Shown: piece after piece, positions 1-57,429 of the stretch | Layout of the letters: every line of letters starts with the position of its first letter | Position numbering within the stretch: position 1 is the stretch's first letter | Assembly: GCA_000934665.2 (NCBI GenBank) | Contig: KZ538632.1 | Span: forward strand, 1-57,429 | Length of the DNA stretch: 57,429 nt | From: Catajapyx aquilonaris | Taxonomy: Eukaryota | Direction of reading: 5' to 3' | Notes under the pieces: generated by a model | Databases searched by the model: none | What the model was told of the DNA's origin: nothing | The model's input: only the letters and a program-made list of their open reading frames with translations | Made by a program: the position numbers and the translations under genes

Positions 1-1434
1 AACGCACGCTCACATTGACAAATGACGGCAACGCATGCAAATGTGAGAGGAATTACCGCATAATTCGTTGGCGATTAATAATTAAACGCGCGAACACGAC
101 TGCATTAAATACTAATCCCGGTCATGATGTAGGGCCAGGAAGCCATTTTCTGGACAAGGCGCGACCAGAGTGGTGATCCGATGGTCACGCCTCGCCTCGG
201 TCTACTCACGCACTATGCCAAAAAATCTACTCTTCACTGTTTATGGCCAGGTCACGCATTGAACGTGGGTTTTAAAAAAACACAGGAACATTTGCGTGAG
301 AAGGTCAGACATTAGAGATTAGACAAAGGCGTTCAGAATTTTTCGAAGAACCGAAGCTGCGCGAGTATGGGTGCGCACTCATTGCACTCGTAAAATATGT
401 GTTGAGCTGACCTCCACGTTGTTTCAACTGCTCTTCTGCCGTGTATATCACTCTATTTAGCCATTTCGCGTCATCCTGGCTTGTTTGTGCCTCTGAATCA
501 TCCGGATTAGCCGGCAGTTTGATAGTTCCAGTACCTTGGCCTGTGCCAGTGCAGTTTCCCACCAACATTACCTTTCAGAAAAACTGGACAACAATTGAGT
601 CGTTGCAGTTGGACAATGACCCAAGTCTGGTCCATACAACAGAAAATGAGGATATCGTATTCGAATTCAGGACATGTTTTCTCCTCTAGTCTCGTCGCAC
701 TTACGCTTCTTCCTTACAAGTGTCTGGTCACAAAATTAGGTCACAGAAGGTCACAACTAAAACGTGGGAAAATTCGAACACATATGGTACACCCAATGTG
801 TAATGAGTGCAATCCCTGGAGGTTGATTGAAAAGGGTAGTTGGAACCGGATCTGGTTTTCCTTTCAACTGCGAGCAGTTGAAAGCGAGATTAGGAGAAAG
901 CTTGATTGATAACAGGACGCATTTTTCTAGTGGGCCAGTAAACACATTAGAGAATAGATTGGCAATTAGTTGGACAGAAGAGGGAAGATTGGGTCAATAT
1001 TTGGACGCAATATTAACGGGGGAGTGGGCCACGCTTGTTTTCGTTTATAAAATGTTTTTTGGGGGGGGAGGTTATTGCGTGTTTTGTAGACAACCTGTGT
1101 CCACCCCCCCCCCCCCCCNCCCCCCCCCACTGTCGATGCCAATAAGCCGTGATTGCAGCAAAAATGGGATGAAAATGTGGAGTTACAAGTTGAATCTATG
1201 ATAATCACAACCAGTCATAATTTAACACGAAGCTATAATAATAAATAATAAATAATGTTCTGATATTTATTAGTTATTGGGCCCCAAGACGCTGAAGGAA
1301 TGATCATAAAATTGAGCGCAAACCTTCATGTTTTACCCAACATTTTCAGTAAATATTTATTGGGACTTTCTGAGAAGGGCACAAAAGTTCCGTTCGATTT
1401 AAATCGACCCTTTTTCTTGTCTTTTCTTCGATAG

Positions 1435-1548
1435 GTCACCAGGGCATTGCGTTCTGCCGAGTCTAGTTTGCGACGGAGACTTCGATTGTCCCCAAGGAGA
1501 AGACGAGGAGACCTGCGTCGCTTTGCAATCCGACAAAGCCACAGTCAG
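1435..1548 (+). CDS. ndl: Internal coding exon with an LDL-receptor class A module (SPGHCVLPSLVCDGDFDCPQGEDEETCVALQSDKATV); penultimate visible exon of a nudel-like protease gene
   Basis: Pyrimidine tract plus AG at 1433-1434, and GT donor at 1549. The 114-nt phase 2-2 exon translates to the LDLa signature C-x5-CDG-x2-DC-x2-GEDE-x2-C. It joins in frame to the exon at 8074. The gene name is tentative. Confidence 0.8.
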
Positions 1549-4331
1549 GTACAGTATAACTGGTCCAAACACACACACACAAAAAGAGTCTTCACGCGTA
1601 TTTTGCTTTCAATCCGGTAGGAAACCGCTGCAAATGGGCTTGCGATTTGTCAATAGGGGGCTTTATGTGGCTGAAGGCGGATTTATATTCAACCGCTAAA
1701 TAACTCGGGTCAATCTAATTTTGTTGCATTCCATACAAGGGTTTATTCACACCCTAAAACCACGTTCTAGGCCTGATTAAATATTTTTGTAACGCTTTCG
1801 ATACAGTATTTAATCGTTACACATATATTATCCGATTCATAAGTAGAGTAATATGTAGTACTGTACCTACATATTTTAAAATAACTGTTAGAAAATGCAC
1901 TTTAAAGTGAGTAGTAAAATTATTTCTATATAAAAATCACCCTACCACGGGGCTATAAAAATAAAAACAAAAACAATTCAATAAAAATTCACGTCAATTC
2001 ATAAATTCACACATTACTGCCATTTGATATCAAATATTTATTATTTTAGAAACGAATTTCCCTGAATAAACAATTAATTGGTGAATGTGCTGCATTTATG
2101 TGGCATTAATTTTAAACAAGTTAGACAACATTTGTGAATCCAGGCTTAAGTTGATATAGCTTGTGCTGAAAAGCAGGGGCTAGTTCCGGTCTCCACTTGT
2201 ATAGCCACCTTTTTAGGGCCAAATCCCAGGTGTAGCATGAGCAAAATGTCACCCGGCTACAACAAGACTGACCAGACATTACATTTTCACATAAAAGAGG
2301 AACGTAGGGAAAAGGGCGGTCACTTTTTTTTTCTCTCTCTTTTCCTATGGTGGATCTGCTGATCCTGTTTTTGCGGCAATTGAGGTCAGTTTTCAATGGA
2401 GCATAATTCATGGTGTTGCAAAGCCGCCCATCTTTTGGCATGTGGTTTTGCGGGGTTGGCTTCCCCAATCGCCTACCCGTTACTCAATTAGTGTTATATA
2501 GAAAGGGGGTGATAGGAAGTGATTTCAGCCTAATTTTACTTGGCCACCGCAGAAAATATATTGAGCAGAAATTTCTTGATTATTGTCATTCACTGTATCT
2601 TTGGATCATTTTTCTCATGTGGACTATAGAAAATTTGCTGTTACTTCAACACAGTATCGTTTTTCCACAAGTGTTCTTATTAGGTGTAGAACTGAAAGGC
2701 ACGTGATGAAGTAGCAGTTTGTGCGCATTTGTGTCAACATATAGCGAAAGTGTGGAAGAAATTGACCTTGCTATATTCAGACAACAACTGGCAAATAATG
2801 TATCGCATGACACGTGCAAACACTCAAGCTGCGGTGTCAAAATAGATGAAAATATCACTTGAATTAATGGCATAACTAAAGATCATTGCAATAACTATTT
2901 TAAATGAGGACGACGCATGTTTATTTTCCCGCTAAGTAAGCTTTCAAATTCAATTCAATGTGATTATTATGCATAGATAACGTCTCTTGCAGCATGTCTT
3001 GTTCTTGTCTAAAATGTGTAGGTCATTATTATCAAAACCAGGCTATCTCATGTCAGTGTGTTAATTTCTGGTTACCGGCATTAACTTAATGCTAAATTCA
3101 TATTTCCAAAGTATGGAACATTTTCACATCCTGGGCAAGGTCACCTGTGTCGTGAAGAAGACTCACTAAATCCGAAATTCCTGTTTTTTGGAGTGTTCCA
3201 CCAGATAATGACATACTCGTACTAAAATAGCGAATAAAATTGAATTGCACATAATATCAAAGTAATTGAGGCGGAAAAGCTTCGCACACTGCATATGCGA
3301 CTATTTTCTAATTAGTTGGATACCTAACTGCTTCAAAGGTTATTAGGCGTGTACTGTGTGTCGTGTACCCTGCAGTGTTTTAGATTATAACAAGCCCTTG
3401 AGGTTTGTAGTTGAGACATACCCAGTTAACACTTATCTCTCCTAGTTTTCCTAGTTCGACTACACCCCGCTAGTTGTCCTAGACATAATTACCCCCAACC
3501 ACCATGAAATTTCCAGGCTACTGTTAATCCCATTTAGGTCCTAGCACCATTTCCGCCACGAACCTGCCACACGACCCAACAAAGAAAAAGGGCTGCAACT
3601 AGGCCTACCCCCGGTCCTCTGATTAGTACCACTTAACACCACTAAACCCCGCCACCTCACACAATGCACAAAATGGCCGTCTCCCCCCATTTGCAACTCC
3701 CTAGGCCCAACTCTCCCATATTCTCCCTCAGGGGGTTGCATTTCCATCCGCGCCAAAATCCGTGCCTTGCAAAATGATCCCCCCCCCCCTCCACATTTCC
3801 CTAAGAGAACCTGGGACCTGGGTTGTTTTAGTACTAATTAAGCATCCTCGGAGATCTCCGGGACTTGCCTCCACCATCCCTGCCTCCACACCCCCCTCTG
3901 AAAACTGCCTTTGTCGTTTGTGGTGTGCAGAGAGGTGGGGATAGTTGTGCCCCCAGGGCGAGTAAGGGTAACCTGGTCTCATCTCACGAGCAAAGAGACA
4001 AGCAGGCAGGCAGAGGGAATAGAATAGTCTTGTGACCCCGGGGCGGTCACGCTTGTGAACTAACGCGGCGCATTGCTCCGCTCCGCCCCAACCGCGCGAG
4101 TAATTATGTTCCGTGTCTATCTGACCGCAAGGAGATGGGGCTAGAGGGGTACTTCAGAGCTGACGGAGAAAGAAAATTGTTGGACATAACCCAACCGGAA
4201 CTGTATGGAAGTAGTGTCAGAGCAGGTCAGATTATTGAGAGGACACACTTCAGACCGGATCGAATTTTTTTGTACTAGAAAAACCATCGATTCGCGTTTT
4301 TCTAGTTTAAAAAATATATATTGTGGATATA

Positions 4332-4893
4332 CAGGGTGTTTATTGTAACTCTGCAAAGACTTTCAGGGGTAATAGAGGGGACCAAGACAAGTATTTTTGA
4401 CATAGGAACCCGTGTCCGGAAACGCCATCTAGAGGGGGTTCATAGACAAGGAACGGGCGCGCTCAGACGCGTCAGGGGAGAGGCGCTAGGCGAGCGGACT
4501 GTTTTGTTGATAGATGGCGCTCGGATAGTAACCAACGATGCGATGTGCCATAACCTGGCAACAGCAGAGCCATCTAGCAACTTAAGTCCGCCTCCTAGGA
4601 GATGCGCGGATAGTCAACAGCGGGTCTTTCGTTGCCAGGTTATGGCATATCGCGTTGTTGTTTACTTACAACGACGCGATACGCCATAACCTGGCAACAA
4701 CTGCGCGCCACCTATCAACAAAACAGTCCGCTCGACTAGCGCCTATCACGTGACGCGTCTGAGCGCACCCGTTCCTTGTCTATGAACCCCCTCTAGATGG
4801 CGTTTCCGGACACGGGTTCCTATGTCAAAAATACTTGTCTTGGTCCCCTCTATTACCCCTGAAAGTCTTTGCAGAGTTACAATAAACACCCTG
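4332..4893. mobile_element. Non-autonomous Tc1/mariner-type MITE, 562 bp
   Basis: 143-bp terminal inverted repeats (4332-4474 and 4751-4893, one mismatch seen) begin CAGGGTG. Imperfect symmetry continues inward. TA on both flanks (4330-4331, 4894-4895). No transposase ORF. Confidence 0.92.
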
Positions 4894-5218
4894 TATAGGG
4901 GAAAGCTATCATAAAACCAGTTTGGTGGTAATTCAGCAGAGATCTGACCTTGCACTTGTTTACATGCGGGTTAATGCAGGAAATCCTGAATTGCTGGCTC
5001 CTTATGAATATTTAAGGCTAAATGGACTTCACCAGGGGATAAAGCAGGAACAATGCTACTTCATATTAATAACTGAAAATGAACAAAATTGAACTTCGTG
5101 GATAATAATAATGTTCAAAATTTCGGAGGTCTACCTGCAGCAGAATTTGAGTTATGGTGAATAAAAAAATGCAAGGACAATTTGGAAAAATTCATGGTTG
5201 AAAACTGTTGTACGGTCT

Positions 5219-5361
<143 letters not shown>

Positions 5362-8073
5362 AAACTAACCATTGATTTTATAGGATGCCAATTGAATTTG
5401 CGATCAAATGGACAATTTATATTTAGAAAAACCGACAGTTTAAAATTATTGCGTACCTGCACTATATAGGTGTGGGCTATGTCACTGAGCGGTATAATTA
5501 CCATCGCACTGTTCAATAACTTCCACCATTGTTATGTCTGAGCACGGTTCATTGGAATCAACAAAATAATCCTAATTCCGACAAATATTTTGACAAAATC
5601 AACCATCCCCAATGAATTTATGACAAACGCTTCCTCATTATGCAAAATAATTAAAATGACAATAGGCCTGTGGTCCACATCCATGTGAAACAGTCACATA
5701 CAAAACCTCCCTCTGGCAAACCGAAACTCATCATTGCATGTGGTAACGTTTTCACATTTCAAAATTTTCTACAAAATTTCCAAAAAATTTGGATTTCTGC
5801 ATTATTATTTCAACAGCTGTACTACAAGGTACTTGCTATCTGATACAATAAGCACTAAATGAACAGCGTTTGAAAACGTAATTCAGCAGCTCTTAATAGT
5901 TTCAAATATCCTCCATAGATCTCCTTCCATTGCCTTTTATAAAAAAAGAGAGGGGCCGGATAACAGCTCGGATGAAGGTTCCAGAATAGCCTCTCATATC
6001 AAAGGAAAAGGGCCGGCGATCTACTAGATTGCGTGGTCTTGTTTCACACTCGAGGTCGCACAATCGATCCAGACAAGACCTCTCCCCCCTCAACATCCCC
6101 CGCCTCTCCCCTCATATTCCCACAGCTGGGAATTAGCAACCTGGCCATTCGCCTACTGAAATAAAACTACGATAGAAAATCGTGCCACCCTATAGATGAC
6201 CTTTCCACGGCCCTCCCAAATTGCGCAACAATGCTACACGCCCGGGTCATAACTACGGAACTGAGATAATAAAGGTGTAAAACAATTACCACGCGTCGTC
6301 AGCTGGCAACAAATAATTGCAAAAAATTGCGACCCTTAAACGGTTGTGGGAGGCGGTGGGAGGGGTCAAATTTTTTTGCATATGTTTTTTAAAAAAAATC
6401 GCGGTCGAGTCACGGCCACCGATACAGCCTTGTCTTACCAGTTTGTGACATTTGCTGAAGAGGTGAAAGCTGCTTTCACTGACCACCGGACACTTCTCTC
6501 TCTCTCTTTTTTTCCATATGGATTAAATGAGTGTTGCCGGAGCGAATGGAACAATGGCCATATTACAAAGTCAATGGTTTGAGGGGGAAGTGGGAGGCTT
6601 CAAGTTGCATTAAAAGCTATGGGCTCGTGATTGCTGCCATTCAATTAGGAATTATGGCCCACGGTTAATCGAAGGGTCAATTGGCCCGTATTCGACTTAC
6701 TTATCGCCGTTCAGCACCAGAGAAGCTGACGGTTTTGAAATTAATGATCGCGTTTGAACATCATCAATCATCTCAGTATTACAAAAATTGTTTAATAGTT
6801 TGGTCGTATTTACATTTTTTTTTTGGGCCCATCTCAGCAGGCAAAGTACTGTACGTAAACATGTTTTCATGAAGCGCGTACTTGGCTCATGGGAAATTCG
6901 CCTTTTTCTAAGAGCCTTAAAATTGCATCTTCTTTGAAAAAAAAACGAGGCCTATTTTCCAAAATTGAATCCACCAATTCGACAGTTTTCCCACCGAATT
7001 CCATTCTGCAGACTGCAACTGCTCGTGCGAGGACACCGTTACTCTTCAGACACTAAAAATGCAAGGTGGCAGTCTTTATTGGTGGTCGATCTGCGGATTT
7101 TACAAGGCCGCAGCTCCTCTAGTTTTACGACTAAGACACAGCGCAACTCCATTTTTAACCCCTTAAAAAAAATGGATGGCAAAGCACGGGCTGGTAGTTA
7201 TCGAGTTGACACAATTTTCCGCTCATGCCACAAACGGATGGAATATCGCAATTAGGAATTAATTACCCGATGAATATTTTCTGGGTATCAGCACACGCTA
7301 TTTTCTTATTTATGTTGCGGAAGTAAACGAGCGTAATTAGCTGGGATCATCAGGTAACATTGTGGCACGCACTTGGTGGCAGAGACAGATGTCATCGGGG
7401 TGTCGGCGCATGAGCGGTGAAGAGTGACGAATGGCGGCCATCAAGGTAGATGGCGGCCCAGATTTCGGTCTGGAGTGGGATTTATTAAGGTGAAAGTGCA
7501 GGCTGACGAACAAGTTACCGGCATTGTGTTGTACATGCAGAGGTATGACAGCATATCACGTGTGTGTTTTGATATCAGGTCGAATCTGACACCGAATCCT
7601 TTTTGCAAATTTGGCCAAGCTTTGGGCAAACTCTGAAAAAATGCCATATACAATTTGCATATAAAGATATAAAAATGCGTGTGGTACAACAAGAAGTGTC
7701 TCTGGCCCTTCTCGTCAGTTACAGCTGGTTGACAGCTCCAATGTTTCTGAATTTTCCAGATAACAAGGCGTAGACCATGTAAAACGTATGTCACCGTCCT
7801 AAATGGGACAACTTTCCTCAAAGGACATCCATTTAATCATTATCTTAAAAGGGAAGATGCAATTATTTCGTCGCTTTCCATTTCAACACCGGCTTATAAA
7901 GCGACATATCAGCACGACATAAAGATGAGTTCAATCTCTTATCGGACTCAATCCTGCATCAACCACGATGCAGTACAAATTTTACAGAATTACTCGTGAC
8001 GTCACGGTCATTAGCGCCAGTACAGCCGTGTTGTGAAACTTGCCACAATCTAACTCATTGTCTCCTTCCTCAG

Positions 8074-8296
8074 GTCATCGGAGAAGAACAATGACGGATA
8101 CATTATGGCCCGAACATACGGCAAATGGCACGTGTATTGCAGCAGCCAATGGGATCCCAGTCTGTCCAGCAGCGTCTGTCGCCATCTTGGATTCAATGTT
8201 GCCAGACAAACGGCGGTTCGCAACGCACCAGACGAACTGCGTCAAAGGGACAACATCAGGAAGGACTGCCAGATGGTATACATCCAGTGCCACTAG
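8074..8296 (+). CDS. ndl: Terminal coding exon with a degenerate SRCR-like domain (GYIMARTYGKWHVYCSSQWDPSLSSSVCRHLGF...DCQMVYIQCH*); C-terminus of a nudel-like protease
   Basis: Acceptor tctccttcctcag| at 8073. Phase is compatible with the 1435-1548 exon (ag|g = Arg). G-x-W-x-x-x-C...W...VC-x-x-LG is the SRCR pattern. Stop at 8294-8296 and AATAAA at 8434-8439. As I recall it, LDLa then SRCR-like then stop is the nudel C-terminal layout, whereas corin and enteropeptidase continue into a protease domain. Confidence 0.75.
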
Positions 8297-9274
8297 TTGT
8301 CTCCATCTCAGGACAGTAGGAAGTGAAGTGGAGTGACATACTGTACTTCTAGCCCGCACAATTCTTATCAGGTGTGCCCTATCAGGCCTGGCTAAACAGG
8401 TCTAGGGCAGACCATAAAGGAGGAAGGCACGCAAATAAAACCGATTGTAGGACTGGACAGTAAAAGAGGCGAGATTCATGAGCGATAGTGTGCGGGCTTC
8501 ACGCTTTGGAGCAAAAATTTTTCAAGCGGAAAACGTCGTGCGGGTCTTCTCTTTTAAAGAAGTAAAAAAAGTAAAAAAAATCAAAGCACCGCATTTTAAA
8601 AGTCGAGGACCAGTCAAATTGCAGTTCAGTTGGCAAATCAACCGCAACTGGATGCTTCAAGCGTTATTGGAGGTCGTGCTCCTTGGGAAAACAGGCTTGC
8701 ATCTTCACACGCTGATGGTCACCACACAATCACAATCAGACCTAACAATTGTATTTATTTTAAATATATATATATATATACATGGACAGTAACAAACTGT
8801 ACTACCAAAAATGTAACCAGGGGAGCTTATTAAAGCAAAATCGGATTGAAATAATGCGTTGCATTAATATACCTCACCTCCCATTCCCCCCCAACGTTAT
8901 GCATGTAATCAACACAACATACATGCATTTGCATAAGTGATGGGCTTGGAGTATTACTTCAATCAACGTAATCTCATATCAATCATGGGGGGCAATCATT
9001 CTTATCCCATATACATTCTTTGGATCAATACTTTAAATTCCATTATCAGTGTAAACATTTGCAGGTCAAAACGTGTAAAAATATACATGAAAACGATGAA
9101 AATACTCTGGTAAAATTACCTCAGCAACACTGGGCATGTAAACAGGTTTAAATAGTCTTTTACAAAGGCACTTGTGGCAAGCTAATAAATTGCATAGTTT
9201 GTGATGAGTGGCAAGGCCGGACGTTAGCTCCACTTCTGTCCATTTTCATTTCTTTTCTTCCATTATGTTTTGCT

Positions 9275-10981
9275 CTAGGGGCAAGAATAATATTGATTTA
9301 TCACCCCGGTATAGGCTACACTCCAGATGGCCACAGGTTCCTGGCTATTAGGATCCGGTACGCTCTGGGTCTCGTCGCTGCCCATTTGTCCCACGGTCAG
9401 AAGAGGGACTGTCACATGCTGACCCTCAGTCCCTGTCACAGTGTAGCTCAACGGGATGTAATGTGGATCAGTGACCACTTGTTGACCAGTATTGGCCAAA
9501 GTCACCTCATGCCCCACTGGATTTCCATGCGTATGATCCAGTAGTGCGACATGAAGTGGTGCAACGGTAGAACCCGGTATCTCTTTGAGCTCGTTCTTGT
9601 TCAAATGTATTTTCATGTGCTCGTTCAGGTTTCCAGATTGACTGAAAGCCTTCGCACATACAGTGCACACGTATGGTCTTTCCCCCGTGTGTATTCGCAT
9701 ATGCTTCTTCAGGCTGTCCTGGTATCTGAAAGTGTTGCTGCACACTTCGCACTGGAATGGTCTCTCCCCTGTGTGCACTCGCTGGTGGATGTTCAGATGA
9801 GTCGAGGACACAAAGGTCTTTCGACACACCCGGCACTGGAAATTGCGGGCAGCCTTGTCCCCCTTGTGACACCTACGCTTGTGCTTGTTCAGAGCACTCT
9901 TGTTACTGAACTTCTTCTCGCACTCGTTGCAATCAAACGGTCGCTCCAACGTGTGCTTCTTCATATGCTGCCTCAACCCATCCGGTCTCACGAACGACTT
10001 GTCACACACCTGGCACTTATTTGGACGCTCGTTCGTGTGTGAACGACGATGGTAAATCAAGCTGCTGCGTCCGGCAAACCGCCTTTGACACACCTCACAC
10101 TCGAACGGTTTGTCCCCAGGTGTCGCATGCTTATGGCTTATGTGCATGTTCAGCTTCTCCTGGTTCGGATATGTGCGATTGCACTTGTCGCACATGAACG
10201 GCCTCTCCGCGCTGTGTATTTTCATATGCCTATTGAGATGATTGCTCTGAACGAACCCCTTACCACACACGCCGCATTGTTTCATCTTCTGCCCCAAATG
10301 CGTCCCTTCAGTATGAAGCTCCAGATTACGACGCGTAGAAAACGCCTTTCCGCACACCTTACACTTGTGTTGTTTCTCATGGGACTTCATGTGCGTCCAG
10401 AGTGCGTGCCGAGTAAAAGCCTTACCGCATACCTCACACACACTCTTCTTCTTGTTATCCAAATGTGTGCTGCGATGGTGATTCAGCCCAGTCTTACCCA
10501 CAAAACCCTTACCGCATATGTCACACTTAAACGGCTTGTCGCCAGTATGCGTACGTAAGTGCTCATCCAGGTACTCCTTACGTCCGTACTGCTTCCCGCA
10601 TACATCGCATGCGTGGTTCTTCTTTCCAGTATGTGCCAGCAAGTGTTTGTTCAATGAGCTTTTCGCAGTAAATGTTGCACCGCATATGTTGCATGCATAA
10701 GGCTTGATTCCGGTGTGTACTCTTATATGCAATTCTAGAGTGCTTGGCTTCGTAAATGCACGGCTGCAGTACATGCAGTACATAAACTTGCCTTCGGGAT
10801 GCACCTGCTTGACATGGTCTTGAAACTCTTTGCGTGGAAACTCTTCACCGCATGTGCTGCATTGCAATCGGATTCCTGGTCTCTTGTTCTTTGACTTTGA
10901 GGACTGCTTGGCGACATCTTGCTTATTGGCTGCATCGTTGTCATCGTCTGATGACAGTATGTAGTCAGGATCGTCGATATC
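9275..10981 (-). CDS. Last coding exon of the triple-BTB zinc-finger gene: acidic/basic linker, 15 C2H2 zinc fingers and a roughly 110-aa tail
   Basis: Acceptor ttcttacctttcattgtag| then phase-0 DIDDPDYILSSDDD..., continuing into the 530-aa ORF. I count 15 C-x2-C-x11/12-H-x3/4-H fingers, many with TGEKP-like linkers (TGIKPY, TGDKPF, TGERPF, TGERPY). Stop TAG at 9277-9275. Confidence 0.93.
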   Translation of the reverse strand, partial: DIDDPDYILSSDDDNDAANKQDVAKQSSKSKNKRPGIRLQCSTCGEEFPRKEFQDHVKQVHPEGKFMYCMYCSRAFTKPSTLELHIRVHTGIKPYACNICGATFTAKSSLNKHLLAHTGKKNHACDVCGKQYGRKEYLDEHLRTHTGDKPFKCDICGKGFVGKTGLNHHRSTHLDNKKKSVCEVCGKAFTRHALWTHMKSHEKQHKCKVCGKAFSTRRNLELHTEGTHLGQKMKQCGVCGKGFVQSNHLNRHMKIHSAERPFMCDKCNRTYPNQEKLNMHISHKHATPGDKPFECEVCQRRFAGRSSLIYHRRSHTNERPNKCQVCDKSFVRPDGLRQHMKKHTLERPFDCNECEKKFSNKSALNKHKRRCHKGDKAARNFQCRVCRKTFVSSTHLNIHQRVHTGERPFQCEVCSNTFRYQDSLKKHMRIHTGERPYVCTVCAKAFSQSGNLNEHMKIHLNKNELKEIPGSTVAPLHVALLDHTHGNPVGHEVTLANTGQQVVTDPHYIPLSYTVTGTEGQHVTVPLLTVGQMGSDETQSVPDPNSQEPVAIWSVAYTGVINQYYSCP

Positions 10982-11162
10982 CTACAATGAAAGGTAAGAA
11001 TTGTTATCATAATAGTGTGTATACCTACAATTTATCAGTTCAAATTATTTACAATGTTGCTTCTGCATAATCCACATGTTGGCAATAAAAGCACAGTGTA
11101 ACATCAGCAAGTTGACAATTTCGATAATCTAAACGTCAACAAACATGCCATACCATAAAAAA

Positions 11163-11253
11163 ACAGGTCATCCCCGCAATAATAATTATTGCGGGGATGA
11201 CCTGTCCCCATGGTGCGTTTCTTTAATTATTAAAGAAACGCACCATGGGGACA
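11163..11253. repeat. Two abutting perfect palindromes (20-bp and 25-bp arms)
   Basis: 11163-11182 is the reverse complement of 11186-11205; 11203-11227 is the reverse complement of 11229-11253. Confidence 0.95.
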
Positions 11254-12279
11254 CTCTATACGCTATAGAAAAACACCGCAAAAATATTTTGCGGTTCCCT
11301 CCAAAACGTTTTCATTTGCCCGAATTTTCTACGTGAACATACTATCACTTCATGCACAAAAACAGCGCGCGAACAAAATCACATGCATCATATCAAATAA
11401 ATCCCCCGTGTTCAGACGCGGCGCGATATTTTCTATCTCCCAACAATCAAAACAACGCAGCAATTTTCACGTTGGCCGCGCGTGAAAGCCGCCGTGATGG
11501 TATTATCGAGGTGTGAAGGGGGGTGCAGACCACCCAAAATGTCGATAAGAGACTGTGATTACAACGTTAAAAAAAAAAAAAAAAGACCAACGTAAAACCA
11601 GCATATTTTTCCAAACTTTTTACACAATTTTTTTTTTTTTTTTTTTTTTTGAAAAGTCACGTCTCGTGTAAACCACGTAACCCTAATTTGATCCATTACG
11701 CAATTCGCTAAAAATTTGGACTAGAATATTACAGGAGATGCCTTCGTGGTGTGGGCTGAAACTTCATGGTAAAAAAGGTGAATACGTGACACCTTCTTGA
11801 GCAGTCATGGTCAGCTGAACTCACGAGTCTACGCAGCAAATCGTCCAGCATGCACTTCGTTGCTCTACCCTCTTATGACGCTGTACATTTCCCGTGAGAA
11901 TTACTCTGAACAAGTTAGACCTTGTAATAGACTTGCCCACTGACTATGTGAAGTCGATAACCGCAAGGTGAAGCCAGGAAATGAACGAAATGTGGCAAAA
12001 AAAAATCGTGAACGTTTTATCTGTAGCTTACTAATTTGCTTCCGTCATGTCGTGCCGCTGAATTTTAGGAAGGAGCAGCCTACGCCATCTATTGCACGGA
12101 ACCAGTGGTGTACCAGACATTAAGTCAGCATTAAGTCTGAAAGTGAACAGTGTTGGACATTAATTCCGTCATACTGCTTGCGACATTTTTTGATGCGGCA
12201 GAAGTGCCAATCGAAGTCTGAGCCGTGTGAGTAAGAAGAAGTAGGCCTTGAGTGACGTCACCAGCTGGGGGGGGGGGGG

Positions 12280-12453
12280 NNNNNNNNNNNNNNNNNNNNN
12301 NNNNNNNNNNNNNNNNNNNNNNNNNNNNNNNNNNNNNNNNNNNNNNNNNNNNNNNNNNNNNNNNNNNNNNNNNNNNNNNNNNNNNNNNNNNNNNNNNNNN
12401 NNNNNNNNNNNNNNNNNNNNNNNNNNNNNNNNNNNNNNNNNNNNNNNNNNNNN
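12280..12453. other. Assembly gap (N run) between poly-G and poly-A
   Basis: Run of N characters. Confidence 0.99.
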
Positions 12454-13153
12454 AAAAAAAAAAAAAAAAGGCTCCAAATTTTTGGAGGAAGGGAGGATCC
12501 CCCGCCTCTCCCCATCTCCCCAGCAACCTCGTCAAGGAAGAGCAAGTTGCCAGAGACTATAGGCCTGGACCATAATAAAACGTGACCATAATTCCCGAAG
12601 GAGGGAGGGCCACAAAACGAGATGATCTGATCGTGAGAGGAAGTAGGTCACCGTTGACCTTTCGTTGGGTGGAGGGGAATGTTTGCAAAAAAAAAGAAAA
12701 AAAATGCGAATCTCCACTGTCAGGTCACGAAGCATCCAGATTGGATAGTTGCACACACTTCCACCTCCAGCAACCCTCGTTATTGCCTGGCAACTGACGG
12801 TCAGTGCCACCTGTCATCAGTCTCGCTACCAGACTTTTTAACGAGATCATGCTATAGGTATCACCAAGTGATAGACACGACTTGTTTTCTCGAGCTTAAA
12901 ACTGCGAAGGAATTTATGGCTTTCGACCACGATTTCAATTTGGATTTTGGCGGGTGATGTGGTATCGTTATTGGCTGACAAAAACCTGGCTTTCCCACCA
13001 AACGGCCAGTCAGCTTTTTGGAGGATGAGTTCCACTTAACAAAGCACGTTTGTGTCGCATATGAATGATGTACCGTCAATACAATGCGGTCCGATTAGTT
13101 TGAAGCTGGGCAAGTATAGGCCATACAATCGCCAGTACAAGTATTCGACACTA

Positions 13154-13290
13154 ACAAATATTCAGGCAAATAATTTTCAGAAAATAATATTCAGCCAATA
13201 ATATATTCTCACAAAATAATATTCAGCTAATAATTTTCACAAAATAATATTCACAAATACTCGTCCAAATAATTTACATATATTCAGCCA
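13154..13290 (+). repeat. Degenerate AT-rich tandem repeat, unit about 13-14 bp (AAATAATATTCAGC / AAATAATTTTCAC)
   Basis: About 8-9 recognisable units. Confidence 0.75.
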
Positions 13291-14893
13291 ATTTTGAGCT
13301 AATCATTTCCTAATTACACATTTGAAAAGAATGTGCCTGGAAAACCAAGTGTCTGGGTTTAGAACATCACCCGCCCCCGCCATCAATTTTCCGGGGGCGA
13401 AAACAGCTCCGGAGAAAGTACCTCCATCCCACACTCTTAATAAAGCGTCCTCCGGTAACTAGATTAGAGGGAGCAATTATTCAGGCGGACAACCCAGAAC
13501 GGTGCTGCAAAATGAAAGGTGTGCAAGCATTATATATTATGCATATGCACCTTTTGCTCTACTTTTATCGTTGTTATTATTATGGACCCCGCCGCCTTCT
13601 TTTTTTTTAGTGAGGGGGGTTTTAGGATCCACCATTTTCACTTAAATCAAATTATATGGTCTGCTTTCTAGCTAGCGACACCATATGGTATTATAGTCAG
13701 AAAATGCATCTTGGGAGTGATTGGGTATGCATTGGATGCTATCTTACAATACAACAATGCAAGCAAATGTCACATACTCCGCAGAAGTACCGGTTGCACC
13801 ACACACGTGCAGAGAACGCATTAAGAAGGTTCCGCTAAATGACTCGATGCAGTTCTACCATATCTCAAATTGCGTCACACCCTCCAGTTTTTCAGCATAC
13901 CACGTATGAGTACCGTTGGACTAAAACGGCACAAAAATCAACTCTGGTCACGCAATGAGCCAGCGTAAAATGGCCACTTCGGATATTTCCATACCGTTTT
14001 CTCTCCTCGTATACCTTCATCCCCGCCCTTCAAAATTGCCAAGCCGTTCAAAATAATTGGACCTTCAGTTGCTTCATAAATCACGTAGGCGTTATCATGT
14101 AGCTAGCCAGAGTGCCAGAAAATCGCTCTTAAAAACAGTGTATGTTGACCAGCCCAAATGGACCATACCGTTGCAGAAACTTGACCAAAATCTGATTACG
14201 CATCTGCAACTTTGCTGGCTTTTGTGTGCATAATCAAGCATTGACCTTTTAGAAGTAGGGGGAAGTGTAATTAAGTTGGTTCGTACTTTGTATCGTTATG
14301 CAGATGACCAATTTGTAACGTTTCAAGTTGACTGTAGGAATTACCCGTTTGCGTATACAGGACCCCAACTTCATTGCCAACTCGTTGACCTTGCATGCTA
14401 AGGATCATGTCGTGATGGTGAGATCACTCGGAAAGCACAAGCCGGTTGGAGGGAAACTGCAATGACATTGATTCGTCCAATCACATGTAGCATGTGTCCC
14501 AAAAAATTATGCCCCAGTGAATAATTTTATGCATGTTTTCATCATAGGTGAAGCTACAAATTGTTTATCACAACAATCAGTTCACAGTACAGGAAGCTGA
14601 AAGAGACGAGACGAATTTTCTGACATTTTTGCCCGATAGCGTTATAAGCTGACACGTGAAATACTTCACCGCCTCGACATGTCTTATCCTCAAAACCAAT
14701 CTTCCATGTCCATTTACCGTCTCCACTTCTCTTCAAGTAAGCATACCCAGTACAAGGTGGTCATCTGCCAAAATGCCAATTTTGATGTACAGTATGTAGG
14801 AAATAAGTTCTTCTGTACTATTGACGCGAAGACTTAATATTTATTGAATCTTCTTATAGCATTCATTTGATGATAAGTAACAGTCGATGTTAC

Positions 14894-15076
14894 CTCTCCT
14901 TCCGATTCCTGGTTACAGTCCTGGTTACAGTCAGAGTTCAGTTCCTCAAGAAGTGTGCGGTCCTCCACCACCACCATCTCCTCCTTCTGGCTGCCCCCCT
15001 TCTCATTGTCCTGGGCAGGAGCTGCGAGCTGCTGCCGTTGGGGGCGACTCCCTTCCTGATTCTTTTCATCCGCGAC
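14894..15076 (-). CDS. Middle coding exon (61 aa, Glu/Gln-rich linker VADEKNQEGSRPQ...ESEGE) of the triple-BTB zinc-finger gene
   Basis: Acceptor tgtgtgtttcag| and donor gag|gtaaca. 183 nt, phase 0-0, matching both flanking exons. Open and purine-rich, with a 12-nt in-frame duplication (DCNQ x2). Confidence 0.75.
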
Positions 15077-15355
15077 CTGAAACACACAAAGGAGCAGCCA
15101 TCATCATTTCGTGCTGCAAGGGGCCAGGGAGAAGGAAAAAGTCGTGCGTAGAAACCAGTCGTGTGGGCCATTTGACTCGGCGGGGGAGGGTATAGGAGGA
15201 GGCTGGAAAAAAATAATAAAAAGAATCGCAAGTCCTCCACCCATAAAACGGAGGAAGCACGTACATCAAACGAAACTACCCAAAACGACTCAAAATGGTC
15301 AGGCACCTTGAAATGTACAGTACAGTCGATATAATAAATGCGGCAGAATATGACA

Positions 15356-15529
15356 ATGCGGTAGAAGTGCAAATCGAAGTGATAGAGTGTGAGCCGTGCG
15401 AGTAAGAAGAGGTAGCCCTTGATTGACGTCACCGACTGGAGGACAATGGCGAAAAAGGCTTGCCCCCGGCCAGTGATGTCACACTTCTTACTCGCACGGC
15501 TCACGCTTCGATTTCCACGTCTGCCGCAT
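15356..15529. mobile_element. Small degenerate inverted-repeat element (MITE-like); a second partial copy lies at 12193-12268
   Basis: The left arm atgcggtagaagtgcaaatcgaag..tgagccgtgcgagtaagaag mirrors the right arm cttcttactcgcacggctca..cttcgatttccacgtctgccgcat. A similar sequence at 12193-12268 runs into the assembly gap. Confidence 0.6.
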
Positions 15530-18500
15530 CGGAAAATGTCGCTAGCAGTATGGCGGAATTAATGTTCAGCACTGTACCTGTAATGATGTGCGTTTTGTAA
15601 CATGCACCGTATCTAACAGAAAACATGCATTCATCACTAGGACCATAACACTTCCTGACAGGAAAATAACCCCATAAGTTGCCCATAAGGCAGTGACTTG
15701 CATTTCAAAAAAAAAATAGCCTAACACTATTCAGCAAATTTCATGAAATAACTCCTAGCATCATAGGTCAGTCACATTTTCAGACGACATAACGAGCCGA
15801 GACTTCTCAGGTTACAAATCGTTTCAAGCACCGGTAGCTGTGATTCGTCCATTTGCAAGCCTGGTTTCCTTCATAAAAAGAAATACGAAGAAGACGGAAT
15901 GGGAAAGAAAAGAAAAACCCTGTTTCGCGTCTGGTTTTCTGCGACCTGAATTTTCTTCTCGTGTGTTACAAGACGGCCGATGCGAATTCATTTTTTCTCT
16001 CTCGAAATGTAGACGAAAAAGAATTTTATTCTTCCGGTTTTCAATGCTCGGGTGCAAATTTGCTTGCACCATCGAACAAATGTGCAGTTACAAGAATCGT
16101 GCAACCGGCCTTATCTCACAGTTACGGACCTACAGAGAGAAAAATTAGGAATTAAAAACTTCACTGTTCGTGATTCCCCCGGCCATACATTGAAACTGAG
16201 CCTCTTTAATGTCTGCATCAAACTTTGCCAGCAAACCTAATTAGGATACACATGCGGAAAATATAGCAGATAACCAAGGCGTAAGGGGTTTCGTATTAAG
16301 AAAATGATTTATAGCGATGTTCATTAGTCACAGAGTTGAGTTCCACACTATAGCGCCTTCCAATGACCGAAAAATTTGTTCACACCACAGCAATGTTACT
16401 GGATCAAAAATGAGAAAAGGAAGTTGCAAAAAATCAGTTAACGATCATCACAGAATCAATTTTCCATAAAGTTATAGGTTTGTAACAGAATCACTATTTT
16501 ACTGACTCTTAATCCTTGTCATAAAGGGTTATGGCACTATTCGCGATAGTTAATCAAATAAAAAAATGTGACCTATCATTATCAAGTAATATCCAATGTG
16601 AAAGTAATTGCAAATCGAGTTTTTATTCAGCTCTTAATACATACTGCACATGGGTGTCAATCAATGTTTGTCCATGCGTCTGGGAGTACGTGATATGTTT
16701 CGATGTTATTTTTACTATTAAAGCCACAAAATCAGTCATCATTAACTGCACATTATAAAATGTGAATAGCGAGAAGAGTTCGTGAACTGAATTTGAAATA
16801 AATTAAATGCAGCCATGACGCTTCCACCTGCGTGTTTCAGCAAAGCCCAGCACTATAAAGTGGGACATTACAATACCGGTAGGCTTATTCTCGGAAAGAA
16901 ATAATAGTGATGACGTGTTTCGCTTAATTACAAGAGTAATGAATATCCTCATTTCATGAAATATTGCATGCTTGACCTACAAGATTTAAATCACTATATA
17001 TTTAAAGGTGTAGGATGTATCGTTTCAACGAAATGATTTAAAATCCTTCATGATCTATCCATTGAAGACTACTACTGTACTCTAATAATATATTTATGCC
17101 CATAAGTAATTATGAAACACGGTGTAATCAAAAATGGATAAAATGGCATCATATTAGCTAGTTGCATCCACAATAACTGTAATTATTATTTTGAGTAGAA
17201 TGCAATTTACTACTTAGCCCATTCTTCCAGTATAAGTATGCTTTCATTGCCTTAAAAGTCATAACTTAATCACCTCTAAACACGGCAATTACGCTCAGAT
17301 GGACAATGACATCTTCAAGCATGTCCGCGTGATCTTCCTGTTACTGCCAAGTTTCTCCACAAGTGGGAAGCTGGCCCAGCCGAGCAAAACAGCATATTGC
17401 CACAAACAAACCCACCCAATTAAGACACAACAAATGAGAATTGTCACTTTTGACAATCCAGATTACGCCGACCGAAATCGAAATTGCTCAAAACTAATCG
17501 CAGGGGGGGAAAAATTAGAAGTTACAATGCTACCGAAAGTGAGAAACAGTCACTAACCCTTCCATTCCTCGTAATTAGGCTCATCTTGTTCAAAAACTGG
17601 GCCAGAGAAAATAAGTGCATAAAAAATTCGAAAAAATAACTTTCTCGTGAATCCCTTTAAAAAAAATTCCGGTTTAGAAGTGTCAGTTAGTATTATGTAA
17701 TGACACCTGGTTCCAAACTAGGTGAAATTAGAGCAAGATCGGTCTACCGCTTTTATTGGTATTGTTCAACTCAATCCCAACTTTGGAGTTATCTTAACCT
17801 CAACCTTAATGAGCCGAATCAAATTTTAGCCAATAAATGAGTCACTTCAATTGCTAGCAATTGAGAGCACCGCAATTCTCTCTTTCGCAACACATAATTG
17901 CAAAAAAAAAAAGGTAATATGTCACACATCACACTGTTGCGATTTTCTACACACAACTTTTTTTTTTTTGGTATTTCGGATGCGTGGAATCGGTTGCAAA
18001 TATCAGGAAGACTAGACCCACCCTAAAACACATTTTCAAAACTGGATTTGTCGCAAGATTGGCAACTTTCTCCGCAACAGTATGCCTACTGTGAGTGGAA
18101 ATCTAAGGAATATTTATTCTTCTGAAGTCTCGCACTTTTATCCGGTATTGCGCATTCATACATGACATACTACATACTGTATATGCTATGCAACCAGCTA
18201 TAAACCTCATAAGCCATGACTGGTGACAATAAAGGCAATCAATCCGGTTCCATTGGGACAATTCATATATAGTTATAGTATATCATATGTATACAACTTG
18301 TAAGTTATATGACTATTATCATGAGTAATATTGGTAAGGTCATTTTTAATTATTCTATTTTAATGACTTATTAGCCAAAATTTCAAATAATTATCCTACT
18401 TATCTTTGGATGATTAAGCAAATCAGTCCAATCATGTCACACACTTTTTAGGTATATTTATCCAGCTTTATCAGCTAAGCTCCACACTGCTGTCATTTTG

Positions 18501-20440
18501 CCGCACTCTACAACACATAATGTTCTAATTCGCTTGCTGTACTATTTCTCAGTTTCCCTCCCTCGCAATATGACACCTAATTTTCACCGAAATAAATCAC
18601 ACCTTTCCGGCTCAACTGCCCTGAAAAAAAAGGCTACACCATACCATTCTCTCGCTCAAAAAAATTGCAAAAAAAAAAACCCTCCCGTTGGATCAGTATC
18701 GCCAAAATTCTCGCCACCACCTCGCGACAATAGGGGGGGTTCAAAATGCATAAAAAAATCTGGACACCCTGCTGGGGCTTTGCAACCATGAAACAATTCG
18801 CGACCAGCTCTTCAGCGCATCGGAAGAAATTACACACACCAGAGGAGACCATGAAAAGGACAACTCATCCTCCATGTTTGCCTGTGCGAATAATACCTGT
18901 CTACAAAAAAAAAAGTTGAAGAAAAAAAAAATCAGGTTGTGGGAGGGTTCATCACACATCCGGAGACAATACGGACACGCTAATGACGATTTCACCCTTC
19001 GAGTGTCACGTCCCATTGTTGCAACACACCCTTTTTTATATAGTCCCGAGGCTAATATGAGCCGGATTTGCACACTCAAAAAGGTCTCGTCAATAGTGCC
19101 CCATTGTTAATTCTTTTTTCACTTGAGATGAGCGAAATTGGGTTGAAAGTGATGCGTGATGTGTGCTTTATATTTTTCGCGAAACATCTTCTCTCTTTTC
19201 CTGTTTTTTGCACTTTTTTTGTACATGTTGAAGTAAGTGTTCCGACCGTTAGTTTGGTTGCTGGGGTCGGTAATTAAAATCGCTTCTCGGTGACAGGCGT
19301 CGATCCTTCCGGCAATATTAGTTCTGAACCTGATGCCATTTTTTTCCCCCATTGTAGCCGGAGATTGACAGTGATACGATAATTAATTAATTGCGGAAAC
19401 TAGAACCTGTGCAAAAATTGGGGTTGCGTCAATAAAAATTGCGAGATGTATTTATTATGGCTATGATGCTGCCAATAAAATGTAGCGGTTCAGGTTAGAG
19501 AATTAAGACTTCAAAACGTGTATTGCCCAAGGGGAATGAGAAGTTACTTTGTTTACTACAGGGGTCATTGTTACAAGACAGCTGGAGTCATCTCATTTCC
19601 TTATGAAAGAGGTAGCCCCTGCAAAAAAATCAACAGCTAAAATGTGACAAGAGTGCAAAAATTAATTATAAATACACGAATAAACATATGGACTAATATT
19701 TGCCAACCACCTTCAAACCCTGATAGCATCAACTCTACAAATCGGGCAAGTGCCTTAAAAGCCTGCAAATTAGCATTCCGAAGAATAATAGAAATCTTGT
19801 TGCCATAAGTCCATTTTTCACGAACCTTCTTCTGCAATCAACCATTATGCAAATTATGTGATTTTTTAAAAACTCCCACTTCCTTACACGCGCTCATTAA
19901 CGCATAACCATTATCGCGTGAAAAATCACGCTTAAATATCACGTTGTAACAATAACCCTCCTGAAAAATCTGACTTCCGCCCAAGACCCTTTAAAAAAAC
20001 GCACGTCATCAATCAATCAGCCTCCTAAATGATGACAAAGAGTTTGACCTGACCTTTCTTCTTCCCTGACCAGTCCTGTCCAGGAACAAAGCAAGGCAGG
20101 TCCTTTCATACATTTTCCTATCGCTACACACAAAAAAAGAACCCGGCAGTTGTTTACATGGGTGGGGTTTGAGATGGTAAGGTGCACAGTACCTATAACT
20201 ACCGCCGAAATCCGAGTCACGGATATCCATCCCCATGTGTCCGATGGGAAACACCTCTCAGGTCATTTTGTACAAAAAAAAAAAGGCGCGCCTAGTCACG
20301 TCGGCATCCCGGATAATCACCGCTGGGCAAAACGGTCGGGTTAATGTTCTTATACAAAACGCACTTCCCAAGATGGCCGTCGTCATGGGTACCCTTACTG
20401 GAAGTTGTACCATCAAGCAAAAATGGGGGGGGGGGGGGGG

Positions 20441-20534
20441 NNNNNNNNNNNNNNNNNNNNNNNNNNNNNNNNNNNNNNNNNNNNNNNNNNNNNNNNNNNN
20501 NNNNNNNNNNNNNNNNNNNNNNNNNNNNNNNNNN
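20441..20534. other. Assembly gap (N run) after poly-G
   Basis: Run of N characters. Confidence 0.99.
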
Positions 20535-20902
20535 GGACACTATCCTCTTGTCCTGTCCACTCCTGCCCTCTTCCTTGGGCTGTTTTGCGCGCGCCTTGGT
20601 CCCCCTTATTAGACGCAATTTATTTCGGGAGGGTCCAAACACGCCTCGAACCCCCCCCCCCTCCCCCCTTCCCCAACTACCCTTCCTCCCCATTCCCACC
20701 TTCCCTCTCCACCCCCCACCACATCGATCACGATCTTCCCCTGGCGCCCACTCATGAAGACGCAGCCTGAATTGCTCTAGGTTAGCCTTCCCAAGAGGTG
20801 GAAGGATTTGGGGATCAGGTGTGACTTACGTCAAGCTCTTCGATTTTCCTGTAACCTGTAACAGTACACACAAACATAAGTTTTAAAAAAAATAAAACTT
20901 AC

Positions 20903-22144
20903 GGTCTTTCTGCGTCCTCTTTTGGCCAATCTAGATGCGATGCTGTCGGTCTGCTCCATCAAACCATTCAAAGGTAGGGTTTGAAAGTCGACCCATTTGG
21001 TCATCTTCTCCTGGAAGGTGGACCATGACCCTGGATAGCTGGTACCACCGTAGTACATGTAGTCGACGCAGGATTTCAATTGGGCGAACTTCATATCGCT
21101 GACTACTACGCAGTATGGCGGTTTTAAGGAGTACTTGTTAAGTCCTCGTATGTACGGGCAGAATAGGTTGAGAACAGTGCTATGGACCAATATCGTGGTC
21201 CCTTCGCATAGGAGGGACAGGTCGGCAGTGGAAGAGCTCAGGTTGTTCAAAACGGTGGACACCTGTTTGTAAAATGGATCCTCGCTAACGGACGTTGTGA
21301 GTGTCAGAACCTGATGCTGATCAGTCGTGTCCACCTGATCTGGCACAGACAACCTCTGGCAAAGGTCGGTAAATCCGAGCATGACCGCAACGCTGTGCAC
21401 TTCTGTCATATCCTCTGCCGCAATGGTAGTGTGGCCACAGTACACAAACTCTAATGCATGTTGCAAGTGACGGCTGGATACATTGTCCATAACTATCCGA
21501 AGCGGCTCGCATCCCTCTCTGCTCATGCCGTGTAACAACGCACTGCATGTCGACACCACCGACAGGTGAGCCTGCACCATGTCATCCCGGGTCACAAACA
21601 CGACGTCGCAGTCTGCACGTGACCATAGCCGACAGATCAGCACGTCCTTGTGTCGTGTCCATCGTACCAGGCAGAACTGGTCATCCACATCGCATGTCTC
21701 TAGCTCCAGCATGAACCTGGCTCTGATCAGATGGCCTATCTGATACAAGGAGGTTAGGTCATGCCTCTTGACCTTGACTTCTCCCAGGTACAACAGGGTC
21801 ATAAGTGCGGCCAGGTCAAACCCATCACTCAGCATAGCCACAGTGCTATGACACTCCCGGCCAAGTAGCCAAAAGAGTTCGCTCCCAGCACTCACCACCT
21901 CATGATGGACCCTGAGCTGTTGCTTGTCACTAATCAGGGTCATGGTCGTGAACTTTGACCCGGTGTAAAAATTCCAGAGCTTGGTTCGTAGGTTGTAATA
22001 GTGTTGGTCCCAGGTGATCAGGCGTTGGTTGCGCCCAAGTGCTGCGGATTGCAGGCCTAGCACTTCGGCTATGGCTGTCGGATCCACGGTGCTGATGGGC
22101 TTTGCGGTCGACGAAACGACGTTGTCCAGTGTAACGTCGGCCAT
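20903..22144 (-). CDS. First coding exon (414 aa) with three tandem divergent tramtrack-like BTB/POZ domains followed by a basic NLS-like KRGRRK
   Basis: Acceptor ctcttgcag| just upstream (exon starts at 22157), ATG at 22144, donor acc|gtaagt at 20902 (phase 0). Three repeats match the BTB pattern (D/T-V-T-L...AH/VH-x-x-V-L-S...L-x-x-L-L-x-F/Y-x-Y-x-G) at about aa 41-146, 156-262 and 278-395. Repeat 2 starts QFCLVRW, like tramtrack-group FCLRW. Confidence 0.88.
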
Positions 22145-23799
22145 TCTGGCACGGCAGCTGCAAGAGTGTTACGACAGCGCATGAACATTTTGGTATAAGA
22201 CTCCGGAATTACAGAAACGGCAGGAATATTCGTCACAGGCTAATTGAGTAACATACATAAACTACACTGCAGGGCCAATAATTGTTTCAACATCCTCTTC
22301 TGAACTAAATTGCTGAGCCCCTCCCCCCCCCCCAATAATAATAATAATAAATTAATTAATAATATACTGTACACATTCCAACTCATAAGATTACATGGTG
22401 CTTCTCCAAACTATTTCTTTATGAGACAACCGCCAGTGGTTATACCCTTTCCCAAGAAAATAAAGCCAAAACCCGTGGAATAACTGGGTCCGAAGTTTGT
22501 AACGCGGTGAATCACAATTAAAAAGCTAATAACGTAAAGTTAGCTTTTAGCCACAAGCAGATCCTAACAATCCCTACCTTTGCCGATACCCGCTGTGTGC
22601 GGAAATTAACAACGTAGTCACTATTAAAGACATTAATTACTCCACGCGACTGGAGAGATTCCCTCTCTCTCATCCTCCAGGTAAGGCAAGACGAGAATGT
22701 CACATCTAGATCGTATATTTGGAATGTCAGAAAAATTTGGAACCAAACAATATGTAACATGGATCTGCATATAAGTCAATAACCGACATGAGTCTGCCAA
22801 TGTATAAACTGGGATGTAAAACACCGTTGACACGTGAATCAACAAAGAAGCGATCTATAGACACAGTGTCATGTTACATACTGTCAGTATTTGCATCCTC
22901 GGAGTCATAAAACGCGGTGTATGTCCTATAAAACGACACAATCATTTTTTTTGCACCAGTACACCTTTCACATCACCAAGTTATAGGTCATCTGATAAGG
23001 CTGAGCATACCCAACACAATGCAACTGCCATAACCGCTGAGCTATAGACGAAGTGTTGAAACATGCGGGAAAAACAAAAGCATTTCAATAACTACTCGTA
23101 AAGCAGACTCTATTCTAAAGAGGCGACAACTCTTAACAACTCAGCATATGACTCTAGGAGTCTAGGTCATTTGGTCATGATCGACCGTGGATAACACCGA
23201 ACCATTATGTAACGCATTTTTTTTTACATGGCCCATGGATATATGGCCCAATATGTCCCCAAAATTTATTATAGACATATGGGGGTATTTGCCCCACCCC
23301 ACTATACGTTGTCCTAATTCGCCCAAATTCGCATCTATGATTGCCCCTCGCACGCAGTGCCCTCTCTTGCCAACAGGGATCAAATTTTAAAAGCTCTGCA
23401 GGCAAGATCCCAATTTAATTTCACGAGAGGGGTGGGTGGGTGGTAGCAATGTGGGCGTGGGTGGGTGGGTGGGTTCGTGGGTCTACCTTCTACCCCCCTC
23501 TCTCTTCCACCACCCACTCCCCCTATTCCCGGACCCACCCCTCCATCTCTCTCACACCCACAGCCTCACCCCAATCAATAAACAGGACCACTGGCCCACG
23601 CCGGAACAAGGTCAGAGGAAGTGTTCCGTGCTTTTCGGGCTTCACCTTCATCGACTTGGACCGACTAGGGTACACCTACAAAATTTTGGGAGTACCCGGA
23701 TTTTCCAGTATGCTCTCAGTAGTATGGAAGTGGACCGCTATTATATTATATCGCCAACATATCAGTTATTAATAACACTAAATCAAAGTTCACGCTATT

Positions 23800-23828
23800 A
23801 ATCGATATGGAAGGAACCGAATCGATAT
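23800..23828 (-). promoter_or_regulatory. Two DRE-like motifs (TATCGAT on the - strand), possibly part of the BTB-ZF gene promoter
   Basis: atcgata at 23801-23807 and 23821-23827, about 1.65 kb upstream of the first coding exon. That exon starts with a splice acceptor, so an upstream non-coding exon is expected. The TSS was not located. Confidence 0.3.
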
Positions 23829-25346
23829 GTCGAAATTAAAAACGGGTGCCGAACACCCGACTACCTGATTATCGGCGGCTGTCATTAGCATTATTACCGC
23901 ACGGCAGCTTTCCCTATCTGACAAGCGCCAACGTGCCTACAAACACAATGGCTAAAAAAAAAAAATGAACGGGGACCGACATGCATAATAACACACACGA
24001 GAGCAAACTGTCGGGGGGTGTAACGTAATGATGACACATGCAATGACAGCTTCATAACTACCGCTTTGCCTTCTCTTTTCAGGATAAGAAAAGAGAGCCA
24101 CTTTTCCTCCACATCAAGAGGGTCAAACGGGTCGACATTGACGTCGTATACCTTTATGGGAAAATCAATTTGTTCGACATCCCTTTCCACTCATTCATAT
24201 GCCCAATAAACGTGTCATTCAACATAGTCTGAATAATATTTTATTTAAATTGCATAACTATTATTGTATGGTGGTTTAATATGCACGTTTTCTCCAGGAC
24301 CGGTTTCAGCTATTTTTACCAACAATTTGAAACCCTTCCGACATGACGTTATACGTCAGGCTCATTTTCTGCCTTTTATTAAAACCACCCATACTCGCCT
24401 GTCACTCACAAAGTATGTCACGTTGGCATGTAACCTTCCGCATCAATTTTTTTTTCGTAATACGTAAATGACCCCCATCTCCTAGTCATGAAAAGTAATC
24501 CACAGTATAACCCAATAATATTTTTTTAAACATTTTTTCACATGATTTATTTTATTTATTTAATATACCCCTGGTACACAGGCCACTTTTTCACATATTA
24601 ATGTGAGATAGCTGATATTTCCAATATTGATAATCTTTGACCAAGTGTTTCCTTAGCCAATTAGCATTTCCCATACTCTCAACAATGTAAACATAAAAAA
24701 CACCCTCTAACAGTCCACACCTTTCAGCACTGTAACTGCACACACTCCGGAACCCAAATCCCCCGGATAAATAACCTAAAGTCGACCCCGCCCTTTTGCT
24801 CCCACCCCCCTCTAACACCCCCCCTCCCCATTTCCAAAATACGCCCTCCGGATTCATTACACAGTTTTTTCCAGCCCACGGATCTATATTGGCACCCCCA
24901 CCCTCTCCTCCCCGTTACTCCCATCCCCTCCGTCCCCCCAATTGCGCTCCGGAACACTGTTGTTTGATATTACCCCAAGCATTAAGTGTTTTAGCAATCA
25001 CAGCGAAACAGTCGTTGATTGAAAAGCTTCAATTATGGGGGGCTTTATTAGTTATCCGCAGCGTCCAGCGTCGCCCCCACCCCCCATTCCATCCCCTACC
25101 TCCCCAACACATACACACACATACCCAGGCACACTAAAAAAGGGGATTAAACGCAGCGGAATTTTGACGGAAGGCTGTCAATAACCGACAACCTCATCCC
25201 ACCGACACCGCAAATTGATTGGTTGTCGGGTTCAGTTATTTGCAAATTCTATAAAAAAAAGGACCAATTATTATCTTAAGCTCATGTTAATACTAGCCTT
25301 CTCTCAAATAGCTATTTCGCACTTTTGATCATATCCAAATAGGTTA

Positions 25347-25435
25347 CATTTGATATATAATTTTTTTTAAAGTAAGGAAGAGGCGGTATTGTCATGGGGA
25401 TCGAACCCAGGACCTTGCAAGTGTCCATACTGGCG
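25347..25435 (-). repeat. Dispersed repeat fragment with a Pol III B-box-like motif (SINE-like), copy 1
   Basis: The - strand reads ggtcctgggttcgatcccc. It shares catttgatat...gtaaggaaga..ggtattgt...atcgaacccaggac...atactgg with 26761-26860. Confidence 0.55.
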
Positions 25436-26760
25436 GTTAACATGTTTTTATCCCCCAGCCCTTCAATTATCCTGATCCCTGTTGATGCAATGCTCACTTG
25501 ATCACCCATTGGTTGCACTACATTTCACCTTGATACAAAGAAGATTCGCTTCAGGTGAAAATTTCAATCTAGACCGGTCCGGTTTCTCCCTTAATTTTTC
25601 TTTTTTTTTTTCAAACTCATCACAAGACTTTCAGGTGAGTTACGTGACTACCCACCCATCCCATGTTTTGCTATATCTTCTTACACGTAAGATTCCGTTT
25701 TACTACGATCCAGGAAGCTGTCCTTTCACTTGCGCAACATTACCGGATTGTCCACTTAGATGTCCCAAAAAAAAGGTTTAATTTCACACAGATGGGGGGT
25801 TACTTACTGCAGCATCACGTGTGGAAGTGGTAGAGTGAATCGCATGTGGGCTGATATTAATTTAATTGCTGCTTGTAAATCATTCATGAACTATAATAAA
25901 TTGTGTTATTATATGCATATGCATTTAAATTGCGGCGTACCTCTTATGATAAGATTTTCATTTAACTTCATTACAGTTTCATTACACTAGCCACGTACTG
26001 GTCGATATGCGGAACTAAGCAAGTGACATGAGGAAACCGCATAGATACGCTGAACAATCCTTCCAAGTTTATGGTGAAGCTGTTTAGTCCTGCAGATATT
26101 ATAGCAGCAAGCTGGGAGAATTTCATGGGTTTAGTGCTAAAATCGTCAAAATCAGAATTGAAGTCTCTAATAATAATGTCACTGATCTGTATTGGCTTCC
26201 GGATTTACACTAATTTTTTAAAGTGCTAAATGTCATCACCATTGCTGTAACGATATAGATGTCATTTGGCACTTAAAAAGACAGACTGTCCCATATATAT
26301 TGTAGGCTCATTTTAAATTAGTACAGTATGTTTAAACAGGCTGTAACTAGCTGTAAGACCTCAATCTATTAAAATAATTGTGCGATTGACCAAAACCAAC
26401 TATTGGAATAAATTAACGTTAATACCGCAAAATTTATCACGCTTGTCCAATTTAATTAATTACTATCAATTAACAATATTACAGGATTAAATTGCGTGAC
26501 ACGGTTGTTACTTTTTTTGTACTGCACATGTTATATTATTATTAATAATCATTATTATTACTTGCAACCCGTATATATTAATGACCATTTCCGTGTACTA
26601 CATGTACTGTATATGTGATAGTAATGATGAGGCATAATAAAACCATGTGCTAATGGCAAATGGATCAGGATTTTCCAGAGAAAGTGTGAGTAATATGAAA
26701 GTAATTCCTTCCTTTTGAATCACTTTGCACTTATGGACCAGGTAGCACTTAGGCTGGAGT

Positions 26761-26860
26761 CATTTGATATTTTTTTCAGTTTTGTAAGGAAGAGAGGGTA
26801 TTGTATGGACGTCACCGGGAATCGAACCCAGGACAGCCTCGTACCGTACAATACTGGAAG
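26761..26860 (-). repeat. Dispersed repeat fragment with a Pol III B-box-like motif (SINE-like), copy 2
   Basis: The - strand reads gtcctgggttcgattcccgg; colinear similarity to 25347-25435. Confidence 0.55.
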
Positions 26861-27575
26861 TGGCCAATAGTGAAATATTCTTCCCCTTGCAAATGAACTT
26901 GTGGCATAATTCTCTTCGTCGTAGTCCAGCCAAAGCCCTATATCGCAAAGAGGAGCCGCAGAATTACCGTCCAACTCGCCCCGAAGGCGTTTTCCCATCG
27001 ACCACTTCGGTGGCATAATCACCACCCCGCCCACTTGTTCCCCTCATTCCACCTCGACAAATTGGCTGCAGGTGCCTTCTCTAATATCAACCACCCTCCT
27101 ATCCACTCACCCCATCCTCCTCCAACTCAACAAGAAAAAGAATTAAATTAATGATCGACTTCTTTCACCCAGAGAAGTGCCATCCTTTCGCTTTGTCCTA
27201 CCTCTCTCTCTCCCTTTGGACGGGTAAAAGGAGTTACCTGATATCTTGATTCCCTTGACCAAACCCGAACAAGACATGGAATATTGACTCATTCGGTCCG
27301 GATTGAGACAACTGATAAAGTACTTCTGAACCTGTAATCAGTGACTCGTAATTATGAAACAAACAACTCATCACGACGCAGGTGACGCAAGTTACAAACA
27401 ATACAAGCTCAGTAAACCTTAAAAAAACAATCGAATCATAAAATTAGCCTGTTTCCAAATATGTGGAGATATGTTAAGCCATTAAACATTAATTAATTCA
27501 TTACACTATCCGATGAAAAGATAAGATGGCAGATAGGAGAGGCTTCCTGGCTGATCACGTGATCCGACGCCCTCC

Positions 27576-27645
27576 CATTGGCTGCTCCCAGGCGTTGCTC
27601 TCTGGCATTGGCTGCTCCCAGGAGTTGCTCTCTGCCATTGGCTGA
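27576..27645. repeat. 30-bp tandem repeat (about 2.3 copies), each unit carrying a CCAAT box on the - strand
   Basis: cattggctg at 27576, 27606 and 27636; the first two units are nearly identical. Confidence 0.85.
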
Positions 27646-30600
27646 TCTGGCAACTAAGCCAGTTTCTCTGCCAAGCAATTGTAACAATTTTAAAAATAAC
27701 AGCCAGATCCGAATATCAAGTTAGAGCGTCACTGCAACAGAGCGCAATAAATTATTGCAGCATTAGTCATAATTTTAGGTGCTTCTGGGCAAGTAAACAG
27801 CGATCGGTCAGGATTTTGCCACCTGAGTGCATACGGCGGTTCATATTATGACAATTAAACGGAAATGCTTGCCCCCAGCCGTTATTCCTCATTCATTGTT
27901 ATTTTTAGTAGCTAATGCCACTTTTATAGCCGCTTATCAGAATCGGTAATGCCGTTCAAATTATACGCTTTCACCTCGCAGCTTCCGATCAGGCAACCGC
28001 AAAATATACTGTACCGTACTCATACGTAGTAACTGGAAGGGTTATGAACCATGAATGATGGATCATATTAAGCATGAAAATCTAAATGACACAAGCCGTC
28101 TGGTTTCTGAACCATTTAGCATATACACAGAGAGTAAGATTGCAAATGTATACATTTACACATTCGAGTAACAGGGTGGGTCAATATCCCTTCCAGAGCA
28201 TTTAATTTGGTATCATTATGAGACAACCTGTGCATTCACCTTTCCTATAATCAGGATTTTAAAAAAAATTTATTTTACATCCATCACAGTACTACTTTAG
28301 ACTACACACACACACACATGCTCCGAGCAACAATATCTCACGACCCATTATTGTCCATGTCCGACATATTGTTCTGCGTCGAGCAAAAGATTGCGTGCAA
28401 AATTCGCACTCCCATGATAAATCATCTTCCTTTCTCAGTACACTCCAGGTTGTAAAGTAGTTAACAAAAAACGATAATACACAGCAAGAAGGAAGAACAA
28501 GGTGGAAAAAAAAAAATCATGTTCCTTTTGAGAAGAAGGAAGCCCACATTTTGCAGGATGGGTAATTACCACTCGGGCCCGCTTTGCGAAACTGTCTTCG
28601 GAGGGCAATAAATTCGCGCTCTGGCGAACCTCACCGTCCCTTGAAATGAGCGCTAAAAAGCTACCCTCGTTTTCTTAACTGCTAGACCACGTATTACACA
28701 CCGCACACTACTGCAAAGGTTACACAATCTAGGTGTGGACGGAACTCTGGTTCTTGCATTTAAATAATTACTGTGAGATCAAACCGGTTCCGGGTTCGAC
28801 CCCACGAGAAATCAGCCACAGTGAATATATCGCATTTCTTTAAAAAAAATATTGAATCAACAATAATAACTAGCAATTATTATAGCCATAAATTTATTAG
28901 TCCACATGTTCATCCAAGCTCATCCTTTTCACTCCTGTCCAGTTAACAAGATCGTGGACACTGAAACAAAAAGTGGACTGACCCAACCTCTCGTAAGTCA
29001 CCAACTGGTTGTAAGACATCCCCGATTTTCATGAGAAAGAGAAACTGCCCATATTTTTTTTCCTTCAGTTTCGCTTCTCCCAATTTGCTTTTTTTTATTA
29101 TTTGCGAATATGAAGAAAGTAGGTTGGAGTAGTGTCCGCTTGACCATTCTGAGAAATGTTGCGTCCTTCGATTCCCTAAAGAATGTGAGTGGTCGCCCCC
29201 CCCTCCCCCCCCCAAAAAAAAAAACATCTAAGCGGACAGATCAATATGTCCCATTGACCTTTGCTTGGTCACTGGCGCCTTTCGTGCCACCTTTGCAATT
29301 TTCTTGTTAACTGTAATTGAAATTTCTGCACCAATTCCTCTTTTTTTTGAAAAATATATGACATTACGGAAAAGGTCACAAATTAGCAGGATTGTCCTGT
29401 ACATTTTACACACCACAAACAAAACAATCCAACCGCCATATTTTATATGGGGGATTTAACAGATTAATATCATATACAGTGGCTGGCAATCATTGATCGA
29501 GTTCATACGCATAAAATTTGTTCAACATTCCATATTAATAAATACATCTGCATGGGACACAACACCCAAGCATTTAAATAGCATCCAACACAATGCTGTC
29601 AAATGTATTACTCACCAACCCCTTTTTCCCCCATCATGCTATTTAGGGTATACCCTCCCCTCCACAATACTAACCCCTAACGCAATTCGCAAAGGCAGTA
29701 GATATGATAATTGTGAGAATGTGCGCATATAATGTCCATTATGATGAGGCCATTAGATAAACACATCCCCGCTGGGCACCCGAAAGCAAAGTTTGCTCTT
29801 TCCGCGTTTCGGTATGCATGAAGAAGCAAAGGGATTTTGTGCAAGAGAATGCACATTTTCAAGGGTGGCTCGCCTGCGATACAGGTGTGTGCCCATCCTG
29901 TCAAATTAGGCTCATTTGGGACCTCTTTATGCCAGCGAGTTTTAGAACCATTTCGGTTGCAGAAGGTACTAATTGCATTTAAATTAAGCGGTTCTACTGG
30001 GTGTTACAGAACGGGGATGACAAAAGGCTAGCCAATATGAAAAAAAAATAATTGAAGGAAATCATATTAAAATTCTTCGTTGTATGTCCCGTTCTGCATA
30101 TGCGTAATGGGAGTAGGCAGCGCCTCTGGTGGATGAAAGGAGGAACTACTCGCTCATAGTTTAAAATGGTCTCACATATGTAATTAATTTCGCGCTTTTC
30201 TTACAGTATGGAATAAGTGGGCCAACATATTCCCATTCTATGCAGTAATTTCCTCACAACAACACATTCACATTATGAACGACTCCTAAGTACAGTGCCT
30301 CTGGAGGTTGTAGTCTATACAGTGAATAATTGATGCTGCGGACGTGCCAGTTTTCAGGAGAAAAAAAACTGGACATATTTAAATGATGATTAAAATTTAA
30401 ACTACTCGGAAAAGCAGGCCCTATTTATGCCAACTTGGGGCCAACAAGCTATATTCGTCAAGCAAAAATGTTCAAGCCACACAGGAACTGTTGTGCAAAA
30501 AATAGGCCTATCATAAAAGCTACTCTGGTCCATTCATGTAAGCTTGTACAGTATTCTTACTGCAGTTGCTGCTGTGAATCAAAAGGTTGCCCTCGTCCTT

Positions 30601-32781
30601 TTAAAGAATTAAAAGCAGAAAAACCGAGTACATTGTGACTGTATGCAGTACACCAGCTGAAAAGTCGGCCATCAGATGTAGCATTTTTATACTTCAAAAT
30701 TAACTACTGCATATACACGTCTACACCATATCAGGAGGCGAATTTTAAAATTTATGTCCATATGCAAAATTTGCACTCCAGACCTTAATCTGGAGTGCAA
30801 ATCGCTTACTTGGAGTGCTTAATTTTTAATTACTGGGTATAGCCATGTTTAAAAGCAGAGCCAATTGGAGTGCAAACTTCGCACTCCAAGGCTCAGTTTG
30901 GAGTGCAGATCACAATTTTGGAATGCAAATTGGCACCTTTGCATCCGAATATTTCGACCCCTGCCATATCGTCGGCATACAAGTGAAACTCCACTAATCC
31001 AAAAAACCAGTTTTGGTAATCGAAGGCAAAGACTTGACCTTGCACTTGTTTACATGCCCGTAATGACAAAAAAAAATCCTGGATTTCTGGCTCGTAACGA
31101 ATCTTTTGGACTACATACTCAAATAATTATTGGCACTTTGACCCACCCATCGGCCAATGAACTGTTAATATCTAATCCATAATCCACCCAATAGCCCACC
31201 CACTCCTTTTTTGCCTTCAATTGTAACAATAGCGTCCGTTTCACCCCCATATTAGTCATATAGTATTAGTCCACAAGTCATCTCATAACTTCATCAGATT
31301 CGCTCTCCTTTCCCCATAATAGGCCTTCTAGATGAAAGTGGAAGGGCGAGGTTCATCTACTTTTTTTCTTCTTCTTCTCTCTCTCTTTCTCCACACCAAA
31401 CACATTGTTACCAGCATCTCCCTCCCCCCTTGATGGAAAGTCTGGTGTTACAGAGGCAAAACTCTCCGACCACCTCATTTCCCTTTCTTCTCAGGTAGAC
31501 ACAGGGGTCCACGCCCCTCTGGAAAAAGAGCTCCACCCTACCAGATTCCAAAGAGGACCCTGAGGCCAAACTTCGCCACTTCCTGTTTCCTGCGAATATT
31601 GACCCAATTTTAGGGACTGACTCGACACCTGGAGGGCTACCTGCCCAGGTGGGCTTAAAAAAAGAATCAAGAGATGTCCGAGAGAAAGATGTGTGTGGAC
31701 AACCAGGCAGCCACTCCCATGGTATACGAGCAGACTCATCGGTGTTAATGAGTGTGATGCAATTATTGCAGTAATCGATTCCTCATTGCGAAATAGGACT
31801 GACTTCTTAGAATGATTGTCCAGTGGAATTCAACCATGGCGAATGTTTGATATGTCGCAAGCTTTCATAGCACTTGATAATTGATATCCTTTTTAAAAAA
31901 TCCTAAGGCCTACCCAAGAATGTATTCAACAATTGCAATGATGACATTTCACAGGACTGCTTGGGAATATCAGGATCAGTTAAATTTTTAACTCGCTATA
32001 TACACAAACTATTGTTAATTTATTATACCCTAATTCCACATTCATTTTGGTCAGTCTTCATAGGGGCACCACCCTGTCTTTTACATTGCGACATACCATT
32101 GCGACATTTACTTCAAACGGAGGTTTTCCGGAAATTGCACTTCATTGTTCCGGCAACACAATGAAGTAAATTTTTTTTTAAAATACATAGCGCACAATTG
32201 AGATTTTCGGCATTGCGCAGGTCCTATTCATCAAGACTGAAATGGAGCAAATACTATGGAAATATCCAATTGGCGTGAAATTTAAAATGTATAACTCGTT
32301 CAGTACACTGCTGCACTGGTTTCAAAACTGAAGATATTGGCACACAATTCGTGAAAAAAGTGTAAGTATAATTATGACTTTATAATATATCATAATATTC
32401 TAATAATTTCTGCATAAATCTAGCGTTCCAAGTATATTCTATTTGCGCCCATGTTTATAGCACAAGTACATCATTCCGAGACGTTAAGCTTGATGCGATA
32501 ATGAGTATGGTTTACCAGATTTAAACAATGGAAATTCATCAAGATGCAGGTCAACAAGGGCAGGTTTACTGTCTCAGAAATCCGCAAGTTACGAGCATGC
32601 AGAACCTGACAGGCCTGTGTGCAGAGGCAATATATTCGACCCATGACTTTTGCAGCAATTACCGTACATTACCTACCTCCTGCCTACAACGATCTACCTA
32701 ATAGAAAGTTGGCAATCCAGACACTAAAAATGCAATAAAATAGTGCAATTCATCGTGAAGGTCATCCCACGTAATTAAATG

Positions 32782-32855
32782 TGCAAATTATGTGTACCGG
32801 ACACCAGCAAGCGGATACCTATCCGCTTGCTGGTGTCTGGTACACATAATTTGCA
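32782..32855. repeat. Near-perfect 74-nt hairpin (36-bp arms, 2-nt spacer, one G:T mismatch)
   Basis: tgcaaattatgtgtaccggacaccagcaagcggata-cc-tatccgcttgctggtgtctggtacacataatttgca. Confidence 0.93.
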
Positions 32856-33607
32856 GTTGTACACATTATTTGCAGGTGTTAAGATGCAAAAATAATCAGC
32901 ACAGATCACAAAAAAATGGCATCCGTGGACTTTCTCAACATGTGCAGCGTGAGACATGATACCGGTCACACTCCAGGGCAGAAGTTTTCCATTTAGAAAA
33001 ATAACCTGGTCTCCCCACATAGAAGTACCCTGTGGCTTGGCAATGGCACCCTTATTCCAACTTTTCCCCGCCGCCTTAATCGTGACTAATTCACCGGGCT
33101 GACCCCGTCCAAGGGTGACCCAAACCAGCTACCCCGACCTCCCGACCTTCACCTGGCGACCGTGACATTGACTCTGTAAGTGAGCCACGGCTGACCTCCT
33201 TCAATTTTGCGGCTTAGGACCAACCCCAATTTTCCCATCCCCCTTCTGATCAAAGTTGAGCTACTTTTTTCCCCCAGTATGTGGATGCGCCACCTATCTC
33301 CTTTCCCTTTCGGAACTTCATATGAGGAGGGCTGACCAAGTCAAGGGTCATCCCTGTACCGTCCAAACTACACATACTCTCTCTAGAAGTGACCCACAAA
33401 GAACAAGTTGAGCAACAAAAAGTGGAAAGTAGCTCGGTCTTAGGGCCGCCCCTGCATCTACTCTCTTTTCTTTCTTTTCTCCCTCAAATGATCCTTTCTA
33501 GCCCTTCTTATGCACCATTGAGATGGGCCTCGTGTCACTTTTCCCTTCTCCAGTGGCCACACCTTCCCCCAATACTACCCCCCCATTCTGGTGTAGTCCA
33601 TTGAAAG

Positions 33608-33642
33608 TATATAAGTACCAGTCCACCACTTCAGTCCATAGT
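33608..33642 (+). promoter_or_regulatory. TATA box and initiator-like element of the cuticle-like gene
   Basis: TATATAAG at 33608-33615 and TCAGT (arthropod Inr consensus) at 33631-33635, about 55 nt upstream of the ATG at 33689. Confidence 0.7.
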
Positions 33643-33688
33643 AGGTGCGATACACACATACAGAAACCCTCATCATCCCCGATCAGTG

Positions 33689-33722
33689 ATGTTCCGACAC
33701 ATTTGCTTCGCTGCCCTTATGG
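33689..33722 (+). CDS. Exon 1 of the secreted modular cuticle-like protein (signal peptide start, MFRHICFAALM)
   Basis: ATG at 33689 and donor atgg|gtaagt (phase 1). Spliced to 34349 it reads MFRHICFAALMALAVA-EPP, a typical signal peptide. Confidence 0.85.
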
Positions 33723-34348
33723 GTAAGTACAACAGTGCACAGTGTACGCCACGCGCGGTGGCCATATTGGATACGCTCAGTGTGGATACAAACCCATCCG
33801 CGCTTTACCGTCACGGAACGTCAGTCAACGTTATACCAACGGAAGAAGGGAGTGGAAATGATAATTGAATAGTCGGTGAAATTAGTTTGATCAAAATACA
33901 AGGGCTTCCACTCCCCGGTGCGTTTTTGGTCTGATTAGCTTCCATTTATTTTACGCAATTAACAAAAAATGCAGCCATCCGACCACACGAATGGATTATG
34001 AAAGCACCGGCGTAATTATCACTGAAGGGCTCCACTGACTTCCACCCGACGGTTTTTAAAGTGCAGCATCACAACCGTGGCAAATTACTGGGATTGGAGC
34101 AGATTTTTTTTGGTGTGTGTGTGTGCTGTACCCCCGGATTAAACGTAGCCTCGTACAAGCTTTTAAAAACCGTGTATGGTAAGGCCCGCCGAAAAATTTC
34201 ACCGAGTGTGTGAAAGCCAGGACTACAATATTGTGCGGAATAATACCATCTAGATGTAGTTAGCTCACACAAATTAATTTGTCAGCGCAAATGACCTTCC
34301 TTATGCAACGAATGATCGTGACATTATCATGCCCGACCTTTCCTTCAG

Positions 34349-34660
34349 CTTTGGCCGTGGCCGAGCCACCGGCTCACGACGTAAAGCCACGAGGAGCACC
34401 TTACGGCTACAGCAACGGCTACAACAGCGGATACGGCGGAGGAGACTTCGGCTACAGCGGAGGCCACGGAGGCTACGGCGGATATGGTAGCGGAAACAGC
34501 AAAACCTATGGCTATGGCAACTACAAGGGGGCCTATCCAGGGGGCTATAAGGGTTACAGCTCTGGGGGCGGATATTCCAACGGGAAAAGTTATGGGGGTT
34601 ACGGGGGTTATGGAGGTTACGGAAGCGGCTTTGGTGGCGGTCATGGTCATCACTTGCATG
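34349..34660 (+). CDS. Exon 2: Gly/Tyr/Ser-rich block (GGYGGYG repeats) ending GHGHHLH
   Basis: Acceptor ctttccttcag| and donor catg|gtgagt; 312 nt, phase 1-1. Confidence 0.88.
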
Positions 34661-36065
34661 GTGAGTAAGGGTCGCCTACTGTGATGTCCTACTGCCGTCC
34701 ATGTTCACTAACCCATGTTGTTATCCACATGTGTACACCAGATGCATGCAAAACACATATCCTATATACAGGGTGTCTCATAGCTTGCTTCCTAAACACA
34801 TTTATGTCCGTACTGTAGCCGCCTGCAAACCTTACACCTTGGAGTTTTTTCATCCCCATAAAACTTGGCAATTCTGAAGACCGGGGCCCTTTTTAATTCG
34901 GATTCATCGATTCGAAACCGTGTAGGAAAAGGTAATAACCTTTTCGCCCTTTGGGGGAGAAGCACGGCAGGTTTTGAAGAAATCGATGAAAGTAGGGGGG
35001 GGGGGGGGAGACCTCAAGTAGGTCATGGATTTTCAAAAAAAAAATTAAATCGCCCCCCCCTCCCGCCCCCCACTATTTAAATCACCCCCTTCCTATAGGC
35101 AAATCATGGCAAATGGGGCCAGGTGTCATCAACCCATCAATTACAACCGCACTTTAATGATTCTAACATACACACAAGCTTTTTTACATGTTGGCGCTTA
35201 TGTTGATCGCTTTTTGCTTATCACGATAGGGTCAAATTTTTTTTTTGAAACCCCTTTTGGTTAGCACGCATTTCCTTAATTTTCTCGTGCAAACTGGGTA
35301 AATGAACTGGAAATTTTGCCTGCATCCACTCCATTGATATTTCACGTCATTCACATAATTTGCTATTTTCAAATTTTTCACGTTCATTAAATGCAAATAT
35401 TTCTCGGTAATGGCACACAGTATCAGGTAGCAAGTAAATGAAGAGTTTAATCGTGTAACACGTACCATGCATTTGTACGGGGTAGAGTGCGTAAAAACCC
35501 TATTTGATCCAAACTAATGAACATACCGTAACGTAATTTATGGGATTAATCACTGCAATTAGGTAAGAACTGATTCACTGTTACTGAAGTGCTCGTAACA
35601 TGCTGTAGCATACCTTTATAATACTTATACCTAAATATTTTTTTTGTAGAACTCCATTAATTATTTTATGCGATGCACCTGATTATGTAAATTCAATGAT
35701 ATTTTGAGCTTCTCAGCTCCATTTCACTGATTTTGTTTTAATAGTGTACTGCTCCTCCTAATATTAAATTCCCGTCATAATCGGAGCAGCTTGCAAAGAG
35801 TAATTAGTGGAGGCTCACGACTGATTAAAAAACCAGCTCAGTTTACTCAAAACTGCATTGCACCACCCCCAAAACCACCACTTTAACAATCAAGCTGTGA
35901 CAACACCTTGTCACAACACTTTTTTTAAGACCCATCGTTAAACTAAGAATTGCACGAGAGAGTTAATGTCTTCTGCGCTTCCACAACCCAGCTTATAAAA
36001 CCTTCCCCCCCCAAAAAAAACTACTGTCTGAGATAGTTTGGCTGTAATTCTCGTACCACCTGCAG

Positions 36066-36170
36066 GAATCCAGATCAGTCCCAACGCCTACAAAGTCCCT
36101 GTACCGGCCGTCACTTCCATCCATAAAACTTACGCGCCCGTCGCAGTGCCCCACATCACTAAATTTGAAG
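36066..36170 (+). CDS. Exon 3: Pro/Val-rich linker (GIQISPNAYKVPVPAVTSIHKTYAPVAVPHITKFE)
   Basis: Acceptor ccacctgcag| and donor gaag|gtaaag; 105 nt, phase 1-1, open. Composition matches exon 4. Confidence 0.8.
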
Positions 36171-36329
36171 GTAAAGATATGACGGACTTTACCTGAAATG
36201 AAACCAAGTCATACATTACGACGATGTAACATTCCCCTTTACTAACGGCGGACGGACTTAGCTGAAAGTAGTAGTAGTTGGTGGACCAGACTAGTTGGAC
36301 TTTAGTCACACCTGAATGCATCAATGGGT

Positions 36330-36449
36330 CTCAAATTGTTTTGGCCACTTTATCCTGGTATTGAAGCAACCCTTCACGCACCTCCTCACCGTGGGGCCTG
36401 TGCGAAGGGTTTCTTCAATACCAGGATAAAGTGGCCGAAACAATTTGAG
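36330..36449. repeat. 120-nt hairpin / miniature inverted repeat (46-bp arms, 2 mismatches) in intron 3 of the cuticle-like gene
   Basis: ctcaaattgttttggccactttatcctggtattgaagcaacccttc versus gaagggtttcttcaataccaggataaagtggccgaaacaatttgag. Confidence 0.9.
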
Positions 36450-38609
36450 CCCCGAGGCGCGATGGCCACCTCACATGAGGTCGTATCCTCCACATCTGTA
36501 CTGTACATACGCCTTGAGCATGTGCATGTACCATTTTTAAATCAATTTGACCACATAATCCGACAGATTCACTAGCTACCGTGTACACACTGTACGCCCC
36601 TGTAATATACAGCATTACCAGCCGGCTTTTGTTGATTGCCGCAATACATCACTGACACAACAACAGACGCCTCCGAAAATCACGCATGACCACATTCCAA
36701 CTTCTCGCAAACCTGATTCACTACTCCTTATGAAGGCAAGGACTCATTTGCAGCGCACGTGCTCATGTCACTTTTGGACGGGACATTTACTTTCCAGATG
36801 TACCGTCCCCGTACATCCGACTCTAAGGGTCGCGGTAATGGTATTAAAATGCACGCTATTTACTATTTCCATTAACATTCCAGCAGCATATTATTTATTT
36901 GCTTAATCCAAGGAACGGGAGGCGTGACACAGACCAGTTAAAGGTCGTGCCATACGGTGCCATTGACCAACCTTGTAAACATATTTCCAAAGGAAATTGG
37001 ATTTTCATCCTCAGAGGTGGTCAACCCGCGGTGCTTTTCGGAGAAACAAAGTTACCCGCCAGTTAGTTATTACGCTCGCAATAGGTCAAACCATTACAAT
37101 TTTAACTGGAATTATACATTTTAATAGGAGTATAACAAAAAGGGCTGCCAATTCGAGAATGATTGTTACCGCCCATATTAATATGCAGTTAAGTGCTGAC
37201 CATTTCTGTCGCGCAAATGAACCGTCATACTCCTGTATAAAATATGTGAAAATGCAATTTCATCATTGGTTAATGAGAATAGTTCAAAATCATAGCTCGT
37301 TTCGGTGAGCAACCAATGACAGGAATAGATACGCGATATTTAACCCGGAAGCAAACACCGGCGGCGGGTTAAGAATAGGCTATCAGTAGCAGTTATAAAT
37401 AGCTGCTTTTAAAATACAATACCGACTGATTTGTCCAGACCGGAACTGATATGCTGCGCTCTGTTAAACCTAATATGACCGCATATTCCTGAGCTTCACT
37501 GAGGTTGATCATTGCGTGTGATATTTTATAAAAATTTAATGGACACACTTGTAACCATCTTTACTGGCATCATATCACACTTCCCGTCTCACTTTGCAAG
37601 TACTGCTCTCCCACGAATGCCTCAAGCTCCGTTTACCTGACAACAAGATAAGAACTAAGAAGCATTGTCTCAAGACACATTTCCCGCGGTATATAAAAAA
37701 AATACGCTCAACACTGGTTATTTTGAAATAACCACCAGGAAGGTGACAGGAGCATCCATATTTCTCACTCTCGCTAGAAGTCCGGAAGACTAAACAATGA
37801 CAGGAGAAATCCGCCAGAAAATGTCACCAACCTTTTGCCACCGGAACTGTCAAGGAGTCATAACTTAGCTAGACACCACAAATTATAGTGTCGTTTCCGG
37901 TACAATAATTCATCAGTTAATAATTCTTGAAACTTAAAATATTATTTCAAAATACCAAAAAATGCCCTTGAAATATATTCAATCCATTTGATACAAACAA
38001 CAGGTTCCATTGTGCAGGTGCACCCCTGTTCGAGTCACGAGTTCAATTACCATGTCAATAATGACTAGATCCTATTCAATTGCGATTGGCAAGAAAGTTG
38101 GGTGCGTGCGTATCAGTCTGGCCTTTTTTGGTTGCACCACGAAACGCACCTTGGTAGTAGGTCAATGGCAGTTGAGAGGCAGGTCATGGAGCCAAGGAAG
38201 CGGAAAGACCAGATCGGCCAGAATTCTAGCTAAGCAATGACATGATGCCCTCGGTTTTCTCCGCGGATTCCCACTTTTTTTTTCGCAAGTTCTTCCTACA
38301 CTTTCTCAACCGGTGGTTAGTAACCTTCAAGTTTGAAAGTTAAGTATGGTCAGCATTCTTGTGGACGAACCCAATTGTCCGACGCACTCTTGACTGGACC
38401 AATGTTGACGTCACGGTACCAACGTGTGACGTAACCCCACAATTTTGATGGTCCACTATACCGAAGGTGTTCTCACTCATGTGTCACATCCCTTTAAAAA
38501 TCAAGAGTTCATACAATGTAGTATGTGCGAGTGAGTACCCCTTCGACTATACTAACAGCTTGTCATATCAGAATTATCCACATGCGCTGACCCAAAATGT
38601 CGCCAACAG

Positions 38610-38998
38610 TCCCCACCGTCAGCATCCCAGTGGTGAGCAAGACCCTCGAAACGGTTCCCATTATCCAGAAGCACGTGGTTCCCGTGGTCAGCAAAGAAGT
38701 GGTTCCCATTATCGAGAAGCAGGTTCAGCCATACCTGACCAAGCACCTTGTTAGCTATCAGAAGGAGCTGGTGCCGTACCTGCAGAAGCATGTGGTACCA
38801 GTCTTGAGCAAGGAAGTGGTGCCAGTGGTGGAGAAGAATGTCCAGCCATTCCTGACCAAGCATTTGGTCAGCTACCAGAAGGAGCTGGTGCCATACCTCC
38901 AGAAGCACGTGGTGCCCTATGCCACCAAAGAGGTCGTACCGCACATTGAGAAGCACGCGGTGCCCATCATCACCAAGTCACACCCGGTCATTGCTAAG
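38610..38998 (+). CDS. Exon 4: Val/Pro/Lys/His-rich block with a 39-aa tandem repeat
   Basis: Acceptor ccaacag| with an upstream gctgac branch-like motif, and donor aag|gtcagt; phase 1-0. The 117-nt repeat units start at 38666, 38783 and 38900 and show synonymous-type differences. Confidence 0.85.
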
Positions 38999-39629
38999 GT
39001 CAGTGTTCAACCTGTGCCATTTCCACTACTTTCTCTATACGCTTGACCCACTCTAAGTCATAAGCGGTGTAATACTCCTCAAATGTCATGACATCATTGG
39101 TGTTACGAAGCCATCCCACATCATGCATATTTAACATAAAATCTAGTTACTAAACATGCTTAATATGTTCAGAACGTCACAAGCTGCTCCAGTTAGTACT
39201 GTGACGCAAACGAGCATACTTTCCTTTGTTTCAAGCCCACATGTGTGCAGATCTACTGACATGCCAATTTTCCGCATACAAAACTGGCACGTCATACTTC
39301 CATGCAATATGTGATGTGCATGCCATGCTGTCACCAATAATTGTGCAAAACTTGATGACTGTATCAGGGTCTAACTTGCTTGTTTCTGATGCTAGTAATA
39401 ATCTAGCCCAGCGTTCGACACTGGTAAATTCTGATAGGACACTTGATCCAATATAATTTGGGTATTCATAGAAACACTGACGGCAACAAATCTCATTGGT
39501 GAATGATTTTCTTTAATCCATCACTTTCTGTATAACAACCATGTTACTCTTCCGAAAAAAAAAAAAAATCAAACTCTATAGCCGTATTACTACAACGCTG
39601 ACGTTGGTACTCATGCTGTCCAACTACAG

Positions 39630-40040
39630 GCCGTCGCTCCCGTCGCATACGCCTCTCCCGTAAGTTACGCCGCTCCTGCCGTAAGCTACGCCGCAGCTCC
39701 AGCCTCTTACGGAAGCTACGCAGCGGCACCAGCAGCTTACGCAAGCTACGCAGCGGCACCAGCGTACGCCAGTTACGCCGCAGCCCCCGCTAGTTACGCC
39801 GCCGCCGCCCCTGCCGTAAGCTATGCCGCAGCTCCAGCAGCTTACGCAAGCTACGCAGCGGCACCAGCAGCTTATGCAAGCTACGCCGCGGCACCAGCCT
39901 ACGCCAGTTACGCCGCAGCTCCCGCCAGTTACGCTGCCGCAACGCCCGTTTACGCCAGTTACTCCGCCGCAGCGCCCGCCTACGCCAGTTACGCTGCTGC
40001 AGCACCCACTCACGGTCATTCATCAGGGCATCATCACTAA
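39630..40040 (+). CDS. Exon 5 (terminal): Ala/Tyr/Pro/Ser repeats (SYAAAPA, AYASYAAAP) and a C-terminal HGHSSGHHH*
   Basis: Acceptor tccaactacag|, phase 0, 137 codons to TAA at 40038-40040. AAP(A/V) motifs are typical of arthropod cuticular proteins. AATAAA at 40345-40350. The ORF track does not list this frame. Confidence 0.9.
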   Translation, partial: AVAPVAYASPVSYAAPAVSYAAAPASYGSYAAAPAAYASYAAAPAYASYAAAPASYAAAAPAVSYAAAPAAYASYAAAPAAYASYAAAPAYASYAAAPASYAAATPVYASYSAAAPAYASYAAAAPTHGHSSGHHH

Positions 40041-40442
40041 GCTAGAAACGTTACGGATTGTGACACACTTTGAGTGAATTTATCTATAGTTGAGTGGAGC
40101 ACGTGTAAAAAGACGAATTCTTGCCGAGCAAGGGTTTACGACGGTGTACCGTCGTTGCGATTTTACACTTATTCTCTAGTCTGAATGACGCGACGTATCC
40201 GTCTTTCTTTAATATGTTTTTTTTTTTTTTTTTGCAAGCCTAGCGCATTAATAGTGCGATTACCCCTCCGAAATTGTTTGGAGCGGTGTCTATGGGAGGT
40301 TTTTTTTAAAATGTTAACTGAAGGAAACCAGCTTTTGTACAGTGAATAAAAAGTTGACAACTTGTATTTAAAAGTTAGAACACAAAAATTGGGTCTCTTA
40401 TTTAACTAATAACAATTACATCAGGCAGCAGCACCAACAGTC

Positions 40443-40691
40443 TTATTTATTGCCTGACGCCTCCTCCTTCTCCAGCAACTTGAGCAGCTCCTGCTGCTTC
40501 TTTTCCTTCAACTGTGAAATGAAAGTCTCAATCTCCTTCTTCCCTGTCTTCTCATCAGGAGGGTACATTTGCCGCTTCATCTTAACCACATAGTCCTCGA
40601 ACAGTTTCGGCTGGTTGAAAAGGTAGAACAGAGTCACCGGGAAGGTCATGTAGAGTGCCATTTTGCTCACTTCTAACTTCCAACCACCCAT
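40443..40691 (-). CDS. PET100: PET100 homolog, mitochondrial cytochrome c oxidase assembly factor (82 aa), CDS in a single exon
   Basis: MGGWKLEVSKMALYMTFPVTLFYLFNQPKLFEDYV matches the PET100 family N-terminus (LE-x-x-K/R-M-x-x-Y-x-x-FPV-x-x-F-x-x-x-NQ-x-x-x-FE), followed by a charged helical tail. An acceptor ttttcacatttcag| puts the exon start at 40766. Confidence 0.92.
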   Translation of the reverse strand: MGGWKLEVSKMALYMTFPVTLFYLFNQPKLFEDYVVKMKRQMYPPDEKTGKKEIETFISQLKEKKQQELLKLLEKEEASGNK

Positions 40692-42075
40692 GGTTAAGTC
40701 CCCGGTGTCACAAGCTATTGCTTCCCTAACTGATGTCCCACCAACCGATGGGGACCCAACAATAATCTGAAATGTGAAAAGGTAAATATACATTAACTCT
40801 CAACTGGGGAAGTATGTTTTCCGTATACTTTACACCAGCACGGACTGAACACTCAACACCTACGGCAGGGCCGAGAACATTAAATAAGAAATGTCATGCT
40901 AGGCAGTGCCCTCGGGTCAAAGTCTTGATTATCTGACAAAATGTCTCCTTGCAGATATACCGTTGCTTATGCTGCATTTTCTCGCATGAGAAACCACTCT
41001 GTACCTCGCAGGCATGATTGACATTGAATGCATTTGCTTCCAGCATATAACAAGTACCGTACATAAATGTCATCACAATATGCCTTACCTCATTTGAAAC
41101 ATTTTATTCACACTTATGGCTGCATAGTTAGTGAAAATGCCAATGCACTGTTATTTAAGGAAACTACAGTGCAATAATTATTATATCACTTTCATCAAAA
41201 GCCTCTAGACAGTGTGCATGCTATCAGATACATCAGAACTCTCACCTCCTGTTGTGAGACACAGGGGGATTTCCCACCTTGGTGTTAAAGTCATGACAAT
41301 AGAGCATGCATTAACGTGAGTTATAACAATAAAATGCTACCCAGGGACCATAAAACCTCATCCTTATTACACGGATTATTAAAAATGTAGCCTATTCTCA
41401 AAAGATATATGGTAAGTTGAACAAAATTTCATATATTCCGGGAACATGAATGATGCTACATTTTTTATGTTACCTACAGTACAGATAAGTCTAATATTGC
41501 AGGATTCTAGCTGACACAACAAAAATAGTCACGGAATTCTATGACTTGTTGTAAAAAGGTTTAGGTAAACTCAAGACAGTCATTTCAGCCATTCAATCTA
41601 TGTCAATGGCAAGGTGAGCGTACAGTACAATAGCGGCACCTATTGATATGGTGGTCAACAAACTGACACACAATAACCCTAGTTATACTTGTCTGACGTA
41701 ATCTCCTCTCCGCTAAGAAAAACCTGATTACAAGTGAAAATACATTCATGACGCTACCAGCAGTCCAAGACACTATTCTTAATGCACTATGCAACATAAG
41801 CATTACCATTTTGCGTATGTCAATACTCTCAAATATCCTGCTTTTTGTTCACCTTTACTCTTAATCACAACACTTGCTGCATAACATGCATGCAGTGCCA
41901 CAGTGTTGCAAATGAATGTGAACTTACCATAAATTATCCTTTATACGTTTACCTATTAATGCAAATTATGAGGTAACATCTTTCACTTCCTTACTAACAG
42001 TGCATGTGGCTGTCATAAGAGGGACAATGATCCCTCAATGTAAAAACTGATTTAAAAATCATTCATACCCTAGCA

Positions 42076-42212
42076 CAGTGGTTCCCAACCTGTGGGTCGA
42101 GAAGCCTTTTCCGGGTAATTTTACTTACAATAAATGTATGAAATTTTTACCATGAAGGGGGTGGGGGTCACAGGTTACTTGACTATCATAAAACGGAGCT
42201 TGGGAACCACTG
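42076..42212. mobile_element. Short non-autonomous hAT (Charlie/Buster-like) element, 137 bp
   Basis: TIRs CAGTGGTTCCCAA / TTGGGAACCACTG and a perfect 8-bp target-site duplication CCCTAGCA (42068-42075, 42213-42220) with a central TA. Confidence 0.93.
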
Positions 42213-44726
42213 CCCTAGCACAATCATTACTTATTCCTCTATTATTCCCAACAGGTCATGACGTCATGATTGTTACAATAAGTCATAGTAACAATGGTGA
42301 CATTATTTGGAACTTCAAAAAGGTTCCCAACATCAATATCAGAAGATTGCTGGTCACTATAAGGGGAACATTCATTCTCACTTCTACAGCAGTACATGGG
42401 CAACAATTTAAAAAAGCCTTCATGATTGCAATCTGCGTTAAGCCCAATCAATGTAGGCCCATCTTTTTCTGTCAGGATCCACCACTCCAATTTGGTTCTC
42501 CCTATTCAGTTTAAAAATATGGAGTTCACCATTTATTAGATCCTGGTGAAGTATCTACGATTTTCCATATATACACAAAAAAATCAACGTCAATTATTGA
42601 ATTAATTGCCATGCAAAAAAAAAAAACACAAACCGCTGTTCTGTTGTTCCACCTGTTTGAGTGACTACACAATTTGCGATGTTCCACAGGCTGGCTTCCT
42701 GTCTAACAGGGCTCTTTAATACAAGGAGAGCCCATCTTACTCCTGGCCAGAAATCTTATTGACCCACCATTAGCCTGCTATAGCAGTTCCTACCAAAGAG
42801 TACTTGTTCCAAATAAGCTTAACAAGCTCTTTAATAACAATCCTTCACAGCAGGCCAACAGCAAGAGGATAAACCAGATGATGTATTTGGCATATTCTCC
42901 ATGTCTGAATAGGCCAGTACAAGGTGCTACCACCTGATCTATTTGAACCCTGTTGTACCTTTCTGCCACCTACTGGTTAATTTCTTAACCTAATGCAGCT
43001 CCCAGTGGATTGCCCAAGGTCAACATGAGAGTGCATGTCTATACTCAAAGCCAACTATTTGGCAATGTTATTGTGTCACCAGCATGCCATATATGAGGAA
43101 GACCTGTTTCCTCTAACAGCAAACAGTTAATATCAATATCAAGTTTCTCAGTGAAAACACATGAAAATACTTTGTAGCATCTTCTCCTGGGATTAGATTT
43201 TCTAATATTTACATGAAGAATACATCTAGCTTTTCCCACTTAAATGTCACTTATGAATGCAAAAAATAATGTTGTACAGTACTTCAGTGCTGGTGATTTA
43301 TGGGTCTCTGCCACAAATGAGAGCAATGTTATAACAAAAAATTTCGATTGCATTTGTAGTAGGCTAACCAATCAATGATCGTGTAACTACACACTTTAAA
43401 ATATGTCCAAGAATTTGACCAATCAGATTAATGCAGTTGTGTTCTTAGAAGTCAATAAATAGCCTACCAAGTGCTATAAGTCGTCATTTTATTGTTTTGA
43501 GTTCAACTCTTTAATCATGAACATAGCAATTTACCATGCACTTTGGCCCAACCCCAATGTTAATGTCACCAATAAAAACAAAAACTCAGACCCCACGTTA
43601 TGCAAATTCAAGCCTCATGCTGTAACCCCAGCAACTCCCATGTTTTTCATGCACCATTCACATAAAAATACCAGTAAATAGGCCCAATCTCTTTAAAAAA
43701 ACAATTACCACTGAAATAATTATATGGTACCGGTATGTCATTGACCGGTCTAGAATGCCTCTATTGTCATCAGCCTCTTTACCTCACAGCATGACTTTGA
43801 TGGCATCCTACACCATACGTAAAAGGCAAAGTTTGTTGGTTTGTCCATTTAAACATGCCTTCATGGCCACGGTTGTTTGTTTCCTTGTTTGTCCATGGCA
43901 ACAGGTCTCCCTGCCATTAAGAAACAATGATCGACTGTTGTTGATTACATTGCCACGGAAACAGGCCGTGCGAAGAACGGGCTCCGCTGCTAGTAATACC
44001 ATATGACACAGCATTGCCAACCTGTACGGTAATTGTGCGGGCATACGGTGATTTATTCCTTTGTACGGTGTGTACGTTATCGCTTTTGTGTATTCAAAAT
44101 ATAATATAATATAATATAATTATATCCGACGTGCTTACAGTATAGGAGGATTCCACTGTTTTCTGTCAGTTACATTCACCTAAACTTGTGCGACCTTGAA
44201 CCCCCCCCCAATCCTCCGCTATGCTCGTTTGACCCTTTGGAAGCTGGTTGCGCTTACATTTTGTGCGGTTCTGAAAATTACTTTGACATATTCACGTGTA
44301 GCTGATATTTTCCCCTAATGTTTCATTCACAAAAAAGCCATGTTTTAATATGTACGGTAATTTTATGCGAAGTACGGTAATTTTCACTCTAGTGGTACGG
44401 TAGCTTCTAAGGGTCAGGTTGGCAACGCTGATATGATAACAGTAACAAGTGTGTATAAATCCAGTAGCATGTATTTTTATTACGGCCAGCATCGGTACCG
44501 GCGTGCGACCGGCATGGGCAGCCCCACGTGCTTCCTTCCAAACAGACAGACAGACAAACTCATCGATATTCTCCCAAACCCTTCTGCCAACGCGAGGATC
44601 TAGGCCTCAACCTTTCCGCCCCCCTCTTCCCTACCTGCCCGTCGACCGACCCCGACAGGTGCGTCCCCCTCGCGCCGAACCCTCCCAGACCGGACTACGC
44701 GGGTGTGACAAGACAAAGGTACTCAC

Positions 44727-44830
44727 CGGACGAGCTACGAGTCGGATGAACTTGAGGTGACACCCGGTTCCAGCACCATTCGAGAGGACGTTCGAATTAA
44801 AGATGGCCGACTCAGCAGGGGATGAGAATC
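44727..44830 (-). promoter_or_regulatory. Probable non-coding first exon / promoter region of PET100
   Basis: Locally CpG-rich segment with a strong - strand donor ccg|gtgagt at 44726 and a YY1-like AAGATGGC motif near 44800. It is the most promoter-like segment upstream of the acceptor-bounded PET100 exon. The 5' boundary is approximate. Confidence 0.5.
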
Positions 44831-47800
44831 CGGATGGGTCAAAAACATGGAGGAAAGGAGTGGTATGAGAAATTGCAGGGACAAACTTTCAAAAAACGCG
44901 CGAAAAGTTCGTTTATTCACAGGTAATGTCTCAGTTAATTCATTATGATTCTTAGCAAGTAACTTGTATCAAATGAAGCTTGCGGGTTTCACAAGTGAGC
45001 CATTTATTCGAAGATATGTGAAAGTGTGAGCGAATTTATTGCGAAAACCAATCATGGCAAGTATTTTTGACGCCCATACAAACTAGTAAAGTAGTCTTAA
45101 AAAGTGGCGGAATTTCTGGAACGCAGACAGATTCATTGCCTTTAGCATATTATTGCGTTGCACTACATACTGTATCAAAGTGACAGCAGGGGTCATATTA
45201 TTTTTAGTGCATCGTCATGGCATTTTCACGTGCAGGGATAAATTGCGGTGAGGAGTAATAAAAACGAGTTTGCTCTGGCTGATTCACACTATAATTATTG
45301 CACAGTACGCAGTGTTTTATAGAGTAGTGTATTAATCTTTAATTCTGGCACAATTCTTGCATGACCAATGACGTACAGAATAGTTGTAAAATAATCAACT
45401 CAACATTATGACAGTATGATAAACTAAAAACAACAAAGTCGTGATTTACGCTTGACTTATAATATTTCTGTTTTATAAATTAACCCATGAATTATGTAGT
45501 TTACATGTCCGAAGGTCAGCTGACAAAACAAGGTTAAATTACATTCTTCTCCAGATCCCCATGTCACGTGATTTTAAAAATTGGATCACGCGTAATCTAA
45601 TTATAGTGGAGGTTTAACTGTGTCCTGGTGGATCATGCCCACTGTAACAGGGGTGTTACTTTAGCAGAACAGAAATCACCTCATTGCATTACAGTAGTTC
45701 CAGGCCTATAATATTGACCTAATCACTATAATTAATGAAGGGGTATATTCATGTCACAGATGTTAATTACTGAAAGGAAAAACCGCCTACTAGAATGTTT
45801 AGTTATTTTAAATATTTTACTGATACACAGAGGTTATTGTATTGGAAATACATGTGCAGTTATCATATCTATTGAAAGCACACCTACTATAAAACACCTG
45901 CTGCTAAATGGCATGATTTTACTATACAGCAAACACAATTATTATGTAATTATGTAATAAAAATTTAGAACTGCTTAGAAATGTTTGTCAAGAGTTCTTC
46001 GACGTCTTAACAGCATGACATTATAAAATATGAGTCTAATAATCATGATCTTATTTTATGACTAACATCCGGTTGTAATCGATTAATTACATGTGAAACT
46101 AGCAATAGCTTGTTATGTACCTTACCTATAGCCTATACGTACTTTTTTGGCGCTTTTGCTAAAACACAACCAGTAATTTTTTCACACCACACACGAATCC
46201 AGTTTGTACAAGCCTAAGACATGCAGGATCGTAAACATCTCAACTTTTTGTCCCCAAACTCACAGCAATCCGCCTCGGAAAAAAATGGTATAAAATATAG
46301 CGTTCATCCTCAGGGACAATTAGAGAAGGAAACTGCGTTGTTTCGTGCTCCTAATGGAGACTTCGAAACACAATCAATGCCATCTGCTGCAACTAGCTAC
46401 TTCAGCACCGACTTTCTCTGGGCGGAATGCAAATTACGGTTGTTAAGAAGTCTATTACGGCCCATATCAACTTTCAGAGTTAATTAGGAATTTTGCTGTA
46501 CACCCACCTAAGTACAAACGAGCCTAGGATTTTTGGCGTTAACGAGGAGCTGACATATTCACAGGCGGCGATTTCTATCTACGAAGCACGAGTGCATTAG
46601 CCTTTATTTATACCATGCACCTGCAATTCCAAGTTATATTGTTGGGCTGGTACTTCGCCGAGGTATTGCTATACAGAATGCGAATTTTTAATGGCGCACA
46701 GGTGATGAACCCTGCTCGGGCAGGCTCGGAATTCAGTGTGGCACGTTGGAATTAGCCGGAATGTATGAAGAAAAAGCAATTGGTCAAAGCCTAAACTCAC
46801 TACTAACTTGTAAGCATAAATTGTGTAATGCAGTATTATTAATGCGTAGAGTAAAAGTAGAATAAATAACCTTGCATGCTGCAATTTTATACAAGGTAAG
46901 CAACAAACTTATCTATTGCAATAGACAAATTGACAATCATTGCATACTTTTACTATTTGCACGATTTCAATGTCACATAAATAATATACCGGTACATTTT
47001 TATTCAATCAACGGTCGTCTGACGGTCAGACGTTTTCTTACCACATTTGTGCCAAGGAGCAAACCAAATCACTGTACAGGTCTAGTTGACTTATGCAATG
47101 AATCACAAAGTAACAAGACTGAAATGTTTGAAAGAAAAAAAGAAAAAAAAAACAGTTTGTGGAAATTTTAATTTCATGCGGTTTAGACTCCGGCGCTCTC
47201 TCTTCCTCGTACACATATTTCTCTCTTCCTAAGGCATCGTTTTTGCCAACCATCTGCTGTAACCGCAATATTAGCCACAATAATGGCGCATTTTATTCTC
47301 CAACCTCATCCCCCATCTTTCGTTCCAACGGCTAATAAAATAATCGACACGAAATTAGAAAGCGGAGAAGCAAACTGAAAAAAGTTTGGCAAACTTATGA
47401 TATTTCAAGCTCAGAATAACAAGTGCACGCACATGCCATGCGATAATAATATCTATCCACTGATTTGTGTGTCGGCATAGAATGGACGTGTGGGTATAGG
47501 GGGGTGATTGGGGGGGTTGCTTTTCGCCAACTATCCTGCCCAAACACCCGCCCACACCTACTCGTCCATTATTGATCAGCAAGGCAGTACCAGCTTTTAT
47601 AGGGCTATATTAGGTTTATAGCTGGCAAGTTGATAGGTCCGAAGTTTGCAGAACGGAAGGTGTACCGTCCCCTCCTCTCCACCCACTCCCCTTCCCTCTC
47701 CCCACTTCTACTTCGCTCTCCCTCGCTTCCCCCAAAAAGCACTGCGCCCCCCCCCCCCCCCCNCCCCCCCCCCGATTTTCCAACCCTGACAACCTACTGT

Positions 47801-49145
47801 GCTGGTGAAGAATCAGATCTATACGGTTTTATACCCGACTGTTGCAAAAGTAATGGGGCAGGAGGGCTTCAATGTGACAACACTGCTAGGAAAACGACAT
47901 TGTCCTCCAGTAGGTGGCACTGCCTTGAGTTCACCCTACCGAAAAGTGCTGCCACCTATTATAATAAATTTATGTATTTTATACTGTTAACCGCATAGTA
48001 TATACCAACTAGCTAATATGTTGCCAAAATTTGACAAAACAATTATAGTAGGAGACAATCAAACTTTAATGACAGATGTATGTCTGGTCGTACGAGCGAT
48101 AGCGATACTATCAGGTCGGACAAACATCCGACGGATAAAATGAGCATATTAGGAGAAATATTTTAAAGAATTCATTGAAGAATATACATAATTGTTATAA
48201 ATTATTATTGCAGAAGTTGCTTCCAGATTCTGATTTGTTTCCCCCCTTTTTTTACTGGACCATTGTGAGTATCCATGACAAGTTTTGTCGCATTTTATCA
48301 CGCCCAATAAGCTCTAGCCATCAAGAGGTTATTTTTTCAGATAATGTTCCAACTTTTCTCGTCATTTTCGTGCTCATTTTAGAAGGGGGGGGGGGGGCTA
48401 TATATTTTTCCTGTTGCAGGCACAAAAACTTGGTGGGGTTGTTCATGGTCACTTAGGGATAACATTGATTAAAACGGCGGACTTTGCGAGCTCATGCTTA
48501 CGCATGTCTGAGGACAAGATGGGATTCGATACAAAGGGGAATATTCGCATGACAAAGAGTGATGTCTCGAAGTGATTGTGCTCAGGGCAAGACCACAAAC
48601 AAACGGTGGAGGTGGTTCTGAATTATTCCAGCAACCAAATATGATAAATGAAATATTGCTGAAACAAACTGAATTGACCACCCTGTAGTATACACAACGA
48701 GGGACACTGCACTTTACAATACAATACCTACAAATGTAACTATTTGATATAATTCCATATTAATATCGACTGCAAATATCCCCACACAATCGTCCTCTTT
48801 GCTACAATAGCATTTCTCTGAATAATTCACCATTATACTAGCACGTGCGGTATCCCATCAAACATACACGATGCTTTAGTTAATATCTGCAGCCCTGCAG
48901 CAAGGACGCATTTTGGCAGCTAACACAACAGGTACATCTGATGCATTATTGAAGACAGTCTGCATGCATGAATCAGCACGCAATGCAAGTAGCTAAGGCC
49001 TGCACGCTTTTGTTTTATTGCCAAACCCCCGTCCTTGGCACACACGGGTTGCAGGGAACATACTCTGCCTTTTATATCTATACAAAAGGCAACTAACTCC
49101 ATATACGTCGGGGATGGATGAAGAAATTAGGTCTGCAAAATTGGA

Positions 49146-49385
49146 GGCATTATCACACAAAATTTTAAGTACAATAGGAGACATTTTGACATTTTGAATG
49201 TAATATGAGAAATCCTGAAAATTATGTCTAATTTTAGTTAAAGTTATTCGCTTCAAAGTTTCGATATAATTATCAGGATTTGTCATATCACATTTAAAAT
49301 GTCAATTATCCCTGAATGTCTCCTACTGTAGGCCTACTTAAAATTTTTGAAGTATAGTAGGATCGAGACATTTTGTGATAATGCC
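49146..49385. repeat. Degenerate inverted repeat of about 240 bp (old MITE-like)
   Basis: Ends are ggcattatcaca / tgtgataatgcc, with nested mirrored blocks (taggagacatt/aatgtctccta, tgacatttt/aaaatgtca, aaatcctga/tcaggattt). Confidence 0.7.
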
Positions 49386-52300
49386 ATTTTTTAAATTCAA
49401 TTCCGATATAAGCTAGACCACAGACTTGCTCACTTTTTCTTCTCGTAAACATGAATTACAGCCCCATTTTGGATGCAGCCACAATGGAGACGTCAAGACA
49501 ACAAGGCGCGACTGATTAAATATATTCCGCAACTCATGCACCACATTAAATGTGATTTATTCCTCTTGCAAGGGGGTTCCGGGTGGTGCGTGTGGTGAGT
49601 ACAGAAAAAAAAAGTTGCGTGCCAAATAAACTAGCTATTTTGCCCTTTCACGGAATTTCCCGCAATTTCCGTACATTCGGGAGTGCATCAGCCTCTTGCA
49701 TCGTGCTCCCCTTAGCCACATGTGTCCCCAAAAACCTGCACCAGCAGGCGTTTCCATCACATCCGAAGGGGGGGTTGTAAATACTTTGAGGCCAAACCAG
49801 AGCATTGACCTTGCCATGCTTAAAAATCTTCGCCGATTCTCAACTCCACCTTAAAAGCCCTGAAAAAAATCTTAAGATCGTGTTGTATCGGTGATGTATC
49901 ATAATGAAAAAGCTGCTATAATTGGCGGCAGAGGTTGATTCCGTGATTGCGAAATCCTGTGCCAGGATTTCGCAAAAAAAAAAAGTATCCTGTCTGCCAG
50001 ACGGAATCGAAGACGTCTCAAGTTCAGTCGATCGTATAATAGCTCAAGAAATGACCTCGCGGCTATACCTTTTTCGGATTTATTTCTACCAGTTTCCCTT
50101 TCACCTGGATTTTTCTGATAGTTCCTTTTTCTTTTCATCACTTTGTGTCTACCCTTTCAAAGGAGTTCCTAAGATATCAAACACGGCCGTGAATGACTTT
50201 CTCCGTCAGATTGAAGTACAATTTCATCACGATTAGTTCTTAAATGGCAGGTTGAAATCTTTACATGATCTTACTTTTCTTATACTTGAAATGATTCTAA
50301 TGGAATTATGATTAGGAGCACCTTGGGATTATTACAGGACAGGCAAATTGAATACAGAACAATATTACTAGCAGGAACACAAAGAAATATCAAGGCCTTG
50401 AACATAATTTTCAGTGTGATTAAATCTGCAGTAACTCGACGTATGTATGACGCATTTACTTCTTAACAACGACATTCAAGAGCTGCGTTTTCTGCTCGGT
50501 AACTTTACATAGCCTTCAAAGAAATTTTTACATAAGAAGCGTGTGCTGCAGTTACGTCTACGTAACACAAAAAAGCAAGTTTTACTGCGAATTTTATTGC
50601 ATTTTGCAACCCAGCACTGAGATATTTCCTCATATTCTATACCGTGTTTCCTGCATCACATACGTGTTCTATTTTTTACATGTTTCCTCTGCTATCCTCG
50701 TATATACACGCGTGAGATATTTTGATAGGTTACAATATTATTTGAATAATTATATGGCCTTTTACATAGCACAAAATTCACCACTGGATGGCTCAGGAAT
50801 AAATTTTACTATAAAATTTTAAGTGTTCTCGGAAATGTCGCACGGAGAATATTCAAATATCTTTACATTATTTTAGTAGTAAACTTGTTATTTTCAAAAT
50901 CGCCTTTAGAACATGCCGTACTGTAGATGTAAGATAAAAGTATATACTATTGCCTTGGGAATCACTGGGCATATATACAGGAACCAGTTCGCGTAACATG
51001 TTGCATTAGTGAAGTAGGTCTACGATACCTTTGATCTATCAGAACATTTAATAGCTCGAATGTGTGCAGCAGGTCTTCGACTACAATGTATACGTCTAGC
51101 GGCCTTCACATTTTCATTCTCATTTTTATTACTTCGCAGATAGCTCAACAATGTCTGGAGGTGATAGCTAGCCTTAAGTATAAGAAAATATTGTATAGAT
51201 AGTCCACTCTTGCGTTACGAAATGTAGCAACACAAACAGGACAATATACAATAATACACTCTACTATACGAGTATTCCAAATCAACAAAATGTAATTTTC
51301 CTACACAGTGTGATAGTCCTCAAGAACAAAGTGTTGCATACAAAAACGCATTAAAAGTGATATGGTGGAGCTATGTAACAACGCATTCAAGTGCAGTGCA
51401 ATTCACATTCTTCAGGGAAAAAAGTGCGAATTCTGCAATGATAATAGTGCATGCAGTCGGTTAAGTATGGACCAGTGCAAGTCGTAAAAGGGCAATAAAG
51501 TGCAGCGAAACATTATATTGGGTGTAATATTTCCAATTGCTATGACGTCACCAGTTAACAAAAGGGCACTCTTTTATTATTTTCTTCCGAACATTTTAAG
51601 TCAAACCATTTTTGCAGTTTTCTGGTAGGAAACATTCGCAAATTTTTCATGTTAATGTCAGAATATTTGTGATGTTCACACCCTATACATGTGCACTAAT
51701 ATCTTTAAAATAGGCTGTGTGACTAATAAGTTTTTATACAATTAGCAACATGAGCTGTAATTATTGAAGGTGCTTCAAAAATTCATTTATCAAAGTTTAA
51801 TATATCCTAAATTTATGCAAATATCTAGAATGTAAAATGCATTTTTAATCCGACTAGACGGCGTGAATTCTGCATCAAACCACACTCCCTGCTTCCAGAC
51901 ATTACACATGCATGTGCACAAGCAATTTATTTTTGACACACTGTGCGTGTGGTAACCCCCCATGCAATTTTTTTTCCACAATTTTTTCATCCCCTCGCAA
52001 ATATATAAGAGCATCATGGGAACGGGAAGTGCAGACCTTGGAAACGCATGTTGTGGAAAGAATCGCCACATTGCGAAAAACACACTTCAACTCTTCTAAT
52101 TACCCTCGCATTGGCGCAGTTGTAATTTGCAACACTGCAATATTAATAAATACTGAAGCTGGTGTTTTTGCACATTTTTTTTACAAAAAAAAATCGAGAG
52201 GCATTTGTAAAAGGTGGTTGTAAAATACGAAGAGCTGACATTGCGTGAGTTGAGGGAGTTTGAGGGGGTGGATATAGAAAGGAAGGTGGTGGGAGGGTCT

Positions 52301-55300
52301 GTAGGGGGAGGAGAAGGGGGGAGGGGGTCTAGATTGCAAACGTGACATGCAGTGCCAGCACCTCCACCTTCATGGAGGTAAATTGGCTTGCGGGTAGTGC
52401 TCGCAGTGGAAGTAGGTGATTTCCCTGAAATTTTTACTCAGAACACAATATTTTCTTACCACTACTTTTCTATTGAACTATTATCATCAAAAATTTTGCA
52501 AAATAAAGAAGGAAAAAAGGTCTGCAGCTAACTTGTAGGCTAATTTTTGCCAAATTGTCCATATTTCATGCCAATTCACTACAAAAATCTTGCATCATGC
52601 AAGGATGAAACGTACCCAACGGTACCCAAGTGGAATGATAGTACCTTTATGATTTTTTCATTCAATATCTTACACAAATCGTTCCAGTTTTTTTTAATAT
52701 CATAAAATTTATTATTTTTTGAAAGAGAATATTCGACTTGCATTTTCTGACGGCTTTCACAGGGAGTTGAGGGCCGATGCGATGCAGCTCGTACTGTAAT
52801 TAATTGTTGCACACTGACCCTGGTCCGCCCCTGAGCCCATACCCTGATTTAGACCCCCAGCACTATACCCATGCAAACTTTCGCCAATTTAGCCACGCAC
52901 AAGGTGGTGGTAGCCACATTTTGAGGGCAAAGGGTTGGTGGGTGGGTGGCGGGGGAAGTAACTATGATGGTGGGGGGATAATGGATGACAACCTCGGCTG
53001 CCTTGCACCAAATGCCCGAGGATCGAAGGTGGAACCTGGGGGAGCCATCGCCCTTTCTTTTTTCTTTCTTTTTTTTTCTTTCCTTCTTTCCCTTTTTTTA
53101 CCCCCACCTTCCTGCACTGTGCCCATAATTCTCCCTTCCTTGATGATGCATGTGAAGCCTAAATAGATCTTGCATGTGATGGCACCCAAGTGCATGGTTT
53201 TTAAGTCTCCAAAAACCTCTGCGCGTTCTATACCCTTTTTTCCCCCCCATCCATGACAGTTGGGGTTGCAACGATGTCTCTATTATTTGGCGTGCTGATG
53301 CAGGATAATTTGAATCTTTCATGCGACTATGGGAATTATTGGAGATCTGACGTGACTGTAAGTGACAACGGAAATTATGACAATGAGGTCAATGATGTGC
53401 GCAGTTGTGTGGGGCACCAGCACCAGTGTAGCAGACTACAAAAAATATATAGAGCGCCGCCATCTATTGCAACCGGATTATTTGCATATTTGAGTCAGTA
53501 TTGGGATGAGATTCAGGTCATACTGTTATGATACGACCTACCTCACAGCTTATAAACTATAGGGTACATAACCACCATAAGTCTCCTCCAAAAAATCTCA
53601 GCTACTCAATCCTAATCCAATCATCTAAAACAAAAGGTGGGTGGGGGGGGGGGGGGTTGACTCCATTTTACACAACCCAGGATGTCCCCCCTCCAGAAAA
53701 TCCTATCCTCCATCATTCCCCCTTCCCTTCCCCCTTCCCCCCCACCAAACCCTACCCGCCCTCCCCCACCGCAGGTCGGCCGTGTCTTTGCAATTTGGGC
53801 CCCGAAGGCCTCACGCATGCGGAGCAATCATTTCTTATTGAGCGAAGGGGCCGGTGTCAATACCCCGCGTAAAATTACGTGCGTGAGCGGCTTGCATCGG
53901 ACCCACCCTGCGAGTCAATGCAGATACTCGGCTCCAAAGGGGGGAGAGTATCTCCCCTCGCCTCCACACCCCACATCTCCCCAAAGCTTTGTCTAGAACA
54001 TGAAGAGAGAGAGAGAAGGGGGAGGGCATAGGGGAGGGAAAAACCTTCCAAAGGATGCCACCTTTTGCCAAATGTATATGGGGGGATTCGCAGAAATTGG
54101 CAACTTTGGGGAGAATGTGAGTCAAGTTCAAGCTTTTGTCTGATGGGAAGGACAGGGACTTATATGTTGAATGTGGAAGGAAAAGTTCGGCCTGGTTCTA
54201 GAGGGAAAATGTGTCACAATTTATGAACTGACCATACTCAATATTTTGTTAAATGTATTGAAGGCATAAGTGGGAAATGGGAAGAATAATTGAATGGCAA
54301 TACAAATAAATATGTAGGTAGTATACAGAATATTACATACACTGCAATTTCCTTGTTTGCTGAGTATCAGTTGCATGACAGTGGCAATGTCGCTCTCATG
54401 TTATGTAATGTCATACAACTTTTTTGCCCTTCGAACAAGCTTACAGTAACATAGGAGGCAGCCTCCCAGGAAGCAAGCTGAGCACCGCCTTTCACACGTG
54501 GATAACTAATGAGAGGCATATCTGTCGTCATCAAGGTTCTAACATACCGGTATACAAAATGGTCTAGACTACATATGGTCATTCATCTTGACCGTTACTG
54601 CCAATCCTTCGTACCTATTTGTTCGGTGGGGTAGCCTAGTATCTAGGATGAATTCATAATAAACACAGTCCACTATATTGTACTTTGCACAGTCAGTTGG
54701 TGCAGTGCCCATGCAGTCAATATAGTCCGACAGACCTGTAGTACTGTACAGTGCTACAGGTAAGCTAAGTGTGTGCTCACACAATATATGTCTCAACTGA
54801 TGTTGACGTAGCAAATATTTGCTATTCATTTCGTGCTCTCTGTATTTTTTAACAAAATAAGCCTGAAATATGTCACGATAATATTTACGAGGTTGAGACA
54901 AGCAAGTAACTTATTTCGCGTGACATATCAACCAATTAGCACTACCGGCCGACGTAGGTATTCATATCGGCATAAACCTTACGCACTTAAAAGTTATATA
55001 GCCTTAAGTGGAGGATGCGGTGTAGGTGGAAGCGAAGTCGTAACTGGAGCAGTTTGTGCGTAGTTGTATAGAAGGTCAGCTGTTACTGCGTGTATACAGG
55101 TTTGAACATCGGTGTCATGTTTTATACTTAACTTCGAAGAATTTTTGTGTTTTCCTTTTGTTTATACAGGCCTGCCGAAAGCTGATACAAACTATGTGAA
55201 CAATAGGCTCCGCGTGTTTATACTTTCCACCAAACAGGCCAACACATGGCATAGCCGAAGGCAAAATAACTGTTGCTCTATACTGCGTATGAATACTATG

Positions 55301-56354
55301 AAACGTAACGCCATAACGTAACGCGTCTGTTATTGCACCATTGAAAACTATTTTGACTTTGGTCTACTTATGAACATGTAACTATTTATGAACATGCAAC
55401 CTATCGAATTAATAATGCAGTTAGTAAGTCTGAATGTGATATCACTTACCTAATATATATTGAAATTGATGGAATTGCCGGAAAGCGAGGGATGATTTTA
55501 ACATTTTTTTGCTTAATGACACCATGCCCATTGGCACTTATAATGATTCTTGGGCAATTTGATGATATATCACTGCTGTAGAAACGGCAAAATTAGCCAG
55601 ATTCGCTTACCTGCTAACTAATTAGCATGCCAATCATATCCAGATGCATAAGTACAAACAAGCCCAGGCTAAAACACCCAATTAGCTTTGTCAATGAGAT
55701 GTTTATTTTCGCGGAAACTACATATTTGCATCACATTGTTTCATATGCACACTATGAGCCGGCTCTATTCGTGGTTATGTTGACATTCCATATGATCATA
55801 ATAGTGCAGTGGAACTCTGGTATACTATTATTGTGCAAACAAGCTAATAAAAAACGACAGAAGGAAATCATGCTAATTTTTAATGACCTGCATTTAATTC
55901 TATGTCACCGAGCTTGTACTGCGCTCTATTGGTTTTACCTGATGATGTTACATCGGTGGATTTATTTAATTTCAAGTCTGCAAAATGTAACCTTCATCTG
56001 AATATTATTTTCACAAAGTGAATGGGCCTAATGCAAAATAAGATTACAAGCACCTGGAGCACTATTAAGACAATCGATAAAAATGACGAACGGAGGTTCG
56101 TCACGCCTAATTTAGCGGCACATCTTAAGAAGAGGATCAATCACACCATTCAATTCAAGGCTATATTCTTCAGGAGCTAAAATAACACGAAACCAAACTT
56201 CTTGCGACATTACACTCCCTACTTCAATCGAAAAAATCTCATTACAATTTGACACATGCTGCAAGGACAAGTTATGCAAAGAGGAGTAGCATATCAAATC
56301 ATCATTACGGTGTAACAAGCCAGGGGAAACTTTCAATTACGGAATTTATTATTA

Positions 56355-56877
56355 CAGTTGAATCCGGATATAACAGACTTCAAGAGACCGCGGGAAAAAG
56401 TAGGTTATATAACCGAGGTTTGTTATGGTCAGATCAGGAATTTTGCAACAAATACACAAAGTTTTCTGCTTTCCATAAGAATATAATGCACACTACTGCA
56501 TACTGATTAATAAAACTATCCACAATAATTCAAAATTATATCACCCGAAAATTAGGCAGGACCCCCAAAAAATCAACAATTTCTCCTACCGCCTTGTTCT
56601 GGCCAAATATACCAGAAAAAGAATGATTTTGACCATTTCAGAAAGTGTTAGATCAGTGACAGGTGGGAAAATAACCCCTTTCCAGTATGCACTGCTTTTC
56701 TCGCGCCGGAAAGGAAGCTGAATAATCAAAAACGGCATATTTTCCAAGAAATGGTATGTTACAGCCGAGGTGAGTTGAAAATGAGTCAGTTATATCAGGA
56801 GTAAAAGAAATATAGCCTTTCGAGTCTGTTATAACCGAAAGTCCGTTATAGCCAAGGCTGTTATATTCGGATTCAAC

Positions 56878-56879
<2 letters not shown>
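56355..56879. mobile_element. Non-autonomous pogo/Tigger-like (Tc1/mariner superfamily) MITE, about 525 bp
   Basis: 22-bp TIRs cagttgaatccggatataacag / ctgttatattcggattcaactt (2 mismatches), TA on both sides, subterminal gttata/tataac motifs and no transposase. Confidence 0.82.

Positions 56880-56953
<74 letters not shown>
56880..56953 (+). repeat. (ATT)n microsatellite
   Basis: Read directly; it starts at the MITE's right-hand TA. Confidence 0.98.
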
Positions 56954-56958
56954 GACTA

Positions 56959-57200
56959 CCGAAGCAGGTTGGCATAGTGGATAAGGCGTCCGACTGCTAA
57001 TCGGGAGGTCCTGGGGGCCGGCAACCCGTGGTTTTCTGTTGTTTTCCACGGTCCCCCAGGATAATTCCGGGGTCGCTTCCGAATAATAGGCCACAGCCGC
57101 TTCCTTCCGCCACTATCATTGGCCCCATCCAATGGTGGTACTCCACCCCCCCTAATGGAGCGCCGATTCTCCCTATGGGGTATAAATAATATAAATAAAT
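56959..57200 (+). mobile_element. tRNA-derived SINE with the B box deleted
   Basis: A box TGGCATAGTGG (56970-56980) and tRNA-like head (ggcgtccgactgctaatcgggaggtcctggg). The body ggttttc...ttttcc...ccagg...ccggg...taggccacagccgcttccttcc resembles widespread arthropod SINE bodies. AT-rich tail near 57181-57200. Confidence 0.78.
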
Positions 57201-57429
57201 ATTAGATTCTCTACGTGGCCTGACAAGTCACTGGAGGATCCATTGTAATGGTAAATGCCGTGATTATTATTATTATTATTACACGATTTTTATATGAGAT
57301 TTGACGCGAACTTGCTTATTACACACGCCTACATGTAATCGTAATTTTTTTCCTTAATTTTCTGCCCGTAAAGCCTGTCCTACGCACATGAACCAAACCC
57401 GTACCGGTACCTCTCCTCCTCTATTTTAA

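Follow-up and report, generated by a model that had tools for sequence, protein, structure and literature searches.

The locus described here raises the question of whether an exon coding for tandem BTB domains and a distant exon coding for a long C2H2 zinc finger array belong to one gene, and what several BTB domains would do in a single chain. We analyzed a window of 57,429 nucleotides from Catajapyx aquilonaris (contig KZ538632.1, positions 1 to 57,429). Its two longest open reading frames, taken from stop to stop, both lie on the minus strand, i.e., 20831..22168 with 445 aa and 9275..10981 with 568 aa. An earlier note on this DNA had joined them in a model of three exons with phase 0 junctions and about 1043 aa. 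The features of the locus are compiled in Table 1.

Table 1. Features of the three-BTB zinc finger locus in the window.
Feature	Position	Strand	Description and basis
Coding exon 1	20903..22144	-	414 aa: ATG, three BTB domains, start of linker; open frame, Pfam, donor, tblastn
Candidate coding exon 2	14894..15076	-	61 aa, acidic and Gln-rich linker; splice consensus, open frame, phase 0
Last coding exon (exon 3)	9275..10981	-	568 aa and stop; 15 C2H2 fingers between an acidic linker and a C-terminal tail
Intron 1	15077..20902	-	GT...AG ends; 5.8 kb; N assembly gap 20441-20534
Intron 2	10982..14893	-	GT...AG ends; 3.9 kb; N assembly gap 12280-12453
BTB1 (about aa 40-150)	21695..22027	-	Pfam BTB 23.1 bits alone; degenerate beta-1 remnant QRLITWDQH
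BTB2 (about aa 151-268)	21341..21694	-	Pfam BTB 41.4 bits alone; remnant FCLVRWTRH; best-conserved BTB
BTB3 (about aa 288-392)	20969..21283	-	Pfam BTB 22.3 bits alone; without W-containing beta-1 motif; family signature W-V-D-F..L-P at end
Basic AKRGRRKT motif	20903..20926	-	End of exon 1; read from sequence; possible nuclear localization signal
15 C2H2 fingers	9605..10861	-	Exon 3 aa 41-459; pattern scans and Pfam zf-C2H2

The gene starts with the ATG at 22144 on the minus strand. Exon 1 ends with ...AAG ACC|GTAAGT, where 20903 is the final exon base, and reading through this donor adds 23 aa before a stop. Candidate exon 2 has a polypyrimidine-AG acceptor, tttgtgtgtttcag|GTC at 15076, and the donor GGAGAG|gtaaca after 14894. 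Exon 3 follows the acceptor ctttcattgtag|GAT at 10981, and its open frame, immediately preceded by a stop, begins right after TAG/AG at 10982-10984. All junctions are phase 0 and the exons add up to 414+61+568 = 1043 aa. Splice sites, phases and length hence fit the proposed model, but its middle exon, for which we found splice consensus and an open frame, had no Pfam match and was matched by none of the relatives searched by tblastn; this exon stays a candidate. Four further open reading frames, three wholly inside intron 1 (15759-16148, 17236-17556 and 18741-19106) and one partly (14938-15558), gave no Pfam match. A direct join of exon 1 to exon 3 is also in frame.

The finger frame has its first CxxC at aa 41 and its first Met at aa 67, i.e., there is no ATG before finger 1. 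Because this first Met lies inside finger 2, the finger open reading frame cannot start alone. When relatives were compared with the window by tblastn, exon 1 was matched by 10 out of 10 (E 1.8e-41 to 4.1e-16), and all seven that bear fingers also matched exon 3, colinearly and on the same strand; the rest of the window gave no match better than E 0.024. Full-length relatives matching both exons in order came from Anabrus, Schistocerca, Bacillus, Timema and Gryllus, and the homology of Gryllus P0011 and P0098 begins exactly at base 10981. Moreover, one relative of 666 aa (P0012) with three BTBs and fingers is encoded on a contig of only 2359 bases, so its BTB and finger halves must be almost contiguous. 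The splice sites, the missing start codon of the finger exon and the relatives lead us to infer that the BTB exon and the finger exon form one intact gene for one polypeptide. A single locus with three BTBs and 15 C2H2 fingers, as claimed in the earlier note, thus agrees with Pfam domains, splice frames and colinear tblastn matches alike.

The three BTB domains claimed for exon 1 also held up in profile searches. Exon 1 matched Pfam BTB (PF00651) in three stretches with E 6.8e-22, and each third of the exon, scanned separately, scored above the curated cut-off of 20.5 bits (Table 1). The three domains are diverged, with mutual identities of only 17-24% in local alignments. Neither the strict FxLRWN motif (pattern F.L[RK]WN) nor its relaxed form was found in any of the three. 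The W-containing strand was lost from BTB3 in the 11 family members with an aligned BTB3, P0073 excepted. Hydrophobic B3 stretches are present in all three window BTBs (STVAMLS, PLRIVMDNV and PYCVVVSDM), as located by alignment with 21 TTK-motif BTBs.

Between BTBs and fingers lies a linker of 123 aa with 27 D+E versus 19 K+R, and the basic motif AKRGRRKT closes exon 1, both in line with the earlier note. Its count of 15 fingers was reproduced by a pattern scan allowing 11-residue spacing, where 13 fingers were canonical; PF00096 matched in 14 stretches (E 5.4e-72). Fingers 1-14 were colinear with those of relatives, whereas finger 15 of the window was missing from all six relatives compared. 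Five long relatives matched 12-14 of the 15 window fingers, and the truncated P0012 matched 8. The family signature fingers FVG[RK]TGLNHH, TRHALWTH and FRYQDSL occur in the window in colinear order, and fingers 4-6 and 14 are near-identical between window and relatives. Identity over the aligned finger region was 50% over 434 aa with the finger half of Anabrus P0004, compared with 28-31% in the BTB half, and 43% over 550 aa in a further alignment. At helix positions -1, 2, 3 and 6, 165/300 residues (55%) were identical to the window versus 278/834 (33%) at other non-structural finger positions, in a comparison of six relatives of uneven completeness where some conserved sets (GTGH, THAT) are atypical of residues that read bases. 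The C-terminal tail HYIPLSYTVTGTEG aligned loosely with the family motif RRP[YF]SITIDGNL. PDB matches to the fingers were generic, i.e., ZNF568 and CTCF.

Among 1.84 billion representatives, a homologue scan detected 80 sequences at E<=1e-3. In six of these a single stretch spans all three BTBs, with Anabrus P0004 (2e-37) as the best match, and the single-stretch family alignments cover query aa 41-398. Pfam found three BTB stretches in 6/9 relatives and two in 3/9, together with C2H2 arrays in 6/9. The earlier note did not recognize the architecture from any named gene; in public proteomes we found about nine relatives with this architecture or with its BTB module, and it is therefore not unique and marks a conserved, unnamed family. 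Members are, e.g., Anabrus simplex XP_068087144 (1051 aa), Schistocerca gregaria LOC126279123 isoform X1 (1044 aa), Bacillus rossius XP_063243431 (940 aa, automatically named 'ZBTB17-like') and Artemia franciscana LOC136033130 (376 aa, BTBs only). Database labels of the members are "uncharacterized" or borrowed, automatic names, and our literature search on the three-BTB polyfinger family found no paper. All named members and named nearby hits that we looked up were arthropod proteins. On the sequence evidence, the window gene is the Catajapyx copy of this family, which comprises insects and the brine shrimp Artemia. Window and family share three colinear BTBs followed by a linker and a colinear finger array; they differ in that the BTB halves are only 18-28% identical and that the six relatives compared lack the 15th finger of the window copy.

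In the domain tree, BTB2 and BTB3 copies each formed a clade of 12 rows, with support of 100/99 and 99/98, respectively. Both clades contain the window and Artemia copies, and the BTB triplication, as judged from this tree, is therefore old. BTB1 copies formed no single clade, and their placement is unsettled because of long branches. In the one exhaustive search no family member was seen in Holometabola; if the family were truly absent there, this would explain the lack of a Drosophila name.

AlphaFold2 models were obtained for the window protein (pLDDT 75.4, pTM 0.72) and for the Artemia relative (pTM 0.78), which is 18% identical to it. They rest on shallow alignments of 12-13 rows and share most of these rows, and BTB dimers as well as 4u2m were probably part of what AlphaFold was trained on. 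BTB1 of the window had pLDDT values mostly of 85-95, dropping to 64-70 across about aa 91-110. The best PDB matches of the window model were 4u2m and 4u2n (Foldseek TM 0.80, 237 columns). BTB1 and BTB2 together superposed on 4u2m with a VIA Z of 20.3 over 230 residues (model range 27-271), compared with 14.2 for the best single BTB; for Artemia these values were 20.2 (range 6-239) and 11.8. Both models hence predict that BTB1 pairs with BTB2 inside one chain as a canonical strand-swapped dimer. The earlier note had put forward two ideas, and the models fit the one of intramolecular pairing that leaves one BTB free. The high pTM is a hint, and only a hint, that BTB3 is docked. BTB3 retains elements of dimerizing BTBs in the models, i.e., a beta-1-like strand, alpha-1 and B4. 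The best single-domain structural matches were ZBTB-type transcription factor BTBs for the window model, and were led by KEAP1 and NS1-BP for the Artemia model.

With moderate confidence we propose that the locus is a single intact gene for a nuclear, sequence-specific DNA-binding BTB-zinc-finger protein in which three diverged tandem BTBs replace one. BTB1 and BTB2 are predicted to fold together within the chain, which would give a natural equivalent of the engineered Miz1-BCL6 construct, and with such an intrachain dimer the usual homodimer interface would already be occupied. BTB3 and exposed B3-type surfaces would be left to bind a second chain or further BTB factors. With its 14-15 fingers the protein presumably reads a long conserved DNA site, which would position a fixed protein scaffold at specific places. 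An isoform of BTBs without fingers may be made as well, in line with the read-through of the first donor and with the Schistocerca isoforms X2/X3. A more far-reaching version, which we regard as doubtful, is an ancient pancrustacean architectural factor whose BTB1:BTB2 unit is permanently closed and exchanges no partners, while BTB3 dimerizes across chains or with further tramtrack-type factors. A pair of chains would then contain three dimers in a hexamer-like scaffold of fixed composition, and its two conserved 14-15-finger arrays could bridge two long DNA sites. The earlier note, too, had suggested a possible role as an insulator or architectural protein.

Alternatively, as in the first idea of the earlier note, each BTB might find its partner in the equivalent BTB of a second chain, and the resulting three dimers would pack by their B3 strands into a tramtrack-type ring. 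TTK-type BTBs do form hexamers of three dimers (PMC11426971). Also, the nearest single-BTB relatives mostly carry the TTK motif, which we found in 42 of 69 non-family hits (strict 20, relaxed 22; those looked up were arthropod lola-like or bab-like), and all three window BTBs retain the hydrophobic B3 stretch. We nevertheless consider this two-chain pseudo-hexamer unlikely, since both monomer models set BTB1 on BTB2 within the chain with Z about 20, strict FxLRWN is lacking throughout, BTB3 has lost its W-containing strand in nearly all aligned family members, and the three BTBs differ strongly among themselves. The opposite arrangement, a closed monomeric module of three packed BTBs that does not self-associate and whose sole role is to dock co-repressors or other BTB factors, would suit the pTM of both models, which is high for three domains were one freely mobile. 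Moreover, BTB3 is followed by a conserved W-[IL]-D-F..L-P extension, which could fold back onto the module. The dimerizing elements kept by BTB3 in the models argue against this arrangement, and we find it similarly improbable.

Two further readings concern the gene product as a whole. BTB and finger exons might be separate genes, or the main product a finger-less three-BTB protein, which would make the 1043-aa fusion an artefact of exon joining. BTB-only relatives do occur, i.e., in Dryococelus (402 aa), in Artemia (376 aa), as an ENA protein (501 aa) and as the Schistocerca isoforms X2/X3 (437-460 aa), which retain all three BTBs ahead of short alternative tails; and the introns are long, with an assembly gap in each. 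Given that the finger frame has no start of its own, that homology to the linker of full-length relatives starts at the first base past the acceptor, that both halves stand in one protein in six relatives and that the frames are compatible, we hold this reading for very unlikely. That the protein is a Cullin-3 substrate adaptor, directing ubiquitination and not transcription or architecture, is barely conceivable: many BTB proteins bind Cul3 and Kelch-type BTBs are among the weaker structural matches, but Pfam detects neither BACK nor 3-box, ZBTB-type transcription factor BTBs top the single-domain matches of the window model even if KEAP1 and NS1-BP lead for Artemia, and a 15-finger array points to DNA binding.

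Our preferred reading, with BTB1 and BTB2 paired within the chain, can be compared with several known BTB systems. Like the window family, the tramtrack group (Lola, Ttk, Bab, GAF, Mod(mdg4), CG6765) consists of arthropod BTB factors. TTK-type factors have a single BTB per chain, strict FxLRWN and usually one or two fingers (Bonchuk et al., PMC11426971), whereas the window protein combines three BTBs with 15 fingers and lacks the strict motif; the earlier note was thus right that a long array is unusual beside tramtrack-like BTBs. Its assumption that the hexamer forms via the N-terminal FxLRWN strand does not agree with the same source, where this strand acts only within the dimer and parallel B3 strands, with specific hydrophobic or aromatic residues, hold the hexamer (PMC11426971). 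The BTB2 clade sat among TTK rows with weak support (71/94) in a tree without a non-TTK outgroup. The window BTB exon had no sequence match to the CG6765 BTB (8rc6) at E<=1, while a bona fide TTK BTB matched it at 2.4e-11.

With an N-terminal BTB/POZ (PF00651) and C-terminal C2H2 fingers, the window protein has the features of ZBTB/POK-type BTB-zinc-finger proteins. It departs from their usual form of one BTB per chain dimerizing between chains, as it has three BTBs, of which BTB1 and BTB2 are paired intramolecularly in the models. In vertebrates, ZBTB proteins with long arrays, such as ZBTB17/Miz-1, likewise have a BTB followed by a long C2H2 array, though with a single BTB. Miz-1 has about 13 fingers, and by both sequence and profile its BTB ranked with the best matches to BTB2. 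According to Stogios et al. 2005 (PMC1257465), RhoBTB, BTB-ankyrin proteins and S. pombe Btb3p also carry more than one BTB. These differ from the window protein in having two BTBs of other subtypes, no zinc fingers and a link to Cul3 ligases. The closest structural parallels are engineered. PMC7271949 gives 4u2m as a tethered, 'forced' MIZ1-BCL6 heterodimer, and this Miz1-BCL6 construct and Miz1-NAC1 (4u2n; Stead & Wright 2014, cited therein), the top structural matches of both our models, hold two different BTBs in one chain as a canonical dimer. Both were built in the laboratory from vertebrate domains and share 14-19% identity with the models, whereas the window protein occurs naturally, bears a third BTB and owes its pairing to prediction only. 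What sets the window family apart, as read from the sequence, is that three tandem BTBs stand in place of the single N-terminal BTB of the BTB-zinc-finger kind.

Long, spliced genes and gaps in the assembly give the window a eukaryotic look. Its two longest stop-to-stop frames, both on the minus strand, hold the first and last exons of the gene model. Joined through a candidate middle exon of 61 aa, the exons run in phase 0 across every junction and encode 1043 aa (414 + 61 + 568). Pfam found BTB in three stretches of exon 1 (E 6.8e-22), and the thirds of this exon, each scanned alone, reached 23.1, 41.4 and 22.3 bits, i.e., all lay above the curated BTB cut-off of 20.5 bits. The three domains expected in the earlier note are thus confirmed (BTB1, BTB2 and BTB3, from N to C terminus); in local alignments they share merely 17–24% identity with one another. 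Pattern scans of the last exon gave 15 C2H2 fingers, 13 with canonical and two with 11-residue spacing. We consider the domain content established, as well as the gene structure apart from exon 2: of the three-exon model with three BTBs and 15 fingers proposed earlier, the ORFs, splice sites, phases and domains stood, whereas the middle exon is a candidate.

Coordinates of the exons, gaps and other features of contig KZ538632.1
Feature	Position	Strand	Description
Stop-to-stop frame, 445 aa	20831-22168	-	
Stop-to-stop frame, 568 aa	9275-10981	-	
Exon 1, three BTBs	22144-20903	-	ATG at 22144, last base 20903; perfect donor ACC/GTAAGT
Exon 2, candidate	15076-14894	-	183 bases; polypyrimidine-AG acceptor and GT donor
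Exon 3, fingers	10981-9275	-	opens right after ...tcattgtag/ at 10981; TAG is acceptor AG and in-frame stop
Finger 15	9605-9667	-	CTVCAKAFSQSGNLNEHMKIH
Gap	20441-20534		94 N
Gap	12280-12453		174 N
PET100 candidate ORF	40443-40799	-	Pfam Pet100 PF09803, E 5.7e-29, profile positions 1-71 of 73
Low-complexity ORF	38591-39046	+	
Low-complexity ORF	39582-40040	+	
Gly/Tyr-rich ORF	34264-34668	+	GYGGYG repeats
Simple repeat ORF	56653-56955	-	about 25 Asn codons in a run, near window end

Elsewhere in the window, a full-length Pfam match marks an ORF that, judged from its sequence, is probably the gene for cytochrome c oxidase assembly factor PET100. Neither of the two low-complexity ORFs had a Pfam family above cut-off; one contains repeats of the form VVP.(V/I)(S/E)K...LVSYQKELVPYLQKH, the other AAPA(Y)ASY repeats with a His-rich tail at its end, and we take both to resemble structural (cuticle-like) proteins. 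The Gly/Tyr-rich ORF, also without Pfam match, may be another structural protein gene.

An exhaustive HMMER search of 1.84 billion representatives with the exon 1 BTBs returned 80 matches at E<=1e-3. The best matches are proteins of about 1000 aa in which one alignment stretch spans all three BTBs, and they come from Anabrus simplex (1051 aa, 2e-37), Schistocerca gregaria (1044 aa), Bacillus rossius (940 aa), Timema and Gryllus. Pfam placed a C2H2 array behind the BTBs in six of nine relatives. The finger exon corresponds finger by finger to Anabrus (50% identity over 434 aa) and Schistocerca (43% over 550 aa). An Artemia franciscana protein of 376 aa has three BTBs and lacks fingers; several Schistocerca species have the full form together with isoforms of 437–460 aa that retain the triple BTB and close with a short alternative tail each. 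Reading through donor 1 in the window would add 23 residues before a stop, giving a putative product similar to these short isoforms.

From its sequence, the window gene adds a new and divergent member to a family already in public proteomes. The earlier remark that this architecture is not recognized from any named gene holds only in a narrow sense. The relatives are labeled 'uncharacterized protein', 'ZBTB17-like', 'zinc finger protein 594-like', 'GDNF-inducible zinc finger protein 1-like', 'Protein glass' or 'suppressor of hairy wing', and one family name is warranted in place of these borrowed labels. Other searches were less specific. A word-based protein search for longer proteins that match the BTB exon found none, and the 4262 matches of the finger exon to longer proteins (E<=1e-40) were dominated by giant poly-finger proteins, none of them informative. 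With the family alignment, the word-based search returned four family proteins (Anabrus, two Timema, Gryllus) and 12 matches to fingers or a single BTB; the entire alignment, used as a profile against the PDB, gave mostly generic finger matches, and the ESM Atlas generic BTB clusters only.

We also observed arthropod models with two to four tramtrack-type (TTK-type) BTBs per chain, from Gryllus (P0008), Notodromas (P0061, P0083), Centruroides (P0013), Aedes albopictus (P0017) and Orchesella (P0020). As the copies compared were near-identical, i.e., within the Aedes model and, by eye, within that of Centruroides, the models may stem from fusion of tandem genes or from duplication in the assembly rather than from true multi-BTB proteins.

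If the BTB exon and the finger exon were separate genes, the latter would have to be expressed from its own frame. The first CxxC of this frame is at aa 41 and its first Met comes later, at aa 67; the frame is hence not translatable on its own. When ten relatives were compared with the whole window by tblastn, all ten matched exon 1 (E 1.8e-41 to 4.1e-16) and all seven with fingers matched exon 3 (E 2.3e-133 to 5.7e-50) as well, without change of strand and in the correct order; outside these two exons no match was better than E 0.024. The match of two Gryllus proteins begins exactly at base 10981, which supports the exon 3 acceptor. Moreover, P0012, a matching protein of 666 aa with three BTBs and eight fingers, lies on a contig of merely 2359 bases, so the two halves must be almost contiguous there. 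The middle exon was matched by none of the ten relatives, and linkers are not conserved across the family. We conclude that BTB and finger exons very probably form one gene of the 3xBTB-finger family. A locus organized like lola or mod(mdg4), where finger exons are used alternatively, was rejected, since the entire window has no further C2H2 pattern. Six intronic ORFs, inspected for genes or transposons inside the introns, gave no Pfam match. Each intron contains one gap bordered by homopolymer runs (in translation, G/P runs on one side, and K/F also around the gap in the second intron), which makes the length and content of both introns uncertain.

The triplication is old. We calculated a maximum-likelihood tree of 58 BTB domains: 21 single BTBs with the TTK motif, and 37 domains of triple-BTB proteins, namely the window protein, 11 relatives and P0073, an outlier. 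The BTB2 copies fell into one clade of 12 (ultrafast bootstrap 100, SH-aLRT 99) and the BTB3 copies into a separate clade of 12 (99/98). As both clades include the window and Artemia copies, the triplication predates the branchiopod-insect split. BTB1 copies had long branches and no resolved clade in this tree. P0073 (ENA, 388 aa) was dropped as a family member, its BTBs lying outside the position-specific clades.

TTK-type BTBs have an FxLRWN motif in their first strand as defining feature and, according to Bonchuk et al. 2024 (PMC11426971), occur in arthropods only, usually with one or two fingers (five in MAMO). The same paper describes their assembly as a hexamer of three dimers, with parallel B3 strands building the hexamer interface and the FxLRWN strand working only within each dimer; the earlier note had assigned hexamer formation to the FxLRWN strand, which this source contradicts. 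The strict motif is absent from all three window BTBs, with remnants in BTB1 (QRLITWDQH) and BTB2 (FCLVRWTRH) and nothing comparable in BTB3. Among 69 non-family matches, 20 had the strict and 22 a relaxed motif, and 27 neither; those looked up were arthropod lola-like or bab-like proteins. The BTB2 clade was placed among the TTK rows with weak support (71/94). The window BTB exon had no sequence match at E<=1 to the CG6765 BTB (8rc6), a test that discriminates poorly because a genuine TTK BTB, which matched 8rc6 at 2.4e-11, still preferred a BCL6 fusion. On our reading, the window BTBs either descend from the tramtrack group or are its sister, and no longer carry its defining motif.

We modeled the 414 aa with AlphaFold2 from a 13-row family alignment (mean pLDDT 75.4, pTM 0.72; residues 1-35, 268-287 and 393-414 disordered). 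The best PDB matches were not single BTBs but 4u2m and 4u2n, i.e., single chains of two tethered BTBs (Miz1-BCL6 and Miz1-NAC1; Foldseek E 2e-14, target TM 0.80 over 237 columns). VIA-align superimposed 230 residues in the range 27-271, that is BTB1 and BTB2, with Z 20.3 and rmsd 3.5, compared with Z 14.2 for the best single BTB. According to PMC7271949, 4u2m is a 'forced' heterodimer of MIZ1 and BCL6, tethered and using the homodimer interface. The Artemia relative, 18% identical to the window protein, gave a model (pLDDT 79.9, pTM 0.78) with the same pairing (Z 20.2, rmsd 2.8, 230 residues, range 6-239; best single BTB 11.8). The predicted pairing is thus stable across the family; both models were built from shallow, overlapping alignments, and AlphaFold has probably seen BTB dimers.

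We weighed pairing of BTB1 with BTB2 within one chain, which the models make a tentative though real possibility, against other arrangements. A two-copy complex prediction of aa 36-400 scored 0.23 against a mark of 0.32, which is evidence neither way, and the absence of the CG6765 hexamer (8rc6) among the 50 VIA-align matches listed for either model excludes nothing. The high pTM hints that BTB3 is docked. Rivals are a two-chain pseudo-hexamer, a fully closed monomeric module and a role as Cul3 adaptor. One gene of the 3xBTB-finger family combined with intrachain pairing is the reading that we consider rather probable.

In the finger array, 14 fingers are colinear with those of Anabrus, Timema and Gryllus. 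Finger 15 was missing from each of six relatives and is either a lineage-specific gain in the window or a loss in Orthoptera and Phasmatodea. Across six relatives, helix positions -1, 2, 3 and 6 were identical to the window in 165 of 300 cases (55%), compared with 278 of 834 (33%) for the remaining non-structural finger positions; by half, identity was 50% for fingers versus 28–31% for BTBs. This better conservation of base-contact positions and of the finger half suggests a long, conserved DNA target. Some conserved sets, e.g., GTGH (finger 5) and THAT (finger 6), are uncommon in base reading and may have a different role.

In the mechanism that we propose, BTB1 and BTB2 would form a closed intrachain pseudo-dimer, as predicted, while BTB3 and the outer surfaces would contact a second chain or other BTB factors. 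The fingers would position this BTB scaffold at a long conserved site, nuclear import would use the basic AKRGRRKT motif, and a finger-less isoform could modulate assembly.

BTB partner choice is an open problem, and a natural chain that hard-wires two different BTBs plus a third would, if true, be an evolved answer to it. It would also provide a system, already at hand, in which to study the stacking of BTB dimers into larger assemblies. As locusts and crickets are amenable to RNAi, the function of the family is directly testable. Cells reportedly police BTB heterodimers (cited in the introduction of PMC11426971). Full-text searches turned up no publication that describes a zinc-finger protein with three BTBs; the supplementary domain table of Bonchuk et al. 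(PMC11426971) may list some, and the multi-BTB proteins that appear in passages of Stogios et al. 2005 (PMC1257465) have two BTBs and belong to other classes. What sets the gene apart from BTB-zinc-finger factors would chiefly be a naturally occurring single-chain BTB dimer with one BTB more. BTB-zinc-finger factors are considered to function as homodimers, those of the tramtrack group as hexamers built from separate chains.
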